Source: an uncultured Actinomycetes bacterium
Lineage (GTDB): Bacteria > Actinomycetota > Acidimicrobiia > IMCC26256 > JACDBD01
Reading direction: 5' to 3'
Length of the DNA stretch: 64,000 nucleotides
NCBI GenBank assembly: GCA_963737605.1
Contig: CAVTTE010000012.1
Span: forward strand, 201,744-265,743
This document shows positions 1-64,000 of the stretch, piece after piece (the stretch's first letter is position 1; each line of letters begins with the position of its first letter). Under the pieces are notes generated by a model. The model ran no database searches. It was not told the DNA's origin and worked only from the letters and a program-made list of their open reading frames with translations. The translations under genes and the position numbers were made by a program.

Positions 1-469
1 GCGCTGCAGGATTCCGTGCCAGAGCGACGGCTGGTCGACCCGCGCCGCCGCGCCGAGGTGCGTCTCGTCGACAGGGACCGGACGCCACCCCGCCAGCTCG
101 ATCCCCTCGGCGGCGCAGGCGTCGGCGACCGCGCGTCTGGGCGACGCCCACGGCGTCGTCGTCGCCGACGTCGAGGAACGCCGACACGACGCCGAGGCGA
201 TCGGCGTCGAGCGCGCGCCCGAGCTCCTTGGCGCCGACCCGGGCGAAGAACGGGCGCGGGATCGGGACCAGCAGGCCGGCGCCGTCACCCGAGATGCCGT
301 CGGCGGCGATGGCCTGACGGTGGCGCACGCACGCCAGCCCGGTCAGGGCGAGGTCGACGATCTCGCGGCTGGTGCCGCCGGATGCGTGCGCGACGAAGCC
401 GATGCCGCAGGCATCGAGCTCAGTTCGTTGACGGGCGTGCTGGCGCGCCGCGCGATCGAAGTCGGCCAA
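1..469 (-). CDS. gltB: Glutamate synthase large subunit, N-terminal fragment (gene runs off the window start; one apparent frameshift near ~140)
   Basis: Manual minus-strand translation from TTG at 469 gives [75 protein letters not shown]. This is the Cys-initiated Ntn-amidotransferase N-terminus typical of GltB. Further on, the sensible frame switches ([27 protein letters not shown]). Not in the ORF track (non-ATG start, truncated). Confidence 0.7.
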
Positions 470-589
470 CCGAGGGACTCCTCGCTCCCGGGATGGTGCT
501 GTCGTTTCGGGGATCCAGCAGGAGCGACGACGCTGTCGCGGAAAGGCTCACGATAGCTGACGGACCGTGGGGCACCGCCCGCATTCGGC

Positions 590-1741
590 GTGCCAGCATG
601 CAGCGTGCCCGACGCCCAAGGCGGCCGGCCCGCACCGCTCGTCGCCGTGCTCGGCGGCGGCCAGCTGGGCCGGATGCTCGCGCTGGCCGGGATCCCCCTC
701 GGCATCGGATTCCGGTTCCTCGACCCCAGCCCGGATGCCACGGCCGGCGCGCTCGGCCTGCTCGTCGTCGGGGCGCTCGGGGACGAGACCGCCCTCGCGC
801 ACGTGATCGAGGGCGCCGCGGTGGTGACGTACGAATGGGAGGGCGTGCCGGCGGACGGGGCGCGCTTCGTCGCCTCCACCGGCACGCCCGTCCTGCCGCC
901 CCCGGTCGCACTCGACGTGGCGCAGGACCGCGTGCGGGAGAAGGAGCTGTGCCGCCGGCTCGGGATCGGAACCCCCGAGTTCGCGGCGGTCGACGACCGC
1001 GCCGATCTCGAACGCGCCGTGAAGGAGCTCGGCCTGCCGGCGGTGCTCAAGACCCGCCGCGGCGGGTACGACGGCAAGGGGCAGGCGGCTCTGCACGAAC
1101 CGGGCGACGTCGAGCGGGCGTGGTCGCAGCTCGGGGGTGTGCCGCTCGTCCTCGAGTCGCACGTGCCGTTCGACCGCGAGCTGTCGGTGCTCGCGGTGCG
1201 CGGCCGCGACGGCGCGACCGCGTGCTGGCCGCTGGTCGAGAACCACCACGACGGCGGGATCCTGCGCCGCAGCCTCGCTCCTGCGCCGGGCGTGACCGAG
1301 CGGCTCCAAGCCACGGCGGAGCGGCTCGTCGGGCAGCTCCTCGACGAGCTCGAGTACGTGGGCGTCCTCGCCGTCGAGCTCTTCGACGTGCACGGGGAGC
1401 TGCTCGTCAACGAGCTCGCGCCCCGCGTGCACAACTCCGGTCACTGGACCATCGAGGGCGCGGTCACGAGCCAGTTCGAGAACCATCTGCGAGCGATCCT
1501 CGGCTGGCCGCTCGGCTCGACAACCGCGATCGGCGTGAACGCGATGGTCAACTGCGTCGGCGCCCTTCCCGACCCCGGCTCGGTGCTCGCCATCCCGGGC
1601 GCCCACCTCCACGACTACGCGAAGGCGCCGCGCCCGGGCCGCAAGGTCGGCCACGTCACGATCACCGCGCCGGACGCCGACGAGCTGCGGGCGCGCGTCG
1701 CGCGACTGGCGGGCCTGCCCGGGGTGGACGTACCGGCGTGA
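590..1741 (+). CDS. purK: N5-carboxyaminoimidazole ribonucleotide synthase (ATP-grasp)
   Basis: Intact ORF 590..1741. PurK-type motifs are present: [55 protein letters not shown]. Confidence 0.9.
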
Positions 1742-2685
1742 CGTCCGAGCCGCTGTCCCCCTACGTCCGGTTCACGCGTGACGAGTGGGCGCGGCTGCGG
1801 GCGGCGACGCCGCTCACGCTCACCGAAGGAGACCTCGAGCAGCTGCGCGGCATCAACGAGCGCATCGCACTCGACGAGGTCGCCGACATCTACCTCGCGC
1901 TGTCGCGGCTGCTGAACCTGTACGTCGCGGCCAGTCAGAACCTCCACCGCGTCAGCGACACGTTCCTCGGGAGCCCGGCGGCGAAGGTTCCCTACGTCAT
2001 CGCCGTCGCCGGGAGCGTGGCCGTCGGCAAGAGCACGACGGCGCGCATCCTGCAGGCGCTGCTCGCCCGCTGGCCCGACCACCCGCAGGTCGACCTCGTG
2101 ACAACGGACGGCTTCCTGTTCCCGAACCGGGTGCTCGAGGAGCGGGGGCTGATGGAGCGCAAGGGCTTCCCCGAGAGCTACGACCTGCCGGCGGCTGGTG
2201 CGGTTCCTCGCCGACGTGAAGTCGGGCCGGCCCGAGGTGAGCGCGCCCGTCTACTCGCACCTGACGTACGACATCGTGCCCGGCGAGGAGCAGGTCGTGC
2301 GGCAGCCCGACATCGTGATCGTCGAAGGCTTGACGGTGCTCCAGACGAGCGACGGCCAGGCCGGCCGAAGCCCCGCAGCTGTTCGTGTCGGACTTCTTCG
2401 ACTTCTCGCTCTACGTCGACGCCGACGAGGCCGACATCGAGCAGTGGTACCTCGACCGGTTCCTCACCCTCCGCGAGACGGCGTTCGCCGACGAGCGCTC
2501 GTTCTTCCATCACTTCGCCGCGCTGTCGGAGGACGAGGCGATCCAGGTCGCCCGCAGCATCTGGCAGTCGATCAACGGCGTGAACCTGCACGAGAACATC
2601 CTCCCCGACGCGCGAGCGGGCGCGCCTGATCCTGGAGAAGGCGCCCGACCACTCCGTCCGGGCGGTCCGGCTGCGGAAGCTGTAG
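1738..2685 (+). CDS. coaA: Type I pantothenate kinase (three frameshifts as assembled)
   Basis: Joined from the tail of ORF 16..2583, ORF 2198..2629 and the head of ORF 2385..3314. Motifs: P-loop [46 protein letters not shown], and C-terminus [29 protein letters not shown]. Frame changes near 2193, ~2375 and at C-run 2603-2606. The GTG start overlaps the purK stop (GTGA). Confidence 0.85.
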
Positions 2686-2758
2686 GCACACCGGCGGGAC
2701 GGCGGAGAAATCGCGGGCGGGCCCGTAGGGGATCGGCGGCTCGGAGCGATGATGGGGT

Positions 2759-3314
2759 CGTGAGCGAATGGCCCGAGGCGGCCGTGAGTGAGGGGACCGG
2801 AGCGGGCGAGCCCGATCGTGCCGCGTTCCTCGCCTTCTACCAGGAGGCGGTGCCCGAGGTGTACGGGTACTTCCTGCACCGGTGCGGCGACTCGACCACC
2901 GCCGAGGACCTCACGTCGGAGACGTTCCTCGCCGCCGTGCGCAACCTCGAGGACGGCCGGCCCGCCCCGCTCGATATCCCCTGGGTGATCGGCGTCGCCC
3001 GCCACAAGCTCGCCGACTACTGGCGTCGCCGCGCCCGGGAGGATCGCCTGCGCGACGCCCTCGAACAGGACCCGGCGCCGAACGAGGATCCCTGGGACGT
3101 GCGCCTCGACCAGCTGCGCGCCAACGAGGTGCTCGCCGCGCTCGGCCCGCACCACCGGCTCGCGCTCACGCTGCGGTACGTCGACGGATTGCCCGTGGCC
3201 GACGTGGCGGAGCTGCTGGGGCGCACGCCCAACGCCACCGAGGCGCTGCTGGTTCGAGCGCGGACGGCATACCGCCGCGTCTACCTGGAAGGAGAAGGAG
3301 GCGGTCATGACTGA
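2759..3314 (+). CDS. ECF-type RNA polymerase sigma-70 factor
   Basis: Tail of ORF 2385..3314. It has a region 2-like segment ([26 protein letters not shown]...[17 protein letters not shown]) and a region 4 HTH ([36 protein letters not shown]). The GTG start at 2759 is a guess. Confidence 0.85.
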
Positions 3315-4231
3315 TCCCTTCGAGAGCCCTGCGGCGCACACGCGACGCCGCGCCGCCCCGGCCCGCGTTCGTCGCCGAGCTGGCCGACCGGCTGCGCGTC
3401 GAGCTGGGCATCCGAGAAGGAGACGAGGCCACCGTGATGATGCGCACGGCGATGGGCGACATGCCCGTGCAAGGCGGGGTTCCCAACGCGCTCCTCGACG
3501 TCATCGAGGATCAGGGCTACGCGGTGCTCGAGAACGCGTTGTCGGCGTCCGAGGTGGGAGCCGTGCGCGACGCACTGGCGCCGTATCTCGGCGAGGGCCC
3601 GTTCGGGCGCAACGACTTCGAGGGCTTCCGGACCAAGCGCGTCTACAGCCTCCCGGCCAAGTCGCGCGCCTTCGACCGGCTCATCGAGGACGAGCGCGTC
3701 CTCGACGTGGCGGGCGGTCTGCTCGGGCCCAACTTCCTGCTGACCGCGGCGCTGGCGATCAACCTCGGCCCGGACGAGAGCGCGCAGGACCTCCACTACG
3801 ACGAGGCGTTCTATTACGGGTTGCCGCGCCCGCGGCGACCGCTGTCGCTCAGCACGCTGTGGGCGATCGACGACTTCACGGCCGACAACGGCGGCACGCT
3901 CATCGCGCCCGGGAGCACGCACTGGGGTGACGGCCGGCCCGACCCGTCCGTCGAGCTCGTGCCGCTCGAGATGCCGGCCGGGTCGGTCGCCATCTACCCG
4001 GGCACGTTGTGGCACGCCGGCGGCGCGAACACGACCGACCGGTTCCGGCTCGGCGTCTCGATCCAGTACGTCGTGGCGTGGGCACGTCAGCAGGAGAGCT
4101 ACCTGCTCGCCGTCCCGCCCGAGATGGCGAAGGACGTGTCACCACGCCTGCGCCAGCTCCTCGGCTACAGCATCCACCCGCCCTTCATGGGCCACGTCGA
4201 CGGCCGCCACCCCGAGAAGACCCTGGGCTAG
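3307..4231 (+). CDS. Phytanoyl-CoA dioxygenase (PhyH) family Fe(II)/2OG oxygenase with a short N-terminal extension (one frameshift at C-run 3327-3329)
   Basis: ORF 3434..4231 is intact and PhyH-like ([49 protein letters not shown]). The same frame is open back to 3311. ATG 3307 overlaps the sigma-factor stop and joins this frame if one C is removed, giving [34 protein letters not shown]. Confidence 0.75.
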
Positions 4232-5324
4232 CTAGCCGCCCTCCGGCCACAGCGAGAGGACGTGGCCGACGGCGGGGTCGCTGCGGCCGTCGACGAGCTC
4301 CAGGTACGCCGACTGCACCGCGTCGGGGCCGGAGCCGTGTTGGATCTGGACCCAGCCGTCGGAGAACTCGGCGAAGCGTCGCCACGCTTCGATCGCCCGG
4401 TCGTCGAGACCGGCGCGGCCCCACTCCTTGGTGCGCTTGATGATCTGATCCGGCGCGAAGAAGAAGGCCGGCGTGGCGCCGGGGAGCTCGGCGGCCGGCG
4501 CCCGTGGCAGGTCCCAGTGGGTGGCGCCGACCAGCATGCTGTGGGTGAGCCGATCGCCGTAGGCGTGGTGCACGGCGGCGCGGACCTCTGCGTTGCCCGC
4601 GATGTCGACGAACGCCGCTCGCTCTGCTCCCAAGTCCGTCGACGTCGTCGTACGGAACGACGCGGTCGTACACGCCGAGCCCTTCGACGAACGCGACGTT
4701 GCGCGCCGAGGTCAGACCGACGACTTCGATCTGCGGGCGTTGTTGGAGCAGGAAGGCGGTGCCGATCGCGGTCTTGCTCGACGCGCTGGACACGACGACC
4801 GCCTGGGCGCCGAAGAAGGCGTTGTCGTCGAGAAAGTCGTCGATGAGGAAGGACGTGAAGAAGAGCGGCCAGAGCACCATTCGATGGTCCTCGTAGGCGG
4901 GATCCTCCGACGGATCGGTGTCGACCCGGCGGTACCCGTTGTACGCGCCCGGCAGGGATGCGCGGTGCGGCGCGGTGTCGACGAATCCCCTCGGGTCGAC
5001 GCGGCCGGGTGTGACCACGAGATGCGTCGATGTCGGGAGATAGCCGTAGACACGCGCGCCGGAGGCGACGTCGTCGTTCCGACTCGCGACGACGTCGGCG
5101 TATCCCCACACGGGGATCCGTCCCCATGCGTCCGGTTCCGACGTGGGGAAGAAGTCCCAGTACTTGAGCGCGTCGCCCATCACGGCGTAGGTGATGTTGT
5201 TGGTCGTGAGAGCGAAGCGGTCGACACGCAGCAGCGCCTGTCCGGGTGCGAGGTCGGGCGGGTCCCCTTCGACGACCCGATACTCGTGGATGTCGGCCCG
5301 CTCGACCTCGAAGTCCATCGTCAA
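4232..5324 (-). CDS. DUF2855 family protein (one frameshift near ~4635)
   Basis: ORF 4185..5324 (head: LLRVDRFALTTNNITYAVMGDALKYWDFFP..VPVWGYADV) continues in ORF 4232..4633. The TTG start overlaps the stop of the upstream DinB gene (TTGA). Confidence 0.65.
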
Positions 5325-5782
5325 CCTCGAACGGCGAGGGCGTCGGCCGCGAGCTCCATGTGGCCGAGGTGCTGATACAGCTCCTCGAGGACGTGGAGCA
5401 CGATCGCGCCGTCGGTCCCGTCGCCGCCTTCGAGGAACTGCCGCCCCGTGCGGTCCGCTTGCGTCCGCCCCTCGTCGATCGCGGCGAGGTCCTCCCCGAT
5501 CTGCGACAACGTCGACGCCACCAAGGCGTGGAGCTCGGCAACCGTGGCGGTACTCGAGAACTCCGCTTCGCGATCCCGGTCGCTGGGACGGCCGAGGGCG
5601 ACGTGGCCGATCCAGAACTCGGTGACGGCGCAGGAGTGGATGATGAGCGCCGCGACCGCGTTCGTGTCCGTCCCGAGGGGCCGGTCGTTCACCCGCGTGT
5701 CACCGAGACGATCGGCCACCTCCAGCATCTGCCCGAACGCGTGGCGCATGTAGAGCTCCGCCGTCCCCCGCTGCAGCTCCAT
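5321..5782 (-). CDS. DinB-family (DUF664 / mycothiol-dependent enzyme-like) protein
   Basis: Intact ORF 5321..5782. It looks like a four-helix-bundle DinB-type sequence with conserved His positions ([25 protein letters not shown]). Confidence 0.6.
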
Positions 5783-5831
5783 GGCAGCAGTGTGTCACGG
5801 CGCGGATCCGTCCGAAGTAGCTTCGGCAGTC

Positions 5832-6846
5832 ATGACGATCTCGACGCGCACACTCGGCCAAGGTCTCGAGGTCTCCGCCCAGGGTCTCGGGTGCATGGGG
5901 ATGAGCCAGGTCTACGGGCCCGCCGACGAGACCGAGTCGCTGGCGACGATCGACCGGGCGCTCGAGCTCGGCGTGACGTTCCTCGACACCGCCGACGTGT
6001 ACGGGCTGGGCCACAACGAGGAGCTCGTCGGCCGGGCGATCGCCGGCCGCCGCGACGGCGTCGTCCTGGCGACGAAGTTCGGCATCGTCCGCCGGGCCGA
6101 CGACAACAGCTTCCGCGCCATCAACGGTCGACCGGAGTACGTGCGCAGCGCCTGCGACGCTTCGCTGGAGCGGCTCGGCGTCGACCACATCGACCTCTAC
6201 TACCAGCACCGCGCCGACCCGAACGTGCCGATCGAAGAGACCGTGGGCGCCATGGCCGAACTGGTCGCGGCGGGCAAGGTGCGCCACCTCGGCCTGTCGG
6301 AGGCGGCGGGCGACACGATCCGGCGCGCGCACGCCGTCCACCCGATCAGCGCGCTCCAGAGCGAGTGGTCGCTGTGGAGTCGCGACATCGAGGAGGACGC
6401 GCTGCCGGCCGCCCGCGAGCTCGGCGTCGGAATCGTGCCCTACAGCCCGCTCGGACGCGGGATGCTGACGGGCCAGATCCGCAGCGCCGACGACCTGTCG
6501 CGCGGCGACTTCCGCCGTGGCACGCCGCGCTTCGAAGGCGACAACTTCTCCCGCAACCTCGAGGTCGTCGAACGCGTCGCGCACGATCGCGACCGAGAAG
6601 GGCGTCACCCCCGGTCAGCTCGCGCTGGCATGGGTGCAGGCGCAAGGCGACGACGTCGTCCCGATCCCGGGCACCAAGCGCCGCACGTACCTCGAGGAGA
6701 ACGTCGCCGCCCTCGACGTGCAGCTCAACCCGGACGATCTCGCCGAGCTCGAAGCGGTGGCGTCGACGAGCGCGGTGGCGGGCCCCCGGACCGCCGACAT
6801 GACGTGGGTCGCGGGCACGACGCCTGCTCAGACGGCCTCGAACTGA
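5832..6846 (+). CDS. Aldo/keto reductase (one frameshift near ~6580)
   Basis: ORF 5781..7082 from Met18 ([59 protein letters not shown]) continues in ORF 6517..6846 ([41 protein letters not shown]). Confidence 0.85.
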
Positions 6847-7524
6847 GCCACGTACGCGAACGGCGAGCCGTAGCGGCGCACGAACCGCGAATCCGCACGC
6901 CTCGGCGCGTGATCGCAGCTCGCGCAGCGACGTGTAGTCGGGGTCGAGGAGCACTTCGCCCACGGCGAGCCGCCCACCGGGGCGGAGGACGCGGCGCAGC
7001 TCGCGCAACGCGACGTCCGGGATCGGGGATCTCGCCGATCACGGTGACGAGATACGCGGCGTCGAACTGCTCGTCCGGGTAGGGCAGTTGGTCACCGGCC
7101 TGCCCGTGCGTCGGGCGTGATGTTCGTGATCGACTGGTCCTCGGCGCGGCGCATCACCGCGTCGAGCATGTCCTGCTGCACGTCGAAGACGTCGAGCGTC
7201 CCCGCCGGCGCGATCCACTTCGCGACCTGCACCGCGTGCCGGCCCGTCCCGGACCCGATCTCGAGCACGTGGTCGCCCGGTGCCGGCTCCACACCCTGGC
7301 GCAGCAGGCCGGGCGAGATCGGATGCGGCAACGCGAGGATCCACCGCAGCGAGTACGGGAAAGGACCTCGCGAGTTGCGGCTCCACCGTCGCGACGCGAC
7401 GCCCAAGCCGGCGGCGCCCAGCCCCAAGGCCACCGCGAACGTCAGCCGCCTTCGGAGGAGCGCGTACCCGGCCGCGAGGAGCGCGGCGAGGGAGCCGAAC
7501 CACGCGCTCGTCTTGCTTCCGCAT
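6828..7524 (-). CDS. Class I SAM-dependent methyltransferase with an N-terminal hydrophobic segment (at least 4 frameshifts as assembled)
   Basis: Pieces of minus ORFs 7039..7692 (ATG 7524), 7092..7805 ([18 protein letters not shown]; motif [14 protein letters not shown]), 6725..7042 ([26 protein letters not shown]), 6346..7008 ([20 protein letters not shown]), and a last frame ending [10 protein letters not shown]. The 3' end overlaps the AKR 3' end. Confidence 0.65.
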
Positions 7525-7531
7525 GGGACGG

Positions 7532-8713
7532 CTACTTGATGGCGCCTGCGTCGCGCAGCTTGGCCAGCTCGTCGGACGTGAAGCCCCAATCGGCGAGTGC
7601 CTCGTCGGTGTGCTGGCCCGGCTGCGCCGCTCGTCGTGTGATCGCGCCCGGCGTACGCGAGAACCGCGGTGCGGGAGCAGGCTGCAGCACACCGTCGTGC
7701 TCGACGACCGTGTCGCGCGCCTTGATGTGCGGATGGTCCGCCGCCTCGCTCATCGTGAGGACGGGCGCGAAGCAGGTGTCGGTCTGCTCGAGGATCGTGC
7801 ACCACTCGTCACGCGTCTTGGACTTGAACAGCGCCGTGAACTTCTCCCGCAGCGTGTCCCAGCCGCTGCGGTCCATCTGCGCCGGGAGGTCGGCGTCCGA
7901 CAGCCCCAACTTCTCGATGAGCTCGGCGTAGAACTGCGGCTCGAGCGAGCCGACCGAGATGAACTTGCCGTCGGCGGTCTCGTACGTGTCGTAGAAGGGC
8001 GCGCCGGTGTCGAGCACGTTCCCGCCGAGATGCTCCTCGTCGAACGCGCCCAAGGCCCGCAGGCCCCATGCCATCGCCATGAGCGTGGCGCTGCCGTCGA
8101 CCATCGCCGCGTCGACGACCTGCCCTTCTCCGGACGACCGCGACTCGAGGAGCGCGCACGCCACGCCGAACGCCAGCAACATGCCGCCGCCGCCGAAGTC
8201 GCCGACGACGTTCATCGGCGGAGTGGGCTTGCCACCCGCCCGCCCGAAGTGCGCCAGCGCGCCGGCGAGCGAGATGTAGTTGATGTCGTGGCCGGCCGCT
8301 TGCGCGTACGGGCCGTCCTGGCCCCAGCCCGTCATGCGGCCGTACACGAGCTTCGGGTTGCGGGCGCGGCACGCGTCGGGCCCGATCCCGAGCCGCTCCG
8401 CCACGCCGGGTCGGAACCCTTCGATGAGCGCGTCGGCCTGCTCGACCATGCGGAGGACGGTCTCGACGCCGTCGGGCTGCTTGAGGTCGACGCCGATCGA
8501 GCGCCGGCCGCGGTTCAGCACCTCCATCCACCCGGGATCGAATCCGCGCTCGACCGACTGGGCGCGGTCGACGCGCACCACGTCGGCGCCCATGTCGGAG
8601 AGCAGCATCGCCGCGAACGGCCCCGGCCCGATGCCCGCGATCTCGATCACCCTCACACCCGACAGCGGTCCCACGTCGTTGTCCTCCGTCGCGATCTTGT
8701 GTCGGGGCGACAC
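7532..8713 (-). CDS. Family III CoA-transferase (CaiB/BaiF; alpha-methylacyl-CoA racemase-like)
   Basis: Intact ORF 7532..8713. Motifs: GVRVIEIAGIGPGPFAAMLLSDMGADVVRVDR, LIEGFRPGVAERLGIGP, GRMTGWGQDGPYAQAAGHDINY. Confidence 0.9.
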   Translation of the reverse strand: MSPRHKIATEDNDVGPLSGVRVIEIAGIGPGPFAAMLLSDMGADVVRVDRAQSVERGFDPGWMEVLNRGRRSIGVDLKQPDGVETVLRMVEQADALIEGFRPGVAERLGIGPDACRARNPKLVYGRMTGWGQDGPYAQAAGHDINYISLAGALAHFGRAGGKPTPPMNVVGDFGGGGMLLAFGVACALLESRSSGEGQVVDAAMVDGSATLMAMAWGLRALGAFDEEHLGGNVLDTGAPFYDTYETADGKFISVGSLEPQFYAELIEKLGLSDADLPAQMDRSGWDTLREKFTALFKSKTRDEWCTILEQTDTCFAPVLTMSEAADHPHIKARDTVVEHDGVLQPAPAPRFSRTPGAITRRAAQPGQHTDEALADWGFTSDELAKLRDAGAIK

Positions 8714-8765
8714 TACCCCGACGCTGTCAGCGAACTTCCGTGCACCACCGGGCTACCGTCGCGCC

Positions 8766-9158
8766 ATGCCGACGATCCAACGCATCATTCCGCTCCTCGT
8801 GTACGAGGACATCGAGCGTGCGCACGACTTCCTCGTCGACGCATTCGGTTTCGGCCCCGGCGGCGTCGAGCGCGACGGCGAGGGACAGGTCGTGCACGGC
8901 GAGGTGACGGCGGGAGACGTCGTGATCTGGCTGCACCGGGTCTCTCCCGAGCACGAGATGGCATCCCCGCGGACGATGGACGCGCAGAGCGGCGGGCTCG
9001 TCGTCCACGTCGACGACGTGGACGCGCACTTCGAGCACGCCCGTACCGCCGGCGCACGGATCGACAGCGAGCCGACGGACCAGGAGTACGGCCAACGGGA
9101 GTACGGCGTGCGCGACCTCGAGGGCCACCGCTGGTGGTTCGCGACCCCGCTGACGTAG
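8766..9158 (+). CDS. VOC/glyoxalase-bleomycin resistance family protein
   Basis: Last 130 codons of ORF 8280..9158, from ATG 8766 (IIPLLVYEDIERAHDFLVDAFGF ... YGVRDLEGHRWWFATP). Confidence 0.75.
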   Translation: MPTIQRIIPLLVYEDIERAHDFLVDAFGFGPGGVERDGEGQVVHGEVTAGDVVIWLHRVSPEHEMASPRTMDAQSGGLVVHVDDVDAHFEHARTAGARIDSEPTDQEYGQREYGVRDLEGHRWWFATPLT

Positions 9159-9172
9159 TTCGCTTGCCGCGC

Positions 9173-10005
9173 ATGGTCGAGACGCTCGCCTCCGGCTACG
9201 GGCTCGTCGAGGGGCCGACGGTCGACGACGAACGGGAACCTGTACTTCAGCGACGTGCTCGGGGGCGGCGTGTACCGGCGCGACCCCGACGGCGACATCA
9301 CGACGGTCGTGCCGAAGCGCCGCGGCGTCGGCGGGCATCGCGCTCCACGCCGACGGCGGCGTCGTCGTGTCGGGCCGCGACATCGTGCACGTCCGCGACG
9401 GGGAGAACCGCACGCTGTACTCCATCGACGGGCTCCCGGGGTGGAACGACATCTGCACGGACTCCGCCGGTCGCGTCTATGCCGGCTCGATCCGCTTCGC
9501 CGTGTTCGATCCGGACGCGACGCCGGTGCCCGGCGAGCTGTGGCGCATCGACGCCGAGGGCGATGCCAGCTGTCTCTATGACGACGTCCTCCACGCCAAC
9601 GGCGTCGTCCTGTCGCCCGGCGGGCAAACCATCTATCACTCGGATACTCGCAACAGCGTGATCCTCGTGCACACGCTCGCTGCGGACGGCACCGCCGGCG
9701 ATCGCCGCGCGTTCCACTTTCCACCGGGCGCGCCCGACGGGATGGCCATCGACGCGCAGGGTCTCCTCTGGGTCGCGTCCGCGCGCGCCGGATGCGTCGC
9801 TCGGCTGACCCCCGACGGCGAGATCGACCGCGTGCTCGACGTGCCGGCGCAGACGGTCACGTCACTCTGCTTCGCCGGCGAGGATCAGCACGACGCTCTA
9901 CGTCGTGACCGCCGACAACACCGAGGACCCCGACCGGCGCGGCACGATCTTCCGCATCACCGCCGGAGTGGGCGGCGCGCCGGTGCACCCGGCACGGCGA
10001 TCTGA
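9173..10005 (+). CDS. SMP-30/gluconolactonase/LRE family protein (at least 3 frameshifts; 3' end uncertain)
   Basis: Joined from ORFs 7280..9661 (MVETLASGYGLVEGPTVDDE), 9255..9581 (GGGVYRRDPDGDITTVV), 9367..10005 (long beta-propeller stretch: PGELWRIDAEGD, ANGVVLSPGGQTIYHSDT, PDGMAIDAQGLLWVA) and 9905..10282 (TADNTEDPDRRGTIFRI). Confidence 0.7.
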
Positions 10006-10029
10006 CCGGACCTGGGGCACCTCCAACAA

Positions 10030-10050
10030 GGGCCGGGGTTCCCCCGGCCC
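10030..10050. terminator. GC-rich hairpin between convergent SMP-30 genes (GGGCCGGGG-TTC-CCCCGGCCC)
   Basis: Perfect 9-bp stem with a 3-nt loop, read directly from the sequence. It lies between two convergent 3' ends. There is no T-tract. Confidence 0.45.
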
Positions 10051-10075
10051 CGGATCGAGACGATGGTTGGCTGGA

Positions 10076-10095
10076 GCACTTGCGCAAGCAAGTGC
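10076..10095. terminator. Second hairpin between convergent genes (GCACTTGC-GCAA-GCAAGTGC)
   Basis: Perfect 8-bp stem with a 4-nt loop, about 10 nt past the stop of the minus-strand SMP-30 gene. Confidence 0.4.
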
Positions 10096-10105
10096 GACCA
10101 GAGAG

Positions 10106-11029
10106 CTAGAACGCGAGCTTCAGGCCCGGCCAGGGCCACGGCGCCGACACGAGCTTGCCCGTCGCCGAGCAGGTCACGAACGCGGTGCGCAGGTCGTCGC
10201 CGCCGAAGCAGACGTTGGTCACCATCGGGTCGGGGAACGGCACGTGCTCGAGCGTTGCTGCCGTCCGGCGCGATCACGGTGAGCCCGCCGTTGACGAGCG
10301 TCGCCGACCACGACGTTGCCGTCGCCGTCGACGGCGAGGGAGTCGAAGAGCTGCATCCCCGGGCAGCCCGCAGACGAGCTCGCCGCCGTTGCCGACGGGT
10401 GGCGCCGGTGCCGCGACCTCGCCCGGCCCGGCGAGGTCCCAGGCGAACAGCCGGCCCGTGAACGTCTCCGCCGCGTAGACACGCGTTGCCGTCGGGTGAG
10501 AGGCCGACGCCGTTGGGGCCGTCGAGCGGGTACACGACCTCGCGGATCTCCGAGCCGTCGGGCGCGCGTAGTAGAGCGCCGCCGTGGGTCTTGTCGCGCT
10601 CGCGCCACCGGCCGTGGTCGGTGAACCAGAACCCGCCCGTCGTCGTCGAACACGAGGTCGTTCGGGCCCGATCAGCTGGTGCCCGTCGCACTCGCGGTAC
10701 AGCACGGTGACCTCGCCGGTGGCGAGGTCGACGCGCTCGATGCGGCCGCCCGAGTGATGTCCCGGGCAGGTAGCTGTCGGGGATCGTGAGCCCGCCCATG
10801 TCGTGCGAACCCGTAGCCGCCGCTGTTGCACACGTACACCGCGCCGTCGGGGCCGATGGCGAGCCCGTTCGGGCTGCCGCCGTTCTCCGACACGATCTCC
10901 TTCTTGCCGTCGGGTTGCACCCGGACGACGGTGCCGCCGCAGGAGCTCGACGCACAGCACGCTGCCGTCCGGCATCCACACCGGGCCCTCCGGGAAGCGC
11001 AATCCGTTCGTGATCTCGGTGATCTCCAT
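10106..11029 (-). CDS. SMP-30/gluconolactonase/LRE family protein, paralogue (at least 6 frameshifts as assembled)
   Basis: Pieces of minus ORFs 10274..11059 (MEITEITNGLRFPEGPVWMPDGSVL), 10672..11517 (GGTVVRVQPDGKKEIVSENGGSPNGLAIGPDGAVYVCNSGG), 9957..11135 and 10219..10653 (WFTDHGRW, PNGVGLSPDG, QLFDSLAVDGDGNVVV). The last frame ends GKLVSAPWPWPGLKLAF*. Confidence 0.65.
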
Positions 11030-11118
11030 CCATGACTGTCCCTCCGGTCGCCGTCGCAAGCTCTGGCTCCTGCGGCGACGGTCGGCAAAGCCGCCGTCGC
11101 CGCGGAGCGAACCACTTG

Positions 11119-11136
11119 CTTGACCGGTCGGTCAAG
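11119..11136. promoter_or_regulatory. Operator-like palindrome CTTGACCG-GT-CGGTCAAG (member 1 of 3)
   Basis: Perfect 8-bp arms, 11 nt upstream of ATG 11147, in the divergent region with the SMP-30 gene. The same motif occurs at 28981 and 59835. Confidence 0.45.
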
Positions 11137-11146
11137 GCGGAGTTGC

Positions 11147-12174
11147 ATGGCGCACATGAAGCTGCGCCTGGAACCGTCCGACGAGTACATGCACCCGCTG
11201 GAGTCGGCGAAGAACTTCAACGAGTCGATGTACTTCAACTTCTTCGACCCCGGCGATCGCGATCGGCGGGTTGGGTCCGGCTCGGCAACCGGGCCAACGA
11301 GGGCTACGCGGAGATGACGACGTGCATCTACCTCCCCGACGGGCGCGTCGGCTTCATGTTCAGCCGGCCTGAGATCGCCGACAACGACGCGTTCGACGCC
11401 GGCGGGATGCGCTTCGACGTCATCGAGCCGTTCGAGGAGCAGCGCGTCTCGTACACCGGCAAGGTCGCGCTGCTCGAGCGTCCGCTGCGAGATGGCGAAC
11501 CCGCGCCAGGCGTTCACCGAGAACCCGTGGGTCGACGCCGCCGTCGAGCTCGACTACCGGGGCGTGTCGCCGATGTTGGGCGGCGAGCCCGTCAACGACG
11601 ACGGCTCCCCCATCACCGAGAACGCCGAGCAGGGGTTCGCGCGGGGCCACTACGAGCAGCACGTCGGCGCCCGCGGCGTCGTCCGCGTCGCCGACCAGGA
11701 GTGGGAGATCGACGGCTTCGGGCTCCGCGACCACTCGTGGGGGCCGCGCTACTGGCAGTCGCCATGGTGGTACCGGTGGCTGACGGCCAACTTCGGCGAG
11801 GACTTCGGGTTCGTGATCTCGATCATCACGTCGCGCGACGGCGGCCAGCGCATCGGCGGTGTCGTGCTCGAAGACGGCGAGTACCGCCACGATCGACGAC
11901 GCCGAGCTCGAGACCGACTGGCGCGGCGCCGACTCGTACCACCAGGAGATGCGCGCCGTCGCGCACACCGCCGACCGGGACTACGAGATCACGGGCAGCG
12001 TGCTCTCGCTCATCCCGCTGCGGAACCGCCGCCAGACACCCGACGGCGAGCATGCTCGTGACGCGCATCTCCGAGGGCATGACCGAGTGGCGCTGCGACG
12101 GCAAGGTCGGCTTCGGCCTGTCGGAGTACCTCGACCAGATCGTCGACGGGCAGCCGGTCGGCGCCACCGGCTGA
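11147..12174 (+). CDS. Conserved hypothetical protein (about 4 frameshifts as assembled)
   Basis: Joined from ORFs 11120..11317 (MAHMKLRLEPSDEYMHPLESAKNFNESMYFNFFD), 11032..12174 (WVRLGNRANEGYAEMTTCIYLPDGRVGFMFSRPE; end MLVTRISEGMTEWRCDGKVGFGLSEYLDQIV), 11492..12061 (HYEQHVGARGVVRVADQEWEIDGFGLRDHSWGPRYWQSPWWYRW) and 11859..12356. I cannot name the family. Confidence 0.5.
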
Positions 12175-12177
12175 ACG

Positions 12178-13968
12178 TCAGGCCGACTTGCGTTCGTCCT
12201 CCCGCTGCGCCCGACGGAGTTGCGGTCGCCACCCGGCCTGAGGTCGCTCGTGCTCGAGGTATCGGCTCCGCGCACGCAGGAGGTCGGTACGGGTACAGAT
12301 CCCGACAAGTCGGTCGTGGTCGACGACGGGAACGTGATCAACGCCTTCCTCGGTGATCCGCTCGAGCACCGTGATCAAGCTGTCGCCGGGCGCGACGGTC
12401 ACGACGTCTGCCGTCGCAATCTCCTTCACCGGCGCGCCGTCGGGGAGCTCCGCCGCGAGGACATCAGAGCGACTCACAATCCCGATGAGAGCGCCCTTGT
12501 CGTCGACAAGTGGGTATGCGCCGTGCCCACCGCTCTCGAGGAGCCGACGGGCCTCGATGACCGTCGCGTTGCCGGAGACTGTCGCGACGTCCGCCGTCAT
12601 CGCCTCGCGCACGGTATGTAGCTGCAGCACGTCCGGCGCGTAGCGGCGCGGCACGGTCACCCCCCTGCGCGCCAACTTCTCCGTCAGCACGCTCTGTTCC
12701 GAGAGCGCGTTGAAAACGAGGTCTGCCAGCACCGCCGCGAGCATCAGAGGCAACACCGCGGCGTAGTCGCGCGTGAGCTCGAACGCGAAGACGATCGACG
12801 TGAACGTGGCACGCGTGGCCGCCCCGAATGTCGCCGCCATCGCCACGAGGGCCACTGCGCCGGGTGACAGGTTCAGCCCCGGGAACGCGGCGTCGAGGCC
12901 GGCCCCGACAAGGCCACCGAAGGCGCCGCCGATCAGCAGCAACGGCGCGAGGGTGCCACCCGACGTGCCCGACGCGAGCGCGATCCACCACGCGAACAAC
13001 TTGGCGAGGAGGAGAAGCGCGAGCGCGCCCACCGCGAACTTCGCCGCCAGCACGTCGTCGATCGCGTCGTAGCCCACGCCCAACGAGCGTGGGACGGCGA
13101 GCCCGATGGCCGCGAAGCCCAGGGCGCCGATGACCGGGTGCCAGAACTGCGGGATCGGAAGCCGCCGGTACGCCGCTTCGGCGGCGAACAGGCCCTTCGC
13201 CACCACGACGGCGAAGACGCCGCATGCCAGACCCAGAAGAGCGAAGACGCCGAGCGTGCTGAGCCCGGCGAAGTCGTGATGCGGCACGGTGAACAGCGGC
13301 CCGGTCCCGAAGATGGCGGCGTGGACGCCGCCGGCGACACTGGCGGAAACGACCAGCGGCACGAGCGCCCGGGCTGAGAACTCGAAGAGCAGGAGCTCGA
13401 CCGCGAGCACGACCGCCGCGAGCGGCGCGCCGAACACCGCCGACATTCCCGCGGCGGCCCCGCACGCGAGCAGGATCTTGCGTTCGGACGGCGACACCCG
13501 GATGACCTGCCCGACGATCGAACCGAGCGCGCCGCCGGTGACGATGATCGGGCCTTCGGCGCCGAACGGCCCCCCGGTGCCGATCGCGATCGCGGCCGAT
13601 GTCGGCTTGGCGACCGCGGCGCGTGGCGAGATGCGGCTCTGGTGCGTCAGCACGGCATCCATGGCCTCCGGGATGCCGTGGCCGCGGATGATCGGCGCCC
13701 AACGCGCGATCAACGCGACGACGAGACCGCCGGCGGCGGCGACGAGCAAGAGGTCGGGGCCGGGATGAAAGTGCCGGAAGGAAGGGAGGTCCCACCCGTA
13801 CTGATGCAGCAACGCCGCATTCGTGAGCAGCGCGATGAGGCGAACGAGCAACCATGCGGCGGCACCGCCCGCGAGACCCAACGCGGCGGCGAGCAACGAC
13901 AGGAAGACGAGGCGGCGCGGCGACGATTGCACAGTACCGACATTATATCGTGATACGATACTTTTCAT
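12178..13968 (-). CDS. ClC-family voltage-gated chloride channel / H+-Cl- antiporter with C-terminal tandem CBS domains
   Basis: Intact ORF 12178..13968. Motifs: GHGIPEAM, GTGGPFGAEGP, GAPLAAVVLAVE, GTSGGTLAPLL, then two CBS-like repeats. The true start is probably GTG ~13932 (see the MarR operator finding). Confidence 0.9.
   Translation of the reverse strand: MKSIVSRYNVGTVQSSPRRLVFLSLLAAALGLAGGAAAWLLVRLIALLTNAALLHQYGWDLPSFRHFHPGPDLLLVAAAGGLVVALIARWAPIIRGHGIPEAMDAVLTHQSRISPRAAVAKPTSAAIAIGTGGPFGAEGPIIVTGGALGSIVGQVIRVSPSERKILLACGAAAGMSAVFGAPLAAVVLAVELLLFEFSARALVPLVVSASVAGGVHAAIFGTGPLFTVPHHDFAGLSTLGVFALLGLACGVFAVVVAKGLFAAEAAYRRLPIPQFWHPVIGALGFAAIGLAVPRSLGVGYDAIDDVLAAKFAVGALALLLLAKLFAWWIALASGTSGGTLAPLLLIGGAFGGLVGAGLDAAFPGLNLSPGAVALVAMAATFGAATRATFTSIVFAFELTRDYAAVLPLMLAAVLADLVFNALSEQSVLTEKLARRGVTVPRRYAPDVLQLHTVREAMTADVATVSGNATVIEARRLLESGGHGAYPLVDDKGALIGIVSRSDVLAAELPDGAPVKEIATADVVTVAPGDSLITVLERITEEGVDHVPVVDHDRLVGICTRTDLLRARSRYLEHERPQAGWRPQLRRAQREDERKSA
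13946..13960. promoter_or_regulatory. Operator-like palindrome TATCGT-GAT-ACGATA in the AT-rich MarR/ClC divergent region
   Basis: Perfect 6-bp arms. It is embedded in the only AT-rich stretch of the locus (cattatatcgtgatacgatacttttc). On the minus strand TATAAT lies at 13942-13947. On the plus strand TACGAT lies at 13954-13959, 7 nt before ATG 13967. Confidence 0.5.
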
Positions 13969-14401
13969 GCCGGGCTCGACGACCGTCCGCTCCCGCCGGA
14001 TCGGAGACGCCGACTACCAGCGCCTGCTCGAGTTCCGGACCGGTCTGCGACGGTTCCTGCACTGGAGCGAAGAGCAGGCGCAGGCCGCGGGCGTCTCACC
14101 GGCCCAGCACCAGCTGCTCCTTGCGATCCGTGGCCATCCCGATTCGCGCGGTCCGACGATCGGCGATGTCGCCGAATACCTGCTCTTGCGCCACCACAGT
14201 GCCGTGGAGCTCGTCGACCGCGCCGTCACCGCCGGACTCGTTCGGCGCCGCCAGGATCGCGACGATCACCGGGTCGTCCGGTTGCAGCTCACCGCGCGGG
14301 GCGCCGAGAAGCTCCGGCGCCTCACGGCCGTCACGCTCGAGGAGCTGAACCGCCTGTCCCCCCGCCTTCGGCCCGTGTGGTCCGGCCTGGAGCGGGACTG
14401 A
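13967..14401 (+). CDS. MarR family transcriptional regulator
   Basis: Tail of ORF 13823..14401 from ATG 13967. It has a winged-HTH segment (LLLAIRGHPDSRGPTIGDVAEYLLLRHHSAVELVDRAVTAGLVRRRQDRDDHRVVRLQLT). Confidence 0.85.
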   Translation: MPGSTTVRSRRIGDADYQRLLEFRTGLRRFLHWSEEQAQAAGVSPAQHQLLLAIRGHPDSRGPTIGDVAEYLLLRHHSAVELVDRAVTAGLVRRRQDRDDHRVVRLQLTARGAEKLRRLTAVTLEELNRLSPRLRPVWSGLERD

Positions 14402-14407
14402 CGCGGG

Positions 14408-16251
14408 CTACCAGCTGCCGCCGCCTCCGCCGCCGGCGCCGCCGCCCGAGAAGCCGCCGCCGGAGAAGCCGCTCGAGCCCGACGTCGACGGGGGCGTCGA
14501 CGTCAACGTGCCCGACGTCGAAACCGTGAACCCGTCGATCGCGCTCGAGAAGGCGAGGAACGTGAACGCCGACGACGAGATGTACCACGACGACGTGTCC
14601 GGCGGCTGGTCATCCAGACCGGCGAAAGCCGCCGCCCACTTCCCCGTCGCGCCGAAGACGATCGCGTAGGGCAGGTACTCGGAGAACAGGTTCTTCCGCT
14701 CGGCGAACCGGGCGCGCTCCTTCTCCGATTCGTTGATGAATCTCCGGAATCCCTCGGTGTGCCGGAGGACGGCGGTGCCCTTGGCCGTGCGCTGAGGGCT
14801 CCAGTACGCCCCGAAGGTGAACAGGATGCCCGCCACGAGCAGCGGGATGCCGAGGAGAGCCGCGTGCGTGAACAGGATCAGCAGAGTCATGAGCCCCGCG
14901 CCGGCGAGGAGCACGAGGACTCCGAGGCAGCCCCACTGTGCCCGAGAGCGCGACGGCGGGCGACGAACCATCCGTGGTCGATCGCGTCCTGGAGGAGCGC
15001 GCCCTGCACCTCTTCCATCTTCGTGTGGAACGTGTAGCGGAGGTCGGAGAGCTGCACCTCGTTGCCGTCCTCGAACAAGCCGTTGAGGAGCTTCTGCTCG
15101 TAGTCCTTGAGCTCCGCGTCCGGCTCCTTCTTCTTCGTCAGCTTCCAGTCCGGCTTGTGCAGGAACCCTCCCTCGCCCGGGATCTCCTCGATCACGAGGT
15201 AGCCGCGCACGGCGAGGTCGACGATGGTGGCGGTCACGTCGAGCGGGTTGGCCGTGAAGTCGACGAGCGTGCCGAGCTGCCCGGGCCGCAGGTTGTCGGG
15301 TGGGACGAACTCGACCGGCGTCTCCTCGTGGTGGAGCACGGGAACGAGCTCGTCGGCGCCGCTGTCGGTGCCGTAGGCCTGATCGACCGCGGAGCCGCGG
15401 TAGCGGCGGTCGCGGCCGAACCGGTAGATCAGGAACGCGAACACGAGGATCACCACGAGCAGGAGCGCGCCGCTGACCCCGGCGGTCACGGGAGTGATCG
15501 AGAACGCCGTCCCGAGGTTGAAGCGCTCCTCGAGGATCGGCTTCGGCGGCGGTACCACGCCCTTCGGCATGGCGGTCACGACGGTCAGGGCGGCGTTGGG
15601 CGGGATGTCGCTCTGGGTGAACGTCGCCGTCGCACCGGTGCTGGTCGCGCTGGCGCACGGGAGGGTGGACCGGAGCGGACCGCTGAAGCAGGCGACCTGC
15701 GTGATGTCGGCCGGCGCTTCGACCGTGACGGTCGCCCGCTGGATCGGGACCGTCCAGCCGGGACCGATCGCGTTGAGGTTCAGCTCGTCGTGGTCCTCGA
15801 ACCCGTTCAGCACGCCGCGCAGCGTGTACGTGATGTCGTAGGTGTGCTGGCCGCTGATCGTGCGGTCGGGATCACCGATCTTGATCCGCTTCAGTCCGAC
15901 GCCGTCGACGTCGCCGCTTTCGATCGTGTACTGCGCCGGCGTCCCTTCCGACGCCTTCACGGACTCGACGTTCAGCGGGTACACGCGGTCGTGGTTGGAC
16001 TTGGGCGGGTAGTCGAAACGCACCGGGACGTCCCGGAAGATGCCGTGCTTCGGGACGACGCCGAAGTCGTAGTCGATCGTCTCGTGGACCCGGACCAGCC
16101 CCGTGGGCTCGATGCGTACGTCGACGACGTAGTTCCGGATCTGCTCCGGCCCGAATTGCGTGGTGGTCTCGGACACCGCCGGAGCCGAGAGCCCGAGGAC
16201 GCCGACGACCGCCGCGAGACCTCCGAGAAGAGCAACCCGCCCGTAACGCAC
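14408..16251 (-). CDS. DUF2207 domain-containing membrane protein (one frameshift near ~14940)
   Basis: ORF 14887..16251 (signal-like N-terminus, YDITYTLRGVLNGF, TM segment, DLAVRGYLVIEE) continues in ORF 14408..15658 (TM helices, RHTEGFRRFI, Gly-rich tail GGGFSGGGAGGGGGGSW). Confidence 0.75.
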
Positions 16252-16271
16252 GGCGGGAATCTAACCGGCGC

Positions 16272-17286
16272 GTGCGCGGGCTACCGTTCCGCGCCGTGCC
16301 CGCCCGCGTCGACGATCAGCTGCTCGCGGCGGCGGTCGGCCGCCATCTCGGGCAGGCGGTGACGATCGAGGACCTGCGCCGCCTGTCGGGCGGCGCGTCA
16401 CGCGAGACGTGGTCTTTCGACGCGGTTTCTGCCGGCGGCGCCCGCCACGCCCTCGTGCTCCGCCGCGATCCCGGGGCCTCGACCGGGCAGTCGGACCGCT
16501 CGGTCGAGTTCGCGCTCCTGGACGCGGCCCACCAGGGCGGCGTCGCCACGCCGCAGGTCTGGTTCCTGCTCGAGCCGGACGACGGGCTCGGCTCGGGCTT
16601 CGTGATGGAGCGGATCGACGGCGAGACGATCCCGCGCCGCATCCTGCGGGACGAAACGTACGCGGCGGCCCGCCCGTTGCTCGCCCGTCAGTGCGGCGAG
16701 CAAGCGGCGCGCATCCACGCCCTCGATCCCGCCGCGCCTGCCGGCGCTCCCGGTGCAGGGCGCGCGCGAGCAGATCGCCCTCTACCGCGGCTACCTCGAC
16801 GGCTTCGGCGAGCCGCACCCCGCGTTCGAGCTCGGCCTGCGCTGGCTCGCCGAGCACGCGCCGCCCGACCCGCCGCGGCCGGCGCTCGTGCACGGCGACT
16901 TCCGCAACGGCAACTTCATCGTCGGCCCCGACGGCATCCGAGCCGTGCTCGACTGGGAGCTCGCGCACCTCGGCGACCCGGTCGAGGACCTCGGCTGGTT
17001 GTGCGTGAAGTCGTGGCGCTTCGGCGTGGCCGATCGACGCGTCGGCGGGTTCGGAAGCGTGGACGATCTGCTCGCGGCGTACCGGGCGGCCGGCGGACGC
17101 GACGTCGACCCGCGCCGGCTCCGCTACTGGGAGGCGATGGGCACGCTGAAGTGGGGCGTGATCTGCGAGATCCAGGCGTTCACGCACCTCGAGGGCACGG
17201 TCCGCTCCGTGGAGCTGGCCACGCTCGGCCGACGGGTCGCCGAGATGGAATGGGACCTGCTCGACCTGATCGACGGGGGCGGGTGA
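16272..17286 (+). CDS. Phosphotransferase (APH/choline-kinase-like) family protein (one frameshift near ~16745)
   Basis: The head of ORF 16272..18893 (LSGGASRETWSF, VLRRDP, GFVMERIDGE) continues in ORF 16753..17286 (LVHGDFRNGNFIVGPDG..VLDWELAHLGDPVEDLGW). Confidence 0.8.
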
Positions 17287-17659
17287 TGTCGGACATGCAG
17301 GATCGACCCACGGCCGCCGAGCTGCTCGAGGCGATCCGCGAGTTCCTCGAACGGGACGTGATGCCGGCGATCGAGGGCCGGGTGCAGTTCCACAGCCGCG
17401 TCGCGGTCAACGCGCTCGGGATGCTCGAACGCGAGGTGCGCCTCGGCCCCGAGCTCGACGCCGCCGAGCGCGCCCGGCTCGGCGCGCTCCTCGGCCACGA
17501 CGCCGACGTCGCCACGCTGACGACGGAGCTGGCGGGCCGCATCCGGGACGGGTCCGCTCGACGACCGCCGCGACGACGTGCGTCGCCGCCGTCCGCGAGT
17601 CCGTGCGGGCGAAGCTCCTGGTCTCGAACCCGGACTACCTCGGCGACGGCGTCGGGTAG
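17286..17659 (+). CDS. DUF6285-like small protein commonly paired with the APH-like kinase (one frameshift near ~17560)
   Basis: Same open frame as 16272..18893 (MSDMQDRPTAAELLEAIREFLERDVMPAIEGRVQFHSRVAVNALGMLEREV), then another frame ending VRAKLLVSNPDYLGDGVG*. The family assignment is from memory of gene pairing and is tentative. Confidence 0.5.
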
Positions 17660-17672
17660 GTTCCAAAATGCT

Positions 17673-18465
17673 GTGCGCTTCGCCACCTGGAACGTCAACT
17701 CGCTGAAGGCCCGCCTCCCCCGGGTCGAGGAGTGGCTGCAGTACGCCCAGCCCGACGTCCTGTGCCTCCAGGAGACCAAGCTCTCCGACGACTCGTTCCC
17801 GCAGCTGACCTTCCAGAGCCTCGGGTACGACTCGGTGCACCACGGGCCCGGGCAATGGAACGGCGTGGCGATCCTGTCCCGCGCCGGCGTCGCCGACGTC
17901 ACCTCCGGGTTCGACGGCACCGAGCTCGTCGACCCGTACGAGGGCGACGCCCGCCTCCTCTCCGCGATGTGCGGCGGCGTGCGCGTGATCTGCGTGTACG
18001 TGCCCAACGGCCGCAAGGTCGGCACCGAGTTCTACGAGCGCAAGCTGGCGTGGCTCGAATGCCTCCACGACTGGATCGCCGCCACGTACAAGCCCAGCGA
18101 CCCGATCGTGATGATGGGCGACTTCAACGTCGCGCCCGAGGACCGCGACCTGTGGTCGCCGAAGGCGTTCGTCGGCGACACGCACGTCACCGAGCCCGAA
18201 CGCGCCGCGGTCGCCAAGCTGCGCGACTGGGGCTTCGTCGACGGGTTCCGCGTCCTGTACCCCCAGGAACAGCTGTTCACCTACTGGGACTACCGCCGCG
18301 GCGACTTCCACGAGCACCGCGGCATGCGCATCGACCTCGCGTACGTGACCGAGCCGCTGGTGGACCGCATCCGGTGGGGCCTCGTGGACCGGTTCGCCCG
18401 CAAGGGCAAGCTGCCGTCGGACCACGCACCTCTGTTCCTGGACATCGACGTCGACGCCGGCGTGA
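17673..18465 (+). CDS. xthA: Exodeoxyribonuclease III (3' end uncertain)
   Basis: Within ORF 16272..18893 from GTG 17673. Motifs: RFATWNVNSLKARL, VLCLQETK, NGVAILSR, YVPNG, MGDFNVAPEDRD, RIDLAYV, PSDHAPL. In this frame no stop precedes the next gene. A TGA at 18463-18465 lies one frame over. Confidence 0.8.
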
Positions 18466-18505
18466 GCCCGTCGCCTCTCGAGCGCCGCGGGCGTACCGTG
18501 GCCGC

Positions 18506-19087
18506 ATGGCCATGTACCACGACGGGTCGCGAGAGCTCCAGGACCGCTTCGACAGCCGGCGGATCGCCGACCGGCTCGAGCAGATCACGGTCCACGACCG
18601 GTTCAGCGACGACGACCGCGCGTTCATCGAACGCGTGCCGATGTTCTTCCTCGCCACCGCCGACGCCGACGGGTGGCCGGACTGCTCGTACAAGGGCGGG
18701 CAGCCCGGTTTCGTCCGCGTCGTCGACGAGAGCACGCTCGCGTTCCCGAGCTACGACGGCAACGGCATGTTCCGCAGCCTCGGCAACGTGCTCGTCAACC
18801 CGAAGGTCGGCATGCTGTTCGTCGACTTCGAGCGCCCGAACCGGATGCGCATCAACGGCATCGCGTCGCTGCACGACGACGACGAGCTGCTGAGCTCGTT
18901 CGAGGGCGCGCAACTGATCGTGCGCGTGCACGCCGAGCGGATCTTCCCGAACTGCCCCCGCTACATCCACAAGATGCAGGTGGTCGAGCACTCCGTGTAC
19001 TCCCCTCGCCCGGGTCACGTGCCACCGGTGCCGGACTGGAAGCAGATGGACGTCTTCCGGGACTACCTCCCCGAAGCGAAGCCATGA
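18506..19087 (+). CDS. Pyridoxamine 5'-phosphate oxidase-like (FMN-binding split barrel) family protein
   Basis: Last 193 codons of ORF 17732..19087 (MFFLATADADGWPDCSYKGGQPGFVRVVDESTLAFPSYDGNGMFRSLGN). Confidence 0.7.
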   Translation: MAMYHDGSRELQDRFDSRRIADRLEQITVHDRFSDDDRAFIERVPMFFLATADADGWPDCSYKGGQPGFVRVVDESTLAFPSYDGNGMFRSLGNVLVNPKVGMLFVDFERPNRMRINGIASLHDDDELLSSFEGAQLIVRVHAERIFPNCPRYIHKMQVVEHSVYSPRPGHVPPVPDWKQMDVFRDYLPEAKP

Positions 19088-19153
19088 CCGGACCTGTGAC
19101 CCACGTCATCTGGCCAGGGCCGGAGGGTCGGTCGATGATGGAGCCGCGCTGAC

Positions 19154-19166
19154 TTATCAGCGATAA
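19154..19166. promoter_or_regulatory. Palindrome TTATC-AGC-GATAA upstream of the MMPL-TetR-CCD operon (candidate TetR operator)
   Basis: Perfect 5-bp arms in an AT-rich patch, about 25 nt upstream of the first recognisable MMPL codons. The operon encodes a TetR regulator. Confidence 0.4.
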
Positions 19167-19190
19167 CACACATCGGTTGGGGGCCCGGTC

Positions 19191-21443
19191 CTGCTTACTC
19201 GCCTCGGTCGTTTCGCCGTCGCCCATCGCAAGGCGGTGCTCGTCGGCACGGTGGTGTTCTTCATCGCCGCCGCCGTGCTGGGTGGCGGCGTCGCATCCCG
19301 CTTGAGCAGCGGCGGCTTCGAAGACCCTTCCTCCGAGTCCTCTCGGGCGGCGGACGCCATCGAGCGGGAATTCGGGAAGCAACAGCCCGACCTCGTCCTC
19401 CTCGTCACCGCGAAGCGCGGCACGGTCGACGACCCGGAGGTCGCGGCCGCCGGCGAGTGCGCTCGCCGACCCGGCTGCGGGTCCGAGAAGTGGGTCGCTC
19501 GCGCCGTCTCGTACTGGGACGCTCGGCAGCCCGCCCCCGCTCCGCAGCAAGGACGGTCGTCAAGCGCTCGTCATCGCCGCGTTGCGGGGCGACGAAGACG
19601 CCGTGCACGACACGGCCGAGGAGCTCTCGCCCCGCTATTCCGGGAGCCGGGGACCGGTCACGGTGCGCGTCGGCGGCTTCGCCGAGGTCTTCCGGCAGGT
19701 CAACACGCAAGTCGAGGAAGACCTGCTGCGCGGCGAGCTCCTCGCGTTCCCGATCGTCCTGCTGCTGACGGTGCTCGTGTTCGGCAGCGTGGTCGCCGCC
19801 GGTCTGCCGTTGGTGGTGGGCATCCTGGCGATCGTCGGGACCTTCCTCGTGCTCCTGGTGCTCTCGTCGCTCACCCAGGTGTCGATCTTCTCGCTCAACC
19901 TCACGACCGGCATGGGGCTCGGGCTCGCGATCGACTACAGCCTGTTCGTCGTCTCGCGGTACCGGGAGGAGCTGCGCGCCGGGCGCGATCCGCACAACGC
20001 CGTGGTGCGCACCGTCCAGACCGCCGGCAAGACCGTGGCGTTCAGCGCGGTGACCGTGGCTATCTCGCTGTCCGCGCTGCTCGTCTTCCCGCTCGCGTTC
20101 CTGCGGTCGTTCGCGTACGCGGGCATCGGCGTGTCGTTGCTTGCGGGCGCGGTGTCGGTCATCTGCCTTCCCGCGCTGCTCGCGGTGCTCGGACCGCGGG
20201 TGAACTCGCTGCGGTTGTGGCGCCGGGACCCGAAACCAGTCGGTGAGGGCGTCTGGCATCGGATCGCCATGGTCGTGATGCGACGCCCGGTGCCGATCGC
20301 GATCGTCGTCATGCGTCCTGCTCCTCGCGCTGGGCATCCCGTTCCTGCGCATCCAGTTCGGGCTGCCCGACGACCGCGTGCTGCCGCCCGACCTCGTCGA
20401 GCCGGCAGGTGCAGGACGACATCCGGGCGCGGTTCGCGTCGAACGAGGGCGGAGCGCTCCAGGTCGTCGCCACCGGGATCGGCGACCCGGCGCGCGCACT
20501 GCTGAGCGTCGATCGCTACGCGGCGCAGCTGTCGCGCCTGCCGGGCGCCGCGCGCGTCGACGCCTTCACCGGCAGCTACATCGACGGGCCAGCAAGTTGC
20601 CGGGCCGGGACCGATCGACGCGCGCGCTTCGCAGGCGGACGATGCCACCTGGCTCTCGGTCGTTCCCGTCGGTCGAGCCGTACTCCGACGCCGGCGAGCG
20701 TCTCGCCAACGCGGTGCGCGACACCGCGCGCGCCGTTCCCGGTCCTGGTCGGCGGGACCATCGGCCGAGCTCGTCGACTCGAAGGAGTCGATCTTCGCCC
20801 GCCTGCCCCTCGCGCTCGGCCTGGTCGCGCTGGCAACCTTCGTGCTGCTGTTCCTGATGTTCGGGAGCGTCCTCGTGCCCATCAAGGCGCTGATCCTCAA
20901 CGTGCTGAGCCTCAGCGCGATGTTCGGCGCGCTCGTGTGGATCTTCCAGGACGGCAACTTCTCCGGCGTCCTCGACTTCACTGCGACGGGCACGCTCCCG
21001 GCGTCGACACCGCTGCTGCTGTTCTGCATCGCGTTCGGCCTGTCGATGGACTACGAGGTGTTCCTGCTGTCGCGCATCAAGGAGGAGCACGACCGCACGG
21101 GCGACAACACGCAGCTCGGTCGCCATCGGGCTCGAACGCACGGGCCGCATCGTGACCGCGGCCGCCGTCCTCATCAGCGTCGTGTTCCTCGCCTTCGCCA
21201 CCTCGCGGCGTGTCGTTCATCAAGATCTTCGGCATCGGGCTCTCGATCGCCGTGCTCATGGACGCCTTCGTGATCCGGGCGACTCTGGTGCCGGCGTTCA
21301 TGCGCATCGCGGGCGAGGCGAACTGGTGGGCGCCGAAATGGATGCGGCGCCTCCACGATCGGATCGGGATCAGCGAGACGGAGGAACCCGAGCCCGAGCC
21401 TCCGGCCGAGCAACCGGCCGCCGAGCCGGTGGGATCACGATGA
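19191..21443 (+). CDS. MMPL family (RND superfamily) lipid transporter (about 10 frameshifts as assembled; start uncertain)
   Basis: Joined from ORFs 19236..20246, 19457..19768, 19582..20505, 20378..20857, 20409..21155, 20842..21273, 21152..22066 (head) and 21210..21443. Motifs: LTRLGRFAVAHRKAVLVGTVVFF, PLRSKDGRQALV, GLGLAIDYSLFVVSRYREEL, FGLSMDYEVFLLSRIKEEHD, MDAFVIRATLVPAFM..ANWWAPKWM. Confidence 0.8.
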
Positions 21444-22104
21444 CGGCCACCCGATCGCCCGCAGCGAAGCCGAGACCGCGGTCACGCCGCGGGGAGGGCG
21501 ACACGCTGCGCGCGGATCTCCTCGCGGCGACGGAGCGCCTGATGATCGAGACGGGAAGCGCGGAGGCGGTGTCGATCCGCGCGATCGCCGACGCCGTGGG
21601 CGTGACACCGCCGTCGATCTACCTGCACTTCCCCGACAAGGACTCGCTGATCCTCGCCGTGTGCGAGCGGCACTTCGAGGCGTTCGACTCGGTCATCGAG
21701 GAAGCGGGTCGATCGACCGACGACCCGGTCGAGAGCCTCCGCCGCCGCGGCCAGGCGTACGTCCGCTTCGGGCTCGAGAACCCGGAGCCGTACCGGATCC
21801 TGTTCATGACGCGCAACGAGAGCGCGCAACAGCAAGACATCGTCGTCGGCGCCGGCGGCACGCGCGTTCCAACACCTCGTCGACGCCGTGCAACGGTGCA
21901 TCGACGCCGGCGCGTTCCGACCGCGTCGATCCCGTGCTGGCGGCAACCGGCGTGTGGGCCGCCGTCCACGGCGTCACGTCGTTGCTCATCTCGCTGCCGG
22001 GCTTCCCGTGGCCCGACATCGACACGCTCGTCGACCACGTCTGCAACATCCAGAACTTCGGCCTGAGCGAACCCGCTCACGAGGACCAAGGAGCAACCGC
22101 ATGA
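21440..22104 (+). CDS. TetR/AcrR family transcriptional regulator (2 frameshifts as assembled)
   Basis: ORF 21152..22066 from ATG 21440 (HTH: VSIRAIADAVGVTPPSIYLHFPDKDSL), continuing through the 21888..23336 head and ORF 21661..22104. The ATG overlaps the MMPL stop (ATGA). Confidence 0.8.
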
Positions 22105-23460
22105 GCACTGCAGTCGAGAACCGTTACCTCGTCGGAAACTTCGCACCCGTCAGCGACGAGCTGACCGCGACCGACCTCCCGGTCCAGGGCGCGATTCCGA
22201 AGGAATTGCGCGGACGGCTGCTCCGCAACGGTCCCAACCCCATCGCGCCCGACCCCGCCGCGTACCACTGGTTCATGGGCGACGGGATGCTCCACGCGAT
22301 CGAACTGCGCGACGGCAAGGCCGTCTCCTACCGGAACCGGTGGGTGCGGACCGACCAGGCGCTCGATCTCCTCGGAGAGGACCCGATCCCCGGGCAGCCC
22401 GAGGACGTGTTCCCGGTGGGCTCGAGCGTCGCGAACACGCACGTCGTCACGCATGCGGGCAAGATCTTCGCCCTCGTCGAGGTGTGCCTTCCCACCCAGG
22501 TGCGACCCGATCTGTCGACGGTCGGCCGGTTCGACTTCGGCGGCAAGCTCCGGTCGGCGATGACCGCGCACCCGAAGGTGGATCCGGTCACGGGCGAGAT
22601 GCTCTTCTTCGGCTACGACGCCTTCGGCCCCCCGTGGCTGCGCTACCACGTCGTGAACGCCGAACGGCGAGCTCGTCCGCAGCGAGGACATCGACATCAA
22701 GGGCCCGTCGATGGTGCACGACTTCGCGATCACCGAACGCAACGTCGTGTTCCTCGACCTGCCCGTGGTGTTCGACTTCGACCTCGTCGGCAAGCGGCCG
22801 TTCCCGGCCGAGTGGAAGCCCGAGTACGGCGCACGCGTCGGCGTGATGCCGCGCGACGGCGGCAACGCCGACGTCCGGTGGTTCGACGTCGAGCCGTGCT
22901 ACGTCTTCCACCCGCTCAACGCCTACGACGACAACGGCACCGTCGTCATCGACGTCGCCCGGCATCCGAAGATGTTCGCCACGGACATCTACGGACCGGC
23001 CGAGCTGCCGCCGACGCTGGACCGGTGGACCATCGACCTCGACGCCGGGAAGGTCATCGAGGAGCGGCTCGACGACCGGCCGCAGGAGTTCCCACGCGTG
23101 GACGACCGCGTCGTCGGCCGGCGCCATCGGTACGGGTATGCGACCCACTTCGGCATCGACGACGAGGGGATCCAGTTCGGCGGTCTGGTGAAGCACGACC
23201 TCCAAGCCGGCTCCACCGAAGCGCACGAATTCGGTCGCGGCACGCACGCCAGCGAAGGCGTGTTCGTGCCGGCGGCGGACGACGCCGGCGAAGACGAGGG
23301 CTGGCTGCTCTCCGTCGTCTACGACGAGGGGCGTGACGCCAGCGACCTCGTCGTGCTCGATGCCACCGACATCTCGGGATCCCCCGTCGCCACCGTCACG
23401 CTGCCGCAGCGCGTGCCGTTCGGCTTCCACGGCTCCTGGATCCCCGACGGCGCCGCCTAG
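22101..23460 (+). CDS. Carotenoid cleavage dioxygenase (RPE65/CCO) family (one frameshift near ~22668)
   Basis: ORF 21888..23336 from ATG 22101 (NFAPVSDELT, LLRNGPNP, HWFMGDGMLH, ANTHVVTHAGKIFAL) continues in ORF 22711..23460 (MVHDFAITERNVVF, CYVFHPLNAYDD, PRVDDR, SEGVFVP, GFHGSWIP). The ATG overlaps the TetR stop (ATGA), and AAGGAG lies 8 nt upstream. Confidence 0.85.
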
Positions 23461-23464
23461 AGGA

Positions 23465-23946
23465 TCACGTCCCGACGCGCTTCTCGTAGCGGCTCTGGGT
23501 GAACTCGTCGACGGTCACGTCGCCGACGTGCTCGTACCCGGCGCGCTCGTAGTACCGCGCGCAGCGACTCGTTCCACGCGACGCAGTCGAGACGCAGATA
23601 CGTCTTGCCCTCGGCGGCCGCGTGGCCTTCCGCCCAGAGAAGTAAGCGAGCTCCGAGACCGTCGCCGTGCCGGCGCACGGCAAGCCGGTGCAGATATCCG
23701 GCGTCGCTCGCTCGGGTACCCGGTCCAGAAGAGCGGGTCGTCCCATTGCACGACGAGGCTGCCGACGACCTGGCCGTCGATCTCTGCGAGCCAGGTCTCG
23801 CCGGCTTCGATCGCCGGCATCACCCAGTCGGTCGGGAACCGGTCGGGCCACTGCTCGACGCCCCGCGTCCGAAGCCACGCCGCCGCGTCCGTGAGAACGG
23901 CGAGCACGACCTCAAGCTCGTCTGGCCGTGCTTGCCGAACCTGCAC
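23465..23946 (-). CDS. GNAT family N-acetyltransferase (2 frameshifts as assembled)
   Basis: Pieces of ORFs 23515..24303 (VQVRQARPDELEVVLAVLTDAAAWL...ETWLAEIDGQVVGSLVVQWDDP), 23457..23678 (RRHGDGLGARLLLWAEGHAAAEGKTYLRLDC) and 23465..23878 (YYERAGYEHVGDVTVDEF). Confidence 0.7.
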
Positions 23947-23959
23947 ACGTCGGCATTGT

Positions 23960-24002
23960 GCTCGGTCCGCGCACGCACCTGAGCAGTAGCGAGGGACCGA
24001 GC
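23960..24002 (-). terminator. Stem-loop (GCTCGGTCC ... GGACCGAGC, 9-bp stem, 25-nt loop) just downstream of the etfBA-associated small gene
   Basis: Inverted repeat read directly from the sequence. It begins 4 nt after the stop at 24006-24008 (minus strand). Confidence 0.35.
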
Positions 24003-24005
24003 GCG

Positions 24006-24303
24006 TTACAGCTTCGACTTGGCGATGCAGATCGCCAGGTGAGCGTCCAGCACCGCTCGTGCGCGTGGTGTTCGACACGTCGGCGTCGGCTTCGGCCGCC
24101 ACCTTGGCGCTGTCGCCGGCTTGCTCGAGCTCGATGACGGCCGCTCGCTCGTCCTCGGCCCCTGCCGCCTTCTCGGCTTTCGCTGCGAACTCGCCCACGA
24201 CCGCGGTCAGAACGGGTGACGCTCCCCCATCGGCACGAACGGCGTCGACCGCGGTGTCGATCTTGGTTCGGACTTCGCGGAGTCGTTCGCCAGTGGTCGT
24301 CAA
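24006..24303 (-). CDS. Small Ala/Glu-rich helical hypothetical protein co-oriented with etfBA (one frameshift near ~24045)
   Basis: Head of ORF 23515..24303 (MTTTGERLREVRTKIDTAVDAVRADGG...AEKAAGAEDERAAVIELEQAGD), then an alternative frame ending VLDAHLAICIAKSKL* before the hairpin. Without the shift the ORF would read through into the GNAT gene. Confidence 0.4.
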
Positions 24304-24306
24304 AAG

Positions 24307-25275
24307 CTAGGTCTTCGCTTTCAGCGCCTCGATGAGCTTGGGCACCACCTTCGAAGCATCACCGACGACGCCGAGATCCGACACGCTGAAGATCGGCGCC
24401 TCCGGGTCCTTGTTGATGGCGATGATGTTGTCGGAGCCCTTCATGCCGACCATGTGCTGCGTCGCGCCCGAGATGCCGATCGCGATGTAGACCTTGGGCT
24501 TCACGGTCTTGCCCGTCTGACCGACCTGCTTCGAGTACGGCACCCAGCCGGCGTCGACGATCGCGCGTGACGCGCCCGACGCACCCTTGAGCATCTTCGC
24601 CAGCTCCTCGACCAGCGGCTCGTACGCCTCGGCGCTGCCGAGCCCGCGGCCGCCCGAGACGACGACTTCGGCGTCCTCGAGCTTGGGCCCCTCCTGCTCC
24701 TCGACGTGGTGGTCGAGCACCTGCGCCTCGGCGGCGCGACCGGCGTCGACGCTGTCGACCTTCACGACCTCGGCCGCGCCCCCGCCGCTGGGCTCGGGCG
24801 CGAACGACTTCGGCCGGATGCCGGCGAGGTACGGCTTCTCACCTTCGAAGGCCGTCGTCACGATCGTGTTGCCGCCGAAGACCGCGGTGCTCACCGCGAC
24901 CGTGTCGCCGTCGATCTCGACCCCGTTGCCGTTGGTCAGCACCGGGCGGTCGAGCTTCACCGAGAGCCGGCCCATCGCGTCGCGCCCGTCGTAGCTCTGC
25001 GCGAAGAGGATGAGGTCCGGCTGCTCGTCGCCGACGAGCTTCGCGAGCAGCGCACCTCCGACCACTCCGCTCAACGACGAGCCGTGGTCGACGGCGTGGA
25101 CCTTCGTCGCGCCGTACTCGCCGAGCTGCGGGGCGATCGTGTCGGCGTCGGCGCCCGAGTACACCGCCTCCACCGTGTCGCCGATCTCGCGCGCCTTGGT
25201 GAGCAGCTCGAGCGTCGCCGAGGTCGCCTTGCCGTCCTCGCCCTCGGCGTAGACCCATACCTTCGGGAGCGTCAT
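24307..25275 (-). CDS. etfA: Electron transfer flavoprotein alpha subunit
   Basis: Intact ORF 24307..25275 ([55 protein letters not shown]). Confidence 0.95.
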
Positions 25276-25288
25276 CTGCAGTGGCCTC

Positions 25289-26072
25289 CTAGATGACCTT
25301 GAGCTGCTCGAGGAAGGCGACGATCCGCTCGTGCGCGTCGCCTTCGTCCTCGATCTTCTCGCCCGCCTGCCGCTCGGGTGCCGCCTCGATCGACTTGATC
25401 TGTTGACGGGCGCCCTTCCAGCCGACCTCGTCCTCGGACAGCCCGAGATCCGCCGACCTTCGCCTGGTCGACGGGCTTGTTCTTCGCCGCCATGATCCCC
25501 TTGAAGGACGGGTAGCGCGGCTCGACGACGCCGGCGGTGACGCTGACCACCGCGGGGAGCGACGCCTCGACCATGTCGTACCCGGCTTCGGTCTGTCGCT
25601 GGATCTTGACCTTGCCGTCGGCGGTCTCGATGTGCTTGGCGAAGGTGAGCGACGGCCAGCCGAGGAGCTCGGCGACCTGTGCCGGCACCGTGCCGGTGTA
25701 GCCGTCGGTCGACTCGGTCGCCGTGAGCACGAGGTCCATCTCGCCGGCACGCTCGACGGCCTTGGCGATCACCTTGGCCGTCGACAGCGCATCGGAGCCC
25801 TGGAGGACCGGGTCGGAGACGAGGACGGCCTTGGCGGCCCCCATCGCCAGCGCCGTGCGCAGCCCCGACACCTCGTCATTGGGGGCCATCGAGATCAGCG
25901 TGACCTCGCCGCCCCCGGCGGCGTCGACGAGCTGGAGGGCCATCTCGACGCCGTAGGCGTCGGAGTCGTCGAGGATCAGCTTGCCCTCGCGCTTGAGCGT
26001 CTTCGTCTCGGGATCGAGCTCACCCGGCGTGGCCGGGTCGGGGATCTGCTTCACGCAGACAGCGATGTTCAT
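25289..26072 (-). CDS. etfB: Electron transfer flavoprotein beta subunit (one frameshift near ~25455)
   Basis: Part of ORF 25272..26594 (MNIAVCVKQIPDP, LILDDSDAYGVEMALQL, DLVLTATESTDGYTGTVPAQVAELLGWP) continues in ORF 25289..25750 (EIEDEGDAHERIVAFLEQLKVI*). AGGAG lies upstream of ATG 26072. Confidence 0.9.
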
Positions 26073-26180
26073 ACCACTCCTGTTTGCCCAGAAAGGCCGC
26101 CGGTGATTCTGGCCCGCCGGGGCCGCCCACGTCGAAGCGATCGAATCGGCCCGGCGAGGCCGGCTGTACCGTCGGCGGCA

Positions 26181-27373
26181 ATGCCGACGGCGGTCGATGT
26201 CCTCGTGGTGGGTGCCGGGCCTGCGGGCGCGGCCGCCGGCCTGGCCGCCCGGCGACGGGGCCTCGACGTCCTGGTCGTCGACAAGGCCTCGTTCCCGCGC
26301 GACAAGACCTGCGGCGACGGCCTCACGACCGCGGCCCTGCGCCTCATCGAGCAGCTCGGCGTCGACCTGCGCCAACTCCCCGGCTACATGGCGGTCCGCG
26401 AGACCGTTCTCGTCGGGCCCGACGGCCGGCGCGTCTCCCTCCCCCTGGCGGACGACGGCGATCACGCCGCGGTCGTGCCCGCGCGTCGAGCTCGACGCCG
26501 CCATCGTCGACACCGCCCGGCGCTCGGGCGTCGAGGTGCGCGACGGCGTCGCCGTCACGGGAATCGATACGAACGGCGACGGCGTCACCGCCACGACGGC
26601 CGGCGACGGCTCGGTGCAGGCCCGCTTCGTGATCGCGGCGGATGGCCACTACTCGTTCGTGCGGCGATGCCTGCGTCCGCCGGCGCCGCCCGAGCTCGGC
26701 ACGTGGCACGCGTTCCGTCAGTACTTCCGCGGCGTCGACGATCCGCGGCTCTACGTGCTCTTCGAAGCCGACCTGCTCCCCGGCTACGCCTGGGTGTTCC
26801 CGCTGCCCGAAGGGCGCGCCAACGTCGGCTTCGGCGTGCTGCGCCGTCCGGGCATGTCCGGCAAGGAGCTCAACGCCCGCTGGCGTGAGCTGCTGACCCG
26901 TCCGAGCGTGCGCACCGTGCTCGGGCCGGCCGCCGAGCCCGAGGCGACGCACCGCGCCTGGCCGATCCCGGCCTCGTTCGAATACGACGCGCTCGCCGAC
27001 GGGCGCGTGCTCTACGTCGGCGACGCCGCCAACGTGGTCGACCCGCTGACCGGGGAGGGCATCGCGCAGGCGATCGAGACGGCGCTGGTCGCGGTCGACG
27101 CGATCGCAACGGGGAAGGCCGACGACGCCGGGCGCCGGTACACCGAAGGCGTGCGGCGCGCGCTCGGGCGTGACCTGCACTTCGCGGCCGCGCTGCAGCG
27201 CGTGCGTCCGCTCGCCCCGGGGCGCCGCGTTGGCTGTGCGCACCGCCGGCTTGACGCCTTGGACGCGACGCCACTTCGCCCGCTGGATGTTCGAGGACTA
27301 TCCGCGCGCCTTGCTCCTCACGCCGGACCGCTGGCACCGCGGCATGTTCGCCGGGGGCGGCGCGTACCGCTAG
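26181..27373 (+). CDS. Geranylgeranyl reductase family FAD-dependent oxidoreductase (MenJ-like; 2 frameshifts)
   Basis: Tail of ORF 25632..26888 (VDVLVVGAGPAGAAAG, FPRDKTCGDGLT), ORF 26197..27513 (LLPGYAWVFPLPEGRANVGFG, LYVGDAANVVDPLTGEGI) and ORF 27170..27373 (end). Confidence 0.8.
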
Positions 27374-28110
27374 CCACGCGGTTTCTCCCACACCGACACG
27401 TGGCTCCGGCTTTCGCTCGTGAACGGCTCACGGTTCCAGTCGCTCCACCGCTCGCGCAGATGTCATGCCGGCGAGTCGACGCCATGAGGTCCAGCTCGGA
27501 CGGCCACACGTAGCGAAACGGCGCCGAGAAGGTCTCGAGTCGGCCGTCGATCACCCAGTAGTGGTGAGAAAACGAGTTCTGCGCAACAAGGTCGACGTAC
27601 TCGTCGAAGCCGAGATGTGTCGGGGTCACGGTGAACGGCTGGATGGTCTCGCCGGGCGGGAGCCGTTGGAGCCCAGGAACAATGACCTCGATCACGAAGC
27701 AGCCGCCGGGTTCGAGATGCGCGGCGGCGTTGCGGAAGCACGCAACCTGTTCGTCCTGGGTGGTCAGGTTCATGATCGTGTTGCGGACGAGGTAGGCGAG
27801 CTGTGAACGTCCCGGCCACCCTGGTGGTCGCGAAGTCGCCGATGGTCACGCCGATGTCGTCTGCGCCCGGCTTCACCTGCAGCTCCGCGACCATGGCCGG
27901 CGACAGTTCGATCCCGTGCACACGAACGCCCCGCCGGCTGAGCGGCAACGCGATGCGGCCGGTGCCGATGCCGAGCTCGAGCGCCGCGCCGGTTCCTGCC
28001 AGCTCGGCGAGGAAGTTCACCGCCGGGTCGACGACGGCGGGGTCGAACAGATCCGGCCAGAGGTCCTCGTACCGCTTCGCGATCCGCTCGTCGAAGTTGA
28101 GCTCGGGCAT
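27370..28110 (-). CDS. Class I SAM-dependent methyltransferase (2 frameshifts)
   Basis: ORF 27463..28320 from ATG 28110 (ALELGIGTGRIALPLSRRGVRVHGIELSPAMV), ORF 27318..27773 (AAAHLEPGGCFVIEV), and a last frame ending WSDWNREPFTSESRSHVSVWEKPRG*. Its stop and the convergent reductase stop share CTAG at 27370-27373. Confidence 0.75.
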
Positions 28111-28186
28111 CGGTGCACCATCGCAGGAACGTGCGCCGAAAGCCGCCACCGAATTGATCCCGCGGCCGCCGGTACGGTGTGCGCCG

Positions 28187-28966
28187 ATGACCCGTCCGGG
28201 CACCGAGACGGTCCGCCTCATCGACGAGCTCACCGCCAACGCGACCGCCGCCACCACCGTGCAGCTCGTCGACGGGTGGGTACTGCGCGCCTCGCCCGAA
28301 TACCCGTTCCGCCGCTGCAACTCGGTGCTCCCCTACGGCGGCAATCCCGCCGGACTCGCGGCGCGCATCGACCTCGTCGAGGACTTCTATCGAGATCGCG
28401 ACCTGCCGGCCCGCTTCCAGATGAGCCCCGCCATGCTCCCCGTCGGGCTCGACGACGCGCTCGAGACCCGTGGTTACGAGATCGAGGAGCCGACACTCGT
28501 CCTCGTGGCCGAGACGCCGCGCGTCATCACACAGACCATGCGTGCCGAGACGGGCGACGTGACGCTCGGCGAGGGGATCGACGAGTACTGGGTGGCCGAA
28601 TACGCGTCTGCATTCGGAGACGACGACGCCGGGCGTGATCGGCTCCGCGCGTACGCCCATCTCCTCCGGCATCTCGGCCCCGCCGTCGGCACCGCCGTGC
28701 TCCCGGTCGACGAGATGCCGGCGGCCGTCGGGCTGGGCGTGCTCGAGCGGGGGTGGACCGGCGTGTACGCGATGGGCACGCGGAGGGAAGCTCGACGGCG
28801 CGGCGCCGCCACGTCGATCCTCCACGCCCTGGCGCGGTGGGGACACAGCCGAGACGCCGCTCGTATGTACCTCCAGGTCGAGGCCATGAACGACGGCGCC
28901 CGCCAGCTGTACACGCGCGCGGGCTTCGAGATGGCCTACCGGTACCACTACCGGACGTCTGCCTGA
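28187..28966 (+). CDS. GNAT family N-acetyltransferase (two-lobed, ~260 aa)
   Basis: Intact tail of ORF 27803..28966 from ATG 28187. It has an acetyl-CoA motif (GTRREARRRGAATSILHAL) and YTRAGFEMAYRY. Confidence 0.7.
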   Translation: MTRPGTETVRLIDELTANATAATTVQLVDGWVLRASPEYPFRRCNSVLPYGGNPAGLAARIDLVEDFYRDRDLPARFQMSPAMLPVGLDDALETRGYEIEEPTLVLVAETPRVITQTMRAETGDVTLGEGIDEYWVAEYASAFGDDDAGRDRLRAYAHLLRHLGPAVGTAVLPVDEMPAAVGLGVLERGWTGVYAMGTRREARRRGAATSILHALARWGHSRDAARMYLQVEAMNDGARQLYTRAGFEMAYRYHYRTSA

Positions 28967-28980
28967 CCCGTCCGAGCGTT

Positions 28981-28998
28981 CTTGACCCCTTGGTCAAG
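28981..28998. promoter_or_regulatory. Operator-like palindrome CTTGACCC-CT-TGGTCAAG (member 2 of 3)
   Basis: 7-bp perfect arms, 21 nt upstream of the acyl-CoA dehydrogenase ATG at 29019. Confidence 0.45.
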
Positions 28999-29018
28999 CG
29001 ACGGGAACACTGCTCCCC

Positions 29019-30256
29019 ATGAGCATCGATTTCACCCTGCCGCCCGACGTCGAGGAGACGCGCCGCCGCGTCCGCGAGTTCATGGACGAGGTGGTGCGCC
29101 CGGCGGAGGAGAAGGTCTACGCCAACGCGCCGGATGGCGAGCCCGACCGCTCCGACATCGTGCGCATGATCATCGAGCTCCGCCAGAAGGCGCACGAGTG
29201 GAACGTGTGGCTCCCCCACATGCCGAAGGAGTGGGGCGGGCTCGGGCTCGGGATCACGGCGATGGCGTTCGTGTCGGCGGAGGCGGCCCGCACGAACTTC
29301 GGGCCGTTCATCCTCAACGCCCAGGCGCCCGACGAGGGCAACATGCACACGCTGCTGCATCACGCCAACGACGAGCAGAAGGAGAAGTACCTCCGCCCGC
29401 TGCTCGAGGGGCGGGCGCGCTCGTGCTTCGCGATGACCGAGCCCGAGGTCGCCGGCTCCGACCCGACGGGCATCCAGACGATGGCCGTCAAGGACGGCGA
29501 CGACTGGGTGATCAACGGCCACAAGTGGTTCATCACCGGCGCCAAGGGCGCGACGTTCGCCATCCTCATCGCCAAGACCGACCCCGACGCCGACCCGCCG
29601 CAGGCGTCGAACACCGCGTTCCTCGTCGACCTGCCCGCCGACGGCTGGGAGATCGTCCGCGACATCGACACGATGGCCGGCCACGGCAACCACTGCGAGA
29701 TCCGCATCACCGACCTGCGCGTCCCGGACCGGCCGTGCTCGGCGGGCGGGGGAACGGCCACCTGCTCGGGCAGGCGCGCCTCGGCCCGGCGCGCCTCGCG
29801 CACTGCATGCGCTGGATCGGCCAGGCCGAGATCGCGCTCGAGATGCTCGTGAAGCGAGCGCGAGGAGCGTCAGCTGCACGGCGCGCTCCTCGCCGACAAG
29901 CAGGCGATCCAGTGGATGATGGCCGACTCGGCGATGGAGCTGTACACCGCCAAGCTGATGGTGCTGCACGCGGCGTACAAGATCGAGAACGAGCAGCCGT
30001 TCCGCCAGGAGGTGAGCTTCGCCAAGCATCACGTCGCGAACATGCTCTGGAAGGTCGTCGACCGCGCGATCCAGGTGCACGGCGCGCTCGGCTACTCGAC
30101 CGACACGCCGCTCGAGCGGATGATGAAGCACGCCCGCTCGGCCCGCCTCGTCGACGGCGCCGACGAGGTGCACCAGGCGCTCATCGCCCGCAACGTGCGC
30201 GCCGCCTCCGGGACACCGGCGACACCCGTGTCGCCACCGGCGACTTCGACTTCTGA
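29019..30256 (+). CDS. Acyl-CoA dehydrogenase (3 frameshifts as assembled)
   Basis: ORF 29019..29852 (CFAMTEPEVAGSDPTGIQT, DDWVINGHKWFITGA), ORF 28982..30256 (RLAHCMRWIGQAEIALEML) and the head of ORF 29916..32045 (MMADSAMELYTAKLMVLHAAY, QVHGALGYSTDTPLERMMKHARSARLVDGADEVH). Confidence 0.85.
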
Positions 30257-30263
30257 CGCCACC

Positions 30264-30308
30264 TCTCGGCAGCGAAAGGCACGAATAGCGAGCGTTTCTC
30301 TGCCGAGA
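30264..30308. terminator. Inverted repeat TCTCGGCAG ... CTGCCGAGA between convergent genes
   Basis: 9-bp perfect arms (30264-30272 and 30300-30308) plus an inner GAAA/TTTC pairing. It lies between the ACAD stop (30256) and the phosphatase stop (30315) in a comparatively AT-rich spacer. Confidence 0.4.
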
Positions 30309-30314
30309 ACGGAG

Positions 30315-31022
30315 CTAGATCGGCGGCGGCGCCGCCACCGAGAAGTGCGGGTCGAGGTGGGTCGTGTCGTTGAAGCGGCGGACGGTGATCCGGTCCTCTT
30401 CGACGACGATGTGGCTGATCGACGCGTTGTCGGCCCCGATGAACGCGAAGCCCCGAGCGCCGGTCGCGTTGGACAGGACCTCGCCGATGACACCCCCGTG
30501 GGTGACGACCACGACGAGCTGGTCGGGGTGCGCGACGGCAACACGCGAGATCCCGAGGCTGACGCGGTCGCGGAACGCGTCGGCGGGCTCGCCGCCGGGA
30601 ATCAGATCCCAGCGCTGCTCCTCGACGGCGCGCACGAACGCGGGATCGTGTTCTGCTGCCTTCACTCGCAGCAGCCCGCCCTCCCATTCCCCGAGGTACA
30701 CCTCGCGCAGCTCCGGTTCGACGCTCGGAACGATGCCGAGACGCTTCGCCAACGGGGCCGCCGTCTCGACCGTGCGTCGGAGGGTGGTCACGTAGATGGC
30801 GGCGATGTCCTCGCCGGCGAGTCGCTCCGCAAGCCGTTCGGCCTGGTCCACGCCCACGGGGTCGAGGGGCGGGTCGCCGTGCCCGTCGACCAGATCGAAC
30901 GGCCGCTCGGGATCGACGGGCTGGGACTCGCCGTGGCGCACGAGCAGGATCTCGGTCGCGCCCGGCGGCGGCGTGTAGCGGTGCTGGCGGTACGTGTTGG
31001 GCTCGCTCTGGGGCTGGCTCAC
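30315..31022 (-). CDS. Histidine phosphatase (phosphoglycerate mutase-like) family protein
   Basis: Tail of ORF 30315..31766. It has the RHG motif (ILLVRHGES) and VVVTHGGVIG. The GTG start at 31022 is inferred. Confidence 0.8.
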   Translation of the reverse strand: MSQPQSEPNTYRQHRYTPPPGATEILLVRHGESQPVDPERPFDLVDGHGDPPLDPVGVDQAERLAERLAGEDIAAIYVTTLRRTVETAAPLAKRLGIVPSVEPELREVYLGEWEGGLLRVKAAEHDPAFVRAVEEQRWDLIPGGEPADAFRDRVSLGISRVAVAHPDQLVVVVTHGGVIGEVLSNATGARGFAFIGADNASISHIVVEEDRITVRRFNDTTHLDPHFSVAAPPPI

Positions 31023-31058
31023 GGAGCGCAAGAGTACGGTGCGGCGCGCGGTGGCCAC

Positions 31059-32606
31059 GTGACCTGGGATCCCGAGCTCGACGAGCTGCGGCGGCGGACC
31101 GAGCTGGCCGCCGCAATGGGCGGCGAGGAGAAGGTCGCCCGTCACCACGACGCCGGCAAGCTCACCGTCCGCGAGCGCATCGACGCGCTCGTCGACCCCG
31201 GCAGCTTCCACGAGGTCGGCGCGCTCACGGGAAGAGCCGAGTACGACGACGGGCAGCTGGCCGGCTTCACGCCCGCGAACTTCGTGATGGGCCGGGCCCG
31301 CATCGATGGCCGGCCCGTCGTCGTCGGCGGTGACGACTTCACCGTCCGCGGCGGCGCGGCCGACGCGTCGATCTTCCAGAAGCAGGTGCACGCCGAGCAG
31401 ATGGCGAACGAGCTGCGGCTGCCGATCGTCCGCCTCGTCGACGGCTCCGGCGGCGGCGGCTCGGTGAAGTCGATCGAGACGATGGCGCGCAGCTTCGTGC
31501 CGTTCAATCCCGGTTGGGAGTGGGTGGTCGAGAACCTCGCCACCGTGCCCGTCGTCGCGCTCTGCCTCGGATCCGTCGCCGGACTCGGCGCGGCACGCGT
31601 CGTCACGAGCCACTACTCGGTCATGGTGCGCGGCACGTCGCAGCTGTTCGTGGCGGGACCGCCGGTGGTCGCCCGCCTCGGTGAGCACGTCGACAAGGAG
31701 GAGCTCGGCGGCAGCGAGATCCACGGCCGCAACGGCGCCGTCGACGACGTGGTCGACACCGAGCACGACGCCTTTACGCGGGCGCGCGCGTTCCTCTCCT
31801 ATCTCCCCCGGTCGGTCGACGACCCGCCGCCCCGGGTCGAGCCGACCGACGACACCGAGCGCCGTGAAGGATGGCTGGTCGACGCGATTCCCCGCGACGC
31901 GCCGGCAGGTCTACAAGGTGCGCGCCATCATCGACGCGGTCGTCGACCGGGACTCGTTCCTCGAGATCGGCCGCGGGTACGGCCGGTCGGCGGTGACCGG
32001 CCTCGCCCGTCTCGACGGCTGGCCGGTGGCGGTACTGGCCGGTGACCCGTACTTCTACGGCGCCGGGTGGACCGCCGACGCGTCGCAGAAGGTCGACGCG
32101 CTTCGTCGATCTCGCCGACACGTTCCACCTCCCGGTCGTCCATTTCGTCGACAACCCCGGGTTCGTCATCGGTGTCGATGCCGAGCGTGCGGCGACGATC
32201 CGGCACGGCGCCCGCGCGCTCGCCGCCGTCTACCAGGCCCGGGTGCCGTGGTGCTCGGTGATCCTGCGCAAGGTGTACGGGGTCGCCGGCGCCGCGCACC
32301 AGAACGCGGCGCGGCTCAAGTACCGGTTCGCCTGGCCGTCGGGCGACTGGGGCAGCCTGCCGCTCGCCGGCGGTATCGAAGCCGCGTACAAGGCACAGCT
32401 CGACGCCGCCGACGACCCCGACGCGGTCCGGGCCGAGATCGAACAGCAGACTCGACGCGGCGCGCTCGCCGTTCCGCACCGCGGAGGTGTTCATGATCGA
32501 GGAGATCGTCGACCCGCGTGACACGCGGCCGTTGCTGTGCGAGTTCGCCAATCTCGCCGCGCCGGTTCGTGGCTCCGGTCCCACCGCGCGTGGCGCGCGC
32601 CCGTGA
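31059..32606 (+). CDS. Acyl-CoA carboxylase carboxyltransferase (beta) subunit (about 4 frameshifts)
   Basis: ORF 29916..32045 from GTG 31059 (HDAGKLTVRERIDALVDPGSF, DDFTVRGGAADAS, LPIVRLVDGSGGG), ORF 31681..32496, ORF 32042..32521 (HLPVVHFVDNPGFVIG, RKVYGVAGAAH), and a last frame ending EEIVDPRDTRPLLCEF...*. Confidence 0.8.
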
Positions 32607-32694
32607 GGTACGACCCTGTGCCTCACGTCACCTGGATCCCGCGCGAACCCGGGCATACCGTGACGCAAACGGCACCAGCCCATGGGGGGCACCG

Positions 32695-33944
32695 ATGGCA
32701 CAGCCGGCCGAGCAGACACTCGACTTCCTGAGCGTCGCGCTCACACCCGAGTTTCGCGACGACCCGTACCAGTTCTTCCGTCTGCTCCGCGAGCACGAGC
32801 CCGTGCACCAGACGCCGTTCGGCGTGTACCTCGTGAGCCGTCACGCCGACGCGGCGGCGATCGTGCGCGATCCGCACCTGAGCACCGACCAGCAGAACTC
32901 CGAGCTGTTCCGCGCCTTCGCCGAGGCCAATCCGCCTTCGGACGAGGACGCCATGGATCAAGATGAACAATGTCGTCATGCTGTTCATGGACCCGCCGGA
33001 TCACACGCGCCTGCGTGGCCTCGTGAGCAAGGCGTTCACGCCGAAGATGGTCGAGCGGCTCCGCGGCGCGCGTCCAGGAGATCGTCGACGAGCGGCTCGA
33101 CGAGGTCGAAGCCCGCGGCGACGGCCGCATGGACGTCGTGACCGACCTCGCGTACCCGCTCCCGGTCGTGATCATCTGCGAGCTGCTCGGCGTGCCGCCC
33201 GAGGACCACGCGACGTTCTCGGCGTGGTCGTCCGAGCTCGCGGCGAGCATCGATCCCGATCCGCTCATCTCGCCCGACCAGCGGGTGCGCATCGAGGCGG
33301 CCGGCAACGCGTTCCTCGAGTACTTCGGCGACCTCATCGAGCGGCGCCGCCGGTCGTTGCGCGACGACCTCCTGTCGGCGCTCATCGAGGCCGAGGAGGA
33401 TGGCGACCGGCTCAGCGAGGAGGAGCTGCTCGGCACCGCGCTCTTCCTCCTCATCGCCGGGCACGAGACGACCGTGAACCTGATCGGGAACGGAACGCTC
33501 GCCTTGCTGCAGCATCGCGACCAGCTCGAGCGCCTGCGCGACGACCCGTCCCTCGACCGGCACGCCGTCGAGGAGCTGCTGCGCTTCGACAGCCCGGTGC
33601 AACTGACGCAGCGCATCACGCTCGACGAGTACCAGCTGGGCGACGTCACGATCCCGAAGGGTCAGAACCTCGTCCCGATGCTCGGCGCCGCGAACCGCGA
33701 CCCCGCGGAGTTCGACGATCCCGACCGGCTCGACCTCGGCCGCGAGAACGCGAACCGTCACGTCGCCTTCGGGGGCGGGCACCATTTCTGTCTCGGCGCG
33801 GCGCTCGCGCGGCTCGAGGGCGCGGTTGCCATCGGGACACTCGTACGCCGGTTCCCGGACATCGAGCTCGCCGGCGAACCCGTGCGCAGGACCACGTTCA
33901 CACTCCGCGGTCTCGAGCACCTGCCGGTCGCGATCGCAAAGTGA
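32695..33944 (+). CDS. Cytochrome P450 (2 frameshifts near ~32950 and ~33070)
   Basis: ORFs 32518..33141 (from ATG 32695), 32963..33961 (MLFMDPPDHTRLRGLVSKAFTP) and 33129..33944 (LLIAGHETT, EELLRFDSP, heme loop FGGGHHFCLGAALAR). Confidence 0.9.
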
Positions 33945-34110
33945 CGCCCGGCACGGAGTGACGGGCGACACCAAGATTTCCGTGAGACTCCGGTAGCCGA
34001 TCGCTCAACTGCTGTTCGCTTCGCGCACGCCTCCGTGTGACCGGATCGACACGTGCCGTCGTTACCGTGCACTCGAAGCCGTACACCCGGTGGAGCACGA
34101 GGAGGCACGC

Positions 34111-34501
34111 ATGGATGCACTGCACGCCTGCGCACACCTGTCGCGCGTCGTCGCCCTGCCCGTGGCCGTCGCCGAGGCGGTGTTCGACGACGTGACGCGA
34201 TCGCTCGGCTCCTCAGTACGATACGGACCCGACCGCGCTCGGCACGTCCCTGCTGCCCGCACGCCGGATCCGCACACGACTCGGGTCACACATCCCCTGG
34301 GCCGGAGTACCCGTCGAGGTCGAGCTCGCGCCGTGGTCGAGAAGCCGGACCGAGGTCGGCGTGCGCTACGCCGGGAGCCGCCACCCGCGTGCCCTCGCCC
34401 GCCACGTGTACGAGAAGCGCGCCCCCGCGCTCCTCGACGAGATCACCGACTCGATCAACGCCCGGCTGCCCGGATCGAGGGCGCGACGTCAGGCGGCCTG
34501 A
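34111..34501 (+). CDS. Hypothetical protein (one frameshift near ~34230)
   Basis: ATG 34111 lies 7 nt after GAGGAGG. The head of ORF 34090..36102 (MDALHACAHLSRVVALPVAVAEAVFDDVTRSLG) is followed by another frame (GVPVEVELAPWSRSRTEVGVRYAGSRHPRALARHVYEKRAPALLDEITDSINARL...*). No family recognised. Confidence 0.35.
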
Positions 34502-34502
34502 G

Positions 34503-35370
34503 CTACGCCTCTCCCGGTTCGGGCTTCGGCGGCGGGAACGATGTCCGCACGACGCGATCCCAGCCCCGGTCGGTGGTCATCGCCCGAGTGACGAGGAACA
34601 TGCGGGCGCCGGCCGTGACCCGGTACCGCGGGCGCGGGGACCGGCGCCGGAGCGCACGCTCGATCACCTTCGCCACACGTTCGGGCGCGGCCGCGAGCAT
34701 CGCCATCGGTCCTTCGTACGCGCCGGCAGTACGGGTTGCGACGCCGGCCATGAACTCGGCGTACGGCCCGTCGCGCACCGCGGTCGGCGACCGTCGACAC
34801 CGCGGTGTCACCGAACTTCGTCTTGATGAGCCCGGGCTCGATCACCGACACGCGCACGCCGAACGGCTTGACCTCGTAGCGGAGGGCGTCGCTCATCGCC
34901 TCCACCGCGTGTTTGCTGGCGTGGTACGCGCCGGCTCCCGGGAACGTGAGCCGGCCGCCGATCGAGCTGACGTTGGCGATGCGTCCCCACCGTTGGCGGC
35001 GCATCGCCGGGAGCGCGAGCTGGGTCAGGTGGATCATGCCGAACAGGTTCGTCTCGAACTGGCGCCGCCATTCGTCGAGGGGGACCTCCTCGACCGGACC
35101 TCCCAGGCTGAAACCCGCGTTGTTGACGAGCGCGCCGACTGCCCCCTCCGCCCCCTCGACCTCGGCGATCGCGGCACGGCGGGACGCTTCGTCGGCCACG
35201 TCGAGCGTGAGCAGCTTGCAGCCGGCGTCGGCGAGATCGGTGATCGACTCCGGCCGCCGAGCCGACGCGTACACGGTCCAGCCCCGACGGGCGAGGCGCT
35301 CGGCGGTCGCGCGCCCGATCCCGGTCGAGCAGCCGGTGACGAGCACGGCCTTCGACACGGCCTCGGACAC
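34503..35370 (-). CDS. Short-chain dehydrogenase/reductase (SDR) (one frameshift near ~34805)
   Basis: ORF 34489..35370 (VLVTGCSTGIGRA, NNAG, catalytic YHASKHAVEA) continues in ORF 34503..34811. Confidence 0.85.
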
Positions 35371-35406
35371 GTCCGCACGGTAGCCGAGCTTCTAGAATCG
35401 CTCACC

Positions 35407-36102
35407 GTGTCGCATTGGCTGAAGACCCCCCACTGGTCGTCCGACATCCCGCTCGAGAGCTCGCATCCGCGCCTCGACGCGCTCGACGACCGCGGCTACG
35501 TCCGGCTGCGCGACTTGCAGCAGCCCATCCCCGAGCCCGAATACCTCTCGCTCGAGTACATGGACTGGAAGAGCGGCGGCGACACCAACTTCGCGCCGAT
35601 CGCCACCGCCGACGGCGAGCTCGACTGCCGCGGGTTCTGGAAGCCGGGCGACGAGCGCCCCGACAAGGACGGCAAGTTCACGGTCAACGCCGAGCGTTGC
35701 CCCGAGATCAAGCGCTACGTCGAGTCGGTCGGGGCGAACTTCGGGCGGGTGCGGGTGATCAAGCTCGAGCCCCAGGACTACGACACCGCCCGTCGCCAGA
35801 TGCATCGCGACGACAACAACCGCTTCAACCCGTCCGATCAGGGGTGGGTCGTGCGGTCGTGGCTCGAGCTCACGGACTATCCCGACAGCTTCATGATGCT
35901 GATGGAGCAGAACGAGGACGGGCTGCCGGACCCGGACACCGAGGTCCACATCCCGCTGCATCGCGGCTCCCAGTTCCTGCTCGACACCCAGCGCCTCTGG
36001 CACGTCGTGTGCCACACCGGTGACGCCCCCCGCTACGCCCTCATCTCGAGCTTCGAGAGCGGCCCCGCCCTCGAGCGCTGGGTCGACCGCGAGCTCCCGT
36101 AG
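35407..36102 (+). CDS. Hypothetical protein, possibly a cupin-fold Fe(II)/2OG oxygenase (Asp/Asn beta-hydroxylase-like)
   Basis: Intact tail of ORF 34090..36102 from GTG 35407. Candidate metal triad: HRD (QMHRDDNN) ... LWHVVCH, followed by RYALISSF. The fold assignment is weak and rests on pattern only. Confidence 0.4.
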   Translation: MSHWLKTPHWSSDIPLESSHPRLDALDDRGYVRLRDLQQPIPEPEYLSLEYMDWKSGGDTNFAPIATADGELDCRGFWKPGDERPDKDGKFTVNAERCPEIKRYVESVGANFGRVRVIKLEPQDYDTARRQMHRDDNNRFNPSDQGWVVRSWLELTDYPDSFMMLMEQNEDGLPDPDTEVHIPLHRGSQFLLDTQRLWHVVCHTGDAPRYALISSFESGPALERWVDRELP

Positions 36103-36206
36103 ACCGAGGATCTGAGTAGCCGGTACTCAGGCCAGGTCCGGCCGGTCGTGCTTTCCTGTCCACGACGGAAGAGCAGGGTGGACTGATCGCGGGCAAGGAG
36201 CGAGCG

Positions 36207-36845
36207 ATGGGCATGTTCAAGAAGTTCAAGCAGATGACCGGATCCGTCGACAAGGACCTGCTGAAGAACGGGCTGCTCGGCCGGGGCGTGATCGTCGACG
36301 TCCAGCAGACCAACGTGAGCACCGGCGGCGACGACGCCTTCTCCCGTCCGGTGTGCGTGTTCACGGTCGAGGTCTCGCTCGACAACGTGCCGGCGTACAC
36401 GGCCACCTGCCGGCAGTCGGTGCCGATCACCGTCCTGCCCCAGTTCGTTCCCGGGCAGACCGTGGCCGCGGTGCGCGTGAACCCCGACAACCACGACGAG
36501 ATCGCGCTCGACCTCGCCACCGAGCCCCCCGAGGTGACGATCGCCCAGGGACAGGGCGCGAGCGCCGCCGAGGTGCTCGAACGGGGCGACCCGGTGCGGG
36601 CGGTGATCGTGCAGACGCAGCCGCTGGGCATGAAGAACCAGCACGGCGTCGACGTGCACGCGTTCGTGCTGACCGTCATGCGCGACGGTCAGAAGCCCTA
36701 CCAGGCCAAGGTGGGCAACCCGGTGCCGGACGACGCCGTGCCGCTGTTGTTCAACGGCTCGAACCTGCCGGCCAAGGTCCTGCCCGAGGAGCCCGAGGGT
36801 GTCGTCATCGACTTCAAGGCGGCGCTCGCGGAGTTCACGAAGTAG
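36207..36845 (+). CDS. Hypothetical protein with an internal two-fold domain duplication
   Basis: Intact ORF 36207..36845. The two halves align by eye: GRGVIVDVQQT...VCVFTVEVSLDNVPAYTATCRQSVP..AAVRVNPDNHDEIALDL versus GDPVRAVIVQTQ...VHAFVLTVMRDGQKPYQAKVGNPVP..LPAKVLPEEPEGVVIDF. Confidence 0.5.
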   Translation: MGMFKKFKQMTGSVDKDLLKNGLLGRGVIVDVQQTNVSTGGDDAFSRPVCVFTVEVSLDNVPAYTATCRQSVPITVLPQFVPGQTVAAVRVNPDNHDEIALDLATEPPEVTIAQGQGASAAEVLERGDPVRAVIVQTQPLGMKNQHGVDVHAFVLTVMRDGQKPYQAKVGNPVPDDAVPLLFNGSNLPAKVLPEEPEGVVIDFKAALAEFTK

Positions 36846-36854
36846 CGCTCCGCG

Positions 36855-37778
36855 CTACGCCAACGTGTGGTCGAGCGCGGCGGCGAGCTCGTCGGGGACT
36901 TCGAGCATCGGGTAATGCCCGACGTCGCGTAGCCGTACCAGCGTCGCGTCCGGGCGCGCGGCGTGCACACGCTCGGCCATCGGCCAGACCGCGATGGGAT
37001 CGACGTCGCCCCAGACGATCGTCAGCGGTGACGGATGCTGCTCGATCGCGCCGGTCCAGCGGCCTTCGTGCTCGCGACGCTCCTCGACGTAGCGGATCGT
37101 GCGCGGCAGCAGGAGGTCGCCGCCGTCCCGGAGGATGAGCTCGGCGCCGACCTGGAGGTCGTCGTCGGGCACGACCGCGTCCGGAGCGAACGTGCCTCGG
37201 AGCGCGTCGACGAGCGCGTCGCGTCCGAGCCCCTCGGCCAGCCGCTCGTCGGGCAACGAGAGCAGCAGCTGCTGCCCGTCGGTGAGGTGGGCCATGTCGA
37301 TGTAGACGGAGCCGTTCGTCAGGACGCGGCTCGTCACCTCGAACGAGAGGGTCCCGTCGAGGCTGCGGGCGAGGAGCTCTCCGCCGACCGAGTCGCCCAT
37401 GTCGTGGGTGAGCAGCGAGACCTCGTCGAGCCCGAGGTCGCGGGCGACCGCCTCGACCAGGTCCGCCTGGTCGAAGAGCGAATAGCGCTGGTCGGGCTTG
37501 TCCGACAGGCCGAAGCCGAGGAGATCGGGCAGCACGACGCGGCGGCGCCGCGCGAAGCGGTCGAGCACGCGGTGCCAGTCGTGCGATGAGGTCGGAAAGC
37601 CGTGCAGCACGAGGACGGGCGGAGCATCGTCGCCGCCGTCGGCTGGTCCGCGATCGACGACGAACACGCGGTGCCCCGAGCACCTGGTGATGCTCGCCTC
37701 GCTCGGCCCACATTGCGACGCGTTCGTCTCCGGGCACCACGGCAGCATCGTAAGCTCCGCCGCCGTGCCGGTGATCAC
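36855..37778 (-). CDS. Alpha/beta hydrolase fold protein
   Basis: Intact ORF 36855..37778 (VLVLHGFPTSSHDW, nucleophile elbow THDMGDSVG, C-terminal GHYPMLE). The start may be Met11 (37748). Confidence 0.8.
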   Translation of the reverse strand: MITGTAAELTMLPWCPETNASQCGPSEASITRCSGHRVFVVDRGPADGGDDAPPVLVLHGFPTSSHDWHRVLDRFARRRRVVLPDLLGFGLSDKPDQRYSLFDQADLVEAVARDLGLDEVSLLTHDMGDSVGGELLARSLDGTLSFEVTSRVLTNGSVYIDMAHLTDGQQLLLSLPDERLAEGLGRDALVDALRGTFAPDAVVPDDDLQVGAELILRDGGDLLLPRTIRYVEERREHEGRWTGAIEQHPSPLTIVWGDVDPIAVWPMAERVHAARPDATLVRLRDVGHYPMLEVPDELAAALDHTLA

Positions 37779-39383
37779 CGCTCAGAACCGCAAGTGGTGG
37801 GTCGTCATCGCGATGTCGGGCGTGATGATCCTGCTCACCGTCGACTTCTTCGGAATCACCGTCGCGCTCCCCCGCATCGGCGACGACCTCGACGCGTCCA
37901 CGACCACCCTGCTATGGACCGTGAACGCGTACCTGCTCGCGTTCGTGTCACCGATGATCGCCATCGGACGCTTCGCCGACATCTTCGGCCGTCGGCGGAT
38001 GGCGCTCATCGGCATCGTGCTGTTCGTGGCGGCGTCGGCGGCGTGTGCGGGGGCGCCGACCGTGCTGTTCCTCATCGCGGCCCGGGTCGTGCAGGGCGTG
38101 GGCGGCGGGATCATCTTCACGGTGTCGGTGTCGATCGTGAACAACGCCTTCGCGCCCGACGAACGGGCCAAAGCGCTCGGCATCTGGTCGGGCGTCGGCC
38201 TCGCCGGCTCCGCGCTCGGGCCCTTCCTGGCCGGCATCCTCACCGAGTTCGCGTCGTGGCGATGGTTCTTCTTCCTCAACGTCCCGATCGGGATCGTGAC
38301 GTTCTTCATCACGGTGGCGGCCGTCGAGGAGTCCCGCGACCCCACCTTCACGGGCGGAATCGACTGGACCGGGTTCGCGACCCTGACCGTCGGGTTCGTG
38401 TTGACGATCGTCGGCCTCCAACAGGCGAGCAACGAGGGATGGGGCACCGTCGTCGTCCTCGGGCCGATCGTGATCGGCGTCGTGTTCCTCGCCGTGTTCG
38501 CGTCATCGAGCTCCGGTTGAAACGGCGCGTCCCACTGGTGCAGTTCTCGCTGTTCCGCGACCTGCGGTTTGCGGGCGCGTCGGTGGTGGCCTTCATCGGG
38601 AACTGGATGTTCGGCGTGATCCTCTTCTTCCTCACGCTGTACCTGCAGAACGTGCTTGATCTGAGTCCCCTCGCGGCGGGGGGCATATTCCTGTTCTTCA
38701 GCGTGCCGTTGGTCGTGATGTCGCCCGTCGGCGGCCGGCTCGTCTCGCGGTTCGGCTCCCAGGAGCTGATGGCGGTCGGCATCGCGCTCGTCGCCGTGGG
38801 GATGTTCTTCTTCACCCTGATCGACGCCGACAGCGGGATCGGGTTCGTCCTGATCGGGCTTGTGATCGCCGGGTTCGGGCAGGGCTTCGCCTACAACATC
38901 TCGAACACGGCCGGCATGGAGTCGATGCCGGACGAGAAGGCCGGCATCGCGTCGGGGGTCCTGCAGACGGCGCGGCTGATGGGCATCGTGATCGGCCTCG
39001 CCCTCTCGAGCTCCCTGTTCACGAGCCTCGAGAACAGCGAACTGCTCACGCAGGCCCGGGCCCGCGGCGCCAGCGCGGCAGACATCGAGGATGTGCGCGG
39101 CCTGCTCTCGGGATCCACCTCCGCCGAGCAGCACGTCAAGACGCTGACGGGGGCGCCGCGCGCTCTCGTCGAACAGATCACCGACATCGCGTTCACGCAC
39201 GCCCTCCGGTACGTGATGCTGGTCGGTGTGCTGCTCTGCCTCGCATGCATCTGGCCCGCCCTCTGGGGTCGACGCAAGCCGGCGCCCGCCGGCGAGCATC
39301 CGAAGACCGCACATCCACTCTGGGCCTCGCTATGGCGACGTCACCACCGCCGCGTTCCCGCCGGTTCGACGCCGGGGGCGTGA
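37765..39383 (+). CDS. MFS transporter, DHA2 (EmrB/QacA, 14-TMS) type (one frameshift near ~38500; 3' end may be shorter)
   Basis: ORF 37498..38520 from GTG 37765 (TVALPRIGDDL, GRFADIFGRRRM, ARVVQGVGGG) continues in ORF 37602..39383 (further TMS). Confidence 0.8.
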
Positions 39384-40199
39384 ACCTCGCCGTGCACGAG
39401 TGGGGTGGCGACGGCCACCCCGTCCTGCTCGCGCACCCGACCGGCTTCCACGGGTTGACGTGGGCGCCGGTTGCGGCGCGGCTCGTGGCGCGTGGTCGAC
39501 ACGTCTGGTCGTTCGACTACCGAGGACACGGCGACAGCGACCGCTCGCCCGACGGATACCAATGGTCCGAGTTCGCCGACGACGTGATGGCCGTCGTGCG
39601 GGAACTCGAACTGGCCGGCGAGTCGACCCTGCTCGCGTGCGGTCATTCGAAGGGCGCCGCCTCGCTTCTCCTCGGCGAAGCGCGTGAGCCCGGCACGTTC
39701 GCCCGGCTGTGGTGCTACGAGCCGATCGTGTTCCCGACTGACGACCCGCTCCCGCCCCAGGACGACTTCCCGCTCGCGGAAGGCGCGCGACGACGCCGGG
39801 CGGTGTGGTCGTCGCGCGACGAGGCATTCGCGTCGTACGGGTCGAAGCCGCCGCTCGACGTGCTCGATCCGGACGCGCTGCGCGCCTACGTGGACTTACG
39901 GCCTCCGCGATCGCCCCGACGGTCAGGTCGAGCTGAAATGCCGCCCGGAGGACGAAGCGGCGATCTACGCGATGGGCACCGCCAACGGCGTGTACCCGCG
40001 CCTTCGTGAAGTGCGCTGCCCGACGGTCGTCGTGTGCGGCGAGCACACCGACGCCATCCCGCCCAGGCTCGGCGAGATGATCGTCGAACGCCTTCCGGCC
40101 GGCCGGCTCGAGGTCATGCCCGGTGTCGGCCACTTCGGACCGATGCAGGACCCGGACGCGACCGTCGAGTCGATGCTCCGCTTCGCGGCTGCCACCTGA
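39332..40199 (+). CDS. Alpha/beta hydrolase (one frameshift near ~39895)
   Basis: ORF 39245..40009 from ATG 39332 (VLLAHPTGFHG, YRGHGDS, GHSKGA) continues in ORF 39684..40199 (GVGHFGPMQDP). Confidence 0.8.
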
Positions 40200-40221
40200 C
40201 TCCACCGGTAGCGTCACTCGC

Positions 40222-40713
40222 ATGTTCCGAGAACGGAACGCGGCCCGCGTGGTGCTGGTCGCCGACGGGCACGTGCTGCTCCAGCACGGGTTCGATCCCG
40301 GTCGGCCCGAGGCCGGGTCGTGGTGGATCACGCCCGGCGGCGGGCTGAACGACGGCGAATCCATCGAGGACGGGGCGGTGCGTGAGGTCTTCGAGGAGAC
40401 CGGCCTTCGTCTCTCGGCCACGCAGCTGGGGCCTGTGATCGCAACACGCGTCGCGTACTTCGAGTTCGAGCAGCGGCAGTTCCGCCAGAGCGAGTCGTTC
40501 TTCGCAGTGAGCGTCGAGGCGTTCACTCCCGAGCATCACGGGTGGGACGAGGTCGAGCAGCGCGCGCTCCTGGATCACCGGTGGTGGAGCGTCGACGAGC
40601 TGCGGACGACCGACGAGACCTTCTACCCCAAGGCGCTCCCCGACCTGGTGCAGGCGGTACTCGACGGCACGATCCAGGAGACCATCCGGCTGCCAACGGC
40701 CGAGGAGTACTGA
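40222..40713 (+). CDS. NUDIX hydrolase
   Basis: ORF 40123..40713 from ATG 40222. Nudix box: GGGLNDGESIEDGAVREVFEETGL. Confidence 0.85.
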   Translation: MFRERNAARVVLVADGHVLLQHGFDPGRPEAGSWWITPGGGLNDGESIEDGAVREVFEETGLRLSATQLGPVIATRVAYFEFEQRQFRQSESFFAVSVEAFTPEHHGWDEVEQRALLDHRWWSVDELRTTDETFYPKALPDLVQAVLDGTIQETIRLPTAEEY

Positions 40714-40726
40714 GATCCGGGACCGA

Positions 40727-40936
40727 TCACGCCTTGGTTGCCGTGAGGAACGCGACCTCGGTCGTGATCGTGAACTGCCCTTCCCGGCGGATCCGCGCCG
40801 TGATCGCGTCAGCCAGCTCGTCGACGAGCTCCTCCTGTCGATGGCCGACGGCCTGCGCACGCGCCTCGAAACCGGACGGATCCGCGTACGCGACCTCGCG
40901 CAAGTAGCGGGAATCGGCCCGCTTGGGCTGCGGCAT
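40727..40936 (-). CDS. Small hypothetical protein (69 aa)
   Basis: Intact ORF 40727..40936. It has plausible composition but no recognisable motif. Confidence 0.35.
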   Translation of the reverse strand: MPQPKRADSRYLREVAYADPSGFEARAQAVGHRQEELVDELADAITARIRREGQFTITTEVAFLTATKA

Positions 40937-40954
40937 TGCGCCACCCTAGGGGTC

Positions 40955-41779
40955 GTGCCATACGACCCGACGATCTACCAAGGGAGCGCGCCGTACTACG
41001 CGCGCGGGCGTCCGCCGTACTCGCAGGAGCTGGTTGCGACACTGACGGACGAGGTGGGGCTGGACGGCACCGGTCGGCTGCTCGACGTCGGGTGCGGGCC
41101 CGGCATCCTCACGGTCGAGCTCGCGCCGTCGTTCGACGAGGCGATCGGTCTCGATCCGGACGCGGACATGCTCGCCGAGGGCGAACGCCGCGCCCGCGAG
41201 GCCGGGATCGACAACATCCGCTGGGTCCAGGCGGTCGCCGAAGCGATCCCCTCGCTCGACCTTGGTCCATGCCGGCTCGTGACGTTCGGCCAGTCGTACC
41301 AGTGGACGGACCAGGTCCCCGTCGCCGAAGCCGTCTACGACATTCTCGAGCCGGGCGGCGCGCTCGCCCTCGTCGTGAACACCGTGGAAGGTCGGCCCGA
41401 GCCGGAGGGACCCGGCTACCCGCCGATTCCCCACGACGAGATCCGCGAGATCATCCGCCGATACCTGGGACCGCGCCGGCGCGCCGGCCAGGGATACCGG
41501 CCCGACACATACGAACGCTACGAGGACGCCCTCAGGCGCACCCGGTTCGGCGCGCCTCGCGTCGTGTTCGCGCCCGGCCGGCCCGACGTCGTCCGCGACG
41601 TCGACGGCGTGCTCGCCGGCTTCCTCTCGATGTCGTTCGCCTCGCCCCACCTCTTCGGCGACCGGCTCGGCGCGTTCGAGGCCGACGTGCGCGCGCTGCT
41701 GACCGAGCGATCCCCCACCGGCTTGTTCTGGGACTGGCCCGGCGACACCGAGATCCTCCTCGCCCACAAGCCTGGCTAG
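40955..41779 (+). CDS. Class I SAM-dependent methyltransferase
   Basis: ORF 40841..41779. Motif I is LLDVGCGPGILT, followed by LEPGGALALV. The GTG start at 40955 is inferred because it avoids overlap with the divergent small ORF. Confidence 0.8.
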   Translation: MPYDPTIYQGSAPYYARGRPPYSQELVATLTDEVGLDGTGRLLDVGCGPGILTVELAPSFDEAIGLDPDADMLAEGERRAREAGIDNIRWVQAVAEAIPSLDLGPCRLVTFGQSYQWTDQVPVAEAVYDILEPGGALALVVNTVEGRPEPEGPGYPPIPHDEIREIIRRYLGPRRRAGQGYRPDTYERYEDALRRTRFGAPRVVFAPGRPDVVRDVDGVLAGFLSMSFASPHLFGDRLGAFEADVRALLTERSPTGLFWDWPGDTEILLAHKPG

Positions 41780-42917
41780 GGCGGGTCCGGATCATCGGGC
41801 GGGACGAGGTCCCAGTTGCCCGGCTCGCCGACGACCCTCCAGCCGAAATAGGTCTTGAGCTGGTGGTGGTGCGAGCAGATGCGCCACGCGTTCGCGAGCT
41901 CCGTTCTGCCGCCTTCCGCGATCGGGACCACGTGGTCGACCTCGAGGAACTGGTCGTTGGCGCAGACGTTCACGCCGCAGGTGGGATACCGCGACTCGAG
42001 CGCCCGCCGCAGCTTCGCCGGGATCGTGCGCTTCGGTGAGGAGACGGCGGTGACGTCGTCGCCGTCGCGCACCAGCACCGCGACCGACGCGTCATCGAAG
42101 AGTGCCCGGGCGGTGGTCACCGGCACCGGCCCCACCCGTTCGATCTCGCAGCGTTCGCCGGACTCGGTGTGCCCGCGGCCCAGCGCCGAGCTGTCGACGG
42201 TCACGCGCACCTCGACCGGCTTGCACGGACCTTCGGTTGCAAGCGCGACGAGCGCGTCGGCGGCGTAGGCGGCGCGGGGTTCGCGGCGCCCGGCTTGCGG
42301 GCGTCGCAGAAAATGCGGTCGGTGTGGGCTCTCCACGCCGCGCTGAACCGAGCGCCGGCGTCAGGCGCCAGGCGGGCGTTGAGGCAGTAGGCGCCGTCGG
42401 GATCCGTCCATTCGTGCGCCTTCCGTTCGACGTGCAACCGCCGTGCCCACGCCCGGTCGTCGGCCTCGGCGCCGGCGCGCACCTGGCGGCACCGATCCCG
42501 CAACCCCTTCACGCTCGTCTCGGCCGCGGTCTTCAACAGCTGCCTTCGGCGCCGGGGTCGGCACCGGCCGCGCTCGCGATCTCCACACGCCTGCGTCTCC
42601 GACAGCTCACCGGCACGAAACGCCGCGTCGGTCTCGGGCAACTGCTCGAGCGCCCGCGCCGTCTCCAAGGTCCGCGCCGCGGCGCCCACCGTTTCGCCCG
42701 TGGTCTCGGCCACCCAGTGCGCGGCGCTGCGATGCCCGCTCTTGCGCCACACCTTGGTCTCCTCGACCCGGCGCGCCAGAAGTGACTTGATCGCCCCGCA
42801 AATCCGCTCCGCTCGTGCTGCGTCGTCGAAGAGCTCCGCCGCCCGCCGACCATCGAGCGTGAGCGGATTCAGCTCTCGAGAGATCTGTTCGAGCTCACCG
42901 AGCACCTGCGCGAACAC
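41776..42917 (-). CDS. DUF222 / HNH endonuclease (mycobacterial 13E12-repeat-family-like) (2-3 frameshifts)
   Basis: Lower part of ORF 42201..43691 (VFAQVLGELEQISRELNPLTLDG...WVAETTGETVGAAARTLETARALEQLPETDAAFRAGELS), ORF 42533..42853 (VEIASAAGADPGAEG) and ORF 41776..42336 (HNH: CGVNVCANDQFLEVDHVVPIAEGGRTELANAWRICSHHHQLK). Confidence 0.8.
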
Positions 42918-42959
42918 GCCTCCCCCTCGGGACCGGGCACCGACCGGGGAAGCACCTTG

Positions 42960-42988
42960 ACTATACGAACATACGTTCGCTCTGTCAA
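42960..42988 (-). promoter_or_regulatory. Near-consensus sigma70-type promoter: TTGACA - 17 nt - TATAGT (minus strand)
   Basis: The reverse complement of 42960-42988 reads TTGACAgagcgaacgtatgttcgTATAGT. The -10 ends about 43 nt upstream of GTG 42917, with GGAGG in between. The -35 overlaps the stop codon of the upstream LLM gene. The spacer contains the palindrome CGAAC-N4-GTTCG. Confidence 0.55.
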
Positions 42989-44005
42989 GCCCCGCTCTTG
43001 AATCCCTCGACGACGCGCGACCAGCGCTCGGGGTCGCTCTTGTACGGGGCGTAGAAGCTGACGCGGTCGACGACGTCGCCGTAGCGCTCGAGCAGCTTCG
43101 CAGGGATCTCCTCGGGCTCGCCGGACACCGCGAACGTGCCGAGGATCTCGTCGTCGACGAGCTCGCCCATCTGCACCCACTCGCCCTGCTTCGACAGCCG
43201 GTTGAGGTCGCTCTGGAGGTCGCCCCAGCCGTGCAGCTCGAGCACGCCCCGGTACGCGGGCGTCGAGCCGTAGAACGCGATCTGCTGCTTCGTGCCCTTG
43301 CGCGCCGCCTCGTACTCCTCCTCGTTGGTGCCGGTGACCACGAACATCGGGCCCGATGAGCTCGAAGTCGCCGCGCTGCTTGCCGGCCCGCGCCCACCCG
43401 CGCTCGAGCGCCGGCATCGTGACCTCGCGCACGTACCGCTCGGTCGTGAAGCCGTGCAGCAGGATCCCGTCGGCGACCTCGCCTGCCACCTCGGTCATGC
43501 GCTCGCCGACGGCGGCGAGGAACACCTTCGGGGTGCCGTACGGGTTGGGGCCGGGGTTGAAGAACGGCGTCATGAGCGTGTGGCGGTAGAACTCGCCGCG
43601 GAAGTCGAGCTTGTCGCCGTCGTTCCAGCACGCCCAGATGGCGCGCATGGCGAGGATGAACTCGCGCATCCGCTTCGCCGGCTCCGACCACGGCATCGAG
43701 AACCGCTTCTCGATGTGCGGCTTGATCTGGCTGCCGAGGCCGAGGATGAAGCGGCCCTTCGTGTAGAGCTGAAGGTCGTTGCCGATGACGGCCGTCGACA
43801 TCGGGTTGCGGGCGAACGCCACCGCGATGCCGGTGGCGAGCTCGATGCGCTCGGTCTCGAGCGCCGCCAGCGCGATCGGGAGGAACGGGTCGTGGCTGGT
43901 CTCGGCGGTGAAGACGCCGTCGTATCCCAGCTCCTCGAGCTCCCGCGCCGCCGCCGGCATCTCCTCGGGCCGGGCCGTCATCACCGTTCCGTCGACTCGC
44001 ATCAT
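42985..44005 (-). CDS. LLM-class (luciferase-like) F420-dependent oxidoreductase (one frameshift near ~43350)
   Basis: ORF 42869..44005 (LGYDGVFTAETSHDPF, ILGLGSQIKPHIEKRF, FNPGPNPYG) continues in ORF 42985..43347. Confidence 0.8.
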
Positions 44006-44095
44006 TCCCCCAGGTCAGCCTCTCCTGGGTCGTCCGGACACCGGAGGCTACGGGAGATCCGCGTAGCCGTCATACCCCGGCGTTACTCTCCGGAC

Positions 44096-44937
44096 ATGGG
44101 ACTGGCATTCCCTCCGTCGTTGTCACCGAGCTCGGTTTCGGCGTTCAAGTCGTGCCCGCTCGCGTTCAAGTTCTCGTACATCGACCGCCTGCCCGAGCCC
44201 CCCAGCCCGGCGGCCACCAAGGGCACGCTCGTCCACCGCGCCCTCGAGCTGCTGATGTGCCGGCCGCCAGGCCGACCGCACCGTCGACGCCGCGCTGGTC
44301 GACCTCGAGACCGCCCGGGTCGAGATGGCCGACGATCCGGATCTCGCCGGCCTCGAGCTGACCGACGAGCAGCGGGCGCAGTTCGACGCCGACGCCGAGG
44401 AGCTCGTACGGAAGTACTTCCTGCCTCGAGGACCCGCGCACGGTGCGCCCCAACGGCTTGGAGCTGAAGCTCACGGCCCAGTTCGGCCGGGTCACGCTGC
44501 GCGGGATCATCGACCGGCTCGAGATCGACGACGACGGCGAGTTCGTCGTCACCGACTACAAGACCGGGTCGGTGCCCAGCGAGTTCGCCGAGAACGCCCG
44601 TCTCTCGGGCGTGCACATCTACGCGGCCCTGTGCGAGCAGATGCTCGGCAAGCGGCCGGCGCGCGTGCAGCTCTACTACCTCTCGAAGCCCGAGGCGATC
44701 ATCGCCACCCCCACCGAGCAGTCGGTCGCCGGGGTCGGACGCCGCGCCGACGCCCTGTGGACGGCCATCCTCCGGGCCTGCGAGCGCGACGACTTCCGCC
44801 CTCATCCCGGTCCGCTCTGCGACTACTGCACCTTCAAGCCGTACTGCCCCGCGTTCGGCGGCGATCCCGTGCAGGCGGCCGAGCTGCGCGGCCCGGGCAC
44901 GGTGATCGAGCCCAGCCTCCCGCTCGTCGCCAGCTGA
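44096..44937 (+). CDS. PD-(D/E)XK RecB-family nuclease with Cas4/AddB-like Cys cluster (2 frameshifts)
   Basis: Tail of ORF 43292..44467 (SVSAFKSCPLAFKFSYIDRLPEP, KGTLVHRALE), head of ORF 44325..45233, and ORF 44443..44937 (RGIIDRLEIDDDGEFVVTDYKTG; CDYCTFKPYCP). Confidence 0.75.
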
Positions 44938-44958
44938 CGGCGGCCGGCTCCGCGACGC

Positions 44959-45499
44959 TTACGCCGCCGCGCCGCGCCGCGGCCAGCAACCGGCGCGTCT
45001 CGCGTGGGTGCCGCAGCCGCAGCACCTCGAGGTGCGCGTACTCGGGCCGGCGCAGCAGATCGGGATACTTGCGGCGCCGCTCGCCGTGCTTCACCCACGC
45101 CCACCGGATCGGGTGCTCCGGGTCGGCCCAGCTCCGCCAGTCCTCGCGGTTCTCGTTCCACATCGGCTTGCGCGTGATCGCCCGCCACACCGAGCGGCGG
45201 ATGACGCGCATCATGATCAGCGGACGCTCGTAGTCGAGCCACACCAGCTGATTCGCGCGGCCCCAGACCAGGTCGCGCACCGCCTCGTAGTTCCCGTCGC
45301 AGACCCAACGGTCGCCGGCGGTCGCGGCGTCGGTGCGCTCGCGCAACTCCTCGACCGTCGCCTGCTGCCAGTTCGGCCCGTGCTGGAACGCGTCGAGCTC
45401 GATGTGCGGGCAGTCGAGCAGCACGGCCAGCCGGGCCGAGAGGGTCGTCTTGCCCGCGCCGCTGGTCCCGACGACGGCGATGCGAGGTCCGAAGTTCAT
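44959..45499 (-). CDS. P-loop NTPase (adenylate-kinase-like / topology-modulation-like); 3' end uncertain
   Basis: Part of ORF 44834..46042 from ATG 45499 (RIAVVGTSGAGKTTLS). After about residue 170 the frame runs antisense into the nuclease gene as low-complexity text. An out-of-frame TAA lies at 44959-44961. Confidence 0.6.
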
Positions 45500-45523
45500 C
45501 GCGCCACTTGTACCCTCTCGTGC

Positions 45524-46174
45524 GTGAGCACCGGCAGCTCGTCGTCGGATCCGAGCGCCACCCTGGCCGCGCTCGCCGGTGACGCAGAGCTCGCTGACCG
45601 CGTTCGCTTCGTGGTCGAGCTCGACCGGCTCAAGCAGGTGCTGCGACGCACGGTCGTCACCGACGGTAGACGGCGCGAGAACACCGCCGAGCACTCGTGG
45701 CACGTCGCGATGATGGCGCTCGTCCTCGCCGATGCCGCCGACGAGCCCGTCGACCCGATGCGCGTCGCGAAGTTGCTCCTCGTCCACGACATCGTGGAGA
45801 TCGACGCCGGCGACACGTTCGTCTACGACGCCGACGGGCAGGAGTCGAAAGCGGCGCGTGAGCGAGCAGCCGCCGAGCGACTCTTCGGCCTCCTGCCGGG
45901 CGACCAGGGCGACGAGCTGCGCAGCTGCTGGCTGGAGTTCGAGCACGGGACGACGGCCGACGCCCGCTTCGCCCGCGCCCTCGATCGGCTCCAGCCGCTG
46001 CTGCTCAACCACGCATCCGCCGGGCAGGCGTGGCGAGAGCACGGCATCACCGCCGGCCAGGTCCGCGCCGTGAACTCGACGATCGGCGACGGCTCAGCCG
46101 CGCTGTGGGAGCTCGCGCAGCACGTCATCGACGACGCCGTCACCCGGGGCTGGCTGCCCGAGACGGGCCGTTAG
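45524..46174 (+). CDS. HD-domain phosphohydrolase (YfbR-like 5'-nucleotidase family)
   Basis: Tail of ORF 45008..46174 from GTG 45524 (RRENTAEHSWHVAMMAL, LLVHDIVEIDAGDTF). Confidence 0.75.
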   Translation: MSTGSSSSDPSATLAALAGDAELADRVRFVVELDRLKQVLRRTVVTDGRRRENTAEHSWHVAMMALVLADAADEPVDPMRVAKLLLVHDIVEIDAGDTFVYDADGQESKAARERAAAERLFGLLPGDQGDELRSCWLEFEHGTTADARFARALDRLQPLLLNHASAGQAWREHGITAGQVRAVNSTIGDGSAALWELAQHVIDDAVTRGWLPETGR

Positions 46175-46189
46175 GCTCGATCATCGCTT

Positions 46190-46785
46190 TCGTTCCGTCT
46201 CCGACGGGCCGCGCTGGGTCCAGAGCTGGCCGCGGCGCGGCGCTCTCGGCCGATGGATCCGCGCCTTCGACGACACCGTCGACCGGTGGGTCGAGCGCAC
46301 TCGCGACCCGAGCCTGGACCCGCTCTTCTACGGGTTGTCGAGCGCCGCCGACCACGCGCTGCTCTGGATCGCGCTCGGCGCGTCTGCGTGCGGCCCGCCG
46401 CGGCGACCCGGCGATCGCGTTGCGGTTCGCCGCCGTGCTCGGCGTGGAGTCGGCCCTGACCAACGGCCCGATCAAGCTCGCGTTCCGTCGCATCCGCCCG
46501 CCGAGCGCGCCGCCGGGACCGCTTCCCTACGGGATGCGCCGACCGCGGACGAGCGCCTTCCCGTCCGGGCACGCGACGTCCGCGTTCACCGCCGCGACGC
46601 TGCTGTCCGAAGGCTCTCCCGCCACATCGGCGTACTGGGAGCTGGCCGTGCTCGTCGCCGCGAGCCGCGTCTACGTCCGGATGCACCACGCGTCCGACGC
46701 CGTCGCGGGCACGCTGCTCGGGCTCGCGTTCGGGCAGATCGCCAAGCGCGTCCTGCCGTCATCGGCGCGGGAATCGCAGCAGTAG
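46190..46785 (+). CDS. PAP2 (type 2 phosphatidic acid / lipid phosphate phosphatase) family protein (about 2 frameshifts; start uncertain)
   Basis: Head of the ORF 46335..47429 frame (FDDTVDRWVERTRDPSLDPLFYGLSSAADHALLWIALGA), then ORF 46030..46785 with motifs KLAFRRIRP, PSGH and SRVYVRMHHASD. Confidence 0.75.
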
Positions 46786-46841
46786 CTTGGGGGGTGCCCA
46801 CCTCAGCCGGCAGGGCCGTCCCCGTCCCGGAGGTTTCACCC

Positions 46842-47429
46842 GTGCCCCGCGAGATCGCCGTCAGCTTCGACTACCGCTGCCCCTTCGCCCGCAACGCCCA
46901 CGAGGCCGTCGTCACGGCCCTGCGCGACGGCGCCGACCTCGACGTGCGGTTCCTCCCGTTCTCGCTCGATCAGGCGCACGTCGAGGAGGGCGAGCAGCCG
47001 GTGTGGGATCGTCAGCCCGACGAGTGGGGCACGGGCGTGACCGCGCTGCTCTACGGGATCGCCATCCGCGACCAGTTCCCCGAGGGCTTCTTCGACTTCC
47101 ATCTCGCCGCCTTCGCCGCCCGCCACGACCACGGCAAGAAGCTCGGCCACGAGGACGTCGTCCGCGAGGCCGTGGCCTCCGCCGGGCTCGACGTCGACGC
47201 CGTCGCCGAAGAGGCGTGGAGCGGCCGGCCGCTGAAGACGCTCGCCGCCGAGCACACCGAGCAGGTCGACCGGTTCAACGCGTTCGGCGTCCCGACGTTC
47301 ATCGAGGGCGACGAGGCCGTGTTCATCCGGTTCATGGAGCGCAACCGGGCCGACGACCTCGAGCGGGCGCTCGACCTGCTCGACTGGACCCGCCTGAACG
47401 AGTTCAAGCGCACCCAAATCGCGCGATAA
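46842..47429 (+). CDS. DsbA-like thioredoxin-fold protein (HCCA isomerase/DsbA family)
   Basis: Tail of ORF 46335..47429 from GTG 46842, preceded by GGAGG (IAVSFDYRCPFARNAHE ... FGVPTFI). Confidence 0.7.
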   Translation: MPREIAVSFDYRCPFARNAHEAVVTALRDGADLDVRFLPFSLDQAHVEEGEQPVWDRQPDEWGTGVTALLYGIAIRDQFPEGFFDFHLAAFAARHDHGKKLGHEDVVREAVASAGLDVDAVAEEAWSGRPLKTLAAEHTEQVDRFNAFGVPTFIEGDEAVFIRFMERNRADDLERALDLLDWTRLNEFKRTQIAR

Positions 47430-47478
47430 CCGCACGGCGCGCTTGCGCGCCCATCTGCCTCGCGAGACCCTGATCCCA

Positions 47479-48895
47479 ATGCGAATGAGCGATGCCGAGG
47501 CGATCATGTGGGCGGTCGAGAAGGACCCCGCCCTCCGCTCGGACTTCACGAACATCAGCATTCTCGAGCGTGCACCCGACGCCGCCCGCGTGCGTGCCAA
47601 GGTCGAGCAGGCCATCGAGGCGATCCCGCGCCTCGGCGACCGTGTCGTCGCGCCGCCCTTCCGCCTCGCCACGCCCGAGTGGGTGCCCGACCACGACCTC
47701 GACCTCGACTACCACCTCCGGACCGTCGCCGTCCCGGCGCCCGGTGGCATGCGGCAGCTGCTCGACCTGGCGGCGGCGGTGGCGGCGACGCCGCTCGACC
47801 GGTCGCGTCCGCTGTGGGAGTTCACCGTCGTCGAAGGACTGGAAGGCGGACGGGCCGCGTTCCTCCAGAAGGTCCATCACACGATCACGGACGGCGTCGG
47901 CGGCGTGAAGCTGTCGCTCAGCCTGCTCGACTTCGAGCCCGACCCGCCGGCGCCACCGGAGCCTTCGGCGACGCAGCGCATCGCCGCCGAAGCCGAAGCC
48001 GAACGACGCGCCGCGGCCTTCGCCGATCCGGTGAGACGCGTCTCGCCGGCGAGCGTCGGTCGAAAAGGCCGTCTCGTACACGGTTCGCCAGCAGCTCGGA
48101 CGCGCTCGGCGCGGCCTCGAGTCCGCCACGCACGTCCTGGCCAGCCCGGAGTCGGCGCGCCGCGGCGTCGACGACGCCGTCCGGCTCGCCGGATCGGTGC
48201 GGCGGCAGCTGCTCGTGACCGATCCCGCCCGCTCGCCCCTGCTCGACCGCCGTTCGCTGGCCCTGCGGTTCGAGCGGTTCGGCGTACCGCTCACGCAAGC
48301 GAAGGCGACGGGGGCGAAGCTCGGCGGCAGCGTCAACGACGTGTACGTGACCGGCATCACCGGCGCCCTCGGCCTGTACCACGAGCGCATGGGCGTTCCG
48401 TGCGACGAGTTGCGCATGGCGATGCCGATCAGCACCCGTGGCAACGACGAGGAGAGCGCGAACAGCTTCACGCCGGCGCGTGTGCTCGTGCCGGTCACAC
48501 CCAAGGACCCGGCGGCGCGCTTCAAGCTCGTGCACGAACGACTCCACGGTCTGCGAGACGAGCCGGCCGTCACCGCCGCCGGTTCGCTGGCGGGCCTGCT
48601 CACCGCCCTGCCGACCTCGATGCTGGTCGCGCTCACGCGCACTCAAGCCCACACGATCGACTTCGCAACATCGAACCTGCAGGGCAGCCCCGTCGACCTG
48701 TACCTCGGGGGCGCCCGCATCGAAGCCAACTACCCGATGGGCCCGCGCGCGGCGTGCGCGCTGAACGTCACGCTGCTGAGCTACCGCGACTCGCTCGACA
48801 TGGGGATCAACATCGATCCCGCGGCCGTGAGCGACCCGGCGACGATGCTCGACTGCATCGACGAGTCGTTCGGCGCGCTGCTCGACGTCGACTAA
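47479..48895 (+). CDS. Wax ester synthase / acyl-CoA:diacylglycerol acyltransferase (WS/DGAT) (1-2 frameshifts near 48030-48070)
   Basis: ORF 47443..48912 from ATG 47479 (active site HHTITDGVGG) continues in the frame of ORF 48197..48895 (GGSVNDVYVTGITGAL, TSNLQGSP, LNVTLLSYRDSLDMGI). Confidence 0.85.
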
Positions 48896-48908
48896 GTCGA
48901 CGCCGCGG

Positions 48909-49295
48909 CTAAGGCGCCGGGCGGCGAACGCCCGGCACTTCGTCGATGGCGTCGCACCACTCGGTGAAGCCGGGGTCGAGCCACTCGTCGTGCTCGCACT
49001 CGGTGACGAGATCCTCGACGTAGACGTGCAGCGTCGGCGCTTCCTCGGCCAGCTCGACGAGGTCGGCGGCGCGTGGGTGGAACGGCCCGCTCTCGAGCAC
49101 GTCGAGGACCGCGACGACGGCCAGGACCCGGCTGCGGCACGTCGGGCACGCCGACACCGTCGCCGCCTCGAGCCCGTCGGTCAGACCGAACAGCAGCACC
49201 GCCTCGGCGGCGTCGAGCAGCACCCGGTTGCCGTCGTCGTCGACGAAGGCCAGGGAGCCCTCGGGGGGGTGGTCGGGGTCGGGCGAGGGCGGCAT
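48909..49295 (-). CDS. Hypothetical protein with CxxC...CxH...C pattern
   Basis: Tail of ORF 48909..49547 from ATG 49295 (SACPTCRSRVLAVVAVLDVLESG ... LVTECEHDEWLDPGFTEWCDAI). No family recognised. Confidence 0.4.
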   Translation of the reverse strand: MPPSPDPDHPPEGSLAFVDDDGNRVLLDAAEAVLLFGLTDGLEAATVSACPTCRSRVLAVVAVLDVLESGPFHPRAADLVELAEEAPTLHVYVEDLVTECEHDEWLDPGFTEWCDAIDEVPGVRRPAP

Positions 49296-49396
49296 GCACC
49301 GGGAAGGTAGCGCCCTCCGGCGCCCGGCCCCTCCTGGCGTCCCGTTTGCCCAGGTCAGAGGCGCCGGCGGGCCGCGGTGGCCTAGGGTTCCGGGCC

Positions 49397-50364
49397 GTGC
49401 GGGCGGTGACCGTGGTCGAGGGCCGGCTGGAGTGGCGGGAGCATCCCGATCCGGAGCCGGGCGCGGGCGAGCTGCTGATCGAGGTGCGCGCCGCCGGCCT
49501 GAACAGCGCCGACATGGCGCAACGGCGCGGCTTGTACCCGGCGCCACCCGGGAGCCCGCCGGACATCCCGGGCATGGAGCTCGCGGGTGAGGTCGTGGCG
49601 CTCGGCCGCGACGTCCAGCGGTTCTCGGTCGGCGATCGCGTCATGGCGCTCGTCGGCGGCGGCGGGCAAGCCGAGCTGGCGCTGGCGCACGAGCGCGTCA
49701 CGCTGCCCGTGACGGACACGCTGACGTGGCCCGAGGCGGGTGGGTTCCCCGAGGTGTTCACCACGGCGCACGACGCGCTCTTCAGCCAGTGTGCGCTGCG
49801 CATGGGCGAGCACGCCCTCGTGCACGCGCGCGGCCGGCGGCGTCGGCATCGCCGGTGTCCAGCTCGCGGCGCTGGCCGGCGCACGCGTCGACCGCGACAG
49901 TGCGCAATCCGGACTTGCGCGACGATGTCGCCGCGATCGGGACGCGCGCCGGCCGGACCGAGGTCGTCGCACCGGATGCGTTCGTCGACCGCGGCCCCTT
50001 CGACGTCGTGCTCGAGCTCATCGGCGCGCCGAACATCGCGTCGGACCTCGACGCGCTCGCCGTCGGTGGGCGCATCGTCGTGATCGGCCTCGGCGGCGGC
50101 GCCAACGCCGAGCTCAACTTGCTGACGCTGATGGGCGAAGCGCGGCCGCATCCACGCCTCGGGGCTGCGCGCCTCGCCCGCTCGAGGAGAAGGCCCGCTG
50201 CCGTGCAGCTCGTCGAAGCGCACGTGCTCCCGTTCCTCCGCGACGACGAGCACGTCGCTCCAGGTCCCGGTGGCGGCCACGTACCCGATGGCGAGGCCGA
50301 GGCCGCCTACGACCGGTTCGTGGCCGGCGGCAAGCTCGGCAAGATCGTGCTGACGAGCGACTAG
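49397..50364 (+). CDS. NADPH:quinone oxidoreductase / zinc-type MDR alcohol dehydrogenase family (at least 4 frameshifts)
   Basis: ORFs 49073..50083 (LIEVRAAGLNSADMAQRRGLYPAPPGSPPDIPGMELAGEV), 49740..50423 (AAGGVGIAGVQLA) and 49726..50364 (VVLELIGAPN, GGRIVVIGLGGG, end YDRFVAGGKLGKIVLTSD*). Confidence 0.75.
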
Positions 50365-50428
50365 TCCGCGTGCTCGGCGCGTGCCGGGCGATCGTCGTCG
50401 ACTACCCGCTGCGGGACGACTGACGCCG

Positions 50429-50932
50429 CTACGCGCTCCCGTCGAGGAGGCGCGGCACGACGATCCACGCGAGCACGCCCGTGCCGGGTCCCACCTCGTC
50501 CCAACCATCGACGTCGAAGTCGATGCGGGCCATCGCCGCCGTGGGGAGACCGACCTCCCCACCGCCGATGAACGCCGACACGGCCTCCGACCAGGTGGGC
50601 TCGTGGCCGACGGCCAGCAGCACGTCGGTGGTTGCGGGCTCCTTCCGGACCTCGGCCAGCAAGCCCGACAACCCGCCGTCGTACAGCGTGGCGGCGGTGC
50701 GCACGGGACAGCTCCAGCCGCCGCCTTCCATCGCCAGCCGGAGCGTGTCTTCCGCCCGCACTGCCGGCGACGTGATCGCGGCGTCGGGAGCCTGACCGGC
50801 GCGCGCGAGGAACTTCCCCATCCGCTTCGCCGCCTTCCGCCCGCGGTGAGCCAGCGGTCGGGCGGCGTCACCACCCGGGTAGTCGGCGTCCCAATCGGAC
50901 TTGCCGTGCCGGAAGAGAATGAGCCCGGGCAT
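50429..50932 (-). CDS. sixA: SixA-type phosphohistidine phosphatase
   Basis: ORF 50429..50965 from Met12 (LILFRHGKSDW ... RPLAHRGRKAA ... LLAVGHEPTWS). Confidence 0.75.
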   Translation of the reverse strand: MPGLILFRHGKSDWDADYPGGDAARPLAHRGRKAAKRMGKFLARAGQAPDAAITSPAVRAEDTLRLAMEGGGWSCPVRTAATLYDGGLSGLLAEVRKEPATTDVLLAVGHEPTWSEAVSAFIGGGEVGLPTAAMARIDFDVDGWDEVGPGTGVLAWIVVPRLLDGSA

Positions 50933-50985
50933 CACGCGTCCACCACCGCGAGCTTCGCACGGCACGCCTGGCCGCGGCGGAGCGG

Positions 50986-51005
50986 ATCCGGCAAGCTTGC
51001 CGGAT
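50986..51005. promoter_or_regulatory. Perfect 20-bp palindrome ATCCGGCAAGCTTGCCGGAT overlapping the ATG of the nucleosidase gene
   Basis: Read directly from the sequence. Its last two bases are the A and T of ATG 51004. It lies in the 71-bp divergent spacer between sixA and the nucleosidase operon. Confidence 0.5.
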
Positions 51006-51731
51006 GGACACTCCCGAGAAGTCCGGACCCATCGCGTTCATCTGCGCCATGCCGATGGAGCTGTCGCCCCTCGTCAAGAAGCTGTCGCTGACCAAGACGG
51101 ACATCGACGGCGTCGAAGTCCACCGAGGGACGCTCGACGGGCGTGAGGTCGTCGCCATCGTCACCGGGATGGGAACCAAGCTGGCGACGGAGGCCACCGA
51201 GCGTCTCCTCGACGCGACGCCCGTCGACCGGGTCGTGGTCGTCGGCATCACCGGCGCGGTGGAGAACGAGACGCCGATCGGCACGCTCATCCTCCCCGAG
51301 GTCGTCGTGAACAGCGACACCGGGACCGAGTACCGCCCGGAGCCACTGGGCGAGGGCACGCCGCACGGGAAGATGTGGACGGGCGACGTGCTCCTCACCG
51401 ACCCCGACGTGATCGCCGACCTCAGAGCGAAGGGCGTGGTGTCGCTCGACATGGAGACCGCCGCCATCGCCGAGAGCTGCGAGCGCCGCGGCATCCCCTG
51501 GTCGGTGTTCCGGGTGATCAGCGACCGTGCGACCGACGGCAGCGTCGACGAAGAGGTGTTCCGGCTCAGCAACCAGGACGGGACGACCGAACGCCACGGC
51601 CGTCGCCGCGCTACTTCGCCAAGCACCCCGGCCGCATCCCGAAGATGGCCAAGCTGGCCAAGGGCGCCAAGCTCGCCACCAAGACCGCGGCCGACGCCGC
51701 GATCAGAGCCGCCGCAAGGACGGAGCAATGA
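51004..51731 (+). CDS. PNP_UDP_1 family nucleosidase (MTA/SAH-nucleosidase / HpnG / futalosine-hydrolase-like) (1-2 frameshifts near ~51590)
   Basis: Head of ORF 51004..52728 (FICAMPMELSPL, VTGMGTKLAT, GITGAV, SLDMETAAIA, FRVISDRA), then ORF 51375..51731 (RYFAKHPGRIPKMAKLAKGAKLATKTAADAAIRAAARTEQ*). Confidence 0.75.
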
Positions 51732-52673
51732 CCACGTTCGGCCTCCAGCTCCCGAACTTCACGTTCTCGGGGGTGCCCGACGACGAGATGTTCGAGCACG
51801 TCGCCGGGCTCGCCGAAGCGGGCGAGGAGGCGGGGTTCGAATCGCTCTGGGTCATGGACCACTTCTGGCAGCTGCCGCCCCTCGGCGGCCCGACCCAGCC
51901 GATGCTCGAGGGCTACACGCTGCTCGGCGGGCTGGCCGCGCGCACGAGCCGGGCGAAGCTCGGCACGCTCGTGACGGGCGTGACGTACCGCAACCCGGCG
52001 CTCCTGGCGAAGATGGTCACGACGCTGGACATCGTCTCGGGCGGGCGGGCGATCCTCGGCATCGGCGCGGCGTGGTACGAGGAGGAGCACGACGGCCTCG
52101 GATTCGAGTTCCCGACCGCGGGCGAGCGCCTCGACCGTCTCGAGGAGGCGCTGCAGATCTGCCGGGCGATGTTCACGGAGGAAGCTCCGAGCTTCGCCGG
52201 CACGCACTACCGGATCGAGAAGGCGCTGAACGTGCCCCGCCCGATCCAGGAGAACGGTCCGAGGATCATGGTCGGCGGCAGCGGCGAGAAGCGCACCTTG
52301 CGCCTCGTCGCCCAGTACGCCGACATGTGCAACGTCAACGGCGGTCCCGACACCGTGCGTCATCTGCTCGGCGTGCTCGACCGGCACTGCGCCGACGTCG
52401 GCCGCGACCCGGGCGAGATCACGAGGACCCGTCTCGCGTCGTTGTTCCTGACGTCCTCGCCCGAGGAGACGGAGCGGACCTCGGGGTTCCTGCGCGACGC
52501 GGCCGGAGCGGAGTTCGAGGAGCGCTTCAACGTCGGCGAGCCGGCAGCGATCGTCGATCAGGTCGGCGCGCTCGTCGACGCCGGGCTCGACGAGCTGATC
52601 TTCAACATGCCGTTCGCGGACCCGGCAGACGGTGCGACGCGCCGGCGAGCTGCTCGTCTCCCGATTCGGGTAG
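51728..52673 (+). CDS. LLM-class F420-dependent oxidoreductase (one frameshift near ~52625)
   Basis: ORF 51527..52882 from ATG 51728 (TFGLQLPNF, GFESLWVMDHFWQ, ILGIGAAWYEEEH), with a last frame ending QTVRRAGELLVSRFG*. The ATG overlaps the nucleosidase stop (ATGA). Confidence 0.85.
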
Positions 52674-52737
52674 CCGGGGAGCCGGGCCTCGCTGGCGGAG
52701 GTCCGGGCTCCGTGGACTGCGGCAGTAGTTTCTGCAG

Positions 52738-53568
52738 GTGGCCACTCTCGCCGAGCGCCTCGGCTATGCACCCGACGCCAAGCTGCTCGTCGTCAACTGC
52801 GACGACCTCGGCTCGACGCGTTCGGCCAACGTCGCCGTGTACGACGCGCTGCGCAACGGCGTCGCGACCAGCGCCTCGCTGATGGTGCCGTGCCCCTGGG
52901 CCCGTGACGCCGCGGCGCAGTACCGGGGCGAGGACGTCGGCGTGCACCTCACCCTGAACTCCGAGTGGGAGACGTACCGCTGGGGACCGATCACGCAGTC
53001 GTCGAGCCTGCTCGACGGCGACGGGGGCTTCCCCCGCACGGTCGAGGACACGTGGGACCACGCCGATCTCGACGAGGTCCGCCGGGAATGCCGGGCGCAG
53101 ATCGAGCGGGCGATCATGTGGGGCTTCGACGTGAGCCACCTCGACAGCCACATGGGGACGCTCCAGCAGCGCGCCGACTTCTTCGACGTGTACCTCGAGC
53201 TGGCGGTCGACTTCCGGCTCCCGCTCCGCATGGCGGGCGCCAGCGCCGAGCGCGTCGTCGGGTTCCCGTTCCGACGACTCGCAGACGAAGAAGGCGTCGT
53301 GTTCCCCGATCACTTCGTGCTGTGCCCGGTCGGCGCGCGGCGACGGATCGAGCGGGTCCTCTTCGACCTGCGGCCGGGCGTCACCGAGGTGTACCTGCAC
53401 CCGGGCATCGACACGGACGAGCTGCGCGCCGCGTACGGCGACTGGGCGGGACGGGTCGAGGACCACGCCTACCTGTGCGAGGACCCGTCGCTGCGCGACC
53501 TCGTAGATCGGGCGGGAGTGCAGCTCATCGGCTACCGGCAGCTGCGCGAGCTCCAGCGCGCCGCGTGA
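52738..53568 (+). CDS. ChbG/HpnK (YdjC-like) family carbohydrate deacetylase
   Basis: Intact ORF 52738..53568 (LLVVNCDDLGSTRSANVA, GVHLTLNSEW, SHLDSHMG, EVYLHPG). Confidence 0.8.
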   Translation: MATLAERLGYAPDAKLLVVNCDDLGSTRSANVAVYDALRNGVATSASLMVPCPWARDAAAQYRGEDVGVHLTLNSEWETYRWGPITQSSSLLDGDGGFPRTVEDTWDHADLDEVRRECRAQIERAIMWGFDVSHLDSHMGTLQQRADFFDVYLELAVDFRLPLRMAGASAERVVGFPFRRLADEEGVVFPDHFVLCPVGARRRIERVLFDLRPGVTEVYLHPGIDTDELRAAYGDWAGRVEDHAYLCEDPSLRDLVDRAGVQLIGYRQLRELQRAA

Positions 53569-54369
53569 CGCTTGCGCCGGACGGGCTCGCCCGGCTCGTC
53601 TCGGCGGCGCTGCCGGACGAAGGGTTGACGGCCGCCGATCTCGAGACGTGCTGCTACGGGCCCGACACGGAGATTCTCGGGGACGCCGACGCCGCCGCCG
53701 TCCTCAGCGTGAAGGGATCCGGCGGCCTGGCGGCGGCGTGGCTCGTGCTCCTCGTCGTGCATCCCGACCGCCGCCGCCGGGGCCGGGGCCGGGCCCTCGT
53801 CGTCGAGAGCGCGGCGCGGGCGCGCGCCGCCGGTGCCGATCGACATGCACCTCGGCACCGCGATCCCGCGCTACGTCTGGCCCGGCGTCGACTTCCGCTT
53901 CACGGCGGCCCTCGCCCTGTTCGAGGCCACCGGCTTCGAGCCGTACGGCGCCGCGTGCAACATGGCGATCCCGACGAGCTTCCGGGCCGACTCCCCCGCC
54001 GGCGTCGTCGTCGAGCGCGAACACGGTGAGGGCGCGGCGGCGCTCGCGTCCCGGTGTTTCCCGCACTGGCTCGACGAGGTCGAACGCGCCGTTGCCGCCG
54101 GCACCTGCTACGCGGCGCGCGCCGGAGGCCACACCATCGGCTTCGCGTGCCACTCGGTGAACAGGACCGGCTGGATCGGCCCGATGGCCACCGATCCCGA
54201 GCGCCAGCGCGGCGGCGTCGGCCGGGCGCTGCTCGGCGCGGTCTGCGCTTCGCTCGCGGCCGCGGGCCACGCCGAGGCCGACATCGCCTGGGTCGGCCCC
54301 ATCGGCTTCTACGCCAAGGCGGGCGCGGTGGTCAGCCGCGTGTTCCGCAACGCCAAGCTGACGCTCTGA
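53565..54369 (+). CDS. GNAT family N-acetyltransferase (one frameshift near ~53830)
   Basis: Tail of ORF 52965..54029 (VVHPDRRRRGRGRALV) and ORF 53833..54369 (GPMATDPERQRGGVGRALLGAV, FYAKAGA). The GTG start overlaps the ChbG stop (GTGA). Confidence 0.7.
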
Positions 54370-54385
54370 TCGTTACGGGCGCGGC

Positions 54386-54772
54386 TCAGTACTCGGTGAT
54401 CTCCCGGACCTGCTCCTGGAGCTCCTTGTACTCGGGCGAGTTCGTGAGCGGCATGAGCTGCATGAGCTTGCCCATGTTGCCGGTCACCTTCATGCGTCCC
54501 TGCATGAACGCGGCGTTGGCGTCGAGCTCGCCCTTCTGGACCTTCACGGAGTCGTCGTAGGTGAGCGTGAGCGTGAAGTCGGCGTCGGAGATCTCCCCGA
54601 TCTTCGACTCGAGCAGCTTCCCGTTCTCGAGCACCCAGTAGTACTTGATGTCGCCGTCGGGGCCGCCGGTCACCACGTACTGCATCCGGGCGCTGGCGCC
54701 CGGGCGGTCAGGCTGGCCCTCGGCGAGCTTCGTGCCTTCGTCGAGCCACTCCTGGGAGAGGTACTTGGGCAT
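54386..54772 (-). CDS. SCP2 sterol-carrier domain protein
   Basis: Intact ORF 54386..54772 (FTLTLTYDDSVKVQKGELDANAAFMQGRMKVTGNMGKLMQL). Confidence 0.8.
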   Translation of the reverse strand: MPKYLSQEWLDEGTKLAEGQPDRPGASARMQYVVTGGPDGDIKYYWVLENGKLLESKIGEISDADFTLTLTYDDSVKVQKGELDANAAFMQGRMKVTGNMGKLMQLMPLTNSPEYKELQEQVREITEY

Positions 54773-54805
54773 CGCGCGGTCCTCCCTTGCTCCTGGTGCC
54801 GCGGA

Positions 54806-55630
54806 TCATAGAACCGAGTCAGGACCGGTGCTGACGGGCGTCTGACTGGCTGCCGGCCCCGACCGTCTCGCCGTCGCCGGCCGAGCCGCGCGCAGAGCGC
54901 GCGTGCGATTGGTCGCGGTCGGCATGTGACTCGCGGCGCGACCGCCGAACACGTCGACCGACGCGTCATCGGGAGGGATGCCGAACGCGGCGTCGACCGT
55001 CGCCGTGTACCAGCGCCGGATGGGCTTGGGTGTCGGCTCGTCACCCCGACCGACTGCGGCCCACCACAGGCGCTTGATGCCCCTGTCGCAGCGGACGAGC
55101 GACCACGCCCCCGCTCGAGCGATCGCCGCGCCCAGCGCACTCAGCGCGGCGCCCACGCGGGCAGCCCCCCGTGCGACCACCCGCCCCGTTACCGACCAGA
55201 GCCGATGCATCCCGGCGCGGTACAGCACGAGGGCCCGGAGACCGCCACTGACCAGCACCGTCCACAGCGACGTCAGGCCTGCGCCCACGTGAGCGAGCGT
55301 CCACACGAACGCGTGCCCGACCGCAGACCACACCCAGTGCATCGCGGCGCGGTACACGACCAGCGCCCGCAGGCCGCCACGCACCAGCACCATCCACAGC
55401 GACGTCAACCACACGCCCACGTGAGCGAGCGTCCACACGGACGCGTGCCCTACCGCAGACCACAACCAGTGCATCGCGGCGCGGTACCGGACGAGCGCCG
55501 CGTCCGTGGCGCGCGCCGTCCACGACGAGAACCACGCCACGCTCGCTGCCGAACGCGCCACGAGCCATCCCAGCGCGGCACCCACTCTCGACCACACCCA
55601 GGTCATGCCGGCGCCGTAGTACGCAAGCAT
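54806..55630 (-). CDS. Trp-rich protein composed of ~nine 22-residue repeats (unrecognised family); possibly fused to the upstream 2-TM ORF
   Basis: ORF 54806..55873 from ATG 55630 (MLAYYGAGMTWVWSRV...). It has 22-aa periodicity and two near-identical 44-aa units. GC3 is high in this frame, and the opposite-strand ORF is Arg/Pro/His-rich text. Confidence 0.6.
   Translation of the reverse strand: MLAYYGAGMTWVWSRVGAALGWLVARSAASVAWFSSWTARATDAALVRYRAAMHWLWSAVGHASVWTLAHVGVWLTSLWMVLVRGGLRALVVYRAAMHWVWSAVGHAFVWTLAHVGAGLTSLWTVLVSGGLRALVLYRAGMHRLWSVTGRVVARGAARVGAALSALGAAIARAGAWSLVRCDRGIKRLWWAAVGRGDEPTPKPIRRWYTATVDAAFGIPPDDASVDVFGGRAASHMPTATNRTRALRAARPATARRSGPAASQTPVSTGPDSVL
55073..55620. repeat. 132-bp tandem repeat array inside the coding sequence (two well-conserved central copies, decayed flanking copies)
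   Basis: Copies 55205-55336 and 55337-55468 match at 113 of 132 positions by hand alignment. Copy 55469-55600 keeps the unit ends (gtgcatcgcggcgcggtac...gaccacacccag). The outer units are recognisable only at the protein level. Confidence 0.8.
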
Positions 55631-55911
55631 CCAACCGAGCGCGCGACCGACTCGTCGTCGCGCCGCGCCCGATGACTCCGCGCATGTACTCGCTTCGGAA
55701 CCGGTGGAACCGTCTCGACCCACTTGTCGAAGTCGAACACCACCAGCACGAACAGCGTCAGCGACGCCATCGCGAACGCGAAGAACAACGCCCCCTGACC
55801 GGCACCGAAACTTGCGACGCCGTCTTCGGAGAGAAGACGAGCGAGCACGGCGGACGCGACGATGACCGCGCACGCCGTGACTTTGACGATCAGCTGTGTT
55901 CGGCGTTTCAC
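55603..55911 (-). CDS. Small two-transmembrane-segment protein (or N-terminal module of the Trp-repeat protein)
   Basis: ORF 55603..55986 from GTG 55911 (VKRRTQLIVKVTACAVIVASAVLARLL...GALFFAFAMASLTLFVLVVFDFDKW). It overlaps the next ORF by 28 nt in a different frame. Confidence 0.5.
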   Translation of the reverse strand: MKRRTQLIVKVTACAVIVASAVLARLLSEDGVASFGAGQGALFFAFAMASLTLFVLVVFDFDKWVETVPPVPKRVHARSHRARRDDESVARSVGCLRTTAPA

Positions 55912-56065
55912 GCTGCTTCGAGACCTATCACTATCCGTGTTGCTGGCGCGCGGCGTAAGGGTATGCGGTGCGCACTCCGGCGTCACGAGCGCCGCGTCAG
56001 GCGCCGCGCGGCGCCCCGGTCCGAAGCAGCTGGAGCTGGTGATCGACCTCGTACTTGGCGACGAG

Positions 56066-56350
56066 CTACTCCTGGCGCTTCAGGGTGAGCTGCGCGCCCT
56101 CGGTCGTCGGCTCGGTGTCCAGGACGGCGTCGGCGAGCGGCGCCGCGACCTCCGGGGCGACGAAATACCGGGTCTGCTCCACCTCGCCGACCTCGTCGCC
56201 GTCCTCGGGCTCCTCGACGAAATCGAACGCAAACGCCGCCTTGCCGTCGGAGACGCCGCGGAAGATGCGCAGACCGAAGTGATCGGGGACCCCGATCTGC
56301 GATCGGGTGTCGGCCAGTGTGGTTGCTGCACTCTCGGTGACCTGGAGCAT
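56066..56350 (-). CDS. HesB/IscA-like domain protein (no C-terminal Cys motif)
   Basis: ORF 56066..56464 from ATG 56350, preceded by GGAGGAGGAGG (MLQVTESAATTLADTRSQIGVPDHFGLRIFRG...FAFDFVEEPEDGDEV). Confidence 0.55.
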   Translation of the reverse strand: MLQVTESAATTLADTRSQIGVPDHFGLRIFRGVSDGKAAFAFDFVEEPEDGDEVGEVEQTRYFVAPEVAAPLADAVLDTEPTTEGAQLTLKRQE

Positions 56351-56435
56351 GGGCGCCTCCTCCTCCGAAGCGGGATCTGCACCCGCATGGGCGCAAACCG
56401 CGTCTCTACCCCGAGGAGCTCGCGACCATGCCGGC

Positions 56436-57371
56436 CTACCGGGCCAGGCGTTCCGTCCCCACACCCGTCCGGATCCCGGCGAAGAGATCGGTCTCGGGCT
56501 CGGCGGATTGGCCGGCGGGCACGCCGCCCTCGACGAGGGAGCGAGCCAGCACGTACTCCTCCCACGGGAACGTGCCCCGCACGACCTCGTCGGGCAGCTT
56601 CATCCAGAAGCCGTCCGGGTCGACCTGCGTGCGGTGGGCGAGGAGCGCGGCCCGGCGCCGGTCGAGGTACTCGCCGACGTCGACGTGCGTCGTGAACCGG
56701 TCGCCGTCGTCCGGGAAGCCGGCCTCGAACCAGCGCTCGAACGGGCTCTCGTGACCGTGCGCGAGGTAGGCCTCGTGCAACGCCAGCACGCGGCGCTTCG
56801 ACCAGCCCATGTAGTACATCTTCGACGGCTGCCACGGCTCGCCCGACTCGGGGAAGCGATCGGGGTCGCCGGCGGCGTCGAACGCCGGCCCCGAGATCTC
56901 GTGCACCCGGATGTGGTCGGGGTGCGGGTAGAACTCGCGGTCGTCGGCGTACGTCACGATGACCTGCGGCCGCTCGTCACGGATGATCGCGACGAGCCGT
57001 CCGACCGCCTCGTCGAGCGGCGCGTTGGCGAAATTGTCGGGCCGCGCGTTCGTCTCGGTGTCGGGCATGCCGGAGTCGTGGTACCCGAGGAGGTGCAGCG
57101 ACGAGTACCCGATGGCCTCGACGCTGGCGCGCAGCTCGGCCATGCGCACCTCGGCCAGGTTGTCCCGCACGTCGGGTGTGTCGGCGGCGGGGTTGAGGAT
57201 GTCGCCGGCCTCGCCACCGGTGCAGCACACGAGCACGCAGCGGATGCCCTCGGCGGTGTACTTGGCGACCGTGCCCGCGCCCTTCGACGCCTCGTCGTCG
57301 GGATGCGCGTGCACGGCGAGCAGGCACAGCGGGTTGCCGGCGTGGTCGCGGGGGGAGCAGCCATGCGGCAA
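56436..57371 (-). CDS. mca: Mycothiol S-conjugate amidase (LmbE/PIG-L deacetylase family); start uncertain
   Basis: Lower part of ORF 56436..58391 (LLAVHAHPDDEASKGAGTVAKY, TGGEAGDILNP, YPHPDHIRVHE, GEPWQPSKMYY, ETDLFAGI). This closely follows the Mca pattern. An ATG at ~57364 would be in frame if the G-run 57350-57355 were one base longer. Confidence 0.85.
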   Translation of the reverse strand: MPHGCSPRDHAGNPLCLLAVHAHPDDEASKGAGTVAKYTAEGIRCVLVCCTGGEAGDILNPAADTPDVRDNLAEVRMAELRASVEAIGYSSLHLLGYHDSGMPDTETNARPDNFANAPLDEAVGRLVAIIRDERPQVIVTYADDREFYPHPDHIRVHEISGPAFDAAGDPDRFPESGEPWQPSKMYYMGWSKRRVLALHEAYLAHGHESPFERWFEAGFPDDGDRFTTHVDVGEYLDRRRAALLAHRTQVDPDGFWMKLPDEVVRGTFPWEEYVLARSLVEGGVPAGQSAEPETDLFAGIRTGVGTERLAR

Positions 57372-57405
57372 CGAAGGTATCGCACCGCACCCCGGCCGCT
57401 GACCG

Positions 57406-58503
57406 CTACGACTCCGGTTCCGGCACGTGTTGCTCGGCGCGCTCGAGCGCCCAGATCTCGACCCGCCCGATGTCGCGGACTGCGGCGGCTGCGGAGCCGG
57501 TGCCAGACGAACGCAGGGTCGTCGCCCAGCGCGTCGCGGAACTCGCTCGACGCGAGCACGCTCCCGGGCCGGGCCCGCTCGACCAGCCGGCTCGCGAGGT
57601 TGACGACCGGGCCGTAGTAGTCGCCTTCCTGGGCGAGCACGGATCCGTAGGCGAGCCCGGCGCGCGCCTCGGGCAGCAGCTCGTCGACCGCCGACCGCTC
57701 GGTGAGGCGCAGCGCGATCCGGGCTGCGCTCGGCGGCGTCGGCGGCGACGAACATGACCTCGTCGCCGATCGTCTTGACGACCCGACCCCCGTGCTCGGC
57801 CACGGTGTCGTAGGCGAGCTCCTCGAACCGGCTCACGAGCGCGGCGAGCTCCTCGGGCTCGAGCTCCTGGCTCAGCGCGGTGTAGCCGACGAGGTCGACG
57901 AACCCGACCGCGAGCTCGGCGGCGCCGGTCGCCTGCGGGTCGCTCGCGGTGAGCTTGCGGCGCGACCGCGGCCCGGAGCTGGAGACGCAACCCGTAGTCG
58001 ATGAGATCGCGAGAGGCGAGGCCAGTCGAGCGCGTCGGTGACCTCGACGGCGATCGTCGTCCTCGGACACGCCCGGCTTCCGCGCCGGTCCTGCACCGCC
58101 TTCGACGAGCAGAGTCGCTCTCGACCTCGGCGATGCGGGCCAGCGCGCCGCCGAAGACGCGCACGATCTGCACGAGCTGCTCGTAGTCCTCCCCGAGACC
58201 GGCACGATCGTCGACTCGATCTGCTGACGCAGCGTGATGACGCGCCTCGACGTCCTCGTCGCGGAACAGCCGCGCGTCGGGCGGCGGGTCGGGGAACCCG
58301 AGGGCGCGCCAGAGCCGTCTGCGCCGTCTCGACGTCGAAGCTCGGCTCGGCGGCACGCCTCTGCGAACGTGTACCGCGGCCGGCCGGGCATCAGCTGGCT
58401 GGTCGAATGCGAGGAGCAGCAGCCTGCCCTCGCGCTCGGCTCGGGCGATCTCGTCGGGCGTCGCGCCCCGGCGGCGGAGGAACGAGCGCAGCTTGCGGTT
58501 CAT
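57406..58503 (-). CDS. Class III adenylate/guanylate cyclase with an N-terminal regulatory region (at least 7 frameshifts as assembled)
   Basis: Pieces of ORFs 57406..58503 (MNRKLRSFLRRRGATPDEIARAEREGRLLLLAFDQ; LWRALGFPDPPPDARLF), 56436..58391 (AVGFVDLVGYTALSQELEPEELAALVSRFEELAYDTVAEHGGRVVKTIGDEVMFVA) and 56954..57640 (LAQEGDYYGPVVNLASRLVERARPGSVLAS). Confidence 0.7.
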   Translation of the reverse strand: MNRKLRSFLRRRGATPDEIARAEREGRLLLLAFDQPADARPAAVHVRRGVPPSRASTSRRRRRLWRALGFPDPPPDARLFRDEDVEARHHAASADRVDDRAGLGEDYEQLVQIVRVFGGALARIAEVESDSARRRRCRTGAEAGRVRGRRSPSRSPTRSTGLASRDLIDYGLRLQLRAAVAPQAHRERPAGDRRRRARGRVRRPRRLHRAEPGARARGARRAREPVRGARLRHRGRARGSGRQDDRRRGHVRRRRRRRAQPGSRCASPSGRRSTSCCPRRAPGSPTDPCSPRKATTTARSSTSRAGWSSGPGPGACSRRASSATRWATTLRSSGTGSAAAAVRDIGRVEIWALERAEQHVPEPES

Positions 58504-58533
58504 CGGCCCCGCAGTGCGCCCCCTTGCTCCCGG

Positions 58534-59815
58534 CTAGGAGCGGAGGACGTCCTTCCACGCCACGTCGCGCGACACGTCGGGATCCTTGGGCAGGCCGAGG
58601 ACGCGCTCGCCGAGGATGTTGCGCATGATGTCGGACGTCCCGCCTTCGATCGTGTTGGCCTGGGCGCGCAGGAAGCCGCGCGCCAGCGTTCCACGGTCGT
58701 TGCCGTCGGCGAGCCAGGTGGGACGGCCGCGCTGGCCGCGCTCGCGCGTGCTCGCCCTCCCACGCCACGCCGCCGATGCCCTCGAGGTCGACGGCGAGCT
58801 TCTGGAGCCGCTGGTTGAACTCGGCCGACATGAGCTTGGTGATCGATCCTTCGGGCCCGACCTCGGCGCCGCTCTTGCGCTTCGCCGCCGCCCGCTCGTT
58901 GTTGAGCCGGATGAGCCGGCTCTCGATGTACGCCTGCGAGAGGCGCTGGCGGGCGAGCGGGTCGGTGACGCCATGGTGGCGTTCGAGGAGCCGCGACAAC
59001 GGGCTGCCGCCGACCGTGTCGCCGCTCACGGAGCCGGCGCCCGACAGCGAGACGCGCTCGTTCATGAGCGTCGTGATCGCGACCCGCCAGCCGTCGCCCT
59101 CCGGACCGATGCGCATCGAGTCGGGGACGCGGACGTTGTCGAAGAACACCTCGTTGAACTCGGCGTCGCCGGTGATCTGGACGAGCGGTCGCACGGTGAC
59201 CCCGGGCGCCTGCATGTCGACGATGAAGTACGTCAGCCCCTTGTGCTTCGGCACCGCGGGGTCCGTGCGGGCGAGCAGCATTCCCCATTTCGCGAGGTGG
59301 GCGAGGCTCGTCCAGACCTTCTGGCCGTTGACGACCCACTCGTCACCGTCGCGAACCGCACGCGTCGACAAGCCGGCGACGTCGGAGCCGGCGCCGGGCT
59401 CGCTGAACATCTGGCACCAGATCTCCTGGTTGGTCGCCAGCGGCCGCAGCAGACGCCGCCTCTGCTCCTCGTTGCCCCACGTGATGACGGTGGGGCCGCC
59501 CATCCCGATGCCGATGATGTTGAAGGGCCGCGGCACCCGGTAGTGGTTGAGCACCTCGTTGACGACCTTGGCCTGGCCGGGCGTGAGCGACAGCCCGGCG
59601 CCGTACTCGTTGGGCCACGTCGGCGTCGCGTACCCGGCCTCGCCGAAGCGGACGCACCACTCCGCGTAGTCGAGGTCGCGCCGCAGCGCCGAGACCTTCT
59701 CGTCGTCGCCGGCGTCGACCGCTTCCATCCAGCCCGGCGGCAGGTTGTCGCGCAGCCAGTCGAGCGTCTGCTCGCGCAGCTGCTCGGCGGTGATCTCGGG
59801 CGCTTCGACGGCCAT
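58534..59815 (-). CDS. Acyl-CoA dehydrogenase (one frameshift near ~58750)
   Basis: ORF 58391..59815 (CQMFSEPGAGSDVAGLSTRAVRDGDEWVVNGQKVWTS) continues in ORF 58534..58974 (RAQANTIEGGTSDIMRNILGERVLGLP). Confidence 0.85.
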
Positions 59816-59834
59816 GGCGGCATGGTACCGACCT

Positions 59835-59852
59835 CTTGACCGAACGGTCAGG
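59835..59852. promoter_or_regulatory. Operator-like palindrome CTTGACCG-AA-CGGTCAGG (member 3 of 3)
   Basis: The core TGACCG-AA-CGGTCA is perfect. It lies 20 nt upstream of the minus-strand ACAD start (59815) and 90 nt upstream of corA. Confidence 0.45.
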
Positions 59853-59941
59853 TTCCCGGCGCCGGCGGCTTTGCCGACCGGCGCCGCAGGAGCTGAGCCT
59901 GCGAAGGCGACCGATGATCAGACCGCCTCTACGCTGGCCCG

Positions 59942-60939
59942 GTGATTCGGGCCTGGGTGTACCGCGACGGGGTCGAAGGACACGAGGATGTCCCGAGTCG
60001 ACCGGCTCGCCGAGGCCATCGAGCCGAAGGAAGCCCTGCTGTGGGTCGACTGCGTGGACGCGACCCCGACGGAGCTCGACTCGCTCACGACACAGCTCCA
60101 GATCAGCCACATCGCCGCCGAGGACCTGCACAAGGGTGGGCAGCGCACCAAGCTCGAGCACTACCGCGAGCACTTCCACGTCGCGGTGCACGACTGCTAC
60201 CTCGTCGAGGACCGGCTGGTCACGAGGGAGATCGACATCGTGTTCGGCGACGGATGGGTGCTGTCGGTGCGCCAAGCCCAGCGACGAACCCGACCGACCC
60301 GGCGCCGTTCGAGCTCGACGCCGTGATTCGCCGCTTCGAGGTGGAGCGCAGCGAACGAGGCCGCCTGAACGACGAGGGCTTCCTGTCTGGGTCGTTCCTC
60401 GACGTCGATCGTCGACCGCTACTTCGACGTCGCCGACCGCTTCGACGACCGCCTCGACGAGGTCGAGGAGATCGTGTTCTCGGCGCAAACAGGAGACGAC
60501 ATCCCGAGGGAGGTCTTCGACCTGCGCCGCGGCATGGTGCATTTCCGCCGTGCGGTGGCGCCGCTGCGCGAGGTGCTGGCGGCACTGCTGAGGAAAGAGG
60601 CCGACCAGCATCGGCGGCGAGGCCGTCGTGCACATGCAGGACGTCTACGACCACGTCCTCCGGGTCACCGACTGGATCGAGACCCAGCGCGACCTGCTGA
60701 CCGGGTTGCTCGAAGCGGACCTCGCCGTCGTCTCGAACCGCATGAACCAGGTCATGAAGCGCATGACCTCCTGGGGAGCGATCCTCCTCGGGTCGACGCT
60801 CATCGCCGGGATCTACGGCATGAACTTCAAGGACATCCCCGAGCTCAACTGGACGTTCGGCTACCCGTTCGCGCTGGGCACGATGCTGGCGCTGACGATC
60901 TTCCTGTACACGTGGTTCAAGCGGCGGAACTGGCTGTGA
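59942..60939 (+). CDS. corA: CorA family magnesium/cobalt transporter (about 5 frameshifts as assembled)
   Basis: ORFs 59942..60700 (GTG start), 59988..60326, 59836..60591, 60474..61070 and 60628..60939 (WGAILLGSTLIAGIYGMNFKDIPEL; GMN motif; two C-terminal TMS). Confidence 0.85.
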
Positions 60940-63350
60940 CCGTGTCCGCCGTTCCCGCCGTTCCCACTTGCACCGGCGGCGGCCGGGCCGCGGCCCAGGC
61001 GCCGGGACACCTCCCAGCCGCCGGCGAGTACGGCCACGCCCAGCGAAGCCGATCAGCAACGTCCCGGTGAGGACGTCGCTCGGCAGCTTGAGGTCGTAGA
61101 ACTCGCGTACCGATTCGATCGGGAACAGCAACAGGAACCCGACGATCATCAGGCCGACGAGGACGACCCTGCGCCACGTCAACGGCTGGGCGAGGATCAC
61201 GAGCACGGTCAGGCTCATCATGAGCATGACGAGCGTCGCGGCCGTCCGCTGCTCGGTGAGCGGGAGGTCGTCGAAGCGCGCCAGCGCGAATGCCGAGAAC
61301 GTGGCGACCGCCGCGACCGTCCCGGCCGGGATCGTGAAGCGGAAGACCCGGTCGACGAACCCCGGGATGTAGCGCCGCAGGTTCGGCGCCAGCGCCAGGA
61401 AGAACGACGGGATCCCGATCGTGAGCGTGTCGATGATCGTGAGGTGGCGAGGAAGGAACGGGTAGGGCCAGAAGGCGAGACCGACCGCGATGGCCAGCAG
61501 CGTCGCCCAGACCGTCTTCGTGATGAACAGGTTGGCGACGCGCTCGATGTTCGCCGTCACCCGCCGACCCTCGGCGACGACACCCGGCATCGTGGAGAAC
61601 TTGCCGTCGAGCAGCACGAGCTGCGCGACCGCGCGCGTCGCCGGCGCGCCCGATCCCATCGCGACGCCGATGTCCGCGAGCTTCAACGCCAGCGCGTCGT
61701 TGACACCGTCCCCGGTCATGGCGACGGTGTGCCCGCGCGCTTGCAGCGCCTTCACCATGTCCTGCTTCTGGTGCGGCGTCACGCGACCGAACACCGAATG
61801 CTGCTCGAGCGTCTCCCCGAGCTCGTCGAGATCCTCCGGAAGCTCCCGGGCGTCGAACGGCCGGTCGGCGTTCGGCATGCCCACGCGCGCCGCGACGGCC
61901 CCGACGGTGTGGGGGTTGTCGCCGGAGATGACGTTCAACGCCACGCCCTGCTGCGCGAAGTACGCCAGGGTCTCGGCGGCGTCGGGACGCACCTGCTCCT
62001 CGAGCAGCACGAGGGCGGCCGGGTGCATCTCCGGCGGCAGGCTCTCGCCTTCGAGCGGCGCGTCGGTCTGCGGCGAGGAGCAACACCCGTTGACCCGTGC
62101 CGGCGAAGGCTTCGGCCTTCTCCGCGACTTCGCCGTCGCGCCCGGCCCACACCAGCTCGGGCGCACCGAGCACCCACGTGCCGTGCTCGCCGAACGTCGC
62201 CGCGCTCCACTTGCGTGCCGACGAGAACGGGACGAACCCGGTGCGTCGCCAGGAGTCCGTCGTCGGGAACGCCGCCGCGATCGCGTTCAGCGTCGCGTTG
62301 CGGTCCTCGTCGGACGCGAGCGCCGCGAGCGCGGCCTCGACCGGCGCCTGATCGTCGAGCCGTTCGACGCGGTCGAACACGATGTTCCCGTCGGTGAGCG
62401 TGCCGGTCTTGTCGAAGCAGACCACGTCGACCCGGGCCAGCCCCTCGACCGCGGGCAGCTCCTGGACGAGCACCTTGCGACGAGCCAGCGTGACCGCGGC
62501 GACCCCGAAGGCGACGCTCGTCAGCAGCACGAGACCCTGGGGAACCATGCCCGACGATGCCGGCGACGGTGCCGCTGACCGCGTCGCGCCAGTCGTCGTG
62601 GGCGTTGTACTGGCTGACGAGCAGGAGCGCGGCGACGGGGAAGATCGCCCACGTGACGTAGCGCAGGATCCGGTTGATGCCGTCGATGAGCTCGGAGCGT
62701 GCGAGCGCGAAGCGGCGGGCCTCGGTGGCGAGCTTGCGGGCGTAGGCGTCGTCGCCGACGGCCGTCGCCTGGAAACGACCCGAGCCCGCGACCACGAAGC
62801 TGCCGGAGAGCACCTGGTCGCCGGTCTCCTTGTCGACCGGGTCCGACTCGCCGGTGAGCAGGGACTCGTCGACCTGGAGCGCGGTGGTCGCCCGCACGAT
62901 GCCGTCGGCGGCGATCTGGTCGCCGGAGCGGAGCTCGACGAGGTCGTCGAGCACGACATCGTCCACCGCGACCTCGCGCACCTCGCCGTCGCGCACGACG
63001 CGCACCCGTGGCTCGCTGAGCACCGCGAGCTGGTCGAGGGTGCGCTTGGCGCGCACCTCCTGGACGATGCCGATGAGCGCGTTGCTCACCAGCACGATGC
63101 CGAACAACGCGTCCTGCGGATGCCCGACGGCGAGGATCACCACGAGCAGCACGCCCAGGATGGCGTTGAAGCGCGTGAAGATGTTCGCCCGCAAGATCTC
63201 GCCGAAGGTGCGACTCGAGCGCTCGCCGCTGGCGTTCGTCTCGCCCCGTTCGACGCGCTCTCGGACCTCGGCCTCGGTGAGGCCCGTCGGCGGCGTCTCG
63301 TACGTCCGCTCGGGCGCAACGGGCTGGCCCGAACGCGGCGGGGCGGTCAC
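60917..63350 (-). CDS. Cation-translocating P-type ATPase (HAD-IC family) (at least 3 frameshifts; 3' end uncertain)
   Basis: ORF 61935..63350 (TGESDPV), ORF 60917..62959 (VPQGLVLLTS, CFDKTGTLT) and ORF 60220..62166 (MTGDGVNDALALKLADIGVAMG, C-terminal TMS). One shift sits at run 62550-62552. Confidence 0.85.
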
Positions 63351-63401
63351 GGGGGCGAAGGTAGCCGAGGGGTCATTCGCGCACGGGTTGCGACGCGGCG
63401 G

Positions 63402-64000
63402 CTAGGTGGCGTCGGGCGTGCGGACCAGCTCGATCTCGCCGGTGTCGCCGTCCTCGACGACGTGGAAGCCGGCGAGCTCGGCCAGACGATCGCGGCCGTC
63501 GTCGGGGCCGATGGCGATGAGCTCGTCGCCGGCTTCGAGACGGACGGGGCCGCGGGGCCGGTAGATGTAGCGGCCGGCGCGCCGGATCGCCAACAGGTAG
63601 GAGCCGGTCTCGAGCTCGAGATTCGCCTCGCGCAGACTGCGACCGTCGAGCTGCGATCCGGCGGCGACGGGAACGCGCGCGATGACCTCGTCGCTGTCGC
63701 CCAGTGCCAGGCCGAGTACCGGATGCATCTCCTCGCCCTGCTCGACGAGCCACACCATCTGCCGGGCGGCGTCGCCGAGCTCCTCGGCCGCGCTGCCGAG
63801 GTGCAGGAGACCACGCAACGGCGACGGGTCGATGTGCTCGGCCGCGGCGCGCAGCACCCAGACCTCGAGGCGCTCGCGCATCTCGTCGAGCCGGTCCTCG
63901 AGGTGACTGACCTCGGCGGCGAGGCTCTGGTCGTAGAACAAGAGCGCCGAGTACGCGAGCCCGACCGCGACCTCGGAGATGTTCTTCATCTCGACGAGCA
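63402..64000 (-). CDS. PhoU-like / TrkA-C (RCK_C) domain protein, partial (continues past the window end)
   Basis: ORF 63402..63989. The frame stays open to 64000 (..LVEMKNISEVAVGLAYSALLFYDQ). The C-terminal half resembles TrkA-C (DSDEVIARVPVAAGSQLDGRSLREANLELETGSYLLAIRRAGRYIYRPRGPVRLEAGDELIAIG). Confidence 0.6.
   Translation of the reverse strand, partial: LVEMKNISEVAVGLAYSALLFYDQSLAAEVSHLEDRLDEMRERLEVWVLRAAAEHIDPSPLRGLLHLGSAAEELGDAARQMVWLVEQGEEMHPVLGLALGDSDEVIARVPVAAGSQLDGRSLREANLELETGSYLLAIRRAGRYIYRPRGPVRLEAGDELIAIGPDDGRDRLAELAGFHVVEDGDTGEIELVRTPDAT

What the first reader, a model, noticed from the sequence alone, without database searches (positions are those of the whole stretch)
54806..55911. 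Trp-rich protein of ~nine 22-residue helical repeats, built on a 132-bp DNA tandem repeat, behind a 2-TM module
From ATG 55630, the minus-strand ORF 54806..55873 shows clear 22-aa periodicity. The repeats read GRALGWMLAYYGAGMTWVWSRV / GAALGWLVARSAASVAWFSSWT / ARATDAALVRYRAAMHWLWSAV / GHASVWTLAHVGVWLTSLWMVL / VRGGLRALVVYRAAMHWVWSAV / GHAFVWTLAHVGAGLTSLWTVL, and so on. They are Gly-punctuated, carry 1-3 Trp each, and have almost no acidic residues.

Two central 44-aa double units are nearly identical because the DNA carries 132-bp tandem copies. Copies 55205-55336 and 55337-55468 match at 113 of 132 positions by hand alignment, and decayed copies flank them on both sides.

Third codon positions are strongly G/C in this frame, and the opposite-strand ORF 54926..55675 is Arg/Pro/His junk, so the frame is credible. 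ORF 55603..55986 overlaps by 28 nt in another frame and encodes two hydrophobic helices. Given the indel load of this assembly, the two ORFs may be one protein.

I do not recognise the repeat as any named family. Tandem 22-mer amphipathic helices punctuated by helix breakers are the architecture of exchangeable apolipoproteins. A membrane- or lipid-surface-coating role is therefore a hypothesis; a WS/DGAT gene lies about 6 kb away.
Basis: partly seen in the sequence, partly recalled or inferred. Interest (0 to 1): 0.7.

Follow-up and report, generated by a model that had tools for sequence, protein, structure and literature searches.

The report
Membrane-tethered Trp-rich hendecad-repeat protein
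A real but uncharacterised gene of uncultured soil Acidimicrobiia, split here by assembly indels, encodes a membrane-anchored protein with a long, positively charged, tryptophan-rich helix built from 11/22/44-residue repeats whose number varies between relatives; its function is untested and is most likely a membrane-surface scaffold or tether.

Summary
Two 132-bp copies match at 113/132 positions, decayed copies flank them, and the frame is coding (GC3 0.83-0.97; dN/dS 0.3-0.6).

The two ORFs are one 362-aa gene, 54819..55911 on the minus strand. Three insertions break it relative to an intact homolog that is 92.6% identical. The whole window is indel-laden, as are related Nanopore MAGs.

The protein has four parts:
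- a basic N-terminus followed by a two-helix membrane hairpin;
- a conserved DFDxW..PPVPKR junction;
- about 210 residues of acid-free repeats (net charge about +20, 9% Trp) with an a-d-e-h hendecad pattern; hydrophobic periodicity peaks at 98 degrees in 38 of 40 relatives;
- a conserved motif RRWYTATVDAAFGIPP..DVFGG, then a disordered tail.

Two AlphaFold2 models give very long helices. Pfam, NCBIfam, PDB, Foldseek, PHROGs and PADLOC find nothing.

The family is confined to soil Acidimicrobiia MAGs. The spacer length changes in steps of 11, 22, 44 or 4 residues. A short-form homologous family shares the anchor and a GLPPDD motif.

The best reading is a cytoplasmic, membrane-interface helix of tunable length that presents a C-terminal motif. 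This function is inferred, not shown.

A recurrent convergent WS/DGAT neighbour keeps a neutral-lipid role open.

The parts
54819..55911 (-). Whole gene once three insertions are removed. It encodes 362 aa, starts at GTG 55911 and stops at TGA 54819-54821.
   Evidence: The frame-corrected translation is 362 aa, the same length as intact homologs P0001-P0006. DNA is 92.6% identical to the intact L005 gene, and the only internal gaps are three insertions in the window.
55831..55893 (-). Transmembrane helix 1 (LIVKVTACAVIVASAVLARLL), preceded by the basic N-terminus VKRRTQ.
   Evidence: 19-residue Kyte-Doolittle mean is about 2.1. AlphaFold2 helix 2-28. Sequence checked.
55735..55800 (-). Transmembrane helix 2 (GQGALFFAFAMASLTLFVLVVF). 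The loop before it (SEDGVASFGA) is acidic, so it is inferred to lie outside the cell.
   Evidence: Kyte-Doolittle mean 2.6 and Wimley-White octanol sum -12.9. F43, F46 and L53 are invariant in 40 relatives.
55690..55734 (-). Conserved juxtamembrane motif DFDKWVETVPPVPKR.
   Evidence: D60, D62, W64, P72 and K73 are invariant. Mean majority-residue frequency is 0.86, one of the two most conserved segments.
55652..55686 (-). Frame junction. Two +1 insertions (about 55685/6 and about 55652-6) bracket 55653-55685, which reads MRGVIGRGATT in a third frame.
   Evidence: Three-frame translation compared with P0002 FRGVIGRGAKRVGRA. Gaps against L005. The GC3 maximum switches frame here.
55052..55682 (-). 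Repeat region of about 210 aa, or about 19 hendecads (nine to ten 22-mers). Rich in Trp, Arg, Ala, Gly, Leu and Val and nearly free of acidic residues.
   Evidence: Row layout. Hydrophobic power peaks at periods 11.25 and 3.67, at 11.2 against 7.75 for the 99th percentile of shuffles. Hydrophobic positions 4, 7, 8 and 11 of the hendecad. AlphaFold2 helices 73-193 and 200-286 with block-mean pLDDT mostly 67-82.
55205..55468 (-). Two near-identical 132-bp (44-aa) tandem copies, the youngest duplication.
   Evidence: 113/132 nt and 36/44 aa identical. Tandem Repeats Finder score 455.
54938..55051 (-). Conserved C-terminal motif GRGDEPTPKPIRRWYTATVDAAFGIPPDDASVDVFGGR.
   Evidence: Majority-residue frequency 0.89, the highest in the protein. 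W300, G310, P312 and P313 are invariant. AlphaFold2 pLDDT is low here (block means 44-51).
54819..54937 (-). Poorly conserved, predicted-disordered tail. It contains the +2 insertion at about 54894-54897. The corrected reading is ...NRTRA|ARGSAGDGETVGAGSQSDARQHRS*.
   Evidence: pLDDT below 50. GC3 shifts to another frame at 54940-54820.
56436..57382 (-). Upstream neighbour on the same strand: mycothiol conjugate amidase Mca (PIG-L). In this window it is frameshifted and fused into ORF 56436..58391.
   Evidence: The intact ortholog in L002 scores 312.6 bits against TIGR03446, above the cut-off of 277. Synteny shown. Coordinates.
56066..56350 (-). Upstream 94-aa protein of unknown function, with only weak sub-threshold hits to HesB/IscA-type models. 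Present in most but not all relatives.
   Evidence: No match to it in L005, L003, L015 or L016.
54386..54772 (-). Downstream SCP2-domain protein of 128 aa, 46 nt after the stop. Probably co-transcribed.
   Evidence: Pfam SCP2 E=5.7e-13. Same position in all core-clade loci.
47479..48895 (+). WS/DGAT gene (also frameshifted in this window). It is convergent with the repeat gene and lies 5.9 kb from its stop.
   Evidence: tblastn with the L006 WS/DGAT gives 94-96% identity. Three-frame translation.

Best explanation
Positions 54819..55911 (-) hold one real gene of a small, uncharacterised protein family found only in uncultured soil Acidimicrobiia. In this assembly three spurious insertions break it.

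The product is anchored in the cytoplasmic membrane by an N-terminal two-helix hairpin, with both ends in the cytoplasm. The rest faces the cytoplasm. It is a helix-forming region of about 210 residues made of hendecad (11/3) repeats, with these features:
- Leu, Trp, Val and Met at positions a, d, e and h;
- Arg clustered on the opposite face;
- Gly and Ala on the flanks;
- almost no acidic residues, and a net charge of about +20.

I propose that this helix lies along, and partly within, the interface of the anionic inner-leaflet surface, with Trp acting as an interfacial anchor and Arg snorkelling to the lipid head groups. In this reading it is a membrane-surface scaffold or spacer. Its length is tuned by unequal recombination between 33-, 66- and 132-bp DNA repeats. 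It presents the conserved C-terminal motif RRWY..FGIPP..DVFGG to an unknown partner.

Shown: the gene is real and is a single gene; the membrane hairpin; the helix prediction; the 11/3 periodicity; length changes that keep helical phase; conserved ends with a fast-evolving middle.

Inferred: the in-plane membrane binding, the topology, the partner-presenting role and the biological process.
For: One real gene:
- Intact 362-aa homologs exist.
- The window differs from the L005 gene only by three insertions.
- Against L005 the adjacent cyclase/Mca region has 30 gap openings in 3 kb. Broken copies occur in the contig_NNNN-named MFD MAGs (Nanopore is my inference), whereas the SMAG and JGI loci carry intact copies.
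- dN/dS is 0.32-0.62, below 1 but 3-8 times that of neighbouring genes.

Anchor and topology:
- Two segments have Kyte-Doolittle means of 2.1-2.6.
- The N-terminus is basic (KRRT), the loop is acidic, and the post-TM2 segment is basic (sequence).

Helix and periodicity:
- Two AlphaFold2 runs give helices 73-193/200-286 and 74-193/196-283, with 10-residue block-mean pLDDT of about 51-90.
- The 98-degree peak exceeds the 99th percentile of shuffles in 38 of 40 members, and heptad power is about 0.

Spacer behaviour:
- The anchor-to-motif distance takes values 142, 186, 208, 230, 241 and 252, with variants 4 residues shorter.
- Short-form homologs (hhalign probability 95.3%, E=2e-8) have linkers of 73, 84 or 95 residues.
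- The junction and the C-motif are the most conserved parts (0.86 and 0.89), against 0.63 for the repeats.

Membrane affinity:
- The mean Wimley-White interfacial free energy is negative per residue. Net charge is +15 to +33, with 9% Trp and 13% Arg across the family.
Against: - No experiment or dedicated topology predictor supports the membrane-surface location.
- Local hydrophobic moments are modest (0.1-0.4; consensus 0.23) and Trp also sits on the Arg face (position 6). The helix is therefore hydrophobic nearly all round, not cleanly amphipathic.
- AlphaFold2 pTM is only 0.23-0.29. I could not see the predicted aligned error, so a packed helical hairpin or an oligomeric coiled coil is equally compatible with the models.
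- The partner of the C-terminal motif is unknown.
- Gene neighbours (Mca and SCP2 in one clade; a class-B PBP and WS/DGAT in the other) do not point to a single process.
Confidence: 0.45

Rival explanations
1. The repeat region is a self-associating hendecad coiled coil. It would be either an antiparallel hairpin of the two long helices or a homo-oligomeric stalk that projects 13-30 nm into the cytoplasm. In this reading it acts as a ruler or tether that holds the C-terminal motif at a set distance from the membrane.
For: - The a-d-e-h hydrophobic pattern is the canonical hendecad coiled-coil core.
- Both AlphaFold2 models break the helix at the same place, about residue 194-200, giving arms of about 120 and about 88 residues.
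- Length varies in steps of 11 and 4 residues, which matches coiled-coil hendecad and stutter arithmetic.
- The only non-family hits of the profile include a large protein (P0074) whose Trp recurs about every 11 residues. From its sequence I take it to be phage-tape-measure-like, though no annotation was available.
Against: - The solvent-facing positions are Ala, Gly, Ser, Thr, Arg and Trp with about 1% acidic residues. Mean hydrophobicity is 0.6. That is unlike soluble coiled coils and would favour aggregation or membrane binding.
- pTM of 0.23-0.29 gives no confident packing.
- Foldseek finds no helical-hairpin analogue.
Confidence: 0.25
2. The repeats would form an apolipoprotein- or perilipin-like coat for neutral-lipid (triacylglycerol or wax ester) surfaces made by WS/DGAT. 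For example, they could cover nascent lipid lenses at the cytoplasmic membrane while the hairpin stays in the bilayer.
For: - The repeats share the 11/3 periodicity of apoA-I and alpha-synuclein. The same helix type is described for perilipins, where targeting strength scales with repeat number (PMC5889406).
- A WS/DGAT gene lies convergent and 5.9 kb downstream in the window lineage.
- In the homologous short-form family a WS/DGAT gene again lies convergent downstream, at 0 kb (L022, L023), 1.7 kb (L024, L028) and 4.4 kb (L027).
- An SCP2 lipid-binding protein is encoded 46 nt downstream.
Against: - There is no sequence or fold match to apolipoprotein or perilipin families.
- The hairpin loop carries Glu/Asp, so the anchor should span a bilayer rather than sit in a monolayer over oil (inference from sequence).
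- The composition differs strongly from known coat helices.
- The convergent orientation rules out co-transcription with WS/DGAT.
- WS/DGAT is not seen within 3 kb in L025/L026, nor in the flanks of L003, L004, L017 and L018.
- SCP2 is not adjacent in the distant clade.
- WS/DGAT genes are commonly multi-copy in Actinobacteria (my knowledge), so chance proximity is not negligible.
Confidence: 0.15
3. The repeats are ordinary membrane-spanning helices of a polytopic membrane protein.
For: In the window protein, VWTLAHVGVWLTSLWMVLV has Kyte-Doolittle mean 1.65 and Wimley-White octanol sum -9.3. 27 of 40 relatives have at least one 19-residue window above 1.6 in the repeat region.
Against: - The equivalent repeat positions in relatives read AWTLxRxGEGLTxLW, with Arg and Glu in mid-segment.
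- Arg recurs every 8-14 residues (13% overall), and scores are far below those of the true N-terminal helices (2.2-2.9).
- Length changes of 11 or 22 residues would flip the topology of everything downstream.
- AlphaFold2 gives 90-120-residue continuous helices.
Confidence: 0.07
4. The region is a decaying pseudogene or a non-coding tandem repeat, and the ORFs are artefacts of high G+C.
For: Three frame-breaking insertions lie within 1.1 kb. High-GC DNA produces long spurious ORFs on both strands.
Against: - 57 homologs exist and full-length copies are intact in Illumina assemblies.
- dN/dS is below 1.
- GC3 follows the corrected frame through each shift.
- Neighbouring housekeeping genes in the window are broken in the same way.
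Confidence: 0.03
5. The protein is a membrane-tethered nucleic-acid binder. In this reading the Arg-rich helix and a relic cold-shock-domain half (RRWY..FGIPPD..DVF) bind RNA or DNA at the membrane.
For: The only PDB sequence hits of the family profile are CspA and CspB, aligned over W-[FY], FG-x-I-x-PDD-x-S-x-DVF (E=1-2.2). The protein is strongly cationic.
Against: - hhalign probability is 3%, P=0.014, over 28 columns.
- No Pfam CSD hit in any of the 40 members.
- The RNP2 aromatic and His residues are replaced by Gly-Gly.
- AlphaFold2 predicts no beta structure there.
- The repeat region is too hydrophobic for a typical nucleic-acid binder.
Confidence: 0.05

Closest known systems
Exchangeable apolipoproteins (apoA-I/A-IV/E; Pfam Apolipoprotein PF01442)
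   Same: Tandem 22-residue units, each made of two 11-mers. The hydrophobic periodicity of 3.67 residues per turn (98 degrees) is the same as I measured in apoA-I. The repeats arose by tandem DNA duplication.
   Different: - No sequence match.
- No proline punctuation.
- About 1% acidic residues against 19%; mean hydrophobicity 0.6 against 0.2; 9% Trp against 1.5%.
- Anchored by a membrane hairpin rather than secreted and soluble.
- Bacterial and cytoplasm-facing.
Perilipin 11-mer repeat region, especially the perilipin-4 giant amphipathic helix (29 x 33-mer)
   Same: A very long, highly repetitive 3-11 helix with many small residues (Gly, Ala, Thr). In Plin4, length determines binding strength (PMC5889406). 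In this family, length varies in whole repeat units.
   Different: Plin4 is weakly hydrophobic, lacks bulky aromatic residues, carries about +1 net charge per 33-mer with both charge signs, and is soluble (PMC5889406). This protein is Trp-rich, carries about +2 per 22-mer with no acidic residues, and is membrane-tethered. There is no homology.
Hendecad (11/3) coiled coils and phage tape-measure proteins with Trp/Phe every 11 residues
   Same: The a-d-e-h hydrophobic pattern. Trp recurs at fixed hendecad positions (91% Trp at 22-mer position 19). Length changes by whole repeat units. A tape-measure-like protein (P0074) is among the weak profile hits. That tape-measure proteins carry periodic aromatic residues is from my own knowledge.
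   Different: No phage context and no PHROG hit. The gene sits in a conserved chromosomal neighbourhood. The exposed positions are not polar. The protein carries a membrane anchor.
Short-form Acidimicrobiia family found here (alignment A5; 208-261 aa, all annotated 'hypothetical')
   Same: Homologous membrane hairpin and juxtamembrane segment (hhalign 95.3%, E=2e-8). A basic helical linker quantised in 11-residue steps (73, 84, 95). A [FL]G[IL]PP[DE][DE] motif near the C-terminus. A convergent WS/DGAT gene downstream.
   Different: The linker is 59-95 residues with only 1-4 Trp and no 44-mer array. The second C-terminal motif differs (EGLDAMPTLPR). The upstream neighbour is a class-B penicillin-binding protein rather than Mca.
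Cold-shock domain (CspA/CspB)
   Same: The C-terminal motif aligns with beta1-beta3 of the cold-shock domain, with 54% identity over 28 columns.
   Different: The similarity is not significant (E about 1; hhalign probability 3%). The RNP2 residues are lost, a Pro-Pro sits in the equivalent of beta2, and there is no predicted beta structure.

Membership tests
Exchangeable apolipoprotein (PF01442) | Significant match to the family profile | tested here: not met
   No Pfam hit at E<=1 for the window ORFs or at E<=10 for 40 relatives. No PDB sequence or fold match.
Exchangeable apolipoprotein (PF01442) | Tandem 22-mer/11-mer repeats with 11/3 amphipathic periodicity | tested here: met
   A 98-degree peak above the 99th percentile of shuffles in 38 of 40 members. 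The apoA-I control peaks at 98 degrees.
Exchangeable apolipoprotein (PF01442) | Proline-punctuated helices and class-A charge pattern (acidic centre, basic edges of the polar face) | tested here: not met
   No Pro in the repeat region and 0.9-1.5% acidic residues depending on the boundaries used. AlphaFold2 helices are continuous over 88-120 residues.
Exchangeable apolipoprotein (PF01442) | Soluble, reversibly lipid-binding protein without a membrane anchor | tested here: not met
   An N-terminal pair of hydrophobic helices (Kyte-Doolittle 2.1-2.6) is conserved in all full-length relatives.
Perilipin (PF03036) 11-mer repeat region | Profile match, PAT domain or 4-helix bundle | tested here: not met
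   No Pfam hit. No compact domain in the AlphaFold2 models.
Perilipin (PF03036) 11-mer repeat region | Localisation to the lipid-droplet surface | not testable with these tools
   Needs microscopy or fractionation. The only genomic lead is WS/DGAT proximity.
Hendecad coiled coil (structural class) | Hydrophobic residues at a, d, e and h of an 11-residue repeat over many repeats | tested here: met
   Positions 4, 7, 8 and 11 have mean hydrophobicity 0.93-1.75. Of the other positions, six are at or below 0.55 and position 6 (Trp or Arg) is 0.93.
Hendecad coiled coil (structural class) | Helix-helix association (dimer, tetramer or hairpin) | not testable with these tools
   Only monomer AlphaFold2 output without PAE or coordinates was available. 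pTM was 0.23-0.29.
Cold-shock domain (PF00313) | Significant profile match and five-stranded OB fold with RNP1/RNP2 motifs | tested here: not met
   PDB profile search E=1-2.2. hhalign probability 3%. No Pfam CSD hit. No beta strands predicted.
Phage tape-measure protein | Phage tail-module context or PHROG match | tested here: not met
   No PHROG hit. The gene lies in a conserved chromosomal context, ACAD - cyclase - Mca - (94-aa protein) - repeat gene - SCP2.
Polytopic membrane protein | Repeat helices predicted to span the membrane consistently across orthologs | tested here: inconclusive
   Some windows reach Kyte-Doolittle means of 1.6-2.2 in 27 of 40 members. However, equivalent repeats carry Arg and Glu mid-segment, and Arg is 13% overall. 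No dedicated predictor such as DeepTMHMM was available.
New Acidimicrobiia family defined here (alignment A1) | TM hairpin + DFDxW..PxPK[RG] + hendecad repeats + W[YF]..[FL]G[IV]PP motif | tested here: met
   The frame-corrected window protein carries all four elements and is 89% identical to P0001.

The most novel reading that the evidence does not exclude
This would be a bacterial counterpart of the giant 3-11 amphipathic helices of perilipin-4 and apolipoproteins. A membrane-hairpin-tethered, Trp/Arg-rich helix, with its length set by tandem DNA duplication, would coat or organise the cytoplasmic membrane surface where WS/DGAT deposits triacylglycerol or wax-ester lenses in soil Acidimicrobiia. 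If so, it is an independently evolved lipid-surface coat protein with a recruitment motif at its tip.
Probability: 0.15. Interest if true: 0.7.

Novelty: new variant of a known kind. Interest (0 to 1): 0.45.

Why it matters
If the proposed mechanism holds, this family would be a prokaryotic, membrane-tethered example of the 11/3 repeat helix design known from apolipoproteins, perilipins and synuclein. It would have a different chemistry: a Trp/Arg interface with no acidic residues.

Nature has already made a length series of 13 to about 25 hendecads, which is useful for studying how helix length and aromatic content set lipid-surface affinity.

It would also add a candidate structural player to membrane or neutral-lipid biology in Acidimicrobiia, an abundant soil lineage that remains poorly characterised.

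There is a practical lesson too. Gene callers split this gene in long-read assemblies. The database holds the 102-aa frameshifted fragment P0065 as a protein, so such families are under-counted.

Tried and rejected
- **Profile libraries.** Pfam, NCBIfam, PADLOC and PHROGs scans of the window ORFs and of relatives found nothing above noise. The weak WTF, DUF2981 and mechanosensitive-channel hits only reflect the hydrophobic N-terminus.\n- **Fold search.** Foldseek of both AlphaFold2 models against PDB gave no match with E<=0.001.\n- **PDB profile search.** Only CspA/CspB at E about 1. Followed up with hhalign and rejected as homology (probability 3%).\n- **Weak profile hits.** Hits in the 1.84-billion-protein library at E of 1e-16 to 1e-4 to large proteins (P0069, P0072-P0086) were inspected. 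They are unrelated Trp-containing repeats or eukaryotic repeat junk, not relatives.\n- **Lipoprotein reading.** The VTAC sequence in TM1 is not conserved; relatives have TATA.\n- **RNA and signals.** The promoter/terminator scan of 54200-57600 and the Rfam scan of the whole window found nothing.\n- **Searches that returned nothing useful.** A homolog search with the distant relative P0100 returned only itself on a 1.2-kb contig. An exact look-up of P0065, the window's own split ORF, found no contig on record.\n- **Literature.** Searches for a described Trp-rich hendecad membrane protein in Actinobacteria found none.\n- **Beta-solenoid reading.** I considered a beta-solenoid of the 22-mer (Gly-x-Gly every 11 residues, W-x-W-x-W in some relatives). 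I set it aside because period-2 power is below the shuffle mean and both AlphaFold2 models are helical.


Full report
**1. The observation**

The window is about 70% G+C. Tandem Repeats Finder reports a 132-bp array at 55206-55499, with 2.2 copies and 87% matches.

The neighbouring 132-bp blocks match them at 68-78 of 132, against a background of about 34%. Ten of the 19 differences fall at third codon positions.

In the protein, residue identity at lag 44 has z=15 against shuffles. Lag 22 gives z=4.4 and lag 66 gives z=5.1. The repeat is real, and the frame is coding.

**2. One gene, broken by assembly indels**

A homology search returned 57 proteins. The closest full-length ones are 362 aa and contain both the two-helix N-terminal module and the repeats in a single chain.

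Three-frame translation of the junction shows the following:
- ...VPPVPKRV in the ORF-B frame;
- MRGVIGRGATT in the third frame (compare P0002, FRGVIGRGAK);
- VGRALGWML... in the ORF-A frame.

A global alignment of the window gene to the intact gene in L005, a JGI contig, gives 92.6% identity. The only internal gaps are three insertions in the window: +1 near 55685, +1 near 55656 and +2 near 54897.

Removing them yields a 362-aa protein from GTG 55911 to TGA 54819-54821. Its C-terminal 24 residues (ARGSAGDGETVGAGSQSDARQHRS) now match the relatives.

The window as a whole is indel-laden:
- 30 gap openings in 3 kb against L005 over the adenylate-cyclase and Mca genes;
- a fused chimeric ORF at 56436..58391;
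- a frameshifted WS/DGAT gene.

The homologous genes in other long-read MAGs (MFD isolates, contig_NNNN names) are broken at different places. All Illumina-type MAG and JGI copies are intact. I therefore treat the frameshifts as assembly errors.

The database even holds the 102-aa frameshifted fragment of this window as a protein, P0065.

**3. Anatomy of the protein**

Residue numbers refer to the corrected product.
- **1-6:** basic N-terminus, VKRRTQ.
- **7-27 and 38-59:** two hydrophobic helices, with Kyte-Doolittle means of 2.1 and 2.6. They are joined by an acidic loop, SEDGVASFGA.
- **60-74:** DFDKWVETVPPVPKR, with D60, D62, W64, P72 and K73 invariant in 40 relatives.
- **About 77-286:** the repeat region.
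- **287-324:** GRGDEPTPKPIRRWYTATVDAAFGIPPDDASVDVFGGR, the best-conserved stretch of the protein. Its majority-residue frequency is 0.89, against 0.63 for the repeats and 0.49 for the tail.
- **325-362:** a poorly conserved tail.

By the positive-inside rule, both termini, and therefore the repeats, face the cytoplasm. This is an inference; no topology predictor was available.

**4. The repeat region**

Written in rows of 22, the sequence aligns as 11-mers.

Across the 33 relatives whose spacer length keeps the 11-residue register, the hendecad consensus is as follows:
- hydrophobic residues at positions 4, 7, 8 and 11, which is the a-d-e-h pattern;
- Arg at positions 2, 6 and 10, adjacent on an 11/3 helical wheel and opposite the hydrophobic face;
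- Gly or Ala at positions 1, 3, 5 and 9;
- one Trp per 22-mer conserved at 91%.

The hydrophobicity spectrum of the window protein peaks at periods 11.25 and 3.67 residues. The power is 11.2, against 7.75 for the 99th percentile of shuffles.

In 38 of 40 family members the strongest helical-range peak lies at 96-100 degrees and exceeds the 99th percentile of shuffles. Power at the heptad angle is about zero.

They differ in composition: mean hydrophobicity of about 0.2 against 0.6 here, 9-19% acidic residues against about 1%, and 0-1.5% Trp against 9%.

Across the family the region carries a net charge of +15 to +33, with 9% Trp and 13% Arg. Its mean Wimley-White interfacial free energy per residue is negative.

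Local 18-residue hydrophobic moments are modest, at 0.1-0.4, and the consensus value is 0.23. This is a hydrophobic, cationic helix rather than a textbook amphipathic one.

**5. Structure prediction**

I ran AlphaFold2 twice with 40-sequence alignments, using P0001 (89% identical to the window) and P0030 as targets. Both runs gave the same picture:
- helices 2-28 and 34/37-67/68, the membrane hairpin;
- one helix of about 120 residues (73/74-193);
- one helix of about 88 residues (196/200-283/286);
- a short low-confidence helix over RRWYTATVDAA;
- a disordered tail.

In the repeats, 10-residue block-mean pLDDT runs from about 51 to 90, but pTM is only 0.23-0.29. The glycines do not break the helices in the models, and the repeats contain no proline.

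Foldseek against PDB found nothing significant for either model.

**6. Distribution and evolution**

A profile search of 1.84 billion representative proteins found only 14 clusters at E<=1e-30. The weaker hits to large proteins were unrelated Trp-containing repeats.

Among 185,579 species-representative genomes, 15 loci were found. All are in soil MAGs labelled Acidimicrobiia, Actinomycetota or "uncultured Actinomycetes".

The distance from the PxPK anchor to the W[YF]..FGIPP motif takes the values 142, 186, 208, 230, 241 and 252. Variants 4 residues shorter also occur. These are steps of 11, 22 or 44 residues, or one helical turn.

Some relatives have independent young duplications. P0018 and P0008 are examples, and a 472-aa protein in L015 carries four near-identical 44-mers.

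Pairwise dN/dS is 0.32-0.62. The flanking Mca, SCP2, GNAT and YdjC genes in the same genomes give 0.04-0.29. Protein identity is 39-70% where the neighbours are 72-98%. The gene is constrained but evolves fast, mainly in the repeats.

**7. A wider superfamily**

Weak profile hits of 213-261 aa (P0087, P0089, P0091, P0100) share the architecture. A search seeded with P0091 gave 19 Acidimicrobiia proteins, which I aligned as A5.

Profile-profile comparison of A1 with A5 gives 95.3% probability and E=2e-8 over the membrane hairpin and juxtamembrane segment.

A5 proteins also have a basic helical linker. Its length is 73, 84 or 95 residues in all but two members (77 and 59), which is again 11-residue steps. 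Net charge is +12 to +19 and the spectral peak is at 96-98 degrees, although it is not individually significant. A ...LGLPPDDE... motif follows.

The conserved parts of the superfamily are therefore the anchor and the C-terminal Pro-Pro motif. The helix between them is a spacer of variable length. In the window's clade it became Trp-rich and expanded through the 132-bp repeat.

**8. Genomic context**

In the core clade the gene order is acyl-CoA dehydrogenase, adenylate cyclase, PIG-L, (94-aa protein), the repeat gene, then SCP2. GNAT, YdjC and a luciferase-like gene follow on the opposite strand, and further on lie thiolase..., and WS/DGAT.

The PIG-L protein is Mca, scoring 312.6 bits against TIGR03446, above the cut-off of 277.

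In the more distant L003, L015 and L016 loci only Mca stays adjacent. In L004, L017 and L018 the context is different.

Unrelated genes have been inserted on either side of the gene in some genomes.

In the short-form family the upstream neighbour is a class-B penicillin-binding protein. A WS/DGAT gene lies downstream and convergent:
- at 0 kb in L022 and L023, where the stop codons overlap;
- at 1.7 kb in L024 and L028;
- at 4.4 kb in L027;
- not within 3 kb in L025 and L026.

In the window, WS/DGAT (47479..48895, + strand) is likewise convergent, 5.9 kb from the stop of the repeat gene. The two groups of WS/DGAT are only 27-44% identical.

This recurrence is a genuine lead toward neutral-lipid biology. 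It is not decisive, for three reasons: the orientation excludes co-transcription, the linkage may simply be inherited, and WS/DGAT genes are often multi-copy in Actinobacteria (my knowledge).

**9. Interpretation**

*Shown:*
- a single real gene;
- a membrane hairpin;
- a long helix-forming hendecad region that is cationic, acid-free and Trp-rich;
- length changes that preserve helical phase;
- conserved ends with a fast-evolving middle;
- restriction to a narrow soil lineage;
- no relationship to any described family.

*Inferred, and my preferred mechanism at about 0.45:* the helix lies at the cytoplasmic membrane interface, with Trp at the interface and Arg binding anionic head groups. It acts as a length-tunable scaffold or spacer that presents the C-terminal motif to a partner.

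*Main rival, about 0.25:* a self-associating hendecad coiled coil or hairpin acting as a stalk. The outputs available to me cannot separate these two readings.

It is weakened by the bilayer-spanning anchor with an acidic outer loop, by the very different composition, and by the absence of homology.

*Disfavoured:* the polytopic-membrane, pseudogene and nucleic-acid-binding readings. The reasons are given under the rival explanations.

**10. Comparison and novelty**

The protein works most like the 3-11 repeat helices of apolipoproteins, perilipins and alpha-synuclein. For those proteins, folding on lipid and length-dependent binding are documented (PMC5889406). Alternatively, it works like a hendecad coiled coil.

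It is a member of none of these families. The profile matches fail, as do the Pro-punctuation, class-A charge-pattern and solubility criteria.

I rate it a new variant of a known kind: a bacterial, membrane-tethered, Trp/Arg-type hendecad repeat protein.

Interest is moderate. It is an unannotated, structurally distinctive family with a natural length series and a suggestive lipid link. However, it is lineage-restricted and has no functional data.

Noticed in passing
window 56436..58391, 47479..48895 and, more generally, 46800..63400: The window is full of frame-breaking indels. The adenylate cyclase and Mca genes are fused into one chimeric 651-aa ORF, WS/DGAT changes frame near 48060, and there are 30 gap openings in 3 kb against the intact JGI contig L005. 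Related MFD (Nanopore-style) MAG contigs show the same kind of damage at other positions.
   Followed up: partly
window 54938..55051 (residues 287-324 of the corrected protein): The conserved C-terminal motif IRRWYTATVDAAFGIPPDDASVDVFGG resembles the first half of a cold-shock domain (VKWFNAEKGFGFIxPDDGSxDVFVH). CspA and CspB were the only PDB hits of the family profile (E 1-2.2). hhalign gives only 3% probability, so this is probably chance.
   Followed up: yes
window 56066..56350 (-): A 94-aa Cys-free protein with only weak sub-threshold hits to Fe-S cluster assembly models (NfuA, SufA, ErpA; E 0.01-0.2). It lies between Mca and the repeat gene, and tblastn finds no match to it in L005, L003, L015 or L016.
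   Followed up: partly
L008:2405-4001, L014, L010 (between the 94-aa gene and the repeat gene); L015:4701-6180 (between the repeat gene and SCP2): The intergenic spaces flanking the repeat gene have gained unrelated DNA in some genomes. From motifs in the ORF translations (not profile searches), L008 appears to carry a metallo-beta-lactamase-fold gene and L015 an endonuclease-V-like gene on the opposite strand. The flanks look like insertion hot spots.
   Followed up: partly
L015:3283-4701: This relative is 472 aa and has four nearly identical 44-residue units (GEGLTWLWVSAVQVGAWVLVRYRAGAHWLWLSTGRGFVWVLARV). That is an independent recent expansion, so repeat number changes repeatedly within the family.
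   Followed up: partly
Proteins P0018-P0042 (C-termini): One clade ends in a conserved acidic tail...DDDA[AV]L-COOH. The window's clade ends ...SQSDARQHRS. A distant clade (P0052-P0057) instead carries an extra C-terminal motif, ARYVGRQVTRRG..SEELL..AL.R[FL]RS. The function of all three is unknown.
   Followed up: no
P0065 (database protein) = window 55603..55911 (-): The protein database contains a 102-aa entry identical to this window's N-terminal ORF, including its frameshifted tail (...KRVHARSHRARRDDESVARSVGCLRTTAPA). The split gene call has therefore propagated into public protein sets.
   Followed up: partly
L022:6001-8042, L023, L024, L027, L028: In the short-form homologous family, the gene and a WS/DGAT gene are convergent. 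In L022 and L023 their ends overlap by 4 nt. In other genomes one to four genes sit between them (a HAD-AAA fusion, P450 plus ferredoxin, an Exo_endo_phos protein). A class-B PBP lies upstream in most.
   Followed up: partly
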